A stretch of DNA of 54,344 bases, counting the filler, from Candidatus Zhuqueibacterota bacterium (GTDB taxonomy: Bacteria; BS750m-G25), in assembly GCA_016783505.1 (NCBI GenBank). It is 3 parts of 3 records of this genome, joined end to end, with 100 filler letters (N's around TTAATTAATTAA, not from the genome) between each part and the next. Parts side by side here need not be neighbours in the genome. Positions count along the whole stretch, not along the records: positions 18,400 to 36,559 come from JADHWK010000045.1; 2 more parts are not named here. One strand, given 5' to 3'. Position 1 is the stretch's first letter; every line of letters starts with the position of its first letter. A program made the position numbers and the translations under genes. The notes beneath the pieces are model-generated. The model searched no databases, had not been told where the DNA came from, and saw only the letters and a list, made by a program, of their open reading frames with translations. Of the stretch, positions 1 through 54,344 are shown one piece after another.

Positions 1-659
1 AGGGAGATATTGCCAGACTTCCCGATATTGTTCGGCTGGCCAAGCAATACGGAGCCCAAATTATGGTAGACGATGCCCACGCCATCGGTGTTCTGGGCCG
101 GAATGGGGATGGCACTGCCTCTCATTTCAACCTTAACAATGATGTGGACCTGGTGATGGGGACATTCAGTAAGTCATTGGCCGCCATCGGGGGGTTCATC
201 GCCTCATCGGAACCGGTCATCCACTACTTGAAGCACTTTTCCCGGGCGTTGATATTCAGTGCCTCACCCCCACCGGCTTCGGTTGCTACTGTAATCGCCG
301 CCCTGGATATCATCATAAACGAACCCGAACGAAGGGAGAGGCTGTGGGCAAATACGGAACGGATGCGCCGGGGGCTGAAGGGCCTGGGCTTTAACACAGG
401 GAATTCAGAGACACCCATCATTCCGGTGATCATCGGGGATGATCTTTTGGTCTTTAAGATGTGCAGGATGCTTCAGGATGAGGGGGTGTTCGTCAACCCG
501 GTGGTCTCCCCGGCCGTTCCCCCTAAGGAAACGCTGATCCGCATTAGCTTGATGTCCACCCATACCTTTGACCAGATTGATACTGCTCTGGAAAAGATGG
601 AAAAGGTAGGAAAGAAACTAAAGGTTATTCATTACCAAAAGCAAGGGAGGATGAAATGA
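1..659 (+). CDS. PLP-dependent alpha-oxoamine synthase, serine palmitoyltransferase-like (5'-truncated by window edge)
   Basis: Frame is open from the window start (..EGDIARLPDIV..). DDAH and GTFSKS PLP-lysine motifs are present. GTFSKS is typical of bacterial SPT rather than KBL/BioF. Confidence 0.8.
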   Translation, partial: GDIARLPDIVRLAKQYGAQIMVDDAHAIGVLGRNGDGTASHFNLNNDVDLVMGTFSKSLAAIGGFIASSEPVIHYLKHFSRALIFSASPPPASVATVIAALDIIINEPERRERLWANTERMRRGLKGLGFNTGNSETPIIPVIIGDDLLVFKMCRMLQDEGVFVNPVVSPAVPPKETLIRISLMSTHTFDQIDTALEKMEKVGKKLKVIHYQKQGRMK

Positions 660-1396
660 GCAGAATAGCTGTTTGTACGGTGATCTTTTCCCTGTTGATC
701 ACTGCCGCGCCAGTGGCCCAGGAATTAACAGCCCTGGAAATCCTGAAAAAGGCCGATGCCGTCGCCAACGAGCCTGAAGATCAGGACATTAAATTGAAGA
801 TGATCCTGATAGACAAAGATGGTCTGGAAAAGGAAAGGGAGATGATCATGCTCCAGAAGGGGACTCAAAAGCGGAGGGTTAAGTTTCTTTCTCCAGCGGA
901 TGTCAAAGGGCTGGCTTTTCTGGGGTTGCCTGATGACGTCATGTACCTGTATCTTCCTGCGTTCAAGAAGGTAAGACGGATTGCCTCCCATGTCAAAAAT
1001 ACCAGCTTTGCGGGGACGGATTTTACCTACGATGACATGGGCTCCATCAATTTTGCCGACGATTACGACCCAATACTCCTGGAAAAATCTGAGGACTTCT
1101 ACGTGCTCAGATTGACCCCCAAAGCGGGGGTGAAAAAGGATTATGGCTGGCTCAAAATGTGGGTTGGGGGGGATAACTTTTATCCGGTAAAAATCGAATT
1201 TTACGATAAGGACGAGAAGCTGTGGAAGGTAATGGAGCGCAAAAGAATAGAAAAAATAGATGGCCATTGGACAGCCAGGGAAGTGGTCATGAGGGATCTT
1301 AAAAAAAGGCACCGAACGGAAATGGTCATACAGGAGGTAAAATTTGACACCGGATTGAAAGATGAATTGTTTACCCAAAGGTATCTAAAGCGGTAA
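656..1396 (+). CDS. Outer-membrane lipoprotein-sorting (LolA-like) periplasmic protein
   Basis: Signal peptide; motifs FLSPADVKG..YLYLPAFKKVRRI..SFAGTDFTYDD..LFTQRYL. Confidence 0.8.
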   Translation: MSRIAVCTVIFSLLITAAPVAQELTALEILKKADAVANEPEDQDIKLKMILIDKDGLEKEREMIMLQKGTQKRRVKFLSPADVKGLAFLGLPDDVMYLYLPAFKKVRRIASHVKNTSFAGTDFTYDDMGSINFADDYDPILLEKSEDFYVLRLTPKAGVKKDYGWLKMWVGGDNFYPVKIEFYDKDEKLWKVMERKRIEKIDGHWTAREVVMRDLKKRHRTEMVIQEVKFDTGLKDELFTQRYLKR

Positions 1397-1469
1397 CCGA
1401 ATCATATTTGATCTAATCAAAAAGTTATTTTGACGAGCGGTACATTCCAAAAATGAGGTCTAAGATTCA

Positions 1470-1679
1470 GTGGGGTGGACTATGAAGTGGACAATATTTA
1501 CCATTGGTGTCATCATTTTTTTAGTTGGGTCAATAATTGCTTTATGGAGGGGAAGGATAAGAACATTTCTTATTAACGTTTTTGACCTACCCGAACACAT
1601 GGTGATAAATTCTGGCACTATTTTAGCAGCCCTGGGTTTGGCAATGGTGGGGTTTAGTTTATTGGACCTATTTTTCTAA
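1470..1679 (+). CDS. Small two-TM membrane protein
   Basis: Two hydrophobic helices; co-directional within the cluster. Confidence 0.5.
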   Translation: MGWTMKWTIFTIGVIIFLVGSIIALWRGRIRTFLINVFDLPEHMVINSGTILAALGLAMVGFSLLDLFF

Positions 1680-1691
1680 AGATCTTGCCAA

Positions 1692-2789
1692 GTGAAAAAT
1701 TTATTGTCCACTCTCCTGTTTACTATTTTTTTCGTTTTCAAAGTTAGTTTTGCGGAAGATTTTCCCATTAAGGACCGGTTTTACCGGGGCCACGACATTG
1801 GGGCCAGAGCGGCGGCAATGGGAGGGGCGTTTGTAGCCCTAGCCAATGATGCATCAGGGATTTATTGGAATCCTGCCGGATTATCAAACCTTAACAGGGA
1901 TTTTTTAAATATATCTTACCATTTCCTTCCCCAACAAAGGCCCAGTTGGACAGCATTGGTCAAACCTTCCCGGTTAATCAGGAGTAAGCAATTTATTTTT
2001 ATAGGGGTGGCTTCTAAAGATGGGGGTTTTGCCTGGCGGCCCCTCGCTAACGTAAATGAGAAGAATTCCTATCTTCAAGAAACCAATGTGCAGGGGGATG
2101 TCATTGAAAAGTGGACTGATGTTGAATATGGACTAAACGAATTCACCCTTAGTTTAGTGGAACTGCGGGGATCGGTCTCTATTGGCTTGAACATAAAATA
2201 TCTGGACGGTTCATTGGCTTTTGCCAGAAAATGGAAACTCAATGATAGCTGGCAGGAGCCGTATGCCAATATAGACCACGGTCGCGGTTTCAGCGGCGAT
2301 TTTGGCTTTTTGATTATGGGAGATCACTTAAATATAGGTTTGTCAGTATCCGACCTGCTGTCAAGGATTTACTGGGCAGATTATCCCACCCAAAGTTTAG
2401 AAACTAATGCCGCTCTGGGATTAGCCTTAAAATTAAGAGAACTGACCTTAGCTGGTGACATTGAAGGTAGAATAAAAGAAAGGAGCGATTTTTTTTACCA
2501 TTTGGGATTTGAAAAAAGATTTATTAAAAAAAACCGTCGAACGCAGCAAGGGTATCCACGGCGCAGCTCGGAAAGCATCTGGTCAAGAATAAAATCCGGG
2601 TCTTTTTTCTTCAGGGGTGGGGTTACTGGTAAACCCCAGAAGTCATCGGAACCGGGTGTCTTCAGCATCGGTTCAGGATATTTTTATCAAAACTACGGTC
2701 TGGACATAGCTGTTTTAAATGAGGACATCATGAAATTTGGGGATACTAACAGCAGTTTATTCCAACTTTCTGTGGTCTCTACATTTTAA
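1692..2789 (+). CDS. PorV/FadL-like outer-membrane beta-barrel protein
   Basis: Signal peptide; GARAAAMGGAFVALANDASGIYWNPAGL motif; C-terminal Phe. Confidence 0.75.
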   Translation: MKNLLSTLLFTIFFVFKVSFAEDFPIKDRFYRGHDIGARAAAMGGAFVALANDASGIYWNPAGLSNLNRDFLNISYHFLPQQRPSWTALVKPSRLIRSKQFIFIGVASKDGGFAWRPLANVNEKNSYLQETNVQGDVIEKWTDVEYGLNEFTLSLVELRGSVSIGLNIKYLDGSLAFARKWKLNDSWQEPYANIDHGRGFSGDFGFLIMGDHLNIGLSVSDLLSRIYWADYPTQSLETNAALGLALKLRELTLAGDIEGRIKERSDFFYHLGFEKRFIKKNRRTQQGYPRRSSESIWSRIKSGSFFFRGGVTGKPQKSSEPGVFSIGSGYFYQNYGLDIAVLNEDIMKFGDTNSSLFQLSVVSTF

Positions 2790-3761
2790 ATGGGAGGGAG
2801 AAGAAACATAAGGGTCGGCTTGGCACTGAGCAGCGGTGCCGCAAGGGGTTTAGCCCACATTGGGGTCATAAAAGAGCTGGTTGCCAATGATGTCCCCATA
2901 GATTATGTGGCAGGCACCAGCGGGGGTGCGTTCATCGGGGCCTTATTTTGTGCCGGAATGGGAATTGATGAAATAGGGGAAATTGCCCGCAATAGTGATT
3001 GGAAACTGGTGGCGAGGATGTTTGTCCCTGCTTTCTCCCGCTCTGGATTTGTTCGCGGAAAGCGGATAAAAGAATTTCTGCGCACCCTGGTGGGCGACAT
3101 AAACATCAACGACCTGGAGATTCCCTTCGCCGCTGTCGCCACCTCATTAGAAACCGGTGAGGAGATCGTCATAGATAAAGGGTCGTTAATAGAAGCGGTC
3201 AGGGCCAGTATTGCCACCCCCATCATATTCACGCCGGTGTCTGCCTGGGGTCGTTTATTGATGGACGGGGGATTAGTGAACCCCCTTCCCATTAGTGTGG
3301 TAAAGAAAATGGGTGCAGATGTGGTTATTGCGGTAAAGGTTTTCCCGACAGCAACACAGCGGGTCAGGAGGCTGGGTGTTAAAAGTGCCAAAAAAAGGGT
3401 TCTTCAAAAGAAAATTTTGAGTTCTACTGTCCTGAATAATTATTTGGCCAGGTATTTAAAAAACGAAGTGGAAAAAAGCGGCGAATTTCCGGGGACCCGT
3501 ATATTATCCTTTGAAAAAAATGTCAAATTATCCCCAGGCATGATTAATATTTTGATGCAGACCTTTTCCATCGTTGAAAACCAAATCTATTCCTTGAGAA
3601 TACATCACGAAAAACCGGATGTCCTTTTAGAACCTCAAATAGATTCCACAGGCTATTTAGAATTTTTTAGAGCAGGGACGATTATTAATGCTGGTGAAAA
3701 AGCCGCTTCTGGATCCATGCCGGTGATTAAACAAATAATCAAAAATCTTAATAATTCCTAA
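2790..3761 (+). CDS. Patatin-like phospholipase (RssA/NTE type)
   Basis: LALSSGAARGLAHIG, GTSGG nucleophile motif and DGG motif. Confidence 0.9.
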   Translation: MGGRRNIRVGLALSSGAARGLAHIGVIKELVANDVPIDYVAGTSGGAFIGALFCAGMGIDEIGEIARNSDWKLVARMFVPAFSRSGFVRGKRIKEFLRTLVGDININDLEIPFAAVATSLETGEEIVIDKGSLIEAVRASIATPIIFTPVSAWGRLLMDGGLVNPLPISVVKKMGADVVIAVKVFPTATQRVRRLGVKSAKKRVLQKKILSSTVLNNYLARYLKNEVEKSGEFPGTRILSFEKNVKLSPGMINILMQTFSIVENQIYSLRIHHEKPDVLLEPQIDSTGYLEFFRAGTIINAGEKAASGSMPVIKQIIKNLNNS

Positions 3762-3775
3762 GGTGCTACAAACTA

Positions 3776-4780
3776 ATGGGCCATCTTAAAAAGATGTTCT
3801 ATTTTTCATATGTACTGATCAGTCTGCTGGTTTTGATAGGCATCTTTTTATTTACGACCAGGGGGGAAACCTGGACAGGCATTTTCAAGTTCGATTTAGT
3901 ATATTTGCCGCCAATCCTGTTGGCTGTTCTTTTAAAATGGATGTTTGACGGTCTGAGTCTAAAGGTATTGGTTGATAACGCTTCTCAAGTAAAAATAGGG
4001 ATATTAGAAGCGACTACCATGCGGCTGAAGAGCTATTTTGTGTATGCTGTGGTTCCCATCGTCTTTAGTGCCGCTTATTTTCAGATATATCTTTTGGCTA
4101 AGGAAAAAATGTCGCCCGGATACGGGGCTGGCATTACCGCCCTGAGGGCAACCCTGCCGATTTGTCTTTTTGCCATCATCCTGCCCATCGCTTTGGGGTT
4201 GGGATATGATCCGGTGGGGGCGGGCCTGTTCCAACGATTTTTGCAGTTGGCCACCTTTCCCGTAATAGCTGCTTTATTCCTTCTATCCATAGGCTTATTT
4301 TTCCCCCAGCTAGTGAAGGGGATGTTCGCCGTAATCATATCCGGATTACAGAAGATCAGGGTGCTGTCCCGCTTCCTGTCGCTGGAGCCTTTGCAGCGGG
4401 TCTTTAAAGAGATTTCGGATGAATTAACGCATACATTACTTCTATTCTTTAGAGAAAAGAAAATTATCATCATGGCATCCGCCTTGTTTCTCCTAATATC
4501 CCTCGCCTTTGACTTAGCCATTCCCATCCTTGTATTGGGAGGCTTTGGTTGCCATCCGCCCTTAGGAAAATCGGTGTTGATCCAGTTGTATCTTAAACCC
4601 ATTCTCTATTTTGCGCCCACTCCGGGGGCGAGCGGCATCAGTGAATTGGGCTATGCGGGTTTCTTCGGCATATTTGCCCCGGCGTATCTGGTGGGCCTTT
4701 CCGTTCTTCTGTGGAGATTTGCCTCCGCCTTTCTTGGGGTCATAACTGGTGGAGTATTACTTCTAAATTCATTCAAATGA
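3776..4780 (+). CDS. Lysylphosphatidylglycerol-synthase TM / flippase-like membrane protein
   Basis: Multi-TM; C-terminal PTPGASGISE..LLWR motif. Confidence 0.75.
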   Translation: MGHLKKMFYFSYVLISLLVLIGIFLFTTRGETWTGIFKFDLVYLPPILLAVLLKWMFDGLSLKVLVDNASQVKIGILEATTMRLKSYFVYAVVPIVFSAAYFQIYLLAKEKMSPGYGAGITALRATLPICLFAIILPIALGLGYDPVGAGLFQRFLQLATFPVIAALFLLSIGLFFPQLVKGMFAVIISGLQKIRVLSRFLSLEPLQRVFKEISDELTHTLLLFFREKKIIIMASALFLLISLAFDLAIPILVLGGFGCHPPLGKSVLIQLYLKPILYFAPTPGASGISELGYAGFFGIFAPAYLVGLSVLLWRFASAFLGVITGGVLLLNSFK

Positions 4781-4829
4781 AAAGTGGAATGATATTTTTT
4801 GACCTAAGCAAAGAAAGGAGGGTTCCCTG

Positions 4830-6185
4830 ATGAGGAAAGCATCATTATTGACTGTGGCTTTAATTATGCTGATCTCCGGTAGTCTTTCTTCGGTAAAGGC
4901 ACAGTTAAACATCGGCGGCTACGTGAAGACGGACAACAGATTTCGTCTACAAGAAGATTATCGGTTCACCTGGAATGAGAATCGGCTGAATCTCAAAGGG
5001 GAGCTGTCGCCCTCCGGGGAAACACATTTTTATAGTGAAATTTGGTTAAGGGGCCTTGGTTTTCCTACGCCCTTGGAGGGGGCCGATTTGCAGCGTCGTG
5101 ATAAAAGTCTGGTAGCTCCATGGAGCCTGGAACTGCGGGAGGCTTACCTTGACCTTTATGGTTTTTTGACTGACGATTTGGATGTGCGTATCGGCCGTCA
5201 GCGCATCGCCTGGGGCACGGCAGATAAGCTTAATCCCACCGATAACCTCAATCCCGATGACCTGGAGGATATCTTTGATTTCGGGGCAAAACTGGGCGTC
5301 AATGCTCTGAAGGCCACCTACTATCTGGGCGGCCTTACCCTGACAGGCGTTTACATCCCCATTTTTACGCCGGCAACCCTTCCACCGCCGGACTGGGCCT
5401 CGGCATTAGCACCCCCAACAGAACTACCCCAGGGAATGATTTTGGGAAAGGTGACCGATACCATAGCCTTGCCTGAAGACAAACCTGTCAAATCATCCAT
5501 GGTGGGCCTCAAACTAGAAACCAGTCTATTCAATTACGACTTTTCTTTGAGCTATTTTAACGGCAGGGATGACTTACCTTTAGCCACTGCAATTACAATT
5601 AATCCCGTGGATACCTTGGGTACTGTCGATGTCGCCACTGAACTATGTTATCCTTCAATGAAGGTGATCGGCTTGGATATGGCGGGGGCAGTCGGCAAAA
5701 TAGGGGTCTGGGCGGAAGGGGCGCTCTTTATTCCCGAAGAGGTGGAACTGGCTACGACAATACCCACCCCCCTGGGAATGGCTACCCAAAAATCCATTGC
5801 TCTGGACGATGAGCCTTACCTTAAATTTGTGATGGGTGGGGATTACACGTTTAAAAATGGCTTCTACATTAACGCCCAATACCTGCACGGTTTCATCCAC
5901 GAACGGGGAAAGGATCAATTGGAGGATTATTTTGCCTTCGGTGTGGAAAAGAAATTCCTGAATGATAAGTTGAAAGTTGTTCCTTTTGGTGGTGCCATTG
6001 AAGTGGCAGACTGGGGAGATCTGGAAAATAATTATGCCTTCATTGGCGCCCCTGAGATTGACTATTACCCTTCGGATGCCGTCGAATTGACGGTAGGGGC
6101 TTATTTGATTGACGGAAAGGGGAGCGCATTCGGGAAGGTTAAGGATAACGATGAGGTTTTCATAAAGGTAAAATTCAGTTTCTGA
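4830..6185 (+). CDS. Outer-membrane beta-barrel protein (DUF1302-like)
   Basis: RBS AAGGAGG; signal peptide; LREAYLD..RIGRQRIAWG..NPTD motif; C-terminal KFSF. Confidence 0.7.
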   Translation: MRKASLLTVALIMLISGSLSSVKAQLNIGGYVKTDNRFRLQEDYRFTWNENRLNLKGELSPSGETHFYSEIWLRGLGFPTPLEGADLQRRDKSLVAPWSLELREAYLDLYGFLTDDLDVRIGRQRIAWGTADKLNPTDNLNPDDLEDIFDFGAKLGVNALKATYYLGGLTLTGVYIPIFTPATLPPPDWASALAPPTELPQGMILGKVTDTIALPEDKPVKSSMVGLKLETSLFNYDFSLSYFNGRDDLPLATAITINPVDTLGTVDVATELCYPSMKVIGLDMAGAVGKIGVWAEGALFIPEEVELATTIPTPLGMATQKSIALDDEPYLKFVMGGDYTFKNGFYINAQYLHGFIHERGKDQLEDYFAFGVEKKFLNDKLKVVPFGGAIEVADWGDLENNYAFIGAPEIDYYPSDAVELTVGAYLIDGKGSAFGKVKDNDEVFIKVKFSF

Positions 6186-6211
6186 TTAAGAATAAATAAC
6201 CAAAATTTCTT

Positions 6212-7018
6212 ATGATAAAACCATACATAAAACCTTATACCTGGACTATCATTCTATTTTTAGTATTAAATTTCTGTGTTCAAGGAGTCACCATGGCCCA
6301 GTCCGATGTCTGGCGGGAGGGTGAGGAGCTCGTCTATAAAGTCAAGTGGTCCTTCATCCGCCTGGGCACATTGCGTCTTAGGGTTGCGGATAAACTTCAA
6401 ATCGGGGGAGGGGATGCTTACCGGGTAATATTGAATATTGACTCCAATCCATTACTGTTCTTTTTAAATGTCCACAATTCTTATGAAAGCGTCATTGACG
6501 AAGAATTTTTCCCCCATTATTTCCTCGCCGACGAAATCATAAAGGGGGTGAAGGTTAAAACTGAATACCGGTTTGACTATGATCAGCAGATAATTTTTAC
6601 CAAGGAAATAAGAGGGGGGAAGAGCACGGAACCAACCATCGGCGAGATACCCCTATTAGAGAAGATACAGGACAGCATGTCCCTTGTCTACTTTGCCCGA
6701 GGGAATGTTTATCAAAAGAAAACAATTAGAATTCCAGTCATGGTGGAGACGAAGATAGAGTATGTAGATATTGTCTTTAAAAACAAAAGGAGGATGCTGG
6801 AGATTGATGCCACTGCCCGTCCGGTTGAGGTGGTTGGGCTGGAGGGGGAGACAGACCTTAAAGGCATTGCTGGCTTCACCGGTGAGTTTCAGGGATGGTT
6901 CAGCACCGATGGCCGGGCGGTGCCCTTGCGGGCTAAAATGAAGGTTTCTTACGGAAACGTAATCGTTGAGCTCGAAAAATGGGATAAATGGGAAAATCAA
7001 GGGTATGTTGCACCATAG
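6212..7018 (+). CDS. DUF3108-like exported protein (copy 1)
   Basis: Signal peptide; GEELVYKVKW..G and WFSTD..AVPLRAKMK motifs. Confidence 0.75.
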   Translation: MIKPYIKPYTWTIILFLVLNFCVQGVTMAQSDVWREGEELVYKVKWSFIRLGTLRLRVADKLQIGGGDAYRVILNIDSNPLLFFLNVHNSYESVIDEEFFPHYFLADEIIKGVKVKTEYRFDYDQQIIFTKEIRGGKSTEPTIGEIPLLEKIQDSMSLVYFARGNVYQKKTIRIPVMVETKIEYVDIVFKNKRRMLEIDATARPVEVVGLEGETDLKGIAGFTGEFQGWFSTDGRAVPLRAKMKVSYGNVIVELEKWDKWENQGYVAP

Positions 7019-7074
7019 AAAAAATGAAAGAATTCAAGTTTTTGGTTTGACAGAGGTATAAAAAATAGACTATT
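6737..7074 (+). repeat. Left copy of ~340-bp direct repeat (3' end of DUF3108 plus downstream sequence)
   Basis: Aligns by eye with 9184-9529, through the stop codon and on to TAGACTATT. Confidence 0.9.
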
Positions 7075-7203
7075 AATGAGACTGTCTATAAATACTGTGC
7101 TTAGGTTCTCTGGAATTTTTATCTGGATTTTTATAGGAATTCTTTATTACAGGTTGTCATTAGTTGATGTTTTTTCTCCCCTAGTTTTTTTCTTCTTTTT
7201 CAA

Positions 7204-7503
7204 ATGGATCAAAAAAAAGAAAAGGGAAAAGAGTCTTATCGTAAATATTATGAACGCAATAGGGATAAGATTCTTGCAAGGCAGCGGAAATATTACTGGG
7301 AAAACAGGGAACGCAGACTACAAATACTTAGAAATTATAGGGAACGAAATAAGGAGAAGATAAGGACAAATCAACGCCTTAGATATCAAAAAAATAAAGA
7401 TTATTGGGTAAGATATAGGCGTGAACATATAGAATATTCCCGTGAATATCACAACAAATACTATCAGAAGAACAGGAAAAGGATTTTGCAGATAAAAGCG
7501 TAA
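7204..7503 (+). CDS. Small basic Tyr/Arg/Lys-repeat protein
   Basis: Repeated YYERNRDKI / YYWENRERR / YRERNKEKI / YYQKNRKRI units. Confidence 0.5.
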   Translation: MDQKKEKGKESYRKYYERNRDKILARQRKYYWENRERRLQILRNYRERNKEKIRTNQRLRYQKNKDYWVRYRREHIEYSREYHNKYYQKNRKRILQIKA

Positions 7504-7593
7504 ATCTAAGGCGGTATAGACTAATTTCTCTTTTTTTTAATCATTAAAGTTTGTTGCAGTTTTGGGATAAATATAAAATAAGGAAATAAAGAT

Positions 7594-9036
7594 ATGAAAT
7601 ATAACAAAAAAGATACTCATGGAAAGGAAGTTTTATTACTATTCCCACCACTGCGAGAACATATTTATGGAGATAAATGGAAACTTACCGAGAGTACAAC
7701 AGCACCATTAGGATTAATGTATCTGGCTACCCCTTTAGTCAATGCAGGATATAAGGTAAATTTTATTGATTTTACAGTCGATAAACTGGAAAAAGAACAA
7801 TATTTCAATATATTAAAAAATGCAGATTTTATTCTTATAACCTGTCTTACACAAACTTTTAAAAGCGTAAAAAAAATCATAAATGACATTAGGAGTGTAA
7901 ATAAAAATACCCTTATATTATGTGGTGGGCCTTATTGCAATGAAACCGAAAATTACGTTGAAGGTTCAGATCTAACTGTATTTGGCGAAGCTGATCTTGT
8001 GATTGTTAAGATATTGGACTTAATTTCATCAAAAAAATCATTAGATGGTATTCCTGGATTAAGTTATAGAAAAAATGGCAAGCTCATAAGAAATCCCGGG
8101 ACTCTTCTCATTGAAAATCTAGACTTTATTGAACCTCCTTCATTTGAATTGGCTAAAAACAAGAATTATGGCTACCTTTATGGTGTGAAAATAAATGCTA
8201 TGACAGCAATGATAACTTCCAGAGGTTGTCCGTTTCGTTGTACCTTCTGTAATTTTCGCGGTATCAAATATAGAGTAAGATCTGTTGATAAGGTTATTCA
8301 GGAAATTAAGATACGGTTAGAAGAAGAGGCTGAATATATTATTTTTCATGATGATAATTTCTTATTGCGAAGAAATAGAGTTATCGAGTTAATGGATGAA
8401 ATTATAGAGAATAAGTTTAATCTTAAAATAGCTATCGTAGGTAGAGTTGATTTAGCTGATTATGTTTTATACAAGAAATTAAAAGAAGCTGGTGTTATCA
8501 TAATAATATACGGGATTGAAAGTGCCAATCAGGATGTTCTAGATTTTTATAATAAAAAAACCACTGTAGAGAAAACAAAAAAAGCTATTGCTATTGCGAA
8601 TAAAGTCGGGATTATTACATATGGTAATATTATTATTGGTGCCCCAATAGAAAAAAAGAGACACTTTGAAGTTAATAAAAAATTCCTGAAAGAGGTACCT
8701 TTAGATTTCTTGAATGTACACATTTTGCAATATGCTTGCCCTTCGGCACTATGGAATGACTTATATAAAAAAGGCCTAATTAATGAAAATGAAATTGTGG
8801 TGACAGCAAATAAAAAACTATCCAATTTTTCCAAAGAAGAATTAATGAAAGTTCAAGATGAATTGATTAAATCATTTTATAACAATCCAAAACGGATATT
8901 AAGGCTGACATATAAAATATCAAGAAATTTTGGAGTAAGTTTCATTTTTAAGTTATTGAATATGTTTTTTAGTAAAACCATTTATAGATCAGCAGAGAAA
9001 TTTCATGACTTTGTAGTAAAAGATGTACGATTATAA
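7594..9036 (+). CDS. Cobalamin-binding radical SAM protein (class B methyltransferase-like)
   Basis: PLGLMYLA N-terminal motif, GGP, GEAD, SRGCPFRCTFC, DDNF, GIES; markedly AT-rich. Confidence 0.9.
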   Translation: MKYNKKDTHGKEVLLLFPPLREHIYGDKWKLTESTTAPLGLMYLATPLVNAGYKVNFIDFTVDKLEKEQYFNILKNADFILITCLTQTFKSVKKIINDIRSVNKNTLILCGGPYCNETENYVEGSDLTVFGEADLVIVKILDLISSKKSLDGIPGLSYRKNGKLIRNPGTLLIENLDFIEPPSFELAKNKNYGYLYGVKINAMTAMITSRGCPFRCTFCNFRGIKYRVRSVDKVIQEIKIRLEEEAEYIIFHDDNFLLRRNRVIELMDEIIENKFNLKIAIVGRVDLADYVLYKKLKEAGVIIIIYGIESANQDVLDFYNKKTTVEKTKKAIAIANKVGIITYGNIIIGAPIEKKRHFEVNKKFLKEVPLDFLNVHILQYACPSALWNDLYKKGLINENEIVVTANKKLSNFSKEELMKVQDELIKSFYNNPKRILRLTYKISRNFGVSFIFKLLNMFFSKTIYRSAEKFHDFVVKDVRL

Positions 9037-9183
9037 ACAATATCGAAATAATCCAATTTTAGTTTTTTATGACAGTTAAGTACCCCCACTAAATCCTTCG
9101 TTCTAGTACGCCAGTAACTTGAACCCGAGAAAATAGTTACTTACGAGCGACAAAAATGGTAAAGTGGTAAGTACAAAATTTTG

Positions 9184-9529
9184 GTCTTGGCGGAGAGAAG
9201 AAGGAAAATAGAGTATATTAATATTGTTTTTAAAAACAAAATAAGGATGCTGAAGATTGATGCCATTGGCCGTCCGGTTGAAGTGGTTGGACTTGAAGGG
9301 GAGACAGACCTTAAAGGCATTGCTGGTTTTACCGGTAAGTTTCGGGGATGGTTCAGCACCGAAGGCCGGGCGGTTTCCCTGCTGGCTAAAATTGAGGTTT
9401 CTTACGGAAACATAACCATTGAACTCGAAGAATGGGATAAATGGAAAAATCAAGGATATGTTGCACCATAGGAAAAAACGAATAAAATTTACGTTTCTGG
9501 TTTGGTAGCGGTATAACAGATAGACTATT
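9184..9529 (+). pseudogene. Truncated duplicate of DUF3108 C-terminus (right copy of direct repeat)
   Basis: Encodes ..IEYINIVFKNK..WDKWKNQGYVAP*, near-identical to the end of 6212..7018; no N-terminal part. Confidence 0.85.
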
Positions 9530-10187
9530 GAATAAATTTGGGGTAAGATTGAAGAGGAAGGCGATTGGACAGCGTCAGCAGGTGGCCAGGGATAATTTCA
9601 TCTCGCTCATACGGAGGAAAATATCCCCACTGGTATATTTTTTATCCCGCTACCGGGTTCATCCCGACACCCTGTCCCTCACTGGTTTTGTCCTGAACTT
9701 TGTGGCGGCGGGCTTTTTTGGGATGGGGTGGCTGTTGGGGGCGGGTATTCTTCTGCTGTTGGGCGGTTTTCTGGATATGCTTGATGGAGAGTTCGCCCGC
9801 CTGAAGAATGAGACATCCCGTTATGGGGCCTTTCTGGATTCCGTATTAGATCGCTATTCTGAGTCAGCAGTGTTTTTGGGTCTGGCCATTTATTTCTGGC
9901 ATTCCTGGATGCTGGTGGTTGTTTCTCTGGCTTTCATCGGCTCCATCATGGTGAGCTATGTCCGGGCCCGGGCCCAGGGGCTGCAGATGGATTGTAAGGT
10001 GGGACTGATGCAGAGACCTGAACGAGTAGTCCTCATAGGTTCGGGAGCCCTCCTGAATGGTATTTTTGGGCTTTTTATTCCTTCCTTAAATGACGTTTTG
10101 CTAAAGACAGCTATCATTTTGCTGGCCCTCTTAGCACACTGGACAGCCCTTGTTAGAATACGGTTTGTCAGGAAAAATTTGAGATGA
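9528..10187 (+). CDS. CDP-alcohol phosphatidyltransferase (PgsA/PIP-synthase-like)
   Basis: DMLDGEFAR..SRYGAFLDSVLDRYSE signature; SYVRARAQ and GLMQRPER motifs; start uncertain. Confidence 0.85.
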   Translation: MNKFGVRLKRKAIGQRQQVARDNFISLIRRKISPLVYFLSRYRVHPDTLSLTGFVLNFVAAGFFGMGWLLGAGILLLLGGFLDMLDGEFARLKNETSRYGAFLDSVLDRYSESAVFLGLAIYFWHSWMLVVVSLAFIGSIMVSYVRARAQGLQMDCKVGLMQRPERVVLIGSGALLNGIFGLFIPSLNDVLLKTAIILLALLAHWTALVRIRFVRKNLR

Positions 10188-10208
10188 AAGCTAGTTTCAA
10201 AAAAAGAC

Positions 10209-10237
10209 TTGACAAAGATTAATTTTTTTTGTATATT
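10209..10237 (+). promoter_or_regulatory. Sigma70 promoter of tetR/efflux operon
   Basis: TTGACA (10209-14), 17-bp spacer, TATATT (10232-37). Confidence 0.85.
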
Positions 10238-10239
10238 GA

Positions 10240-10253
10240 TGACTAACCAGTCA
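10240..10253. promoter_or_regulatory. Probable TetR operator
   Basis: Palindrome TGACT-AACC-AGTCA over the predicted transcription start. Confidence 0.7.
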
Positions 10254-10286
10254 GTAACTAACTGAGGCGTCATAGAAGGAGCGAAT

Positions 10287-10901
10287 ATGACTACTTTGGA
10301 TAGAAGGGAAAGGGAGAGGGCAAGCCGCAGACAGGAGATCCTGAATGCGGCCAAGATGCTTTTTGCCCAAAAGGATTTTCACGAAGCTACTCTGGATGAC
10401 ATCGCCGAGGCCGCCGAGCTTTCCAAGGGGACAATCTATCTTTATTTCAAAAATAAGGATGATCTGTTTTTCTCGTTAATGGAAAACCATATTATCGGCT
10501 TGATAGAATTAATGAGGGAAACCCTGCAGAAATACGGAGATATTGATACCCTCATATTAAAGGTGATCGAAACCCACCTGGGGTATTTTGAAAAAAACAA
10601 TGACATTTTCAAGATTATTCATACAGAGAGGGGACGGTTTGAAGTGAATATTAAAAATGAATTTAGAAAGAAGATGATCAACAAATTTTTAGGTTATATT
10701 GACTTGTTGGAAAAGGTTATAGAGGATAACCGGGGAAGTGGATTCTTTAAGGATTACGATTCCAAGTCCATCGTTTTGGCCTTGATTGGAATGATTAACT
10801 CCTTTACTACCCAATGGATTATGGGGGGACAGCGGGGCTCTCTTAAAACGAAATCCGGGATGATCTATGATATTTTTCTGCACGGAACAAAAAAGCAGTA
10901 A
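10287..10901 (+). CDS. TetR/AcrR-family regulator
   Basis: [30 protein letters not shown]. Confidence 0.95.
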
Positions 10902-11012
10902 TCATAAAATGCTGGAATCGGTCAGGTGCCAGACTGATTTTTCCTTTGTGCCTTGGTGGCTGAAAAATTTAAAAAAGAACCCTGAAAATCAGGGTAAATG
11001 TAAGGAGGGGAT

Positions 11013-12338
11013 ATGAGAAAACTCATTCTTATAACTGTTCTAGTCCTGATTTACGGATCCAAAGGTTTGGGGGCAGATGGGATAGAACTAACCCTGGAAG
11101 AGAGCATCAGTATCGCATTGGAAAAGAACAAATCCCTGGCCGTGGCTAGGGAAAGACTTCTGGAGAGCCAGGCTAAGGTGGGGGAGGCCTGGACCAATTT
11201 CCTCCCCAAACTGAGCAGTCGGGCCAGTTATACCCGCCTGGATGTAGTGCCCTATATGTCTATGAAAAAGTTTCCCATTCCCGGAATGCCAGCGGAGACG
11301 TTTCCACGCAAGATTGAGATAGGAGACGACGATATTTACAATACCACAATTTCAGTCCAGCAGCCCCTGTTTACCGGGTTCAGCATTATGAACGGGTATA
11401 GAATCTCCCAACTCGGAGGGGAGGCGGAATGGTCGAACTTTACAAAAACGGAAAATGAGTTGAAATTTTATGTAAAGAGGGCTTACTTCGGACTGCTTAA
11501 AGCGGAGGAGTTCGCCCGGGTGAGCGAGGAAGCCGTAAAGCAGATGGAGGCCCACGTCCAGGACCTGGAGAACATGTATGCCGCCGGGTTAGTGGCCAAA
11601 AATGATCTGTTGAAAGGGAAGGTACAACTTTCCAATGTCAGGTTGATGAGGGTGAGAGCCCACAATGGGGTTAAGCTCACCCGGGCCGGCTTCCTGAACG
11701 TTCTGGGGCTGCCCCTGAACCGAGGGGTTAAGTTAAAGGAAGAACTACGTTTTGAACCCGCCGAAAGGATTGATCTGGAGGATAATATCAATCGAGCCGT
11801 GAAAAACCGCCCGGAGGTCGAGGCGATGGGCTATTCTTTAGAGATCGGGGAAAAATTGGTATCGCTCAGCCGTGCAAAATATCTTCCCAATGTATTTATG
11901 ATTGGAAATTACGACTATAAGCGCCCCAACCGAGAATATGAGCCTAAATTTTATGGAAGCTGGAACATTGTCCTGGTGGCCCAGTTCAACATATTTGACT
12001 GGGGAGCCATTCACCAACAGACGGCCCAGGCCAAGCACCGTTACAATCAGCTCCGGGAAGGGATGGAACAACTGAAGGATGGGATAACGCTGGAAGTGAC
12101 CCAGGCTTACCTTTCCCTGACGGAAGCACAAAAGATGGTGGAAATCTCCCGGGAGAATATCGCCCAAGCAGAGGAGAACTACCGGGTGACCGACGAGAAA
12201 TTCAAGCAGGGAGCCGCCACCAACACCGACCTTTTGGATGCCAATACCCTGCTCACCCAGGCAAAGATGGATTATGTGGCGGCGCTGGCCGATTACCAAA
12301 TTGCCCGGGCCCAGCTCGAACTGGCTATGGGTAAATGA
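11013..12338 (+). CDS. TolC-family outer-membrane efflux protein
   Basis: LTLEESISIALEKN, QPLFTG, duplicated OEP halves. Confidence 0.9.
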   Translation: MRKLILITVLVLIYGSKGLGADGIELTLEESISIALEKNKSLAVARERLLESQAKVGEAWTNFLPKLSSRASYTRLDVVPYMSMKKFPIPGMPAETFPRKIEIGDDDIYNTTISVQQPLFTGFSIMNGYRISQLGGEAEWSNFTKTENELKFYVKRAYFGLLKAEEFARVSEEAVKQMEAHVQDLENMYAAGLVAKNDLLKGKVQLSNVRLMRVRAHNGVKLTRAGFLNVLGLPLNRGVKLKEELRFEPAERIDLEDNINRAVKNRPEVEAMGYSLEIGEKLVSLSRAKYLPNVFMIGNYDYKRPNREYEPKFYGSWNIVLVAQFNIFDWGAIHQQTAQAKHRYNQLREGMEQLKDGITLEVTQAYLSLTEAQKMVEISRENIAQAEENYRVTDEKFKQGAATNTDLLDANTLLTQAKMDYVAALADYQIARAQLELAMGK

Positions 12339-12411
12339 AAAAATTTCAAAGAGTTCAAAAATTGCCTTAATTTCAAAAATTATTTTTCAACAATTAACTG
12401 TCTAGTCCAAC

Positions 12412-13023
12412 ATGAGTTATCAGACTGCATTTTTAACATTGGATTGGAGATGGATCGGGCTTTCAGCCCTTCTTTTTGGGTTGGGGACGGCGCTGGCGTT
12501 TCCTGTTTTTAAACGTCAGGTTCAGCCCTTACTGTTTTACCCTTTATGGGTCTGGAAACTGCTGGAAAAATATTTGGTTCCCCTGAGAAGATTCTGGCAC
12601 CTCTTCCTAGTAATCTTCGGGATAAATTCATTTTCTCTTTTCGTCAATCTGCTTTCCGGTTTTGGGGTGTTATTACCCCTGGTATTCGCCATGCTTTTAG
12701 GCATCCATGTTGGGGTGATCGCGCTGAAAATCGCCGGTGGGGAGTCCTTTACAGCCCTGTTTATCAATCCGGTAGCCCTGTTCGAACTGCCCGCCTCATG
12801 GATCAGCTTGTCCCTGGGGATGAAGTTGGGGTACCATTTGTATAAAAACCCTGATTGGGGGGAGGGATGGTCCCATTTCCTGACCTATCTGGAAACCTAT
12901 GTCTTGATCATTCTACCCCTGCTTTTCATCGCCGGCCTCATCGAAGCGGGGATGATTCGTGCCATGGGGCGGAGGTTTGAAGACGGGGAAGTGCAAGGAG
13001 TAGTGGGGAACAAAAAGAGTTAA
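12412..13023 (+). CDS. SpoIIM-family membrane protein
   Basis: Multi-TM; ALFELPA..LFIAGLIEA motifs. Confidence 0.65.
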   Translation: MSYQTAFLTLDWRWIGLSALLFGLGTALAFPVFKRQVQPLLFYPLWVWKLLEKYLVPLRRFWHLFLVIFGINSFSLFVNLLSGFGVLLPLVFAMLLGIHVGVIALKIAGGESFTALFINPVALFELPASWISLSLGMKLGYHLYKNPDWGEGWSHFLTYLETYVLIILPLLFIAGLIEAGMIRAMGRRFEDGEVQGVVGNKKS

Positions 13024-13078
13024 AGGGCTAACGAACAAAAGTTCTCAAGACTAATAAAAAGTGCATCAATTCAGCCAC

Positions 13079-13310
13079 TCCCGAAATATCGGGATCACTT
13101 CGCGACAATTCACCAAAGTAAAAAGAAAAACGAATATGATAATTCTTAAATTTTGCTCTATTTCGATTCCCCCCTTTTTAAGGGGGGTTACCACGTAAGT
13201 GGTGGCTTACGCCAGGGGGGATTTTAAAATGCGTGGTTGAAAATATTTGTTTTCATTTGCAAAAATCCCCTTAAATCCATCCCGAAGCTTCGGGAGGTAC
13301 TTTGAGAAAG
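13079..13310. repeat. Cluster of REP-like palindromic elements
   Basis: TCCCGA-N4-TCGGGA at 13079-94 and 13280-95; CCCCCTTTTTTAAGGGGGG...GGGGGATT and AATCCCC arms. Confidence 0.6.
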
Positions 13311-13506
13311 ACTAAAAGATTCAGAAATAGGATTTAATGGTGAACTGTTATTAAAAAGTAAATAGAAGGCTGGAAAAGGCTGTTAGGGGTTTATGAGAAT
13401 TATTTTATTCACCGAAAAAGACAGGGTGAGGAACGATGTATCTTCTTCCGCTCCAGTTTTTTAAAAACTAAGGGTTTTTAGGCAGAAAAACAGAAGAGGT
13501 GAGACG

Positions 13507-14619
13507 ATGAAAACGATGATGGGAAAAGAAATACCCATTGTAGTTCTGCTGATTGGGTTGCTATTGGTCCTCGGTTGTAGCAGGGGGAATAAAGAATCCA
13601 ATGACTCTGAGGTCTTTGGGCTGACAGAGGTAAAGGTGGCGCCGGTAAAAATGGGTGAGATCAAAACCACCCTGTCCTTCCTAGGTGACATCAAAGCCTG
13701 GCGGGAGTTGAGCGTGGTTCCCGACATTCCGGGGAGGGTGGCCAGGATCTATGTGAAAGAGGGCGATGTGGTGGAAGAGGGGAGGTTGATGGCGGAGCTG
13801 GATACGCGCGGGGTACGGTTGCAATTAGAGCAGGCCCGAGCTGGCCTGGCGGTGGCCCAGGCCAATTTCAACGACGCCAAAAGGAACTGGGAGAGGATGA
13901 AAGAGCTCCATGAAAAGGGAACGATCTCACCCCAGGAGTATGAAAAGGTTCAACTGGGTTTGGCGGCTGCTGAAGCCCAGCTCCAGCAGGCCCGGTCGGG
14001 TCTGAATTTGGCCAAATATCAACTTGATATGTCTATTATGAGGGCCCCTTTTTCCGGAATCATAACCGACAAACTGATAAACGAGGGTGAGGTAATCAAT
14101 CCCCAGATGTCCGTGGGGCCCAAATCAGGGGTGGTAATGCTAATGGATATTTCCAGACTTAAGATTTTTATTGATGTGCCCGAGAGGGAAATTGGGAAAA
14201 TTACGTTAGAGGACCCGGCATTGGTGAGGGTCAAATCCTATCCCGATGAAGTATTCGATGGTAAAGTGAGTGTTATTAACCCGGCCGCTGATCCCCTCAG
14301 CCGATCCTTCTCCGTCCAGATTGAGGTGCCCAATCCCCAAGGTAAGCTTAAGGTGGGTACGTTCGCCAAGGTTGCCATCATTACTGAGCGACATGAAAAC
14401 ACCCTGATCGTTCCCCCTAAAGCGGTATTGAAAGGAAACGTCCTCTTTATTATGAAGGAAGATTCTACCGCTCAACGAAGGGAGGTTCAGGTTGGGCTGG
14501 AAGGGGAAGGGGGAATTGAAATTCTGGATGGGGTCAAGGCCGATGAATTGGTGATCATAGAGGGAAATTACGGCCTGGAGGACGGGGTCCGGGTGATACC
14601 CAAGCAAAAGATGGAATAA
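13507..14619 (+). CDS. RND efflux periplasmic adaptor (MFP), lipoprotein
   Basis: Lipobox VLGC; lipoyl/hairpin motifs (GRVARIYVKEGD, RAPFSG). Confidence 0.93.
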   Translation: MKTMMGKEIPIVVLLIGLLLVLGCSRGNKESNDSEVFGLTEVKVAPVKMGEIKTTLSFLGDIKAWRELSVVPDIPGRVARIYVKEGDVVEEGRLMAELDTRGVRLQLEQARAGLAVAQANFNDAKRNWERMKELHEKGTISPQEYEKVQLGLAAAEAQLQQARSGLNLAKYQLDMSIMRAPFSGIITDKLINEGEVINPQMSVGPKSGVVMLMDISRLKIFIDVPEREIGKITLEDPALVRVKSYPDEVFDGKVSVINPAADPLSRSFSVQIEVPNPQGKLKVGTFAKVAIITERHENTLIVPPKAVLKGNVLFIMKEDSTAQRREVQVGLEGEGGIEILDGVKADELVIIEGNYGLEDGVRVIPKQKME

Positions 14620-14712
14620 TGGAATTATGGAATAATGAACATAATATTTTTCGGCGATGGTTTATGTGAAGGAATTCCAGGTGTTTTCTTCTTGGTAACA
14701 GTTTACTCCGTT

Positions 14713-14816
14713 GTCATTCTTGCACTCTTTAAAGCAGGAATCCATTCAGTCCGGCGCCTGACCGATCTTTCTAATGTGGGTTTCCGATTATCCCGATACA
14801 TCGGGACGGGAATGAC
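14713..14816. repeat. GTCATTC...GAATGAC palindromic intergenic element with nested mini-palindromes
   Basis: Terminal inverted GTCATTC/GAATGAC, internal GGAATCCA; contains the 20-bp element at 14746-65 and TCCCGATACATCGGGA at 14791-806. Confidence 0.7.
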
Positions 14817-14885
14817 AAGATTACTAACTTTGTTATTAAGGAAATCAGAGAAGGATATTCTTCCTCTTTTAATAAGGAAATCGCT

Positions 14886-17800
14886 ATGAATTTACCCGAA
14901 TTTTCCGTGAACAAACGCGTGACGGTCACCATGCTGATCTCGATTGTGCTCGTCCTCGGAGGGATTGCCTTAAGCCGGTTGGGTCTGGACCTGCTGCCGG
15001 AGATAGACTATCCGGTGGTCTCTGTGTTGACCCAATATGCCGGCGTTTCTTCGGAGGATATTGAAAACATGATCACAAGGCCCATAGAGGAGGCGGTGAG
15101 CATAGTGAACCGGGTGAAATCCGTCAACTCGTTTTCCCAGGAGGGCGTGTCGGTGGTGATGGTCGAGTTCGAGTGGGGTACGAACCTCGATTTCGCGGCT
15201 CAGGACATCCGGGACGGGATCGGCTTGATCCGGGATTTTCTGCCGGAGGACGTCACGGAACCCCTGGTGGTCAAGTTCGATATCTCCATGATGCCCGTAA
15301 TGTTCTACGGGGTGACCGGGGAAGATATGAACACGCTTCAGCTCCGGCAGCTTTTGAAAGATGTGGTGAAGGGACGATTAGAGCGTCAGGAGGGCGTAGC
15401 CTCGGTGACGCTGATGGGCGGATTAGTGCGCGAAATCCAGGTGAGGGTAGACAAAGCAAAATTAGAGGCCAGAGCCCTCTCCTTGGAGCAGGTGGTTAAC
15501 GCCCTCCGGTTGGGAAACCTGAACCTGCCCGCAGGTCGAATTACTAAGGGATATATGGAATTCCTGGTGAGGTCCATGGGGGAATACCAGGCCATAGATG
15601 AGATCGCCAATACCATCGTGGGCATCGTCCCCGGAGGAGGAACGCCGATCTATCTGAAGGACATCGCAGAGGTGGCCGATGCCCACATGGAGGTTCGAAG
15701 CTACGGCAGAACGCAGAAGAGGAACAGCATTATACTCATGATCAGCAAGCAATCCGGGGCAAATACCCTCAAGGTGGGCAATAGGGTGAAAAAGGAGCTT
15801 GATGAGATCAAGCGGATCCTTCCTTCAAGCATTCACTTTCACCCCTTCTTCGATCAATCGGAGATCATCAGCAAGATCACCAGCCGAACGGGCGGCAATG
15901 CGGTGGTCGGGGGGGTGCTTGCGGTCTTGATGATCTTCTTTTTTCTGAGGAGCTGGCGGCCTACGTTGACGATCTCTTTAGCGATACCGCTCTCCATCAT
16001 CGCCACCTTTGTCGCCATGTATTTCGCTGGCTATACACTGAATCTGATGACCTTAGCGGGGCTGGCGTTGGGTGTAGGGATGTTAGTGGACAATGCCATT
16101 GTGGTGATCGAGAACATATTCCGCCATTTGGAGGAAGGTGAAGACCGGATTATGGCGGCCAAGGAGGGCGCTCGAGAGGTGGGGATGGCGATCACCGCTT
16201 CCACCCTGACCACTATGACGGTTTTTCTACCGATGGTATTCGCAAGCGGGATAGCGGGAAAGCTGTCCCGGGGGCTGGCCCTGACGATCTCCTTCGCCCT
16301 GTTCGCCTCCCTTTTCGTGGCGCTGACTTTGGTTCCTATGTTGGCCTCCATTATCTTCAAGAAACGAAGGAAGGAGGAGTATCGAAAGCGTTTCGGCGAG
16401 ACCCAGTTCGAGGGGATCAAGGAGCGATACCAGCGGTTCTTAAGCTGGTCGCTCTCCCACAGGAAGATCGTGTTGGGCATAACCGGAGGGGCTTTTTTGG
16501 TCAGCTTAGCTCTGATCCGCATTGTGGGAACAGAGTTTATGCCCGCATCGGATATGCCCTTCGTGGTTATGACGGTCGAGATGCCGATCGGCACCTCGCT
16601 TGAGGAGACCAACAGGGTCGTCGGGGAGATCGAGGACCTTTTGATGAACGAAGAAGGCGTTAAAACGGTCGGCGCCTTCGGGGGACTTTCCGATGCCACC
16701 AAGATGGATGTGGCCTTTGGAAGCAGTGAGGCGGGCGTCCACGTAGGGCAAGTATCGTCGAGGTTGACCGACAAGAAGGACAGAGCGCGCTCCAACGCCG
16801 AGATTATGGACGCCGTTCGTTCTAAGCTTCCAAGGGTGGAGGGAGCCAAGTTCGAGTTTATGGACATGGGCGGGCAGATGATGGGGGGAGGGGCGGAGGC
16901 TCCTGTGGAGATCAAGGTGTTCGGGAAGGATCTTGCCAGGTTGAAAGAGATCTCCGAGAGGATCGCCCATAAGATAGCCGGCATAGAGGGGATTCGAGAC
17001 CTCGATACCAGCTTAAGGGAGGGAAAGCCAGAGCTTCGGATCAGGATAGATAAGGAAATGGCGGGCAGGTATGGTCTGACCGTGGGGCAGGTGGCCGGGA
17101 CGATTCAGACGGCGATGCAGGGGAGGGTCGCCGGTCAATTGAGGAGCGGGGGAGACGAGTTTGACATCCGGGTCAAGTTCAGGGAAAGCGATCGCTCCAG
17201 CATCGAGGACATCGAGCATTTAACCGTTCTTACTCCCCTTGGGGTTCGTGTTCCCGTGAAGCAGATCGCGATGTTAGAGTCCGGGGAGGGTCCGGTCAAG
17301 ATCGAGCGGGAGAATCAGGCCCGGAGGGTGTCCGTAACCGCGAACGTGTTCGGCAGGGACCTGGGGAGTATCATGGCAGACGTCAGGAAAGCGGTGGCGC
17401 CGATTACGAGGGCATTTCCGTCTGGCTATTTTGTGGAGTTCGGCGGGGAGTACGAGCAGATGATGGAGACACTCGTCGTCTTAGGGGCCGCCTTAGCCTT
17501 GGCGATTCTGTTAGTCTATATGGTGATGGCCGCTCTGTTCGAATCCTTCACCCATCCCCTGGTGATTATGTTCACCATGCCGTTGGCTTTGATCGGCGTG
17601 GTCCTGATGTTGTTGATCACCGGGAGGACGATTTCCTTAGTTTCCCTTATGGGGGTGATCATGCTGGCCGGGATAGTAGTCAACAATGGGATCGTCCTGA
17701 TTGACTACGTCAATCAATTGCGGAGACGGGGAGTGGAGAGGCACGAGGCGTTGATACAGGCGGGGATGACGAGGCTACGTCCCATTTTGATCACCTCCGG

Positions 17801-18101
17801 GACGACGATCTTAGGCATGATCCCGATGGCGCTTTCGACCTCTGAGGGCGCGGAGATGCGGAGTCCCATAGCGCTGACCGTGATCGGGGGGTTGATTACG
17901 GCGACCGTGCTCACCTTAGTAATCATACCGGTGGTCTACAGCATCGTGGACAGGATCTCTTTTAAGGCCGCTGGAAAGATTAGAGGTATTCTCCACCGGG
18001 AGGAACGGCGGAGCGGGGAGGGCCGGAGAAAGAAACGGCAATCGGTTGATTTTGAGCAGAGATCGGGAAGGGATCGGAGGGAGAAAAAAGACTTGAAGTA
18101 A
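14886..18101 (+). CDS. AcrB/AcrD/AcrF-family RND permease
   Basis: 1071 aa; GMLVDNAIVVIENI, GIVVNNGIVLID and RLRPILIT motifs. Confidence 0.97.
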   Translation: MNLPEFSVNKRVTVTMLISIVLVLGGIALSRLGLDLLPEIDYPVVSVLTQYAGVSSEDIENMITRPIEEAVSIVNRVKSVNSFSQEGVSVVMVEFEWGTNLDFAAQDIRDGIGLIRDFLPEDVTEPLVVKFDISMMPVMFYGVTGEDMNTLQLRQLLKDVVKGRLERQEGVASVTLMGGLVREIQVRVDKAKLEARALSLEQVVNALRLGNLNLPAGRITKGYMEFLVRSMGEYQAIDEIANTIVGIVPGGGTPIYLKDIAEVADAHMEVRSYGRTQKRNSIILMISKQSGANTLKVGNRVKKELDEIKRILPSSIHFHPFFDQSEIISKITSRTGGNAVVGGVLAVLMIFFFLRSWRPTLTISLAIPLSIIATFVAMYFAGYTLNLMTLAGLALGVGMLVDNAIVVIENIFRHLEEGEDRIMAAKEGAREVGMAITASTLTTMTVFLPMVFASGIAGKLSRGLALTISFALFASLFVALTLVPMLASIIFKKRRKEEYRKRFGETQFEGIKERYQRFLSWSLSHRKIVLGITGGAFLVSLALIRIVGTEFMPASDMPFVVMTVEMPIGTSLEETNRVVGEIEDLLMNEEGVKTVGAFGGLSDATKMDVAFGSSEAGVHVGQVSSRLTDKKDRARSNAEIMDAVRSKLPRVEGAKFEFMDMGGQMMGGGAEAPVEIKVFGKDLARLKEISERIAHKIAGIEGIRDLDTSLREGKPELRIRIDKEMAGRYGLTVGQVAGTIQTAMQGRVAGQLRSGGDEFDIRVKFRESDRSSIEDIEHLTVLTPLGVRVPVKQIAMLESGEGPVKIERENQARRVSVTANVFGRDLGSIMADVRKAVAPITRAFPSGYFVEFGGEYEQMMETLVVLGAALALAILLVYMVMAALFESFTHPLVIMFTMPLALIGVVLMLLITGRTISLVSLMGVIMLAGIVVNNGIVLIDYVNQLRRRGVERHEALIQAGMTRLRPILITSGTTILGMIPMALSTSEGAEMRSPIALTVIGGLITATVLTLVIIPVVYSIVDRISFKAAGKIRGILHREERRSGEGRRKKRQSVDFEQRSGRDRREKKDLK

Positions 18102-18145
18102 ACAGTAACCAGTAAACAGTAACCAGTAAACAGTGATCAGTAGGC
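18097..18145 (+). repeat. Heptamer tandem repeat
   Basis: AGTAAAC/AGTAACC x5, then AGTGATC and AGTAGGC. Confidence 0.85.
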
Positions 18146-18246
18146 AAAGGGCAATTAGCGATGAGCGATGTACGAAAGAGGAAACCTTTCTTTATTATGT
18201 AAGCATCGTTATTGAATAAAGGGAAGTAAGATTGGGAACGAAGACG

Positions 18247-18299
18247 ATGGGACAGCGTCAGCAGGTGGCCCGGGATAATTTCATCTCGCTCATACGGAG
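18247..18299 (+). CDS. 5' start of a second CDP-alcohol phosphatidyltransferase copy (cut by linker)
   Basis: ATG-GQRQQVARDNFISLIR, near-identical to 9564-9617. Confidence 0.75.
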
Positions 18300-18399
18300 N
18301 NNNNNNNNNNNNNNNNNNNNNNNNNNNNNNNNNNNNNNNNNNNTTAATTAATTAANNNNNNNNNNNNNNNNNNNNNNNNNNNNNNNNNNNNNNNNNNNN
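18300..18399. other. Artificial contig linker
   Basis: N run containing the six-frame stop TTAATTAATTAA. Confidence 0.98.
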
Positions 18400-18686
18400 T
18401 TTTCTCCCTGGCAAAAGAGAATTCAAAGGCCAATGGCCGTATCGCCTTTCTCAATGCGGACTGGCGTGACTTTCAGGGCGTATCCGCGATGGAGGAAGAT
18501 CCAACACAGAGTATCTGCATTGATGATTATATCGGCCTCTTGAAGCGTGCCGGGTGGGAAATCACCCATATCATTGACGCTCCTCTGTCCACCCAGCGAT
18601 TTCAGCCAAAGATGGTGAGCCGGATGCAGAAAAACCGGACTCTCGGGATAGTTCGGCGTTCACTGATTATGGGGAGAAAGAAATAG
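18400..18686 (+). CDS. C-terminal fragment of a probable methyltransferase-like protein (5' part missing)
   Basis: Frame open from the linker: ..AKENSKANGRIAFLNADWRDF..YIGLLKRAGWEI.., resembling a Rossmann MTase C-terminus. Confidence 0.4.
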
Positions 18687-18866
18687 GGGAAAACCGCCTT
18701 TGTTTCACTGCCACGAGCGGCTATGTGGTAAAAGGTATCAGGATAAAGGATTTGAATGGCAGGAGTGCAGGCCTGCCCCCAAATCCACACATGGGCAGTT
18801 TGATAGCAGTATGATGGAAAAATTGCATTTTCCTTTCTATAACGAAGGTGGCCTCAAATAGGATTT

Positions 18867-18907
18867 TGTTACGGATTCATAACAGCCAGGGTTATTCAAT
18901 CATAACA
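18867..18907. promoter_or_regulatory. Tandem enhancer-like (bEBP UAS) palindromes
   Basis: TGTTA-CGGATTCA-TAACA (18867-84) and GGTTA-TTCAATCA-TAACA (18890-907), 23 bp apart, about 90-130 bp upstream of a sigma54 site. Confidence 0.65.
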
Positions 18908-18992
18908 AAATGGCCGGAATCTATAGCCTCTCTTAATTAGGAGTATAGGGCAACCATTTGTTATAATTGGAATTAGTATATCCATTAAAGTA

Positions 18993-19009
18993 TTGGCATC
19001 GCAGTTGCA
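18993..19009 (+). promoter_or_regulatory. Sigma54 (-24/-12) promoter
   Basis: TTGGCATCGCAGTTGCA = TGGCA-N6-TTGC (GG-N10-GC). Confidence 0.8.
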
Positions 19010-19066
19010 ATATGATATTAATTCCGCCAAAGACAAAAAGAACACAAATGGGGAAGGGACTCAATC

Positions 19067-19246
19067 ATGACTATCAATGGGCTGATTAAATCTACTAAAG
19101 ATAAGGCATTGATGGCCAAAATCCTGAATGATCCGGTCCAGACCTGCAAAGAATTAGGTGAGCCCGTGGACATCGGCTTCCTTGACAACCTGGGACTTCC
19201 GCTCTTCACTGAGTCTACGGTTATGCAAGGGGGATACCGACCCTGA
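19067..19246 (+). CDS. 59-aa peptide with NHLP/Nif11-like leader; candidate RiPP precursor (not in ORF track)
   Basis: RBS GGAAGGGA; MTINGLIKSTKDKALMAKILNDPVQTCKELGEPVDIGFLDNLGLPLFTESTVMQGGYRP. Confidence 0.65.
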   Translation: MTINGLIKSTKDKALMAKILNDPVQTCKELGEPVDIGFLDNLGLPLFTESTVMQGGYRP

Positions 19247-19305
19247 TGAAACGGCAATATCACATGAAGTTAGGCTCAATTGGGTAACTTATGGAGGTAA
19301 AAACT

Positions 19306-19479
19306 ATGTTCAATAACTACAAATACGAAAAACCCGCATTTATCGCGAAAAGGAGCACCGACGCCCTCACAGCAGCATTTGCCGGTGGTGGGTGGTTGCA
19401 TCTAAATGATCCCCATAGATCGGATAAAGCATCGCCTAAATATGATTTGACTGTGAAACGATATGAAAGACGAAATTAA
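19306..19479 (+). CDS. 57-aa peptide with YxxP leader motif; candidate RiPP precursor
   Basis: RBS GGAGGT; MFNNYKYEKPAFIAKRSTDALTAAFAGGGWLHLNDPHRSDKASPKYDLTVKRYERRN; overlaps the ATPase start. Confidence 0.65.
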   Translation: MFNNYKYEKPAFIAKRSTDALTAAFAGGGWLHLNDPHRSDKASPKYDLTVKRYERRN

Positions 19480-20461
19480 TAGGAAAAGCCAGCCACTCCT
19501 GACCATTAAGGGGTTAAAAACAGAATTTAGGGTTCAAGACAATAAGGTGCTTCGAGCGGTTGACGGTATAGACCTGGCCATAAATTCTGGAGAGATACAC
19601 GGTTTGGTAGGAGAATCGGGATGTGGGAAAACGGTCGCCTCACTTTCCGTCTTGCGCTTGATCTCTCCTCCTGGTTACATTTCGGCAGGAGAAGTCTTGT
19701 GGAACGGTAATAATTTGTTGAGATTGAAAAAAGGGGAAATCAGAAAGATTCGGGGGAAAGAAATCGCCATGATTTTTCAGAATCCTCAAGGGTCTCTCAA
19801 CCCCCTATACACTATTGGTGAGCAAATAGCCTCCATCATACGTTTACACAAGAATATATCCAAGAGAGAGGCACGAGAAGAGGCATTAAGACTGCTTCAG
19901 GAGGTGAAGATTCCCGATCCTGAAAGCAGGGTGAACGACTATCCCCATCAATTGAGCGGGGGGATGTGCCAGAGGGTGATGATAGCCATGTCCCTATCCT
20001 GTCAGCCAAAACTACTTATAGCGGATGAGCCAACTGCAGCCCTGGACGTGACCATTCAGGCCCAAATTCTTGACTTGCTTCTGGAGCTTCGTGGGAGGTT
20101 TCAGATGGCCATGTTATTGATCTCTCATGATATGGGAGTGGTGGCCAGAATGTGCGACCGGATATCAGTCATGTATCTAGGGAAAATCGTGGAAGAATCG
20201 GATGCTGAAGGGCTTTACTCGAATCCAAAGCATCCATATACTCAGGCGCTTTTGAAGGCTGTTCCGATCCCGAATCCCAGTGAGAAGGCGGCGTTTTCTT
20301 TACTGAAAGGAGACCTGCCCAGTTCTATTGATATACCTTCCGGCTGCAGGTTCAGGACTCGGTGCCCCAAGGTTTTTGATCGATGCATCCATGAGCCTGA
20401 ATTGGAGTCTGTTGATCAAAATGGCACCATGGTTGCATGTTGGCTCTATGAAAAAGAATAG
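19463..20461 (+). CDS. oppD: Oligopeptide/dipeptide ABC transporter ATPase (OppD/DppD)
   Basis: GESGCGKT, YPHQLSGG, ADEPT, HPYT and PSGCRFRTRC motifs. Confidence 0.93.
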   Translation: MKDEINRKSQPLLTIKGLKTEFRVQDNKVLRAVDGIDLAINSGEIHGLVGESGCGKTVASLSVLRLISPPGYISAGEVLWNGNNLLRLKKGEIRKIRGKEIAMIFQNPQGSLNPLYTIGEQIASIIRLHKNISKREAREEALRLLQEVKIPDPESRVNDYPHQLSGGMCQRVMIAMSLSCQPKLLIADEPTAALDVTIQAQILDLLLELRGRFQMAMLLISHDMGVVARMCDRISVMYLGKIVEESDAEGLYSNPKHPYTQALLKAVPIPNPSEKAAFSLLKGDLPSSIDIPSGCRFRTRCPKVFDRCIHEPELESVDQNGTMVACWLYEKE

Positions 20462-20468
20462 TGGACAT

Positions 20469-21596
20469 ATGGAACCTATTGAATTGTGGTATGGCCTCAT
20501 AAACTCAATGATGATGGAACAGGGATTGTTCAGAGACCTAAAGGCTGTCTATGAAAAGAATTCTCCTTTTATCGCAGAAATAATTATGAACAGCTTCTGT
20601 CCCAGCAAGTGCCAGCACTGTATTTATGCTCCAGACTTTCATCTTTACAATAAAAATCTGACCCAGGATGAATGGAAAGAAGCCTTCAGGGTCATTCATG
20701 ACGAATTGGGATTGAATAGATTTATATTTGATGGAAGAGCGTTTACAGAGCAATGTATTCGGGCGATAGAATATTTAAAGGAAAACTTCGGAGATGTGAA
20801 AGTCGGACTGATCACTGATGGCATTTCCATTGGACCATTCGTAGAAAGACTCATCGATTTCCCGCCCGATTGGCTTGATGTCTCGGTGGACGGGCTTGAA
20901 AAAGAACATGATCTCCAAAGAAATCATATAGGTGCCTTTAGAAAGACATTTGATGTTTTAATTCAGCTTAAAGACTCTAATCGCTTTGATAAGATTAACA
21001 TCTTGAGCTGTTTGACTACCTTAAATATTGGCTCAATCTTGGAAATGATAAGATTTTTGAATGCCAAAGGCTTTAAAAATTTTTTTATAACACCGGTGAG
21101 CGTTTTAAAGGGATATCGCCCTGACCCAGACCTTCAACCGCAGAGGGAAGAATTTGTCAACTTCCTCGATGAATTTCTGATAACGTCAAATACTTTGTTC
21201 GACACATGGCTCGAAGTTGACATTTATGAGGCCATATACGCCAATACCATCAGACAGCTAAGGCCCCAACTTTTCAATGAGTTCATGATGGAAAATGACC
21301 ATCTTGAACTTGTGAAAGCGCACGGAAATAATGAGGTTCATATCTCCTATTACCCATTGTCCCTAACAGGTGTTCGAGAGTTCATTGTAAATTCCGATGG
21401 AAATATTATCCCACCAAAGGTCGTGGCAATGGGAAAAATACCCAGGGAGTTTGTTTTTGGGAATTTATTGGAACTTGGAGGAAAAGAAGAGAAATTCGAT
21501 CAGTTAATGTCCAGCCAGGCCTTTTCCTTCTACATGTCAGAGTTATTGAGTGAGAAAGCCTTGCTGGGACGAGATAATGGGGGAATACCAGGATGA
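20469..21596 (+). CDS. Radical SAM protein, peptide-maturase-like, lacking SPASM/twitch cysteines
   Basis: CPSKCQHC; SVDG..HDLQR..GAF; start placed at the Met just after the oppD stop. Confidence 0.85.
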   Translation: MEPIELWYGLINSMMMEQGLFRDLKAVYEKNSPFIAEIIMNSFCPSKCQHCIYAPDFHLYNKNLTQDEWKEAFRVIHDELGLNRFIFDGRAFTEQCIRAIEYLKENFGDVKVGLITDGISIGPFVERLIDFPPDWLDVSVDGLEKEHDLQRNHIGAFRKTFDVLIQLKDSNRFDKINILSCLTTLNIGSILEMIRFLNAKGFKNFFITPVSVLKGYRPDPDLQPQREEFVNFLDEFLITSNTLFDTWLEVDIYEAIYANTIRQLRPQLFNEFMMENDHLELVKAHGNNEVHISYYPLSLTGVREFIVNSDGNIIPPKVVAMGKIPREFVFGNLLELGGKEEKFDQLMSSQAFSFYMSELLSEKALLGRDNGGIPG

Positions 21597-21867
21597 AAAC
21601 AATAAGCATAGGAGAATATCCTTCGATCGCCAAGTTCTTATTAGAAAAGCTGGCACAGGACTCTCTTTTGATGCTTACGAAGAGGACAATGATATGCAAG
21701 AAGAATTAATGGAATATTTCAGAGACGCTATTGATCAACAAACAGAAATAATAACACGATATTACGGAAACCTTGATAACACGAAATTGCTGCTCCAGGA
21801 ATCCGTAGTGGGAAGATCCGGACCACATCTGCAGAAGCCGGCCAAACTCATATTGAAGCGTCTTTAA
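21577..21867 (+). CDS. Hypothetical ~96-aa protein coupled to the radical SAM gene
   Basis: Overlaps the radical SAM stop; no recognised motif. Confidence 0.55.
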   Translation: MGEYQDENNKHRRISFDRQVLIRKAGTGLSFDAYEEDNDMQEELMEYFRDAIDQQTEIITRYYGNLDNTKLLLQESVVGRSGPHLQKPAKLILKRL

Positions 21868-21894
21868 AGCTATGGAATCATGAAGGAGGGAAAG

Positions 21895-21996
21895 ATGGTT
21901 AGAAATTTTGCAACAAACATTGGAAGCAACGGAAAGGGAAAGCCGTTCAAGGAGGGCACCGAACCCCCAAAAACAAAAGGTGGAGGCCTGCGATGA
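21895..21996 (+). CDS. 33-aa peptide (not in ORF track)
   Basis: Strong RBS AAGGAGG; MVRNFATNIGSNGKGKPFKEGTEPPKTKGGGLR; ATGA overlap with the next gene. Confidence 0.5.
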   Translation: MVRNFATNIGSNGKGKPFKEGTEPPKTKGGGLR

Positions 21997-23669
21997 AAAT
22001 AGCAGACGGTATCACGAATCGCACTGAAAGTTCAATGGGGAGCACCATGCTAAATCAAGAACTTGGTTGCTTAAGAAAAACAGGTAGGCTACTTACGGGA
22101 CTGTTCATTGCGGTTTTGATTTGTGCCTTCCTGCCTCCCGCGGCACAAGCCATGAGACTGGTTTTTGGTTTGGATACAGCTCCTGAAAGGTTAATTCCCA
22201 TCAAAATCAAGAATCCGCAGACCTTTCCGGTCAGCATGCAGATATTCCAGGGGCTGTGCGATTTGGATGAGAAGGGGAGTGTTATCCCTTGTATTGCCGA
22301 AAGCTGGGACACAAAAGATTACAAGACCTGGCGCTTTCACATCAGAAGGGGAGTTTTCTTTCAAAAATCTCCGATCTTTCAGAATGGGACAAGGGAAGTT
22401 ACAGCCGAAGATGTCTTGTACTGCCTCACTCGGTTCTGTTCAGCATCCTCTTACAATGCATTCTTGTTGATTGATTCGGTAATAGGCGCTGCTGAATACA
22501 ATCAAGGCAAGGCAGAAAAAGTAAAGGGGTTGAGTTTGCTCGACAAATATACCATTCAGATAGACTTGCTTCGGCCGGAGCTGTTTTTCATCAACCGTCT
22601 TAGCACAGCCCTGGTTTCTGTTTTTCCAAGGGAAGTAGACAAAAAGGAATACGGGGAAAAAGTCGGGCTATCTTTGGTGGTGGGCACAGGCCCCTATGTA
22701 CTTCAATCAAGGACAGAAACAGAGGTGGTCCTCAAAAGAAATGACAATTATTGGAACACTGCAACCCAACCTCATTTTGATGAGATCACCTTTCGAGTGA
22801 TAAGAAATGATCAGATGCGCCTGGTTAATCTGCAAAGGGGAAACATCGATCTGATGGTCCTGCCGAGTAGTCTGTTTCCATCGGTTTTCAATAGGAACGG
22901 GACGTTGAGGGAATATATAAGCAAAAAATTCCAAATGAAGATTGCTGCCACTTTCAATACCCATTTCCTCGGGATTAACAACACAGCGATTCCTGATGTG
23001 AACCTTAGGCGGGCGATGTTCTGGGGGACGAATAGAAAAGAGATAATTGACACCATCCTTTATGGATATGCGGACCTGACTGGCGGCCCGGTGCCCCCTG
23101 GAATAGATGGATACAAATCACCCTTTACGGATAGTTTATTCGACCCTGATAAGGCAAAAGCCTATTTGAAGAGAAGTAATTACAGAGGAGAGCCTTTAGA
23201 ATTGCTCCTCTATGATATCGCAAATAGCGAACAAGTTGGGCAGATATTTCAGGCCCAGATGGCCAATGTTGGGATTCAAGTCGTGTTAAAAAAGCTGGAT
23301 TTTAACAGCGTCATTAACCGTATGGTAAAAGGGGAGTGTCAGCTTTTCAGCATGTTTGCCGAATATGTATTCTCTTCCCCACAGCCAATCCTGATCAATC
23401 TTTTTTCATCTTCCAAGATCCCCGTCCCTAATGTTTTTCACTTTTCAAACAGCGCGGTGGATGCCATGTTGAATTCCCTTTACACGATTACAAATGAAAA
23501 GGAGTCGGTAAGGGAATGTTCCCGGATTGTGGATAGGATTATGCAAGGCGTGCCGGGCGTTTTTCTTTACAGGCAAAAGTATGTTATTCTCTACCCTAAG
23601 GAAATGACTGGCCTCGAAGTCAGTGGAAATAATCATTATTTTCTCGAAAAGATGAAGATTGGGCGATGA
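21993..23669 (+). CDS. Peptide ABC transporter substrate-binding protein (family 5, OppA/DppA)
   Basis: IAESW, VTAEDV, GTGPY, RNDNYW and NLRRAM motifs; signal peptide; start may be downstream. Confidence 0.9.
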   Translation: MKIADGITNRTESSMGSTMLNQELGCLRKTGRLLTGLFIAVLICAFLPPAAQAMRLVFGLDTAPERLIPIKIKNPQTFPVSMQIFQGLCDLDEKGSVIPCIAESWDTKDYKTWRFHIRRGVFFQKSPIFQNGTREVTAEDVLYCLTRFCSASSYNAFLLIDSVIGAAEYNQGKAEKVKGLSLLDKYTIQIDLLRPELFFINRLSTALVSVFPREVDKKEYGEKVGLSLVVGTGPYVLQSRTETEVVLKRNDNYWNTATQPHFDEITFRVIRNDQMRLVNLQRGNIDLMVLPSSLFPSVFNRNGTLREYISKKFQMKIAATFNTHFLGINNTAIPDVNLRRAMFWGTNRKEIIDTILYGYADLTGGPVPPGIDGYKSPFTDSLFDPDKAKAYLKRSNYRGEPLELLLYDIANSEQVGQIFQAQMANVGIQVVLKKLDFNSVINRMVKGECQLFSMFAEYVFSSPQPILINLFSSSKIPVPNVFHFSNSAVDAMLNSLYTITNEKESVRECSRIVDRIMQGVPGVFLYRQKYVILYPKEMTGLEVSGNNHYFLEKMKIGR

Positions 23670-24598
23670 TATCCTATTTGGTGATGCGGTTTGGTTACTA
23701 CCTCTCCATATTCCTGGGGATCATTGTTTTTTCTTTTCTCCTCTTCCATGTCATACCGTCTGATCCTGCAAGAACCATTTTGGGGCCCAACGCTGATCAA
23801 GCACAGGTTGAACAACTGCGTGAGAAACTGGGGCTTAATGAACCCCTTTATCGCCGGCTGGGTTACTATTTAGTAAATGTGGCTACCCTTAAATTTGGCC
23901 ATTCTTATGTTGACGGCAGAGATGTCTTTATTGAGATTGGCAGGAGATTTAAGGTCACATTGTCTCTGATCACGGTTTCCATGGTAATCGTTTTTGGGTA
24001 TCTGGCTGTTACAATCCTGACATTTCGTTTCTCTTCACTTCAAAGATGGTCCCATGCCATTGATTTCTTGATTTCATCCCTGCCCGTGTTTTTTAGCGGA
24101 ATTATCGGCGCGATATTTGTTCTCTATTTCTATCCGGTCACCTCCTTTTCGGGCAATCTGAACTCAGTAAACGATCTTATTTTTCTAATTCCTCCTGCGC
24201 TGGTTCTTGCCTTTTATCCTATGTCCATTCTGTCGGGGATATTGAAAGAGGAAATGTCTTTTGTCCTGCAGTCCCTCTACATAACAGCGGAGAAATCCTG
24301 GGGGTTTTCAGACATTACGATATTGTTCAAATATGCTTTGAAAAACTCGCTAATTCCCATATTGTCCGCTCTATCAAATATATTGCCAATGCTTCTGACA
24401 GGCGCTTTTATTGTAGAGATCATCTTCTCTGTTCCGGGCATAGGAAGTATTCTGGTAAAGTCAATTCTTGAGCAAGACTTCCCCATGCTCGAATGTACAG
24501 TCATCGTCAATGGGGCCTTTTTTGTGCTCGTAAACCTCGGATTTGAGTATCTGTATCCGCTGCTGGATCCCCGAACAGTTAGAGGAAATAAAATATGA
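23666..24598 (+). CDS. Peptide ABC permease (OppB/DppB)
   Basis: PSDPARTILG..LGLNEP; IVEIIFSVPGIG; YPLLDPR. Confidence 0.9.
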   Translation: MISYLVMRFGYYLSIFLGIIVFSFLLFHVIPSDPARTILGPNADQAQVEQLREKLGLNEPLYRRLGYYLVNVATLKFGHSYVDGRDVFIEIGRRFKVTLSLITVSMVIVFGYLAVTILTFRFSSLQRWSHAIDFLISSLPVFFSGIIGAIFVLYFYPVTSFSGNLNSVNDLIFLIPPALVLAFYPMSILSGILKEEMSFVLQSLYITAEKSWGFSDITILFKYALKNSLIPILSALSNILPMLLTGAFIVEIIFSVPGIGSILVKSILEQDFPMLECTVIVNGAFFVLVNLGFEYLYPLLDPRTVRGNKI

Positions 24599-25410
24599 AT
24601 CGGCAGAGGGGCATCCTCTATTTAATGATCTTTATGGGTATGCTCTGGATTGGAGGGGTCGTTTGTTCTAAGTTTGCACCACATAATCCCTTGGAGATTC
24701 TTCTGTCGGAAAGGCTGACTCCGCCTAATAAAACCTATCTCTGCGGGACGGATGAACTTGGTCGTGATATCTTCAGCAGAATTCTGGTCGGCTTTTCAAA
24801 TACCATGAATGTCTCCATTATGACCCTATTCTCTTCCTTTTTCATAGGGGTATTAATCGGGCCACTTGCCGGTTTTTTTTACAACACGGTCATTGACAGG
24901 CTTTTCAACTGGGTCGCAGCCATGCTCTTTTCCTTACCTTTCTTACTAATCATTACGGCGTTGATGAGTTTGCTGGAAAAGAACCTATTTAACGCGTATG
25001 CAGTGATGACCGCCATTATTTGGGTCAGCCCTGCGCGAATCGTAAGAGCAGGCGTGATTAAAGCAAAATCCGCTACCTTTGTTGTGGCAGAGCGAGCCAT
25101 GGGGAAATCTGAATCCACGATTCTCTTTCGGTCTCTCATACCGATGAGCATCCGACCGGCCTTTATTTTCTCATTCAAGTATTTTCCGGAAATTATAGGC
25201 ATGGAGGCGGGACTTTCATTTCTGGGATTGGGTGTTCAGCCGCCCCACCCAGGCCTGGGCAAAATGATTTTTGACAGTCTAAATTATCTTTATTCAGGCT
25301 GGTGGTATGCATTCTTCCCCGCCTTTTTTCTCTTTGTGATAGTCTTTTTGAGCAATATGGTTTACCGCTGGGTTTCTGGAAGAGCAGCGTACACACGCCA
25401 GGAGGTCTAA
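24595..25410 (+). CDS. Peptide ABC permease (OppC/DppC)
   Basis: GTDELGRDIFSR; EAGLSFLGLGVQPP. Confidence 0.92.
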   Translation: MNRQRGILYLMIFMGMLWIGGVVCSKFAPHNPLEILLSERLTPPNKTYLCGTDELGRDIFSRILVGFSNTMNVSIMTLFSSFFIGVLIGPLAGFFYNTVIDRLFNWVAAMLFSLPFLLIITALMSLLEKNLFNAYAVMTAIIWVSPARIVRAGVIKAKSATFVVAERAMGKSESTILFRSLIPMSIRPAFIFSFKYFPEIIGMEAGLSFLGLGVQPPHPGLGKMIFDSLNYLYSGWWYAFFPAFFLFVIVFLSNMVYRWVSGRAAYTRQEV

Positions 25411-25414
25411 TCCA

Positions 25415-28009
25415 ATGGCAGAATTCTATAATAAATTTTATCGAGAGGAATTCTATGTATTAAGCGACCGTTTACCGAATAAGTTGGCCAAAGACCAATC
25501 ACTTTTCCTAAACACCTTCGATTATCGCAATCGATGTGTAAACTTCAATGCTATTTCACCGGATAAGAGACGGTTCGAAGATGGGATATTTAATGATGGA
25601 TTCATGGAGTTCTGCAAAAAATGGAGCCATTTTGATCACTTTAAGAAGCAGATTAGAGAATTCTATAGAAAAAAAGGTGATAGCTATATCAGTATACTCG
25701 ATGAATTCACATCGAAAGGACAAGCAAACGAGAGTGAAAAAATTAATTTACACTATCACTTAGTTGAACTTTATCACTCCTTTCCAAGTAATCCCGAAAT
25801 GTACCTCGATGGAATACTGAGAAAACTGTCAACTCAATTAGCCAAGAGAAATATTAGATTTAGGTATGCAACCATAGATCTTGTTGAAAAAGAAAAATGT
25901 GACTTCAAAGATTTTCCATGGGTTAAAATGACGTTTTTTGATCCGAATGAACCCAGCGGGGTCATTAAAATAAAAATTGATTCCGAGCGTGAATCCGAGC
26001 CTGGAATAGAAGAGATACTGGCAAGCCAGGAGACTCTCGATATCTTAGAAAATTGCCCACCCCCGAAAGAAACCGAACCGATGAATTCGCGACCCACTAC
26101 CAATACTGATGAACGGTTTAAGCCTCATATCTTGCATAACTACCTTTATCCTCTCTTTTCTAAGAAAAAGAAAGACTTCATTGGAGGTGATTGGTATATT
26201 GACGAACCTCCTAAATCGTTTTTGGTAATGCCTATCTATTCAGCCGATTTTCATGATGGTGATTTTGGCACGATTATTGGCTACTTCTTTTTGCCTTTCA
26301 CATCCAAACAAGATAGAGGAAAATTCTTGAAGAATCACAAAAATGAATTAGATAAGTTATGGCAAACATGGACAACCTTGACACTGCAAACCTTGCTCGA
26401 AGGGAAAAAGCACTTAATCTCAGACCACGATCTCCGGCACGATGATAGTCTTAAAGATTTTCTGGATAGCATAGCTTTTGTGCAGGACTGGGAAAGAGTG
26501 TTGGTTTTCGGCAAGGAAGAAGCGACCGAGCCAGAATACTGCTTTAAAAGATTTAAGGGAGGGAAGGATGGCAAATGGTTGTCCTACGAAGAAGTTTGGG
26601 ATATTTGTAGAAATGGCAAAAAGGGAAAGTGTAATGGATGCATTAAAGGGTTTGGCAACAAATCGGTGAAAGACCTTTTTATGTCAAGTGGAAGAGACCC
26701 CTCACCTAAAAAAATCTATAAGGACTCAACAAATGATAAGTGGTTTTTCTTCCTGTATATGGACCATATTCTTGATCCAAGAGTTTTGCCATCTATCGAA
26801 GAGGCAGATAAGGCAAGATATTCAAATCACATCATTTGTTTTGAGTTTCCAGAATATACCTTCTTCCCCACGGAAATCTGGGAAAATGAGGAAGAGGCAG
26901 TGGAAGAGCTTGGCGATCACTATGTCAAAAAACTCCTTCCGAGTTTTGATAAAGTGATCTTGAAAAGAAGGGTTTTGAAACACAGTATAAAATCCGCAGT
27001 AGCTGCCATTATGAGCCGAAACATGTCTCATAATATTGGGAGCCACATACTTGCCAGGATCAAACTCGAAGAAATTTCTTGGAAGGTTAAGGATGCTCTG
27101 AAGAGAGTCAACGATGATAGGATAACGGATATATGCAACTTGCTCTTTGAGGAATTCCACCAGTATATCCAGAAAAAGAGCGACTTTCTTGCCGAGATCT
27201 CAACAGAACCATATATCTCACCCCGTTCGGCCTTCTTTTATAAGGACGTAATCCTGCCCCTAACAGAGAAGATCCTCCTATTGGACTATATTGCCAGAAA
27301 CGATGGGATAAGGTACGAGCAATTGTCTATAAGGTTTTTTTCAAAGTCCAGGTCAAGAGGCTGCTGTTGTGAATTAGCGCCTGTAAAATACGAAGGAAAA
27401 GAGTGTTCCGAGAATGATAATAAGCCGAAGAAAGTGCCTTTTCATAAGGTATGCCTAGATTGCGCTGCTGAAGAAGGTTACGCAGTTGATGATGTGCGAT
27501 ATTATGTAAATGGTGTTAAGAATTCCAATTATGATGTAATGCTTGATCTACCTGGGAGCGTGGGTGAGTTTGCAATTTATAATATCCTTGAGGCTATCAT
27601 CCGAAATTCTGCAAAGCATAATAGCTCAAAGATAGATAATGGTACTAAGCTTGAGATATCAATCAAGGTGGAAGAAGATGAGGACCCCGCCCTTTACATC
27701 TGCACCGTCTGGGACAATCTCAGCGATGAAGACCTAATAAATAAGATGAATGGGTATATTGAAGAGACAATTGTGGATCAGAAGACTGGAAAGCTAAGGC
27801 CCCAGAACTGGGGTATTGCCGAGATGAAGATCTGTGCCGTACTCTTGCAGGACAGATCCTTCGAGGAGATGGAGAGTGATCCAAGGCGATTTCTTGAGGC
27901 TGTGCAAGTTAGCGGTAACAGGCTTGGATACCGTTTCAAGATCCTGCGGGCAAGGCGGAGCTTGCTCTTGTTAGAAAATACATGGGATAAGCTCTGTAAT
28001 GGAGGTTAA
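25415..28009 (+). CDS. Atypical soluble histidine-kinase-like protein
   Basis: H-box-like AAIMSRNMSHNIGSH; N-box ILEAIIRNSAKH; degenerate G1 (WDN) and G2 (NWGIAEMK); no TM. Confidence 0.7.
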   Translation: MAEFYNKFYREEFYVLSDRLPNKLAKDQSLFLNTFDYRNRCVNFNAISPDKRRFEDGIFNDGFMEFCKKWSHFDHFKKQIREFYRKKGDSYISILDEFTSKGQANESEKINLHYHLVELYHSFPSNPEMYLDGILRKLSTQLAKRNIRFRYATIDLVEKEKCDFKDFPWVKMTFFDPNEPSGVIKIKIDSERESEPGIEEILASQETLDILENCPPPKETEPMNSRPTTNTDERFKPHILHNYLYPLFSKKKKDFIGGDWYIDEPPKSFLVMPIYSADFHDGDFGTIIGYFFLPFTSKQDRGKFLKNHKNELDKLWQTWTTLTLQTLLEGKKHLISDHDLRHDDSLKDFLDSIAFVQDWERVLVFGKEEATEPEYCFKRFKGGKDGKWLSYEEVWDICRNGKKGKCNGCIKGFGNKSVKDLFMSSGRDPSPKKIYKDSTNDKWFFFLYMDHILDPRVLPSIEEADKARYSNHIICFEFPEYTFFPTEIWENEEEAVEELGDHYVKKLLPSFDKVILKRRVLKHSIKSAVAAIMSRNMSHNIGSHILARIKLEEISWKVKDALKRVNDDRITDICNLLFEEFHQYIQKKSDFLAEISTEPYISPRSAFFYKDVILPLTEKILLLDYIARNDGIRYEQLSIRFFSKSRSRGCCCELAPVKYEGKECSENDNKPKKVPFHKVCLDCAAEEGYAVDDVRYYVNGVKNSNYDVMLDLPGSVGEFAIYNILEAIIRNSAKHNSSKIDNGTKLEISIKVEEDEDPALYICTVWDNLSDEDLINKMNGYIEETIVDQKTGKLRPQNWGIAEMKICAVLLQDRSFEEMESDPRRFLEAVQVSGNRLGYRFKILRARRSLLLLENTWDKLCNGG

Positions 28010-29246
28010 GATGAACGGGGTTGAATGGGAAAGGCTTGGATGTTTTCATAAGGAGGATATTGGTGGAGCCGTTGTATCTTTTGGAGGGTATATCCCTTTT
28101 GAACTTGTTATATTTGATACGACCTCTCTTGATCATAGTGCGGTTGAAAAGTTTGCCATTGAAGTGAAAGAAAACCTCCCCTACATGGGGAACAGAATAC
28201 TGATCCTTATAAGGAATAGCGAAATTCCTGCCTCTCTGAATGGTCTGGAAAGGACCTGTGCCATCTGTTGTAAGGACGATGTCTGCAAATCCCTTAATTC
28301 TAAACCACCGGAGCTATGGCCTGGGATACTCCACTACATGTGGTTAAAGGGGATCTCAGGAAGGTCGGACTGGAAAGTCCATATCAACCTGGATGTATGG
28401 GAAAAGGATCGTTTGACTGACCAATGGAAAAACATAGAAAGCAACATCTCCAAATTCCTACCTGGAATTTCTTTGACTGCCCTTCATAAGAAAAGGGAGC
28501 ATGACAAATCAAATGAATCAAATGGAAATAACCCAGACCTCCAAGATCACAGTATCGTATTCGATAGGCACGCTGTATTTTGGTATTCCATGGAATCCTC
28601 CCTTAAGGATTTATCTTTCAAGGGGCACTACGAGGAATGGGGCATAAATTCTCCTTTATATCTTAGCCTATTTAACCCGCCGGAATCTGTGGTTGCTCAA
28701 ATAGACCTTGTTGTAGGTCTCCTTGAGACCTCCTTTTTCAAGATCCTGGTGGTGGATGAACGGATTGGAGAAAAGGCCCTTGACTCTACGTCAGCGAATA
28801 TGGAAAGGTTCAAAATGCTTGCCAATATGGGAGTTTTTATTGTAACCCATGTTGGCGATACCCCCGTTGGCAAAGATATTTCCGAACAGGCATTCAGTCT
28901 CACAATACATAATAATACATTGTCTCTTATGCGGAACGGAAAAGAGTACAAACAGTTCCATTTTCTGGTTATTCACCAAGGAGTCATAGAAAACGAAGAG
29001 GTAAGGGCATTTCTTGAGAAAGGCTTGGGTTTGGATAAGAATTGCTCTCCTGAAGATCTTGTAAGAAAAATATCTCATTATGTTCCGTTTGTGGTAATTG
29101 ACTCCGGGAGGGGTATACCGGCAAATATGCCCCAGAATGCCAAATTCCTCACCTTTTCTGCCCTGCAGGATATGATTCTCAGGAAAAACCCCGCCAAATA
29201 TCAATTAATCCAAATACTTTTAAGACTTACCAGGAGGAAACGATGA
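27999..29246 (+). CDS. Pseudo-receiver-domain protein
   Basis: C-terminal KILVVDER..FLVIHQG..VVIDSGRG, a receiver-like beta1/beta3/beta4 pattern with His at the phospho-Asp position. Confidence 0.55.
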   Translation: MEVKMNGVEWERLGCFHKEDIGGAVVSFGGYIPFELVIFDTTSLDHSAVEKFAIEVKENLPYMGNRILILIRNSEIPASLNGLERTCAICCKDDVCKSLNSKPPELWPGILHYMWLKGISGRSDWKVHINLDVWEKDRLTDQWKNIESNISKFLPGISLTALHKKREHDKSNESNGNNPDLQDHSIVFDRHAVFWYSMESSLKDLSFKGHYEEWGINSPLYLSLFNPPESVVAQIDLVVGLLETSFFKILVVDERIGEKALDSTSANMERFKMLANMGVFIVTHVGDTPVGKDISEQAFSLTIHNNTLSLMRNGKEYKQFHFLVIHQGVIENEEVRAFLEKGLGLDKNCSPEDLVRKISHYVPFVVIDSGRGIPANMPQNAKFLTFSALQDMILRKNPAKYQLIQILLRLTRRKR

Positions 29247-30001
29247 AGATAATATTCTTTTTTACCCACAAAAGATCTGAAATAAGAAACATGGGTGACC
29301 GGGATCCCCCTGGATTTAATGTTGATGATACCTCGTGTCCCATCCAATTGAAATCTAATGGAAGACAAATAGTTTATTATTTCAAAGTTGAATCTAATGT
29401 AGTGAACTGGAAAGAGAAAGTAACGGAGATAATAAATCATTATAATCTCGATTCTGCCGAATCCATCTACTTTTTTCATTATCAAACTATGAAACCTGAA
29501 ACGATTAGGGGCAACCTCAGTCTTCATGGTAAAGTCGTCGAAAAATTTACAAGCAGTGGCGACACGCGAGAGCTTTGGGATCAGATAACGGGAATAAAAT
29601 GTGTTTGTCAAGGTGGGAAAGTAAGTGAACCTCAAGTATTTGAGAAAATATTCGATGAGATATGGAACAGATACAGCGTACGCCCAAGAATTCACCGCCT
29701 CCGCTATGGAATCCTCTCTCCCCTTGTTGCTCTTGACCTGATTAAACAGGCTGAAGTAAATAGCTCGTCGGATAAGAGCACTGACTTGAGTACCCTAAAA
29801 AACGAAATCGAGACAGCTATTGATAATCTTGGTGAGTCAATCAAAGAATTTTGTGAACTTCCAATTAAATGCGATGAGTTCAAGGATCAACTTGAGAAGT
29901 TGAGGAAATATGAAAAATACTCTTCGTGGAAGGATTACCATAAGGAACTTAAAGAAGTTGCTGAAGGAATGGAAGAGCAGATTGCAGCGATTGAATCTTG
30001 A
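29243..30001 (+). CDS. Hypothetical protein (alpha/beta N-terminus, helical C-terminus)
   Basis: ATGA overlap with upstream gene and 4-nt overlap with downstream gene. Confidence 0.7.
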   Translation: MKIIFFFTHKRSEIRNMGDRDPPGFNVDDTSCPIQLKSNGRQIVYYFKVESNVVNWKEKVTEIINHYNLDSAESIYFFHYQTMKPETIRGNLSLHGKVVEKFTSSGDTRELWDQITGIKCVCQGGKVSEPQVFEKIFDEIWNRYSVRPRIHRLRYGILSPLVALDLIKQAEVNSSSDKSTDLSTLKNEIETAIDNLGESIKEFCELPIKCDEFKDQLEKLRKYEKYSSWKDYHKELKEVAEGMEEQIAAIES

Positions 30002-31002
30002 TGAAGCCACTCAGGTTAAATGGGGGAACCGCGATTCAATCCCAGTACGATCTGCCGGATCTACGAGGCAGGCTGAGCAGGCAAGAAGGCACAGTGAAAT
30101 CTATTAGGAGACTGTATCTTGGCATTCACGCTTCAGCCGGCCGCAAAGGATACTCTAACAACCGGGAAAGCATCCTGAATGAGATGATTTCCACCCTTGC
30201 GGATGAGAGCACAAGGATGGGGTTTGCCCTTGCCTGCCCGAGGAGAGTGGCGCCGGATGGAATTTTGTGGATGGCTGATTTGATAAGAAATACGCTCCAC
30301 GCTATTTTCCCTGAAGCGGATAAGCTGGAAATCGTTGATGCTTATAAGGACACAGAAGGCCATGGCACCATGCTGGCCGGGCTTGAGGAGGTGAAGGCAA
30401 AGAGAGCCAAAGGAGGTCTGAGAAGGGCTGTGGTAGTCTATGGATTTGACAGTGACGAGCGGATCAGACAGAACAAGAGCGGCTCTATTTTGGACGCCCC
30501 GGGTGTGTTTTACTTGAGGCTGCCCGCCCTTCTCTCCGATATTAAGAAGGTTTTCGATGAGGCGGCCAATATTCAAGTTATTGAGAACAATGCCATTGAT
30601 GAAAAGAGCTTCAGTGATTATGCCATCCGGGAGATTAGTGCCTTCAAACACCGGTGCGACAATCTATGGATTTCCATGGAGATGAATGCCAACATTGCCA
30701 AGATGGACCTTGATAACTCGCCTGAAACTATGCCAAGCGAGCTTTTTGAATTCAAAACGTCCCATATTGAAAAGCTTTTAGAGGAATACCGTAAACTCGA
30801 TCCAGTAGTGAAGCGACTTGGGATTGCAGATGCTGATAAAGTGACGGGTATGATGGATAAAGTTATTGGTGTAGTAAGACAAATACAGGATAAGAAGACC
30901 TCGCCCCCAAAGGCTTTAAATCTCGCTTTCGTATGCGTAGAAAAAGGGAGGGCTCTTTCAGCTATTCTTGAGAAGGCAAAGGAGTTGAAATATGGCAAGT
31001 AA
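29998..31002 (+). CDS. Hypothetical protein with pseudo-receiver-like module and helical His segment
   Basis: VVVYGF..APGVFYLRLPA..ISAFKHRCDN; the module is shared with 32514..34379. Confidence 0.65.
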   Translation: MMKPLRLNGGTAIQSQYDLPDLRGRLSRQEGTVKSIRRLYLGIHASAGRKGYSNNRESILNEMISTLADESTRMGFALACPRRVAPDGILWMADLIRNTLHAIFPEADKLEIVDAYKDTEGHGTMLAGLEEVKAKRAKGGLRRAVVVYGFDSDERIRQNKSGSILDAPGVFYLRLPALLSDIKKVFDEAANIQVIENNAIDEKSFSDYAIREISAFKHRCDNLWISMEMNANIAKMDLDNSPETMPSELFEFKTSHIEKLLEEYRKLDPVVKRLGIADADKVTGMMDKVIGVVRQIQDKKTSPPKALNLAFVCVEKGRALSAILEKAKELKYGK

Positions 31003-32449
31003 ACGCGTTCTTTTTATAGATGACGATTTTAGACTTTTTGAGAAGGCATTGCGTAAACAATTAGGCAAAGCTGGCTTTGAGATCAGATGCGAGGAAGATC
31101 CTTTCAATGTCCTGAGAGTTATTTCATCTTACCATCCTGATGTCATTCTTCTGGATATCCTCTTCCCCGAAGGCTACTTGGGAAAACCTACCCTCGAAAA
31201 GATCAAGAAAAAACATCCCAACATGCCGGTAATGATGATTACCGGCACCATGGATAAGTCCGAGTACAAATCAGAGCACTATTTGCTGGCCGACTACCGC
31301 TATTCGAAGGAGGCCTTAACAGCAGGGGACTTTTCAGACCTTGCCGCACAACTGAACAGGTTGATTGAAAGGGCAGAGGCTCAGGAACAGGGAGATGAAG
31401 ATAACACTGGGCTGGACAGTTTCGGGTTCATTGTCGGAAAGTCAAAGGCCATGCATGAGGTGGCTGAGATGGTGGAAAAGGTGGCTGATCAGGAACACAC
31501 AGTGCTCATTACCGGTGAATCAGGGACCGGCAAAAAGCTTGTAGCCCGTTCCGTACATGACAAGAGCAGACGTCAGAACCGGAACTTCGTGACTATCGTT
31601 TGCGCGGCCCTATCCAAGGAGCTTCTTGAAAGCGAACTCTTTGGACACGAAAAGGGAGCTTTTACAAGCGCGGTTTCAGATAAGAAAGGTAAGTTCGAGG
31701 TTGCAGGAGATGGGACCATCTTCTTGGATGAGATCGGTGATATGCCCCTTGATACCCAGGTTAAGCTGCTCCGTTTCGTGGAGGAAAGAGAATTCGAAAG
31801 GGTGGGCGGAAATGAGGTCCTGAGGTCCAACGCCCGAATCATTGCCGCCACAAACCAGGACCTTCACGACCTTGTCGCAAAGCGAGACTTCCGAGAAGAC
31901 CTCTTTTTTCGATTGAATGTGCTTTCCATCCATATGCCCCCGCTCAGAGAACGTAAGGAAGACATTCCCGTCTTTTTTGAACATTTTATTAATAAAGCAA
32001 ATGAGGATTCTAGGAAGAAAGTGTTGCCAATCCTTAGAGAGGATGTAAGGTTGATGCTGCTTTCCTATACCTGGCCGGGTAATATTCGTTTGTTTGAAAA
32101 CCTTATCAATCGTGCTGTTGCCATTGCAGATGAGAACATCCTTCAAGTGAATAATTTCCCCGACCTATCCAAAAAAATGGCTCAAGAGAATGGCGTGCCA
32201 TCTGATGTACCCTATATCGTTGATCGGATTTTAAAGGGTGAATTGACCTGGTCCGATATAAGTAAAGAGTTTGGCGCCAAAGGAATGATACGAAAAGAGG
32301 TACTATCACGAACAATAGATCGCTGGGTAAATGAGAATCAACGTCGGCCTTCTTCCGAAGATTTGGGCACATTATTATCGACTACCCCCGGGAATATGCG
32401 ACGCATCCTGTCCGAATGTGGAATTAAGCTGACAGAAATGACGAAGTAG
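30992..32449 (+). CDS. Sigma54-dependent NtrC-family response regulator (REC-AAA+-HTH)
   Basis: IDDD and LLDI receiver; GESGTGK; ESELFGHEKGAFTSA; FLDEIG; WPGNIR. Confidence 0.95.
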   Translation: MASKRVLFIDDDFRLFEKALRKQLGKAGFEIRCEEDPFNVLRVISSYHPDVILLDILFPEGYLGKPTLEKIKKKHPNMPVMMITGTMDKSEYKSEHYLLADYRYSKEALTAGDFSDLAAQLNRLIERAEAQEQGDEDNTGLDSFGFIVGKSKAMHEVAEMVEKVADQEHTVLITGESGTGKKLVARSVHDKSRRQNRNFVTIVCAALSKELLESELFGHEKGAFTSAVSDKKGKFEVAGDGTIFLDEIGDMPLDTQVKLLRFVEEREFERVGGNEVLRSNARIIAATNQDLHDLVAKRDFREDLFFRLNVLSIHMPPLRERKEDIPVFFEHFINKANEDSRKKVLPILREDVRLMLLSYTWPGNIRLFENLINRAVAIADENILQVNNFPDLSKKMAQENGVPSDVPYIVDRILKGELTWSDISKEFGAKGMIRKEVLSRTIDRWVNENQRRPSSEDLGTLLSTTPGNMRRILSECGIKLTEMTK

Positions 32450-32513
32450 ACCTAAGTAGGGCGATTTTAAACTCAAATTTTTTGAACCATACTTCATAAA
32501 TAACAGGTGAAAA

Positions 32514-34379
32514 ATGGCTTTATTAGAAAAAGTCCTGCAGAAACTGTGGCCCAATCTGTCGGCTCATTGGGTCAATGTGGATAGCTTTGGCCCCGATATC
32601 GGCGGACAAATCCTGCAGCTCCGGATGAGACATGAGAATATTGACCCCACCCCGATTATCCTATATGGGTTCAGTCCCTTCGAGAGTCTTGTTCGCTCAG
32701 AAAAAGCGCAACCCGGACTACTAGTGAGCCCTGGAGTCTACCACCTTCACCTTCCAGCAAATTGGGATCGGGTTAAAAGCATTCTTAAAAGAGCCCAAGA
32801 AACTCGCATAGACAGGAAAAAGCTGAAAAGCACGCTGATGAACGACGCTTTAGCTGGCGGTCGGTTGGCACGCATGGAATCCGAACTTGCACATCATATG
32901 GGGAATTTCTTAGGACCTGAGAAGCTGCTTTATGGCGCTCACCTGGCTGAAATGATTGATCATGAGATTTTTCAGAAAATCTTGGCTAAGATACGGGACA
33001 AACAGAAAACCATTTTAGAAAGTCGGAAAGAATACTACCTATATCGACTATCACAGGTTAACTATACACCCAACTGGGTTAACAAAATCTCTGAACCAAA
33101 GGTCACGAGAGGCGAAATCTTATATATTGATGATCACGCTCATCTTGGGTGGGCTTTTGCAGTAGCAGCAGCCTTGTTCGGCAAATTTCGATGCTTTTTC
33201 TCTGTGAAAAAAGCCAAAGAATACAACATGGATATTTTCGCATCTTACTTTGAAAATGGTCCTAGTTTATGCGTGATAAACACTGAAGGTATATCAGCTA
33301 CTGAAAATGCTTATATGGACAAAGCCCTCGCGATTGCAAATGATCACACTTTCATTCAGCGTTTTTCTCTCATTTTGGTTGACCTCCGCTTACGTTGGAA
33401 ACAAGATGAAAACCAGAACATCAAAGATATATCAGGAATGAAGGTCATCCGTAAGATTCGTGATGCCAATGCGGCTATCCCGGTGATTGTACTCACAGCA
33501 TCCCGAAAGGCCAAGAACATGGAGAGGGTGTTGGAATTGGGCGCTGATGGATATTTCATCAAAGAACTCCCTCAACCAAATGAAAAACAAGATGAAATTG
33601 AGGATTATTATCATCGCTTTGTTCAAGTTGTGAAAGAGGCAATAGATAAGTCTTATTTGGCAGAGGCATGGAGGATTGTGAAAAAGCTGGAATTATATGA
33701 ATCTAAAGACTATATAAATTCCAGAATGGATTACAACGAACTTCCAGATGATTTTAAGATAGATTGGCAACAACAGGTGATTAGCCCTTTAAAAAAGGGG
33801 ATCGGTTTTATGCGGAAAGAAAATACTTCTTTTGAACAAGATGCCTTTCAACTGTCTACAATAGCAGAAGCCATCATCAACTTCAATCACCCTAACGACA
33901 CCTTCAAAACCTTAAACGATAATTATAAGGATAGATATAAGAATGAAGTCGATCCACCAATCAGAATTTACCTTAACCCAAATCCCTACCTTTTCAATGG
34001 CCACCTATTGTTGGCGGGCCTACGGAATCTCGCGGCCCATGGTAAACATGAAAAGATCTTTGAAAAAAATGATGGTGAGATTGCCATGTATTTAGGTTTT
34101 AGAGCTCTAATAGGCAAAAAGCATACCGATGCCGTAAACCTGTTAAAGAAGTTAATAACTAAGATATTCCCCCAACATAAAAATCAAAGAATCGATCTTG
34201 AAACAGTAAAAAATGAGGCTACTAATAGAAGAGAACAAGCTGAAACGGATAAAGATCGTCTATATCTTGAATTTTTGGCGGATATAAATACCGAGGAAGG
34301 AAAAAAGCCTCTTGAGCAAGATGAGATTCTTATTTGTGAAATATGCAAGAATCATAACATACCGATAATGCCTTTATGA
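32514..34379 (+). CDS. Response-regulator receiver fused to a HEPN-like domain
   Basis: ILYIDD..LVDLRL..SG..IVLTAS..GADGYFIKE intact receiver; C-terminal helical region with RNLAAH (Rx4H) at 34023-34040. Confidence 0.7.
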   Translation: MALLEKVLQKLWPNLSAHWVNVDSFGPDIGGQILQLRMRHENIDPTPIILYGFSPFESLVRSEKAQPGLLVSPGVYHLHLPANWDRVKSILKRAQETRIDRKKLKSTLMNDALAGGRLARMESELAHHMGNFLGPEKLLYGAHLAEMIDHEIFQKILAKIRDKQKTILESRKEYYLYRLSQVNYTPNWVNKISEPKVTRGEILYIDDHAHLGWAFAVAAALFGKFRCFFSVKKAKEYNMDIFASYFENGPSLCVINTEGISATENAYMDKALAIANDHTFIQRFSLILVDLRLRWKQDENQNIKDISGMKVIRKIRDANAAIPVIVLTASRKAKNMERVLELGADGYFIKELPQPNEKQDEIEDYYHRFVQVVKEAIDKSYLAEAWRIVKKLELYESKDYINSRMDYNELPDDFKIDWQQQVISPLKKGIGFMRKENTSFEQDAFQLSTIAEAIINFNHPNDTFKTLNDNYKDRYKNEVDPPIRIYLNPNPYLFNGHLLLAGLRNLAAHGKHEKIFEKNDGEIAMYLGFRALIGKKHTDAVNLLKKLITKIFPQHKNQRIDLETVKNEATNRREQAETDKDRLYLEFLADINTEEGKKPLEQDEILICEICKNHNIPIMPL

Positions 34380-34561
34380 ATTGTAGAGAAAGCTCATGGA
34401 ACCTATTATAAGGGATGATGTCCAAAATTATTGTGAAAAACCGGTAGTACATTCTTGGGAATTGAAATGGAAAGGCCACATTTTTTGGAGAAACTGAAAA
34501 TTGGAATTGAGGATTGTGGGTAAGGTGGCTCATAAGAATTTCACTTGAGTGAGGATGAAAT

Positions 34562-35533
34562 ATGGGCAAACAAGATCAATATCGTGTGAAGCCTGATACA
34601 GATGTGAGTGTTGTTACCAAGGACTATATTAAGAGAAGGCAGGAGGTTATAAAGGATAGAGGTTTATTCAGGGCCATATATTGGGCTACTCTTGCTCCCG
34701 TTACCATCGGCCTTATTCTATTTATTCCACGAGTTGTGCGTGTTATGTACCGCCCAAATGGAGAAACCTCTCTTTCTACAGACTTGCTGATATTATTAGG
34801 ACTGTTGGCTTTCAGCTTGGGTATGGCGCTTGTGTTAACGGGTATGCTAATTTCCAGCATAACGAGGAACTTGGTCTTAAAGGAGATAAGGACAGAAAAA
34901 TTAGGGCAATACGAGAGGAAGGCAAAAGCTGATACATCGAAAGCTCTTTCAGTACTGGATGAAGCATCCAACGCAGAGAAACAGCTTCCTAAATGTATAG
35001 AATATGCCTCCGAATGGTTAGAACAGGCAAAAAATGAATATAAGGAAAATGCATTTGGTCCCTTTTGGGATAAAGTCGAGGGATCAGCCTTGAATTTGGC
35101 TGCTTTCTATTCCTCGGTTGAACAGATATCTGAAAATGCTCAAGTATACTATGGAACTTTGAAGGGTCGCAAGCACACTTTCCCCCATTTCTCTCCTCGG
35201 CCTGAATCTCTGCCCGATCCTTCTTCCGTAGTTGAAGACTTTAACAGTATTGTGCGAAAGGGGCAAACCAACTTCCAGTTCGCTTCGATATGGGAGCACC
35301 GGAAAACAAGAGAAGTACTAATTGCCGGTTTCAAAACACTGGGCCAGGCGGTTAATAATTTAGGAGCAGCGGTAACAAGTTCATTGTCGAATTTAGAGAG
35401 TTCAATAAGCTCCTTGGAAAGCTCATTTTCATATGAAGCAGGAATGATCAGGGATACAATCGCTGATCAAGTGGGCGAGATCGCCCGAGAACAAGAGAAG
35501 ACAAGGGAGACCTTTGCTGAGTTAAAGAAATAG
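34562..35533 (+). CDS. Two-TM membrane protein with helical/coiled-coil C-terminus
   Basis: Two hydrophobic segments followed by a long helical region. Confidence 0.75.
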   Translation: MGKQDQYRVKPDTDVSVVTKDYIKRRQEVIKDRGLFRAIYWATLAPVTIGLILFIPRVVRVMYRPNGETSLSTDLLILLGLLAFSLGMALVLTGMLISSITRNLVLKEIRTEKLGQYERKAKADTSKALSVLDEASNAEKQLPKCIEYASEWLEQAKNEYKENAFGPFWDKVEGSALNLAAFYSSVEQISENAQVYYGTLKGRKHTFPHFSPRPESLPDPSSVVEDFNSIVRKGQTNFQFASIWEHRKTREVLIAGFKTLGQAVNNLGAAVTSSLSNLESSISSLESSFSYEAGMIRDTIADQVGEIAREQEKTRETFAELKK

Positions 35534-35733
35534 CAAAGAGGCAAATAGCCTCTGAAGTTAATGCACATAAGAAGTAGCCCTGTGTCCTTCCCCCATCCTG
35601 ATAAGACGTCTTGTACCAGGCAGGTAAACCAGCCCTTGATCAACGAGTGGAGGAAAAGCTTCAGTAACTCTTGGCTGTCACTAAAGGTCCTTCTAAAGAA
35701 AAATATGGTTTCCATCGGCTGCGCTCCCCGCCT

Positions 35734-35751
35734 TGTTACCATCTCATAACA
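35734..35751. promoter_or_regulatory. Third copy of the TGTTA-N8-TAACA palindrome
   Basis: TGTTA-CCATCTCA-TAACA. Confidence 0.6.
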
Positions 35752-35936
35752 CCCTATCACCTTAAATGTTATTTTCCAATCGCTGCCGACCTGTATCAGA
35801 GACTTATCTCTCATGAGCAACGTGGGCTTTGTTTGCTTAGGTGAAAGTTTTTTGCGCCTGATTTATATTGTGAAATAGCATAGTTAGGTTTTTCCGGCAG
35901 CCTCCTCATTAAAATACCTGCCATTATGACCGCTGT

Positions 35937-35953
35937 TTGGCATCATTTTCGCA
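35937..35953 (+). promoter_or_regulatory. Second sigma54-like promoter
   Basis: TTGGCATCATTTTCGCA, GG-N10-GC; -12 element is TCGC rather than TTGC. Confidence 0.55.
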
Positions 35954-36031
35954 GCTAACTTTTGCTAAAGAGTTTCAGATAACCCGAAACGGCTAATGGC
36001 AGGCAACCTTTCTTAAAGGAGGGGAGTAGGG

Positions 36032-36226
36032 ATGAAAAAAAGATTCATTAATTGCTTTGCCGTTATGTGTGAAAACCATAACGAACGTCACCGTTTGATT
36101 CTAACACTGAATGAGTTCAAGAGGGCCAAAAGACGGTTCAGTAATGATATAGAAAAAGTCCGTAGAGAGGATATAAGAGATAAAAGAAGACTAACCATTG
36201 ATAATGGGAGGTGCCTGGTTTCGTGA
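36032..36226 (+). CDS. Small hypothetical protein
   Basis: RBS AAGGAGG; 64 aa. Confidence 0.55.
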   Translation: MKKRFINCFAVMCENHNERHRLILTLNEFKRAKRRFSNDIEKVRREDIRDKRRLTIDNGRCLVS

Positions 36227-36270
36227 ACCGATGTCTTTGAAAAATAAACCGATGAAAGGAGGTGAAAACT

Positions 36271-36462
36271 ATGGGTAGATATGAGAAGTATCATAATGTC
36301 GTCTCCGATCCTATTACTAATATCGTTGACGTCCTAACCGGTACGACTACGACGAAGACTGTCATGGTCGATAAGGAAACCGGGAAACGCGCAGAAGCAT
36401 ACGGCAGCAGTTATAAAGAAACCCTCTGTGCCAATGATAGTGAGACACTTCCCCCCCAATAG
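36271..36462 (+). CDS. Small hypothetical protein
   Basis: RBS AAGGAGGT; starts MGRYEKYHNV. Confidence 0.6.
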   Translation: MGRYEKYHNVVSDPITNIVDVLTGTTTTKTVMVDKETGKRAEAYGSSYKETLCANDSETLPPQ

Positions 36463-36492
36463 TTTAGTGTAGGGCGGGAAGGAGAAAAGTTG

Positions 36493-36559
36493 ATGGAAAA
36501 GAAAGAAGTCATGGTTATGAACCTTACACCAAGAGTTGAGGAAATGGAAGGAGCCCGTG
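36493..36559 (+). CDS. Start of ORF truncated by linker
   Basis: RBS AAGGAG; MEKKEVMVMNLTPRVEEMEGAR.. Confidence 0.45.
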
Positions 36560-36659
36560 NNNNNNNNNNNNNNNNNNNNNNNNNNNNNNNNNNNNNNNNN
36601 NNNTTAATTAATTAANNNNNNNNNNNNNNNNNNNNNNNNNNNNNNNNNNNNNNNNNNNN
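36560..36659. other. Artificial contig linker
   Basis: N run containing TTAATTAATTAA. Confidence 0.98.
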
Positions 36660-36893
36660 CACTACATTGATAGAAGGATCACCCTTCAGAAAAAGGTCAA
36701 TGATCTAACGGTAAGTAACAAGAAATTGAAAGACATGCCCCATTCCATAATGGGATCCCTGTCAAAGCTCAGCGAACAAATCGAGAAAATATCGGATCTA
36801 AAGCACGGTATCGAACACGGTTTCATTCAGAGCATGAAACAGTCCATTGCCGATATTTCCGTTATGTTAGCCGAACAAGCTTCAGTGAAATAA
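36660..36893 (+). CDS. C-terminal fragment of a helical/coiled-coil protein
   Basis: Open frame from the linker (HYIDRRITLQKK..EQASVK*). Confidence 0.55.
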   Translation, partial: HYIDRRITLQKKVNDLTVSNKKLKDMPHSIMGSLSKLSEQIEKISDLKHGIEHGFIQSMKQSIADISVMLAEQASVK

Positions 36894-36911
36894 TTGTAAG
36901 ATTTAGCTTTT

Positions 36912-36984
36912 GCGCCAGTAGCTCAGGGGATAGAGCACAGGCCTCCGGAGCCTGGTGTCGTGGGTTCGAATCCCTCCTGGCGTA
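36912..36984 (+). tRNA. tRNA-Arg(CCG)
   Basis: GCGCCAG acceptor stem, anticodon arm CAGGC-CT-CCG-GA-GCCTG, GGTTCGAATCC T-loop; CCA not encoded. Confidence 0.95.
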
Positions 36985-37037
36985 CAAAGATCAAATTAAC
37001 GGACAAGAAATTTAGAGTTAATTTTTACAATGGTGCT

Positions 37038-37241
37038 ATGAAAGTTATAATGGCTCGGCGAGTTCCTCTGTCGAAGATGGACCGGTCGTTTGATTTGAAA
37101 TTTTGGGAAAAGGTAGGTGTGGAGGGAAAATGGGAAGCAGCTTGGGACATGACAATCGAGGTGCAGAGAATCCGGGGTGAAAATGGGGATCAACCAAGAC
37201 TTCAAAGATCTGTTCAGAATATTAAACGAGTTCGGTATTAG
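37038..37241 (+). CDS. Small partner protein of the nucleotidyltransferase (putative TA component)
   Basis: MKVIM..DRSFDLKFW..WEAAW..PRLQRSV; overlaps the NTase gene. Confidence 0.65.
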   Translation: MKVIMARRVPLSKMDRSFDLKFWEKVGVEGKWEAAWDMTIEVQRIRGENGDQPRLQRSVQNIKRVRY

Positions 37242-37641
37242 GTATCTGGTAGTGGGTGCTTATGCGCTCATTTACTACACTGAACCAAGATTTACGAAGG
37301 ATTTGGATATTTGGATTGAACCTTCTCCTGATAATGCGAAAAAAGTATGGCAGGCATTGGTAAAGTACGGTGCTCCGATGATTGATATATCCCCGGAGGA
37401 TTTTTGTAATCCAGAGATCGTTTATCAGATCGGGGTTGAACCAAATCGTATTGATGTAATGATGGATATTGCAGGCGTTGTGTTTGTAGATGCCTGGGTA
37501 AACCGGGTTGAAAGTACTTACGGAGATGAGCAGATTCATTTGATAAGCCTGGACGATCTGATTCGAGCGAAAAGAAAGGCCGGGCGTCTTCAGGACAGAT
37601 TGGATCTGGAACTATTGGAAAAAACAAGAAAGAAGGATTAA
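37183..37641 (+). CDS. Pol-beta-like nucleotidyltransferase (DUF6036-like)
   Basis: YLVVGAYA..PRFTKDLD..LIRAKRKAGRLQDRLDLE. Confidence 0.85.
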   Translation: MGINQDFKDLFRILNEFGIRYLVVGAYALIYYTEPRFTKDLDIWIEPSPDNAKKVWQALVKYGAPMIDISPEDFCNPEIVYQIGVEPNRIDVMMDIAGVVFVDAWVNRVESTYGDEQIHLISLDDLIRAKRKAGRLQDRLDLELLEKTRKKD

Positions 37642-37651
37642 AAATTAACTT

Positions 37652-39361
37652 ATGCGTCTTTCTGAAGGATTTATTCCAACATTAAAAGAAATTCCCAGGG
37701 AGGCTGAGCTTCCCTCCCACCGCCTTATGCTCCGTGCCGGACTAATTAGGATGCTGGCCGCTGGCATCTACAGTTATCTACCCCTTGGTTGGCGGGTGGC
37801 CAAGCGCGTGATTACTATTATCAGGGAAGAGATGGACCGGATCGGTGGTCAGGAAACATTCCTGCCCGCCATTAATCCCCTTGAAGTCTGGCAGGAGACG
37901 GGTAGGGCGGCCGATTTCGGGGATATGATGTTTCAATTCAAGGACAGGCGTGGCCGGGGGATGTGTCTGGCCCCCACCCATGAGGAGGTCATCTGCGACC
38001 TGGCCCGCATTCACATCCGTTCCTACCGGGACCTGCCCCAGATCTGGTATCAGATTCAGACCAAATTCCGGGACGAACCCCGGCCCCGGTCGGGTGTCTT
38101 GCGAGCCAGGCAGTTTATTATGAAAGATTCATACTCATTGGACGCCGTCGAGGAGGGGTTGGATAGGAGTTACCAGCTTCATCGGGAAGCCTACCAGCGA
38201 ATCTTCACCCGGTGCGGTCTGGACTTTATTATCGTTGGGGCATCCAGTGGACTCATGGGGGGGTCGGGTTCCCAGGAATTTATGCTGATTTCGGACAGCG
38301 GAGAGGACACGGTGGTTACCTGCCCCTCGTGCCATTACGCCGCTAACCTGGAGGTGGCTACGTCGGTCAAAGAACAGATGGCCGAGGATGCCTTCTCCGG
38401 GGATACTCAACTGCGGGAAGTCCATACCCCCGGGAAAAGAACCGTCGAAGAAGTCTCTGGATTTTTACATATTCCCAAATCTAAGCTGATCAAATCCCTG
38501 CTGTTTATAGCCGAACAGGGTCCGGTAATGGCCCTCATTTCGGGGGATGATGACTTAAATGAGGCTAAATTGATGACGGCTGTGGGGGCCTTCCGACCCG
38601 CCCATCAGGAAGAGGTGCGACAGATCTGCAAGGCGGAAGCCGGGTTTATCGGTCCCATAGAGCTGGAAGGAGTAACCATCCTGGGGGATCTTACCCTGAC
38701 CAGGACCAAAGGAATGGCCACCGGTGCCAATCGGGACGACTATCACATCGTCGGCATTGACGTGGCCCGGGACGTGCAGGTGGAAAAATTTGTAGACTTA
38801 AGAATCGTTGGCGATGGGGAGGGATGTCCACAATGCGCCCGGCCGCTTAAGGTTATCAACGCCATTGAAATCGGCCACATCTTTAGATTGGGAACCAAAT
38901 ATTCCCAGAGTATGGGAGCTACTTTTCTCGATGAGAAAGGAAGAGAAAACCCCATTATTATGGGGAGCTATGGGATCGGCATTGGCCGCATCATCGCCGC
39001 CGCTATCGAACAAAACCACGATAAAAACGGCATCATCTGGCCCCTGAATATAGCCCCTTACCAAATACATATTCTCTCCCTAAACGCTGATCACCATAAA
39101 TGTCAAACGGTGAGCGAAGATCTCTATCAAATCCTTACCCGGGAGGGTTGGGAATGTCTCTTCGATGACCGAAGACTAAGAGCCGGGGTAAAATTTAAGG
39201 ATGCTGATCTTTTGGGAATGCCCATCCAGATTGTCGTGGGCGAAAAAAACCTGGCGGAAGATAAGGTGGAAATAATATTACGAAAGGACGGTTCTCGGAA
39301 AATTATCGCCATTGACGGAGTGGGGAAAGAGGTTAAAAAAATATTGACTCAAAAGAAATAA
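37652..39361 (+). CDS. proS: Prolyl-tRNA synthetase
   Basis: SHRLMLRAG, PTHEE, FRDEPRPRSG, EIGHIF, GSYGIG. Confidence 0.98.
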   Translation: MRLSEGFIPTLKEIPREAELPSHRLMLRAGLIRMLAAGIYSYLPLGWRVAKRVITIIREEMDRIGGQETFLPAINPLEVWQETGRAADFGDMMFQFKDRRGRGMCLAPTHEEVICDLARIHIRSYRDLPQIWYQIQTKFRDEPRPRSGVLRARQFIMKDSYSLDAVEEGLDRSYQLHREAYQRIFTRCGLDFIIVGASSGLMGGSGSQEFMLISDSGEDTVVTCPSCHYAANLEVATSVKEQMAEDAFSGDTQLREVHTPGKRTVEEVSGFLHIPKSKLIKSLLFIAEQGPVMALISGDDDLNEAKLMTAVGAFRPAHQEEVRQICKAEAGFIGPIELEGVTILGDLTLTRTKGMATGANRDDYHIVGIDVARDVQVEKFVDLRIVGDGEGCPQCARPLKVINAIEIGHIFRLGTKYSQSMGATFLDEKGRENPIIMGSYGIGIGRIIAAAIEQNHDKNGIIWPLNIAPYQIHILSLNADHHKCQTVSEDLYQILTREGWECLFDDRRLRAGVKFKDADLLGMPIQIVVGEKNLAEDKVEIILRKDGSRKIIAIDGVGKEVKKILTQKK

Positions 39362-39372
39362 ATTAGTATATT
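39344..39372 (+). promoter_or_regulatory. Sigma70-like promoter overlapping the proS stop
   Basis: TTGACT-17 bp-TATATT. Confidence 0.55.
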
Positions 39373-39434
39373 AAATCATATCATTCGATGTACCTCCAAA
39401 TTGGAAGAATATCCGAACTATAAGGACTGACTTG

Positions 39435-39947
39435 ATGGGTAAAAGATATAAAAATCCCCCGATTGCTGAGGCTATATGCGAGTTTCAGTTTGAGCTGAAT
39501 TCTCCCTGGGATCTTGTTATGCCTGGTCTTGTATATGAGCAAGTGAAGCGAACTTTCCCTAAAAGGCACCAAGTTAAGGTGCTTGATGTAGGAGTTTCGG
39601 CTGACCCGGAGGAAGTGGAAAAACAAGTTCGAACTACTCTTGAGCGATTATATACCTTCAGAGAGCGAGAAGAGGTCCTATGGTTTCTTGAGAGATATCC
39701 GTTTCTTGTCTCGTTATTACTGGATGCATATAAAGAGATTGGAAATTACTTCCCTTATTCACAGGTCTTTCTTGAGGTAATCACCGATCCGGAAGCAACT
39801 GAGGACTCTCAATTGGTAATATTCATTGCTACAAATCTTGCCCCGGATAAGGCTGATGACAGGCTTGAGCGGTTCGATGAGGACTGGTGGCTGGACGCCT
39901 TAGACCGGGCGCAAGGAAAGCTTTGTATAGACATGGAGTTCCGATGA
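39435..39947 (+). CDS. Apparent chimera: TIGR04255-like N-terminus plus an unrelated C-terminal domain
   Basis: YKNPPIAEAICEFQF..PGLVYEQ start, followed by ..FLEVITDPE..FDEDWWLD..CIDMEF. Confidence 0.55.
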   Translation: MGKRYKNPPIAEAICEFQFELNSPWDLVMPGLVYEQVKRTFPKRHQVKVLDVGVSADPEEVEKQVRTTLERLYTFREREEVLWFLERYPFLVSLLLDAYKEIGNYFPYSQVFLEVITDPEATEDSQLVIFIATNLAPDKADDRLERFDEDWWLDALDRAQGKLCIDMEFR

Positions 39948-39983
39948 GTTTTAATGCAATTTTATAAAATATGGAGAATCATC

Positions 39984-40367
39984 ATGCCGGAAAAGAAGAA
40001 GGAAACTGGAAAAAAGACCGGGGAAAAAGTGGAAAAGGCGGCAGTGAAAGAGGAATACACTAAAGAGGAGATCGAGGAAGGAAAAATACCCGCTCTGTTG
40101 GGATACATCTTTTTCCTCTGCGTCGTGCCCCTGTTTGGTTTTAAAGACAACCGATTTGCCCAGAAACACGGCAAGCAAGGGTTGGCCCTGTTCATTGTCG
40201 AGGTCATCGCCCTTCTATTCCTGGTGCCCACCGTCAGTAAAATCTTCTGGTGGATCATACTGTTGGCAGCCATCGTGGTAGCCGTTATCGGGATGGTTCA
40301 TTCCCTTCAGGGAAAATGGTGGCGGATTCCCCTATTGGGAGACTTTCTGGACAAATACGGACTTTAA
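39984..40367 (+). CDS. DUF4870-like membrane protein
   Basis: EEGKIPALLGYI..FAQKHGKQG..WRIPLLG. Confidence 0.75.
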   Translation: MPEKKKETGKKTGEKVEKAAVKEEYTKEEIEEGKIPALLGYIFFLCVVPLFGFKDNRFAQKHGKQGLALFIVEVIALLFLVPTVSKIFWWIILLAAIVVAVIGMVHSLQGKWWRIPLLGDFLDKYGL

Positions 40368-40403
40368 CGGGTTTATCCTGAAGGCCCTTTCTGTCTGTTG
40401 TGC

Positions 40404-40434
40404 AAAAACCACCTATCCTGCGGGTGGTTTTTTT
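40404..40434 (+). terminator. Intrinsic terminator
   Basis: AAAAACCACC..GGTGGTTTTTTT hairpin with U-tract. Confidence 0.75.
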
Positions 40435-40461
40435 GTGAACACGGTTAGTAATGCTATATTT

Positions 40462-41400
40462 ATGTCTACCGATTCTGTAACCTTCCCTTCATATCTTGAC
40501 CTCCATCAATCAGGGCAACTAAACACCCGGATTGACCGGCTTTTTGAGATATTAGAAAGTTGCACCCTTTGTCCCCATCAGTGCCGGGTAAACAGGTTGG
40601 CCGGGGAAAGGGGGACCTACTGCCGAGCGGGGGTCAAGGCTAAAATTTCCAGCTTCTTCCCCCATTTCGGTGAAGAGGAGCCCCTAGTAGGAGTGCACGG
40701 CTCCGGCACCATCTTTTTTGCTCACTGCAACCTGCATTGTGTCTTCTGCCAGAACTACGACATCAGCCATCTAGAGGAAGGAAGGGAAGTTGAGGAGGCC
40801 GATCTTGCCAGAATGATGATATATCTCCAGAATCAGGGCTGCCATAATATCAATTTTGTCACCCCAACCCATTTCGTCCCCCAATGGGTGGCGGCTCTCC
40901 CCAAAGCTGTCGAGTTGGGGCTGACCTTACCCATTGTTTATAACTGCGGTGGTTATGAATCACTTGAAGTCATAAAATTGTTAGACGGTATAATTGATAT
41001 TTACATGCCGGACACTAAATTTTCTTCCAATAATGTGGCTAAAAAATACACCCAGGCCAAAAACTATGCGGATATCCTCTGGGGGGTTCTTAAGGAGATG
41101 CACCGTCAGGTTGGAAACTTAAGGCTTGATGGTCAAGGGATTACCACCCGGGGGCTCTTGATCCGTCATCTGGTAATGCCCAATGACCTGTCCGGGACTG
41201 ACAAAACCGTGCATTTTATTGCTGAACAGCTTTCACGGGATAGCTACGTGAATATCATGACTCAGTACCGTCCCTGTCACCAGGCCCAGGTTTATCATGA
41301 GATCGCCCGGCGAATTACACCCGAGGAATATCGAAAGGCGGTGCGGATAGCCAGGGATGCCGGTCTTTGGCAGGGATTCGGAGTTAATTTAGTCATTTAG
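40462..41400 (+). CDS. PflX-like radical SAM protein
   Basis: CTLCPHQC, HFGEE, GSGTIFF, CNLHCVFCQN, IRHLVMP. Confidence 0.9.
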   Translation: MSTDSVTFPSYLDLHQSGQLNTRIDRLFEILESCTLCPHQCRVNRLAGERGTYCRAGVKAKISSFFPHFGEEEPLVGVHGSGTIFFAHCNLHCVFCQNYDISHLEEGREVEEADLARMMIYLQNQGCHNINFVTPTHFVPQWVAALPKAVELGLTLPIVYNCGGYESLEVIKLLDGIIDIYMPDTKFSSNNVAKKYTQAKNYADILWGVLKEMHRQVGNLRLDGQGITTRGLLIRHLVMPNDLSGTDKTVHFIAEQLSRDSYVNIMTQYRPCHQAQVYHEIARRITPEEYRKAVRIARDAGLWQGFGVNLVI

Positions 41401-41607
41401 TTATTAGGTTATTAAGTCATTAAAAAATAATAAATTTGTGCCTTTTTGATGAAGATATTGTCATTGAAAGGATAGGAATATCACAATTAGATAGAGCAGG
41501 AGTTTAACAATCGGTCAAGTCAGGCTCCCGACTGATGTAAATTTGCAATTCTAGCCCACGGTTCTACGATCCAATAACCCAATAACTTAATTACATAATA
41601 ACTTAAT
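41383..41607. repeat. Inverted pair of 8-mer tandem arrays
   Basis: GTYATTWR units at 41383-423 and complementary YYAATAAC units at 41571-607. Confidence 0.7.
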
Positions 41608-41658
41608 TTTCTAGAAAAAGGGGTTGCTTTTTTATAAAAAAATTACGATATTTAACAT

Positions 41659-42288
41659 ATGAATATTCTATTCATCATCATTATTAGCTATCTTTTGGGA
41701 TCGTTTCCCACCAGCATTATTGTGGGGAGAATTCTCAAGGGCATAGACATTCGAAACTACGGCAGCGAAAACGCCGGGGCCACCAACACCTTTCGGGTGC
41801 TGGGGTGGAAGGCGGGTATGCTGGTACTGTTAGTTGACATGGCAAAGGGGCTTCTGGCCGTCACCCTCATTACAAAATATTTCGGTGATCCTAAAGAAAT
41901 GGGTCGCTTTGCCGATCTTTCCCCCATTATTGCTGGATCGGCGGTCATCCTGGGGCATATCTATACAGCCTTCGCCCGTTTTAAGGGGGGAAAGGGAGTG
42001 GGCACTGCCACCGGGGTCATCATAGGCATCGCCCCACTGACCTCGCTGGTATGCATTTTGATATGGTTAATGATTGTCCTTACCACCAGATTTGTTTCCG
42101 TTGCTTCTCTGGCAGCAGCCTGCTGCTTTCCCCTGATTACCCTTCTGCGAAAAGATTTCGACCTACCACTTTTGATCTTTAGCGTCCTTTTACCCTTGGT
42201 TATCGTTTATACCCATCGAGAGAACATCCGTCGCCTCTTTAAAGGTGAGGAAAATAGATTAAGGAAGGGGTGGCTCTCATTTAAGTGA
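41659..42288 (+). CDS. plsY: Glycerol-3-phosphate acyltransferase
   Basis: YLLGS, GSENAGATN, GH..FKGGKGV, HRENIRRL. Confidence 0.96.
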   Translation: MNILFIIIISYLLGSFPTSIIVGRILKGIDIRNYGSENAGATNTFRVLGWKAGMLVLLVDMAKGLLAVTLITKYFGDPKEMGRFADLSPIIAGSAVILGHIYTAFARFKGGKGVGTATGVIIGIAPLTSLVCILIWLMIVLTTRFVSVASLAAACCFPLITLLRKDFDLPLLIFSVLLPLVIVYTHRENIRRLFKGEENRLRKGWLSFK

Positions 42289-43298
42289 TCCCTATGAAAA
42301 AGGATGTTGGTGTTTTAGGGGCCGGGAGTTGGGGAACCACCCTGGCCATTTTATTACACGGTAACGGGCATCGGGTTTCATTGTGGGAATTTCGTGCCCG
42401 GGCCGCCAGGGAGTTAGCCCTCTTTCGGGAGAACCGTGAATTCCTGCCAGGGGTCGCCATTCCCCCTGACATTATCATTTCATCGGATTTTTATCAGGTG
42501 GCGTCTGAAAAAGCCATCCTGGTCACTGCCGTTCCCTCCCATGTGCTGAGATCAGTGGGCGAAAAACTGCACTCTATTGATCTGAACCGTACATTGGTGG
42601 TTAACGTATCCAAGGGTATTGAGAATCAAAGCTTGAAGCGTATGTCTGAGGTCCTATCAGATACGGTTAAGGGGTTTGATCTAAAGAGGTTCGTTGCATT
42701 GTCGGGCCCAAGCCACGCCGAAGAGGTCAGTCAACGCATGCCGACCACGGTGGTGGTCGCCTCAACTTCCATAAAAGCGGCGGAGGAGGTACAACAGGTG
42801 TTCATGACCCCCTATTTCCGGGTCTATGCTTCTGATGATCTGGTTGGGGTGGAACTGGGGGGATCCCTCAAAAACGTCATCGCCATCGCCGCCGGCATCT
42901 GCGATGGGTTGGGTTTCGGTGACAACACCAAAGGGGCGTTGTTAACCCGGGGCATGGTGGAGATCGCCCGCCTGGGAACCGCCATGGGAGCGCGGCCGTC
43001 CACCTTTTCGGGCCTGTCCGGCATGGGTGATCTCATTACCACCTGCACCTCCCGCCACTCCCGCAACCGCTATGTGGGGGAGCAGATCGGAAAGGGAAGA
43101 AAATTAAGCGACATCCTGGCGGGGATGGTCATGGTGGCCGAAGGGGTGAGGACAACCCAATCGGCCTATGACCTGGCCCAAAAACACGGGGTTGACATAC
43201 CCATTACTACCGAAGTTTACAACATATTGTTCAAGGATAAAGACCCGGCAACTGCCCTTCAGGATTTGATGACCCGCCGGGCCAAAGTGGAGGATTAA
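42285..43298 (+). CDS. gpsA: NAD(P)H-dependent glycerol-3-phosphate dehydrogenase
   Basis: GAGSWG, SGPSHA, KNVIA, GDLITTC..SRNR. Confidence 0.97.
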   Translation: MIPMKKDVGVLGAGSWGTTLAILLHGNGHRVSLWEFRARAARELALFRENREFLPGVAIPPDIIISSDFYQVASEKAILVTAVPSHVLRSVGEKLHSIDLNRTLVVNVSKGIENQSLKRMSEVLSDTVKGFDLKRFVALSGPSHAEEVSQRMPTTVVVASTSIKAAEEVQQVFMTPYFRVYASDDLVGVELGGSLKNVIAIAAGICDGLGFGDNTKGALLTRGMVEIARLGTAMGARPSTFSGLSGMGDLITTCTSRHSRNRYVGEQIGKGRKLSDILAGMVMVAEGVRTTQSAYDLAQKHGVDIPITTEVYNILFKDKDPATALQDLMTRRAKVED

Positions 43299-43458
43299 AA
43301 TTCAGAAGTGTTCTATGAGAAAAATTTAGCCTCTTCGGGGTAACTTATCAACCCCGAGGTTCGGTGAAATTTCTGAGATGTTCGGTTCGGTCAGGCGCCC
43401 GACTGATACGTCATAGGGTTGCGGTTGGGCAGCTCGTCTCGTCATTCGTTGAGCGGTT

Positions 43459-43542
43459 ATGGGAAATAAAACAAAGCACATAAAGAGTTTTTACGATTTA
43501 GATGTCTATAAACTTATCGCTTGCATAGATAAGGTTCGGTGA
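43459..43542 (+). pseudogene. Internally deleted four-helix-bundle (23S IVS/Avd-like) gene remnant
   Basis: MGNKTKHIKSFYDLDVYKL.. family N-terminal motif; only 27 aa; flanked by 27-bp imperfect inverted repeats. Confidence 0.6.
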
Positions 43543-43671
43543 ACGTAAGGATGAACGCAACCGACAGACGGACGACGATACGAGCAGCGCAACCGATAAA
43601 CGTTCTACGGAACTTATTTAGATTAAGGTCTATTCTTATAAATTCCGAGAAGTGCTGTACAGTTAGGTCAA

Positions 43672-44964
43672 ATGGAAAAATCCTACATTAACACCATCTC
43701 CCGTTTTGAAGGCCAGGTTGTTCGGGTTATGGGCTGGCTTTCTAACAAACGATCCAGCGGAAGTATTCGCTTTCTATTGGTGCGGGACGGAACGGGAATT
43801 ATTCAAGCAGTGGTATCCAGAGCTGATGTATCCACGGCGGTATTCGAGCTTTCTGATCAACTTGGCCAGGAAAGCTCTCTCGAAGTGCAGGGTCTGGTGC
43901 GGGCCGACCGAAGGGCCCCGGGGGGATATGAACTGGTGGTCTCCGACATCACCGTTTTTCAGCTTGTTCAGGACTATCCTATCACCCCTAAGGAGCACGG
44001 CACCACCTTTTTGATGGACCGCCGACACCTGTGGCTGCGGTCTTCCCGCCAGCATGCCATTCTTAAGATAAGACACGGTCTGATTACCGCGGCCCGCAAA
44101 TTCTTCGACGACCGTGACTTTGTGTTGCTTGACGCCCCTATCTTTACCCCAGCGGCCTGCGAAGGAACTACCACCCTATTCGAAACGGATTATTTCGGGG
44201 AGAGGGCCTACCTCACCCAATCGGGACAGCTTTATATGGAAGCCGGAGCCATGGCTTTCGGAAAAGTCTACTGTTTCGGCCCTACCTTCCGGGCAGAAAA
44301 GTCCAAAACCAGGCGCCACCTGATTGAATTCTGGATGATCGAACCTGAGGTGGCTTACTGCGACCTGGAAGGGGATATGGAACTAGCCGAGGATTTTGTG
44401 GCCTTTATAGTTGAATGGATCTTACATCATTATCAAACAGAATTAAAGGTTCTGGAAAGAGATATCGAGCCCCTGGAGAAAGTGATCAAACCCTTTCCCC
44501 GCATTAGCTATGATGAAGCTGTGGATATTCTAAAGCAAAAGGGGGGTTCCTTTGAATGGGGGAACGATTTTGGTGGTGGGGACGAGACAGTCCTCTCCCA
44601 GACCTTTGACCGACCGGTGATAATACATCGCTACCCGGCCTCTGTGAAAGCCTTCTATATGAAGAACGACCATCAGAACCCCGATTTGGCCTTATGTATG
44701 GACATGCTGGCCCCTGAAGGCTATGGGGAGATCATCGGCGGCGGCCAGCGCGAGGATGATCTGGGGGCTCTTGTGGAAAAGATTAAAAAGCACAACCTTC
44801 CCATGGAGGCCTTCGATTGGTATCTGGACCTGCGAAAATACGGCACCGTGCCCCACGCAGGCTTTGGCCTCGGCATCGAAAGAACATTATCCTGGATCTG
44901 CGGCTTAAGCCATCTCCGGGAGACCATACCCTTTCCCCGGTTGATCTATCGGCTGAAACCTTAA
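43672..44964 (+). CDS. asnS: Asparaginyl-tRNA synthetase
   Basis: [39 protein letters not shown]. Confidence 0.97.
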
Positions 44965-45096
44965 GTTAAAACCCCTTGCCTCAAAAATAAAATTTTCATG
45001 CTTCGTGGTCCCGAGTATTCGGTACGAAACATCCGCCGCAGGCGGATTCAAAACGTCATTTACTTTTACGTAATATACCGAAATTTCTTTAATTAT

Positions 45097-45372
45097 ATGG
45101 AAACCGGTGTGAAGATAATCGTAAAAGGAATGGTGCAGGGGATCGGCTATCGGTTTTTCGTCCTGAGGGCAGCCCGCAACCTGAATCTAAATGGATACGT
45201 AAAAAACCTGTGGAATGGCAACGTTGAAGTGGTGGCGGAAGGGGATCGGGGGGCGGTGGAAGAGCTAATACAGATATTGAAAGTGGGGCCTCGGATGGCC
45301 TCTGTGAGGAACCTTACAGTCCAATGGGTCGAACCCCAGGGTAAGTTTACCTCCTTTCGGATTGAATTCTGA
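45097..45372 (+). CDS. acyP: Acylphosphatase
   Basis: [23 protein letters not shown]. Confidence 0.93.
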
Positions 45373-45379
45373 GTCGGCT

Positions 45380-45901
45380 ATGAAGAAATTGATAGATTAT
45401 ATTCGCTGTATTCCCGATTTTCCTAAAAAGGGTATCAATTTTAAGGACATCACCACCCTGTTAAAAGACGGGAAGGCTTTTTCGGAATCGGTCAACCAGT
45501 TAGCGGAGCCTTACCTGAATGACTCCATAAACGCTGTGGTTGGGATTGAAGCCCGGGGGTTTATCTTTGCCGCCGCCGTCGCCTATAGACTGGGGGTAGG
45601 GATGATACCCGTTCGTAAGCCCGGCAAACTTCCAACTGAGACCATTTGTGAGGAGTATGAGCTGGAGTACGGGACAGACGGCGTCGAGGTCCACAAAGAC
45701 GCCATTCAGCCGGGGCAGAGGATTCTTATTGTAGATGATCTTTTGGCAACCGGGGGAACCGCCCTGGCCACCTGCAAGCTGGTGGAAAAATTAGGGGGGA
45801 AAATAAGGGGGGTCAGGTTTCTGATCGAATTGGATTTTCTAAACGGCAGGGAAAAATTGGGGAACTATCCGGTATCCGCTTTAATTCATTATCTCTTCTA
45901 G
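45380..45901 (+). CDS. apt: Adenine phosphoribosyltransferase
   Basis: [35 protein letters not shown]. Confidence 0.97.
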
Positions 45902-46342
45902 ACCTTTTAGGACTCTTGCAAGGCAGTATTCGCCGAATTGAGTTACGATTTCCCCTTGGTGACGTTTATTTAATGATAAAAAATGATATATTGAGGCGGA
46001 CGTAATATGTGCTCTTTTATATTTATTCTCCTTGCAAAAATTTTCTAATTCCTCTACCAAAAATCTGGGAATGGAAAATTGTACGGATATCCTTTTTTCT
46101 AATTTGTCCCTGAGTGGTTCATAATAATATTTCTTCGTTCTCAACGCCTTGGTCAAGGTCAAATCACCGTATTCCTTTAATATTTTCTTTAGTCGTTCCT
46201 GATCCATGCCCAAAAAGTAATGAAGGGCCGGAGGGATAAAGTGTGTTAAATTACCCCCTTTCTTTTTGCAATATAACAACAACTTTGCCCGGAGACCCTT
46301 GGGAACCGTAATGTGGTAAACGATACTTCTTCCTAGTTTCAT
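45881..46342 (-). CDS. Tandem ribbon-helix-helix-like protein
   Basis: Two similar units: [21 protein letters not shown] and [21 protein letters not shown]. Confidence 0.55.
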
Positions 46343-46515
46343 AACGAAAAAACTCCAAATATTTTAAAAACTGAATTTCCGTTCGTCTGGCATAATTTAA
46401 GGCTTTCTGGGGATAAAGTCAAGATAAAAATTACCTTTCTAATTACCAAGTTAGTTAAAAACCAGTCCTTGCCATATATATGCGGGATTTTTTGTTTAAA
46501 GGGTCATTAGCGATA

Positions 46516-46920
46516 ATGAGCACAAGACTAAGGCTGGCGGTTGTCCTTGCTGTTATCACACCCCTTGGGTTTGGGACCAAGCTTTATCATGGCCCCCTTG
46601 CTGGCTGGGTAGAGCTTTACCTTGGTGGGGTATTGTATGTTATCTTCTTCATCTTATTGGCAGCATTTATCTTTACCCGGGCTAAAATATGGGTCTTGGG
46701 GGGTGTAGTCTTTGGCTCTACTTGTGTTTTAGAATTTCTTCAACTCAGTCATAATCCTTTGCTTGAGAGGATCAGATCCACATTCCTGGGGAGGGCTTTG
46801 ATTGGTTCGGGCTTCGACCTCTGGGATTTTCCCCATTACATTCTCGGAGCCATTCTGGGCATGACGTTGCTGAATAAGGTATGCCGCCAGAAACCAATCC
46901 TGAAACATTGGGGCTGTTAA
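46516..46920 (+). CDS. DUF2809-like membrane protein
   Basis: YLGGVLY..LEFLQL..IGSGFDLWD. Confidence 0.7.
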   Translation: MSTRLRLAVVLAVITPLGFGTKLYHGPLAGWVELYLGGVLYVIFFILLAAFIFTRAKIWVLGGVVFGSTCVLEFLQLSHNPLLERIRSTFLGRALIGSGFDLWDFPHYILGAILGMTLLNKVCRQKPILKHWGC

Positions 46921-47254
46921 CTTAACTGTTGCTAAATTGGTTGCTTTATTCTCATTTATAAGAGAAAGATTAACCGCCTTCTCTTTTGGGAAGTGTAATT
47001 TATGAATTTTTGGGAACCCATCAAGGGCGAGATGAATTTGCCTTCGGCGAACCCTTGACTGAACCCCAAAAATTCACTACCAGTAGTTAACCAAGAGGGA
47101 AAGTAGGAACGATATGTTATCATCATAAATTGAATTTATTAAAATTACAACTCGTTATTTTTATGTGAATCTATGAAAAACATAAAACAAAAGCAACTAA
47201 GAGCAACAATTAACTAAACAGTCCTTAAAAAAGAATTATTTTGACAGTGAGGAA

Positions 47255-48004
47255 ATGGACAATATTATGACGAGATCATTACGTCCATACCTTTGCCTGA
47301 TAATACTAATAATCCCCGGGGTGGGGTTAAGTCAGGAAATCCCTGATTTTAATGCCGGTCGCCCCGGTGCAGCCGAAACAAGCACCATTGTACCTAAAGG
47401 GTATTATCAGGTAGAAACAGGCTGGACACTAACGAACTCAGGAAGTGGTTATCTGATGGTACGAACCGGACTTTCCAACCGAATGGAATGCAGATTCTCC
47501 TTTAATGATCTATCGTTTGAACAATCCCCACTATTGGGGGGACTTATGGGAGGTATTTTATACCAATTGACGGAAGAAAGCGGAAGACGACCTAAAACTT
47601 CACTATTGTTTACTTTGTCCATCCCTAATAGTGATGATGGAATGGTTGTGGATGAGACACAATACAACCTAATCGTCCCATTCTCCTCTACAATAAGTGA
47701 CCATGTATCCCTAGGATGGCATCTTAGCGCATCCTACTTTCAAATTGGTGGAGAAGCCCAAATGGACCTGGCTTATGCTGCCGCATTGGGTTGTGACCTT
47801 GCTGAAAAAATAGGCGTATTTATTGAAGTTTATGGTGGTGGCCCCACTGATAAACTAAGCGAAGTGTCACATTCTCTTGATGGTGGAATTACATACCAAA
47901 TTCTTGATAATATTCAGATTGATATTAATGGGGGCTTTTCTCTCAGCAACAATAGCAATGATACCTTTTTAGATTTTGGGGTAGCATTTCGGCTACCTCG
48001 TTAA
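47255..48004 (+). CDS. Outer-membrane beta-barrel ('transporter'/MetA-phenol-pathway-like)
   Basis: Signal peptide; RPG..IVPKG..QVETG; alternating beta strands. Confidence 0.7.
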   Translation: MDNIMTRSLRPYLCLIILIIPGVGLSQEIPDFNAGRPGAAETSTIVPKGYYQVETGWTLTNSGSGYLMVRTGLSNRMECRFSFNDLSFEQSPLLGGLMGGILYQLTEESGRRPKTSLLFTLSIPNSDDGMVVDETQYNLIVPFSSTISDHVSLGWHLSASYFQIGGEAQMDLAYAAALGCDLAEKIGVFIEVYGGGPTDKLSEVSHSLDGGITYQILDNIQIDINGGFSLSNNSNDTFLDFGVAFRLPR

Positions 48005-48140
48005 AAATGCTATTTGAAAGTAGTGGCACTAGAGACGTTAGACATCATTACCTATCGCATTGATATGAAAAAAACCGACATCTAAATTATAAGATAATGG
48101 GATTTAGCTATTTGTAAAACAATTCTACCGTTTTTTTTGA

Positions 48141-48225
48141 AAAGGTCTATTCATTTATCTTGAGTAGGCCTTTTGTTTTTTGAAGTTTTCCCTTGACTCT
48201 TTCCAAATAATTCCATAATATTTAT
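48141..48225 (+). repeat. Hairpin+promoter module, copy 1
   Basis: AAGGTCTATTCA..TGAGTAGGCCTTTT, then TTGACT..TAATAT. Confidence 0.75.
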
Positions 48226-48324
48226 AGTAAATCATTATTAACGGATCTGATTCTGAACTTGTTGACCTATGAATATGTCAAGCATAAAATTTATGTCTTA
48301 ATTGAATAGAACGAGGGGAAGGTA

Positions 48325-49161
48325 ATGACAGAGGGAAGAAAAGACAAGGGAACAGGGAGAAGCTGCCGAAGTTCAATTTCCGGTATGAATAGACATCCCA
48401 GACTTTATTTTTGGGCATTTATTTTCCTTTTAATATTGAATTTCCGGTTTCAAAGCATCGCATTTGCCCAATCAGATGTCTGGCGGAAGGGCGAGGAGCT
48501 CGTATATAAAGTCAATTGGTCCTTCATCCGCCTGGGCACCTTACGCCTTAAGGTTGCGGATAAACTTAAAATCGAGGGTCGGGATGCTTACCGGGTAATA
48601 TTGAGTATTGACTCCAATCCATTACTGTTTTTTTTAAACGTCCATTTTAATACTGAAAGCATCATTGACGAAGATTATTTTTCCCATTATTTTATGATCA
48701 ACGAAATCATTGGAGGGGAGAAGGTTAGGACTGAATACTGGTTTGACTATGATCAGAAGAAAATTATTATAAAGGGCGCAAAGGTGGGGAGCTGCACAGA
48801 GTCAGCCAACAGCGAGATGTCCCTATTAGCGAAGATACAGGATGGCACGTCTATTGTCTACTTTGCCAGGGGGAATATTTATCAAAATAAAAAAATTAGA
48901 ATTCCCGTCATGATAGAGACGGAAATAGAGTATATTGATTTTGTCTTTAATAATAAAAGACGGCTGCTGGAAATTGATGCTATTGGCCGCTCGGTTGAGG
49001 TAGTTGGCCTTGAAGGAAAGGCAGGGTTTAAGGGTATAGCTGGTTTTACCGGTGAGTTTCAGGGATGGTTCAGCACCGACGGTCGGGCAGTGCCCCTACG
49101 GGCTAAAATGAAGGTTTTTATCGGAAAGGTCACCGTTGAGCTTGAAAGATGGAATAAATAG
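48325..49161 (+). CDS. DUF3108-like exported protein (paralog of 6212..7018)
   Basis: AQSDVWR.GEELVYKV.WSFIRLGTLRL..; highly similar to copy 1. Confidence 0.85.
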   Translation: MTEGRKDKGTGRSCRSSISGMNRHPRLYFWAFIFLLILNFRFQSIAFAQSDVWRKGEELVYKVNWSFIRLGTLRLKVADKLKIEGRDAYRVILSIDSNPLLFFLNVHFNTESIIDEDYFSHYFMINEIIGGEKVRTEYWFDYDQKKIIIKGAKVGSCTESANSEMSLLAKIQDGTSIVYFARGNIYQNKKIRIPVMIETEIEYIDFVFNNKRRLLEIDAIGRSVEVVGLEGKAGFKGIAGFTGEFQGWFSTDGRAVPLRAKMKVFIGKVTVELERWNK

Positions 49162-49357
49162 GAAAATTAAGGGTTTAAGTAAAAAAAAATTATTACCGTA
49201 TTAAATACTTGACTTTTTCTGATTAATGACTTAAATTATTATAGAAAAAAAGGATTTGACTTTTTGTAAAAAAAATGGCCAAAATTTGGCCATTTTTAGA
49301 TAATTCAGATAGACAAATTTCCACAAATTAGACACTTTTTAATGGTATTTTAGCTAT

Positions 49358-49405
49358 GCCCCTGTAGCTCAGTTAGGATAGAGCAGCGGTTTCCTAAACA
49401 GCAAG
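49358..49405 (+). pseudogene. 5' half of tRNA-Arg(CCT)
   Basis: GCCCCTGTAGCTCAGTTAGGATAGAGCAGCGGTTTCCTAAACAGC; no T-arm or 3' acceptor strand; mismatch in the anticodon stem. Confidence 0.8.
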
Positions 49406-49456
49406 TTTTAGCTATAAAAACAGGGTCAATTCTCCCAAAATTCTCCCATTTTTATG

Positions 49457-49550
49457 AAAAAGGGCCTCCTCATTCATCTTGAGTAGGCCTTTTGTTTTTT
49501 GATATTTTGCTTGCTTTTTTAGAATAAATGCTTATATTAAAATTAGTTAT
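49457..49550 (+). repeat. Hairpin+promoter module, copy 2
   Basis: GGCCTCCTCATTCATCTTGAGTAGGCCTTTT, then TTGCTT..TATATT. Confidence 0.75.
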
Positions 49551-49665
49551 TTAAGATATGATCTAAAAGTGATATTAAGCATAAAACTCCTGATGATTTC
49601 TATTTTCAAAGATTGTAAAACCCTCTCAAGTTAAGAAAGTCTGTAAAAAAGATAGGTTTTGAAAA

Positions 49666-52566
49666 ATGATTGGCAAAACTATATCTCATTACAAAATCCT
49701 CGAAAAAATCGGTGAAGGCGGCATGGGTGTGGTGTATAAAGCTGAGGATACGAAACTAAAGCGTACTGTTGCCCTGAAGTTCCTGCCGCAAGAGTTTACC
49801 AGAGATGAAGAGGCAAAAGAACGCTTCGTCCATGAGGCACAGGCAGCATCAGCCCTCGACCATCCTAACATCTGCACCATCTATGAAATCAATGAAACTG
49901 AAGATGGACAGACATTTATCGCTATGGCATATTACGAGGGTGAAACACTTAAGGAAAAAATTTCAAAAGAATCATTACCAATTGATGAGGCACTGGATAT
50001 TGCATCTCAAGTTGCTCAAGGTCTATCAAAAGCACATGAGAAGGGTATTGTACATAGAGATATAAAGCCTGGTAATATAATTGTGACAAATGATGGTGTG
50101 GCAAAGATTGTCGATTTTGGGTTAGCAAAGATGGCTGGTGCTTCAAGAATCACAAGAGCAGGTTCAACATTAGGTACAGCTGCTTACATGTCTCCGGAAC
50201 AGGCACGAGGTGAAGAAGTAGATTACAGAACTGATATTTGGGCTTTGGGTGTAGTTCTGTATGAAATGCTTACAGGACAACTTCCCTTTCCGGGCGAATA
50301 TGAATCTGCAGTCATCTATTCAATCCTGAATGTAGATCCGAAATCTCCAAGGGATTTTCGTGAAGACATCCCGGCGGAATTGGAGCAGGTCGTGATTAAA
50401 ATGATGAAAAAAGAAATATCTCAACGCTATGTTTCGGTTACTGAATTCAAGACCGATTTAGGAAAGATTAAATCCACATTGATGGGAGCAGGTATAGGAG
50501 TGCTGGGTAAGACCAGGCGATACTTCAAGCCAGCCATCCTTATACCAGTGACCCTCATCGCCCTCATTGCATTAGTGTTTCTCATAAGACAGATTCATCG
50601 CACTACCCGAATCCGTTGGGCTAAAGATGTGGCCCTCCCAAAGATCGAAGAATTAATAGATAAGGCGAATTCTGAAAATAACATTGAAGCTTTTAACCTG
50701 GCACAGAAAGCAGAAAAATACATTCCCGACGATCCGAAACTGAAACAACTCATGCAGTTGATCCCTGCAACCATTTCTATCAAAACACAGCCTGCAGGTG
50801 CTAAGATTTATCGGAAACCTTTCGATAAACCGGAGAGCGATTGGGAATTCATCGGACATACACCTATCGTCAGCAGGCGCATGCCTTACTACCTATTCCT
50901 TTGGAAAGTCGAGAAACCGGGATATGAAACCCTGTACCGGCTCTCCTTTTCAGGAGGACCAATTGATTGGAATACCGTAACATATTTACCTTATACAATA
51001 GATTGTATTTTGGATAAAAGTGGAACCCTGCCTCCGAATATGGTTCGAATACCAGGGACAGGCGAAATTGCCGATTTCTTTATCGACAAATACGAGGTGA
51101 CCAACGAGCAGTTTAAATGGTTCGTCGAAAACGGCGGTTATCAAAAAAAAGCATATTGGAAACATCCATTCATAAAAAATGGAAGAGAAGCGACCTGGGA
51201 AGAGGCAGTGGCAAAATTACGTGATACCACCGGCAGGTTGGGTCCTGCCACCTGGGAAGGGGGAAGTTACCCGGAAGGTGAGGATAACTACCCGGTATCC
51301 GGGGTGAGCTGGTATGAAGCGGCTGCTTATGCAGAGTTTGCCGAGAAAAGCCTTCCCACTATCGGACACTGGGGGTCAGCGAGTAGGGTAAATATTACAT
51401 ACGCCTATCATTTGTTTTATCCCATGTGCAATTTTGATGGGGAGGGTCCGGTTCCCGTGGGAACCACAGAGGCCATAACCCAGTTTGGCGTGTATGACAT
51501 GGCAGGAAACGTGAGGGAGTGGTGTTGGAATGAATCGGAGAAAGGACGATGCATCCGTGGCGGTGCCTGGAATGATGTTACTTACATGTTTGGCAACGTC
51601 ACCCAGGCAGACCCTTTTGATCGTTCTCCTAAAAATGGTTTTCGCTGCGTTATCTATCCTGATAGGGAAAAATTACCCGAGAGTCTATTCGAAACTCGAT
51701 TATACGAAAAGCCGAGGGACTTCTACAAAGAAACTCCGGTCTCCGATGCCATTTTTAACGTTTATAAGGACATGTTTTCATACGATAAAACTGATCTCAA
51801 GGCGGTTGTGGAGGAAAGCGACGACCGTTCGGCCCACTGGATTCATCAAAAAATTTCCTTTTCAGCGGCCTATGACAATGAACGAATGATCATACATCTC
51901 TTCCTGCCCAGAAATAGTAGTCCTCCTTTTCAAACAATCATCTGTTTCCCGGGTGCAGGGTCTATAATTGTACCTTCCAGTGATGATATAGAAAATTATT
52001 GGGAGTTTACCAACAAACTCTCCTTTTTTGTAAAAAATGGGCGGGCTGTGGTATACCCCGTTTACAAGGGGACATTCGAACGCGATGGTTCATTAATACC
52101 CCGGTTTGATGCATTACACGAGTATAAGGACTATATGATAAAAGTAGTAAAAGACTTTAAAAGGGTCATCGATTATCTGGAAACCCGGCCGGATATCAAT
52201 ACAGAGAAAATTGCCTATTTCGGTATGAACTGGGGCGGTAGATTGGGTGGTTTAATTCCTGCCCTTGAAGAACGAATTAAAGTTGCTATCCTTGATGTTG
52301 GAGGATTTTCGTTTAGGAAACCAAAACCAGAAGTGGACCCTTTTAATTATGTTTCGAGAATAACCATTCCCACTTTAATGCTTAATGGTAGGTTTGACAT
52401 GACCTTCCACTATGAGACATCGGCAAAACCGATGTTTGAACTGCTGGGGACTCCGATTAAGGATAAAAATCAGATCGTTTACGATAACGATCACTACATC
52501 CCCCGAAAAGAGCTTATCAAGGAAAGCCTGAATTGGCTGGATCTTTATTTTGGCATGGTAAAATGA
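49666..52566 (+). CDS. Ser/Thr kinase - TM - PEGA-like - FGE-sulfatase - alpha/beta-hydrolase fusion
   Basis: GEGGMGVV, HRDIKPGN, DFG, YMSPE; YEVTN, GVYDMAGNVREW, GFRC; hydrolase elbow YFGMNWGG. Confidence 0.92.
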   Translation: MIGKTISHYKILEKIGEGGMGVVYKAEDTKLKRTVALKFLPQEFTRDEEAKERFVHEAQAASALDHPNICTIYEINETEDGQTFIAMAYYEGETLKEKISKESLPIDEALDIASQVAQGLSKAHEKGIVHRDIKPGNIIVTNDGVAKIVDFGLAKMAGASRITRAGSTLGTAAYMSPEQARGEEVDYRTDIWALGVVLYEMLTGQLPFPGEYESAVIYSILNVDPKSPRDFREDIPAELEQVVIKMMKKEISQRYVSVTEFKTDLGKIKSTLMGAGIGVLGKTRRYFKPAILIPVTLIALIALVFLIRQIHRTTRIRWAKDVALPKIEELIDKANSENNIEAFNLAQKAEKYIPDDPKLKQLMQLIPATISIKTQPAGAKIYRKPFDKPESDWEFIGHTPIVSRRMPYYLFLWKVEKPGYETLYRLSFSGGPIDWNTVTYLPYTIDCILDKSGTLPPNMVRIPGTGEIADFFIDKYEVTNEQFKWFVENGGYQKKAYWKHPFIKNGREATWEEAVAKLRDTTGRLGPATWEGGSYPEGEDNYPVSGVSWYEAAAYAEFAEKSLPTIGHWGSASRVNITYAYHLFYPMCNFDGEGPVPVGTTEAITQFGVYDMAGNVREWCWNESEKGRCIRGGAWNDVTYMFGNVTQADPFDRSPKNGFRCVIYPDREKLPESLFETRLYEKPRDFYKETPVSDAIFNVYKDMFSYDKTDLKAVVEESDDRSAHWIHQKISFSAAYDNERMIIHLFLPRNSSPPFQTIICFPGAGSIIVPSSDDIENYWEFTNKLSFFVKNGRAVVYPVYKGTFERDGSLIPRFDALHEYKDYMIKVVKDFKRVIDYLETRPDINTEKIAYFGMNWGGRLGGLIPALEERIKVAILDVGGFSFRKPKPEVDPFNYVSRITIPTLMLNGRFDMTFHYETSAKPMFELLGTPIKDKNQIVYDNDHYIPRKELIKESLNWLDLYFGMVK

Positions 52567-52682
52567 AATTAAGAACAACTCATCCTATTTTATACGGATC
52601 TAAAAGGGTAGTAAATTACCCATTGACACTATAACGAATAAGCGTTGCATCCGACCGGAGCTCTTTTTAAGCGGAGGTCGGA

Positions 52683-52810
52683 GTGCAACACGGCATGCAT
52701 ACGGACCGAAACGCGTTTCATGACCTCCACGTTTGAGATGCTTGTGGAATCACTTCAATCGGGGAAATAACTCTTGGCGTTTCGGCCGGTGATGCCGAAG
52801 GCCGTTAGAA
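52683..52810 (+). mobile_element. Integron attC-like recombination site
   Basis: GTGCAAC ... GTTAGAA ends; arms CGGCATGCATACGGACCGAAACGC / GCGTTTCGGCCGGTGATGCCG pair with extrahelical bases; 128 bp. Confidence 0.6.
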
Positions 52811-52863
52811 ATCTGAGTTTTATTAAAAAAATGGCAACTGATGGTTTTGCTTTCATTATAATT

Positions 52864-52960
52864 AAACAAGGCCTATTCATTCATCTTGAGTAGGCCTTGT
52901 TTTGAGGGGGGGGGAATTTTGCTTGCATTATTGAAAAAAATAGTTATATTAAATAAGTAA
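52864..52960 (+). repeat. Hairpin+promoter module, copy 3
   Basis: AAACAAGGCCTATTCA..TGAGTAGGCCTTGTTT, then TTGCAT..TATATT. Confidence 0.75.
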
Positions 52961-52996
52961 AATACTTTTCAATACGATATTAAAGATCGAAACAAA

Positions 52997-53959
52997 ATGA
53001 AATATAGACAACTTGGCGATCGGGGACCAAAAGTTTCTACCATTGGTTTTGGAACCTGGGCAATTGGTGGAAGAGATTGGGGGAGAACTAATGATAAAGT
53101 TTCAAAGAGGGCTTTACACGAAGCATTAGACAAAGGGGTAACATTAATTGATACAGCTGATGTGTATGGTTTTGGCCATTCTGAAAAACTTATTGCTGAT
53201 GTTCTTAAGGAAAGAGGAAAAGGAGAAGTTATTGTTGCTACTAAAGCGGGTAATGATTTTTATGATGCTACGGAAGAAGATGACAAGGGATATGGGCCTA
53301 TCAGACAAAATTATGACAAGGATTATTTGATTTGGGCTGCTGAACAGAGTATAAAACGACTTAATGTCGATGTTTTAGATATACTTCAGTTACATAGTCC
53401 AGATTTAGAAAAACTTGAAAGAGATGAACCTTGGGAAGCAATGGAAATATTGAAAAAACAGGGTAAGATTAGATATGCGGGGTTTAGTATTCAATCTTTC
53501 AAAGAAACAGAACAGGCGTTTTTACTTGATGAACATCATGGTTTATTAGATTGTATTCAAGTACGATATAATATACTTGAGCGAGAAGCAGAAAAAGAAC
53601 TATTCCCTAAAGCACAAAAATATGGATTAGGGGTTATTGTAAGAATTCCCCTTTTGTTTGGTTTATTAACTGGAAAATTTACAAAAGAGACTAGATTTGG
53701 AGACGACGATCATCGCAGAATGAACCTTTCCCCTGAAAGATTAGAGAAATATGTTGATGAAATGGAGAAACTAGATACTCTTTTTAAAGAATATTCCACA
53801 TATACAAAAGCCCAAATTAGTTTAGCTTTCTGTATTTCACACTCAGCTTGTTATACAGCGATTCCTGGGGCAAAAACCCCTCAACAGGTTTTTGAGAATT
53901 GTGTATCATCTGATTTAGCACCGATCCCTATTGACAAAATTCCTTCACTTTCTTATTAG
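52997..53959 (+). CDS. Aldo/keto reductase
   Basis: IGFGTW, DTADVYG, ATK, QLH, IPGAK; AT-rich. Confidence 0.95.
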   Translation: MKYRQLGDRGPKVSTIGFGTWAIGGRDWGRTNDKVSKRALHEALDKGVTLIDTADVYGFGHSEKLIADVLKERGKGEVIVATKAGNDFYDATEEDDKGYGPIRQNYDKDYLIWAAEQSIKRLNVDVLDILQLHSPDLEKLERDEPWEAMEILKKQGKIRYAGFSIQSFKETEQAFLLDEHHGLLDCIQVRYNILEREAEKELFPKAQKYGLGVIVRIPLLFGLLTGKFTKETRFGDDDHRRMNLSPERLEKYVDEMEKLDTLFKEYSTYTKAQISLAFCISHSACYTAIPGAKTPQQVFENCVSSDLAPIPIDKIPSLSY

Positions 53960-54174
53960 ATAAATTTTCTAATCATATTAATGTATTTTTAACAAAGGCT
54001 TGGATAAAAGTCAAACAAAAAAGTATACTCATCCACCATATTTAGTTTATCTTTTAGGCTTCTTCTAGTAGTAGGAGGCCATAAATAAAGTTATGCAGAT
54101 TGGATATTGGGATTGATTAAATTTGTCAAAAATAAAGTGGATATTAGAAAATGGTTCATAAGGATGGGTAGACT

Positions 54175-54344
54175 GTGGAATATCGCAATTTAGGCCGCAC
54201 TGGGCTACAAGTCTCTGAGCTGTGTCTGGGCACCATGCAGTTCGGCTGGACCACCGATGAGGTAAATGCTTATCGGGTTATGGATGCCTTTGTAGGAGCA
54301 GGGGGGAATTTCATTGATACCGCTGATGTTTACACCAACTGGGT
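54175..54344 (+). CDS. Aldo/keto reductase (3'-truncated by window edge; not in ORF track)
   Basis: GTG start; [34 protein letters not shown]. Confidence 0.9.

Follow-up and report, generated by a model that had tools for sequence, protein, structure and literature searches.

Response regulators are textbook switches whose outputs include, among others of this sort, DNA binding, methylesterase activity, and the turnover of cyclic-di-GMP. The gene at positions 32514..34379 of the DNA analyzed here (the window, i.e., the whole stretch of 54,344 nucleotides, filler included, from a Candidatus Zhuqueibacterota bacterium) raises the question of whether a receiver domain might also control an RNase. 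A preliminary description of the sequence had proposed such a protein, namely, a phosphorylatable receiver followed by a domain with a HEPN-like RNase motif. We addressed this question by analyzing the protein, its relatives and the genes around it.

Modules of the protein and its receiver domain

The open reading frame begins with an ATG that is preceded, 6 to 11 nt upstream, by a Shine-Dalgarno-like stretch (AGGTGA). Its product comprises four modules. A degenerate, iREC-like receiver at the N terminus is followed by a helical linker, then by a canonical receiver (REC) and, finally, by a C-terminal domain made up of helices only (AF2 model of the whole protein: pLDDT 90.1, pTM 0.89). The features of the gene are as follows.

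32514..34379, + strand: gene for a receiver plus HEPN-like effector (ORF call, ATG start, 621 aa)
32514..32801, + strand: degenerate receiver, iREC-like, residues 1-96 (AF2 model, hhalign)
32814..33053, + strand: helical linker, residues 101-180 (four helices in the AF2 model)
32892-32894, + strand: codon of H127 in the linker motif H127-x3-N131-x2-G134 (alignment columns)
33105..33581, + strand: REC, residues 198-356 (Pfam PF00072, AF2 model, residue columns)
33381-33383, + strand: codon of the phospho-acceptor D290 (residue columns)
33588..34376, + strand: all-helical C-terminal domain, residues 359-621 (AF2 model)
33897..33899, + strand: D462, conserved acidic residue of the long helix 449-474 and candidate counterpart of the acidic residue of HEPN helix 2 (alignment column)
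34023..34040, + strand: R504-N-L-A-A-H509, candidate HEPN Rx4-6H catalytic motif (conservation and model position)

In the AF2 model, the strands of the REC domain (201-205, 226-228, 286-290, 324-328, and 346-349) alternate with helices, and the phosphotransfer residues are placed accordingly. These residues are kept throughout an alignment of 150 family representatives (D206 and D207, 148/150; D290, 150/150; T328, 144/150 with Ser in 6 more; K350, 150/150). The strings that the preliminary description had cited for an intact receiver are all present, each at a single position (IDD at 205, DLRL at 290, TAS at 328, and IKE at 349). On sequence grounds the receiver is intact, and it looks phosphorylatable. 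Pfam Response_reg (PF00072) matches the protein at 36.6 bits (cut-off, 30.2) over residues 302-353 only (profile positions 51-102), which fits a divergent first half of the receiver; the same model matches all 81 distant relatives and all 18 members of the protein's own clade that were scanned, at E <= 0.01. A Foldseek search of the PDB with the whole model gave 26 matches at E <= 1e-3 and, among the matches listed, all were receiver-containing proteins or constructs (PorX, NarL, PmrA, and others).

Strand 1 (201-205) and the phospho-Asp strand (286-290) lie ~80 residues apart in the AF2 model; the same stretch measures ~45 residues in CheY. Besides the usual helix and strand elements, it accommodates one additional hairpin (243-246, 251-255) and a loop modeled with low confidence (232-234). 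The long insert reported previously between beta1 and beta3 is real, but it had been overstated.

The N-terminal 200 residues (the iREC-like domain and the conserved linker), as well as the operon context, were absent from the preliminary description. Within residues 1-96, modeled strands alternate with helices and number only three. Comparison of the N terminus of the protein's clade with that of iREC-bearing clades by hhalign gave a probability of 97.7% (E = 1.6e-12). The Pfam iREC model (PF22563) does not match the protein itself at E <= 0.1; it matches 50 of the 81 distant relatives scanned, and two of the 18 clade members match it below its threshold. In our reading of the model, a conserved YGF (51-53) would take the strand position of the would-be phospho-Asp. 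The linker likewise aligns between clades (hhalign, 81%, E = 1.2e-5), with its H-x3-N-x2-G motif in register, and this motif is near-invariant in the 150-sequence alignment (H127, 144/150; N131, 143/150; G134, 136/150).

The C-terminal helical domain and its R-H motif

The AF2 model of residues 355-621 (pLDDT 93.7, pTM 0.91) contains 12 helices. This agrees with the helical C-terminal domain described previously, and the string LRNLAAHG singled out there is found once, at position 503. We propose a HEPN core at ~418-533 and a clade-specific extension at ~538-613. The domain is homologous to the C terminus of a clade of ~560-aa proteins (hhalign, 97.2%, E = 3.2e-11).

Some R-x4-H occurred in 65% of 20,000 shuffles of the protein (RN-x3-H in 6.5%), so the motif by itself is not significant; it stands above chance because it is conserved in homologs. 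More specifically, neither R504 nor H509 varies among the 14 close homologs or among the 42 sequences of a broader alignment. The two occur together in 141 of the 150 family representatives and, of the nine exceptions, six are gaps in truncated rows; the preliminary description had named such conservation as a check on its proposal. Taken singly, the motif columns of the 150 sequences show R 141 times, N (at 505) 118 times, and H 143 times. R and H are separated by 4 residues in 113, by 5 in 20, and by 6 in 8 of the 141 sequences, and the residue after R is N in 117, S in 7, and H in 5 of them. N505 is not fixed among the close homologs, several of which have A or S there. The column of D462 is acidic in 137 of 150 sequences (E, 124; D, 13), and this acidic residue and the R-[N]-x3-5-H motif are the only family-wide invariant residues of the C-terminal domain.

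In the model, helix 496-509 carries the motif at its C-terminal end and is followed by a loop (510-517) and a further helix (518-533); before it, a loop of ~20 residues (475-495) follows the helix that bears D462 (449-474). According to the available part of PMC3710099, HEPN domains have the following features: (i) an Rx4-6H motif whose R is followed by a polar residue; (ii) a location of this motif where core helix 3 gives way to the loop leading to helix 4; and (iii) a conserved acidic residue in helix 2, with frequent inserts between helices 2 and 3. As far as that description goes, the modeled motif behaves like the HEPN Rx4-6H in its spacing, its polar residue, its position at a helix end, and its upstream acidic residue, and helix 449-474 would correspond to HEPN "helix 2". 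The earlier identification of RN-x3-H as a HEPN-type motif thus agrees with PMC3710099, within the text available, in spacing, polar residue, and placement.

The HEPN fold expected for this domain was not recovered from the structure databases with the pLDDT 93.7 model. Foldseek with the 267-residue C-terminal model, a query that includes ~130 non-core residues, gave no match at E <= 0.001 in the PDB (best E, 0.46) or in BFVD (best E, 0.42); the HEPN chains 1wwp_A, 7ae6_A, and 7ae8_A appeared in the PDB search at ranks 19, 26, and 27 with E values of ~1.6-1.7, which is noise level. Likewise, the Pfam HEPN models do not match the protein and, none reaching its own threshold, they match at E <= 0.01 only 1 of 81 relatives, 0 of 8 isolated C termini, and 0 of 18 clade members. 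Sub-threshold Pfam HEPN matches over the motif region were found in 3 of 26 relatives, to three different families (P0129, RiboL-PSP, E = 1.1e-4; P0134, MAE_28990, E = 0.0024; P0073, Apea, E = 0.0082). A phmmer search of the PDB with the C terminus gave 0 matches, an ESM Atlas search with residues 395-621 gave unnamed, uninformative clusters (best, 0.80), and none of 71 candidates was a shorter stand-alone homolog of these residues. The predicted homodimer of the C-terminal domain scored 0.00 against a mark of 0.42, a value that counts neither for nor against pairing. As a whole, the preliminary reading is supported for the intact receiver and the conserved R...H motif, whereas a HEPN fold found no support in these structure and Pfam searches.

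Two further comparisons of this region were set aside. The sole PDB match of a profile of six Bacteroidota C termini was a C-type lectin neck, a spurious repeat likeness, and a 7-sequence MAFFT alignment with the C terminus was dropped, as it misplaced the motif.

The C-terminal domain might, alternatively, be no nuclease, with H509, H127, or both serving in phosphotransfer or regulation and the protein acting as a phosphorelay relay or as a scaffold or partner binder. The presence of two distinct histidines that hardly vary (144 of 150 sequences for H127, 143 for H509), several receiver-like modules in the operon (an iREC paralog and an NtrC-type REC, see below), and the lack of a significant HEPN match, in fold and profile searches alike, for the C-terminal domain are all in keeping with such a role. 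HPt and HisKA histidines occur in the patterns H-x-x-K-G and H-E-x-x-T-P, from which the motif differs. In addition, R-[N]-x3-5-H with its 4-6 spacing and upstream acidic residue is the HEPN signature, so far as the available text of PMC3710099 sets it out, and the cold-shock nucleic-acid-binding domain fused to the C terminus of a close homolog (P0007, E = 4.6e-12) points to nucleic acid. We regard a relay or scaffold as distinctly unlikely and favor the reading of the C-terminal domain as a HEPN-type RNase.

Operon neighbors and distant relatives

A chain of tightly overlapping genes runs from 25415 to 32449 ahead of the receiver gene, and a further gene lies downstream of it.

25415..28009, + strand: 864-aa candidate cognate kinase, with a variable N-terminal part and a histidine-kinase-like C-terminal part at ~500-852 (ESM Atlas, predicted structure)
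27999..29246, + strand: 415-aa ORF, the C-terminal portion of the kinase family as a separate cistron (homolog fusion)
29243..30001, + strand: 252-aa protein with no family match in Pfam, NCBIfam, or PADLOC (ORF; 4-nt overlap with both neighbors)
29998..31002, + strand: 334-aa paralog of the N-terminal half of the receiver protein, iREC-like plus linker start with the H-x3-N motif (hhalign)
30992..32449, + strand: NtrC-type sigma-54 activator (REC plus AAA+), the operon's second receiver protein (Pfam)
34562..35533, + strand: 323-aa protein with no family match in Pfam, NCBIfam, or PADLOC (ORF)

The 864-aa protein has no Pfam, NCBIfam, or PADLOC match, and its residues 480-864 have 857 relatives. 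Its nearest named cluster in the ESM Atlas is HisKin-conflict PF22561 (0.91; 193/256 features), followed by HATPase_c clusters, and its model compares with HisKA plus HATPase_c kinases at a TM of ~0.5, which is a lead only. The profile of this kinase-like family gave 0 matches in the PDB, and BLASTP against two HisKin-conflict proteins was not significant (E = 0.23 and 0.87). We treat the protein as a candidate kinase, on language-model and predicted-structure likeness only. Among homologs of the kinase family, the N-terminal enzymatic domains are swapped (methyltransferases, GNAT, radical SAM, DNA methylase), a pattern that would be typical of conflict systems. The 415-aa region is fused at the C terminus in 94 of 119 kinase-family homologs; in P0161, the corresponding residues 863-1289 directly follow the kinase part. 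At the junction in the window, a GGAGG (28001-28005) and the stop codon of the kinase gene (TAA, 28007-28009) precede an ATG at 28011, and the arrangement reads as a gene split in which the second part has its own ribosome-binding site.

The 334-aa paralog aligns through residues 94-224 with residues 2-134 of the receiver protein (hhalign against alignment A1, 95.4%, E = 1.8e-8). The activator matches Sigma54_activat (E = 1.1e-68) and Response_reg (E = 8e-11), its best NCBIfam model is ntrC (343.8 bits, under the cut-off), and PADLOC RtcR_PspF2 matches its AAA part; this RtcR-type match is the sole PADLOC match among the cluster proteins. Hydrophobic stretches in the 323-aa protein suggest membrane segments. 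A correspondence of the 415-aa and 252-aa proteins to ~225-aa proteins encoded in Bacteroidota between the kinase and the iREC-REC gene was considered and found unsupported (hhalign, 0.5%, 0.2%, and 0.3%; within this comparison set, the probability against REC was 1%).

From the stop of an ABC permease gene to the start of the kinase gene there are 5 nt (24595-25410, then 25415). A peptide/nickel-type ABC transporter operon, rather than recognizable defense genes, adjoins the cluster; no integrase or transposase was found among the window ORFs scanned. Matches to a sigma-54 promoter pattern numbered 35 versus 36.2 expected, and sigma-70 promoters and terminators between 24500 and 37700 were at chance level, and nowhere were two genes of the chain separated by a terminator.

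The protein has 14 close homologs, and its family is large (1081 representatives when a library clustered at 50% is searched at E <= 1e-3) and patchily distributed. In a FastTree analysis of 135 of the 150 alignment rows (15 short rows were dropped), the clade of the protein comprises 24 rows beyond a branch with an SH-like support of 97, and the median number of residues after the motif His is 170 in this clade versus 39 in other clades. A search of genome contigs with alignment A1 yielded 12 loci, all of distant relatives and none of the close clade. Operons of distant relatives encode an RVT_1 plus HisKin-conflict protein, a TBP-TOTE helicase, and a TPR-S1CSD-TOTE protein, and the relatives are encoded directly after the reverse-transcriptase-HisKin-conflict kinase in these TOTE-type defense operons. 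A plasmid of Chryseobacterium carries one such operon, next to genes of type I restriction and PIN proteins. TOTE stands for TPR, OB, TBP, Effector, and is credited to Aravind, Iyer & Burroughs 2022 in the available part of bioRxiv 10.1101/2025.09.15.676423.

The protein resembles the iREC-REC regulators of TOTE systems (PF22563, PF22561) in its homology over all four modules (hhalign; REC by phmmer), in the same invariant residues, and in the position of its gene downstream of a kinase or kinase-like gene. It differs in belonging to a separate clade with a longer tail after the His. Its operon is likewise distinct: TOTE operons contain RT, TBP-helicase, and TPR-S1/CSD components, whereas here one finds instead a kinase of another family, split into two genes, together with an iREC paralog and a sigma-54 activator. 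Domain scans of the window genes from 11013 to 41400 revealed no TBP-TOTE, S1CSD-TOTE, DUF7017, helicase, or RVT_1, and BLASTP of the window neighbors against the ORFs of the distant loci found no TOTE component. The protein is most likely a new variant within a catalogued family, for which domain models exist for the inactive receiver and, in one branch, for the kinase.

This genomic setting bears on whether the protein is a toxin or defense effector. It might instead be a housekeeping or regulatory RNase for specific transcripts, e.g., those of the adjacent ABC transporter or of a sigma-54 regulon, and such a role would suit the 5-nt distance of the kinase gene from the ABC permease stop, the NtrC-type activator within the operon, the lack of PADLOC matches other than this activator, and the lack of integrases or transposases among the ORFs scanned. 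It is at odds with the occurrence of distant family members in defense-type operons and islands, with the swapped N-terminal enzymatic domains of the kinase-family homologs, and with the patchy distribution of the family, and we deem it unlikely.

The setting also bears on what the receiver answers to. For receivers of defense systems, a ligand response independent of any kinase has been proposed in the available portions of PMC8195603 and PMC11229360, and a gene for a cyclic-phosphate-processing receiver lies near the Chryseobacterium relative; the receiver might accordingly respond to a nucleotide or another small molecule rather than to a histidine kinase, with the HEPN-like domain as its output. 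All five phosphotransfer residues are nevertheless kept in 144 to 150 of 150 sequences, and the receiver gene is preceded by a kinase-like gene in the window and by a HisKin-conflict kinase gene in the distant operons. A ligand-driven receiver seems to us very improbable, and we continue with phosphorylation by a partner kinase as the likelier reading.

Proposed mechanism and comparison with known systems

We interpret the protein as the effector response regulator of an unusual "conflict-type" two-component operon and, at slightly better than an even chance, as a phospho-gated HEPN-type RNase, which makes this the most likely reading. The protein is probably an RNase switched on by a partner kinase; the labels "toxin" and "phospho-gated" are ones that we infer. 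In the mechanism envisaged, the kinase-like protein (25415-28009 plus 27999-29246) would sense an input via its variable N-terminal part, autophosphorylate, and pass the phosphoryl group to D290. A change in receiver shape, or receiver-mediated dimerization, could then free or pair the HEPN-like domains and render the R/N/H site active, and the ensuing metal-free cleavage of RNA might lead to growth arrest, to an abortive-infection-type defense, or to selective RNA turnover. In a parallel branch, the same kinase would phosphorylate the adjacent NtrC-type sigma-54 activator and elicit a transcriptional output.

Csm6, RNase L, and Ire1 are signal-activated HEPN nucleases, and Ire1 is phosphorylation-dependent. 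Like Csm6/Csx1 (CARF-HEPN), RNase L, and Ire1 (KEN), the protein carries a sensor or switch ahead of a purely helical domain in which an acidic residue and Rx4-6H are found, and the logic expected to be shared would run from a signal, through pairing of the HEPN sites, to metal-independent RNA cleavage. It differs from them in that its switch is a two-component receiver, predicted to be phosphorylated on Asp, and in that it has no significant sequence or fold match to them. Its best structural matches, made through the receiver, are PorX (a REC-PglZ phosphodiesterase; whole-model Foldseek, E = 6e-5) and EutV (REC-ANTAR), which was also matched. In both, a receiver steers an output other than DNA binding, but the output domains are unrelated to that of the present protein, and the matches cover the receiver only (TM normalized by query, 0.13-0.17). 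In the literature searched, which did not include the 2022 review naming TOTE, we found neither a described receiver-HEPN fusion nor experiments on the family.

More tentatively, and with greater doubt than attaches to the RNase itself, the operon may couple one kinase to two outputs, i.e., the sigma-54 activator and a HEPN RNase activated by Asp phosphorylation, as a prokaryotic counterpart of the Ire1/RNase L logic, in which the linker motif and the iREC paralog perhaps add a relay or inhibitory step that has no described equivalent. R504, H509, D290, H127, and N131 are the obvious mutational targets. If true, a receiver-switched RNase would give two-component signaling a direct posttranscriptional, and possibly suicidal, output, and the operon, with its sigma-54 branch and its iREC paralog, would offer a compact case of a kinase signal split between transcription and RNA cleavage.

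Architecture of the target and its operon

The open reading frame at 32514-34379 (+), which carries a plausible ribosome-binding site, encodes a 621-aa protein (the target) in which each string quoted in the preliminary description occurs at one position, namely, IDD (205), DLRL (290), TAS (328), IKE (349), and LRNLAAHG (503). AlphaFold2 modeling of the whole target (42-row alignment) yielded a confident single body (pLDDT 90.1, pTM 0.89) of four modules, and its C-terminal part modeled alone reached pLDDT 93.7 and pTM 0.91.

Modules of the target (AlphaFold2 model)
Residues 1-96: three-stranded alpha/beta domain
Residues 101-180: four linker helices
Residues 198-356: receiver with an extra hairpin at 243-255
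Residues 359-621: C-terminal domain of twelve helices

The Pfam receiver match (36.6 bits; threshold, 30.2) covers the second half only (residues 302-353), the target's NCBIfam matches were all to receivers and below cut-off, and PADLOC returned no match to it. Foldseek searches with the whole model retrieved response regulators, PorX, NarL, and PmrA among them, with 26 matches at E<=1e-3, thereby confirming the receiver fold. The earlier account, right on the receiver, had missed the N-terminal half of the protein and the operon in which it lies, whose gene ends overlap or nearly abut.

Genes of the operon and of the ABC transporter that it abuts
21993-25410 (+): ABC transporter genes
25415-28009 (+): 864-aa protein
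27999-29246 (+): 415-aa protein
29243-30001 (+): 252-aa protein
29998-31002 (+): 334-aa protein
30992-32449 (+): NtrC-type REC-AAA+ activator
32514-34379 (+): target
34562-35533 (+): 323-aa protein

By hhalign (95.4%, E 1.8e-8), the 334-aa protein is paralogous to the N-terminal half of the target, which consists of a domain like inactive receivers (iREC) plus the linker; it carries such an iREC-like domain and the beginning of the linker with an H-x3-N motif (KHRCDNLW), and lacks both the receiver and the HEPN-like domain. PADLOC found no defense model in the operon, except for RtcR-type models matching the AAA part of the sigma-54 activator. With the transporter and the activator encoded alongside, a rival reading is that an RNase in this operon would be regulatory rather than toxic, tied to the transporter or to a sigma-54 regulon.

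Across the whole window, the sigma-54 promoter pattern occurs at chance level: the sole exact match to TGGCAC-N5-TTGC (20422-20436) lies where ORFs 19463-20461 and 20328-21596 overlap, and a site with one mismatch (18994-19008) lies upstream of 19463. A tRNA-Arg (CCG) gene (36912-36985) is found 1.4 kb downstream of the cluster; ORF 36960-37241, which overlaps it, is probably no gene. Directly ahead of prolyl-tRNA synthetase is a DUF2204 nucleotidyltransferase-family protein (37177-37641) that may be a minimal remnant of a nucleotidyltransferase-type toxin-antitoxin system.

Family conservation and the HEPN-like domain

Of 8000 candidates scored in a word-indexed search with the target, 14 proteins reached E<=1e-3; exhaustive phmmer returned 1081 representatives at that threshold, 177 at <=1e-10 and 15 at <=1e-30. 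We aligned 150 of 157 stored proteins, omitting five fragments and two proteins of >1000 aa. In a FastTree phylogeny of 135 of these rows (15 rows of <480 aa dropped), 24 target-like proteins were separated from the rest by a branch (SH-like support, 97). We hold the architecture and family placement described here with high confidence.

Conservation in the family alignment (150 sequences)
D206, D207: 148
D290: 150
T328: 144, with S in 6 more
K350: 150
D462 column: acidic in 137 (E 124, D 13)
R504: 141
N505: 118
H509: 143
H127 (linker): 144
N131 (linker): 143
G134 (linker): 136

Outside the receiver, the only invariant residues in the 42-row alignment were H127, N131, R504, and H509. The linker helix motif H-x3-N-x2-G (window 32892-32915; residues 127-134) is conserved on par with the receiver and HEPN-like residues.

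Taken alone, R-x4-H in the target is unremarkable, being present in 65% of 20,000 target shuffles (RN-x3-H, 6.5%). Across the family, the motif singled out in the preliminary description proved to be conserved: 141 of the 150 sequences have both R and H, with a spacer of 4 residues in 113, of 5 in 20, and of 6 in 8, and N follows R in 117 of the 141. PMC3710099 describes for HEPN domains an Rx4-6H motif whose R is mostly followed by N, D, or H and which lies where helix 3 ends and the loop to helix 4 begins; helix 2 bears an acidic residue that is conserved, and insertions often separate it from helix 3. Judging from the predicted structure, the target has the elements described there: a helix (449-474, with D462), a loop (475-495), a helix ending in R504...H509 (496-509), a loop (510-517), and a helix (518-533). 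Three relatives gave sub-threshold matches to three different Pfam HEPN families, all over the motif region, and a cold-shock domain at the C-terminus of P0007, a close homolog, was counted for the HEPN reading (E 4.6e-12).

As for a HEPN fold, Foldseek with the C-terminal model gave nothing significant against BFVD or the PDB. In the PDB, the best E was 0.46, and HEPN chains came only at ranks 19-27, with E about 1.6-1.7; sequence and profile searches of the PDB with the domain were empty or spurious, and Pfam HEPN models gave no match to the target or to the great majority of its relatives. The searched set contained no short stand-alone homolog of the domain. Since motif and local topology agree with HEPN and similarity searches with the tools used do not, we call the domain HEPN-like; "HEPN fold" and "toxin" remain inferred labels for the target. 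The receiver-to-HEPN reading is well supported by conservation and left unproven by fold, and we consider RNase chemistry fairly probable. Alternatively, the conserved histidines would act in a phosphorelay or as a scaffold.

Relatives in TOTE-type loci

Pfam iREC (PF22563) was found at the N-terminus of 50 of 81 distant relatives. By hhalign, the target clade aligned with the other clades over the N-terminal domain (97.7%, E 1.6e-12), the linker (81%), and the C-terminal domain (97.2%, E 3.2e-11), and in the extended alignment LRNLAAH of the target falls on RN..H of the other clade. On Bacteroidota contigs, the ~560-aa relatives come after an RVT_1 plus HisKin-conflict (PF22561) protein and another protein of ~225 aa, and before a TBP-TOTE-bearing SF1 helicase and a TPR-DUF7017-S1CSD-TOTE protein. 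A Chryseobacterium oryzae plasmid has the identical gene order, adjoining type I restriction and PIN genes; its relative is annotated only as "response regulator." A bioRxiv preprint (10.1101/2025.09.15.676423) credits TOTE (TPR, OB, TBP, Effector) systems to Aravind, Iyer & Burroughs 2022. Whereas TOTE components sit beside the distant relatives, none was found among the window genes checked. A fusion of receiver and HEPN is not described in the literature searched, which included PMC11090510, PMC3710099, PMC8195603, PMC13092281, PMC7159879, PMC12839542, and PMC11229360, but not the 2022 TOTE review.

The ~225-aa proteins, encoded between the kinase and iREC-REC genes (loci L001 8521-9201, L006 2519-3223, L005 599-1270, L004 383-991, and L013 8086-8727), share a receiver-like pattern, IYLFDD ... 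ILxHxSF ... VxFSGG, with an invariant His at the place of a phospho-Asp. A resemblance by eye to the C-terminus of the 415-aa protein (VVDER ... VIHQG ... DSGRG) was not upheld by hhalign (probability 1% or less). Two relatives are disrupted: in locus L003 (9512-11559), the iREC-REC gene stops after the receiver (380 aa) and is followed by a DDE transposase gene; in locus L002 (9081-10909), it is broken in two, one fragment (310 aa) holding the iREC part and the other (284 aa) the receiver end and the C-terminal part.

The candidate kinase and a proposed mechanism

The C-terminal 385 residues of the 864-aa protein define an 857-protein family with varied N-terminal enzymatic domains and no Pfam coverage. 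In the ESM Atlas, this protein neighbors HisKin-conflict and HATPase_c clusters, and structural alignment of its own model with HisKA+HATPase_c kinases gives a TM of about 0.5, which we take as a lead to a putative kinase, not proof; Pfam, PDB profile, and BLAST searches were all negative. A competing possibility is that the receiver would be switched by a ligand, independently of any kinase. The 415-aa ORF is the C-terminal part of the kinase-like family, fused at the C-terminus in 94 of 119 homologs; in those homologs one protein spans 1000-1300 aa, and the window has two cistrons (25415-28009 and 27999-29246). Judging by the junction (GGAGG 28001-28005, TAA 28007-28009, ATG 28011), the gene seems to have been split naturally, the second cistron having a ribosome-binding site of its own, and not by a frameshift in sequencing.

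N-terminal domains in kinase-family homologs include SAM methyltransferases (P0174, P0176, P0207), a GNAT acetyltransferase (P0169), the DNA methylase PF01555 (P0212, P0218), and radical SAM (P0223, P0259); the window, too, has a radical SAM gene, upstream of the cluster (20328-21596). The longest contig listed for both P0008, a target homolog, and P0180, a kinase-family homolog, is of 47,386 bases, raising the possibility that both families are also found together on a further contig.

Our analysis demonstrates the architecture of the target, phosphotransfer residues that are intact, a conserved HEPN-type signature, and, family-wide, the kinase-adjacent gene context. In the mechanism that we propose, the kinase-like protein would phosphorylate D290 of the target, the receiver would then activate the HEPN-like domain, probably by having it pair with a second copy, as other HEPN RNases do, and the activated domain would cut RNA, with the NtrC-type activator as a parallel output; as a whole, we judge this chain slightly favored. 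The family is catalogued computationally and experimentally untouched, and the target is a new variant within it.
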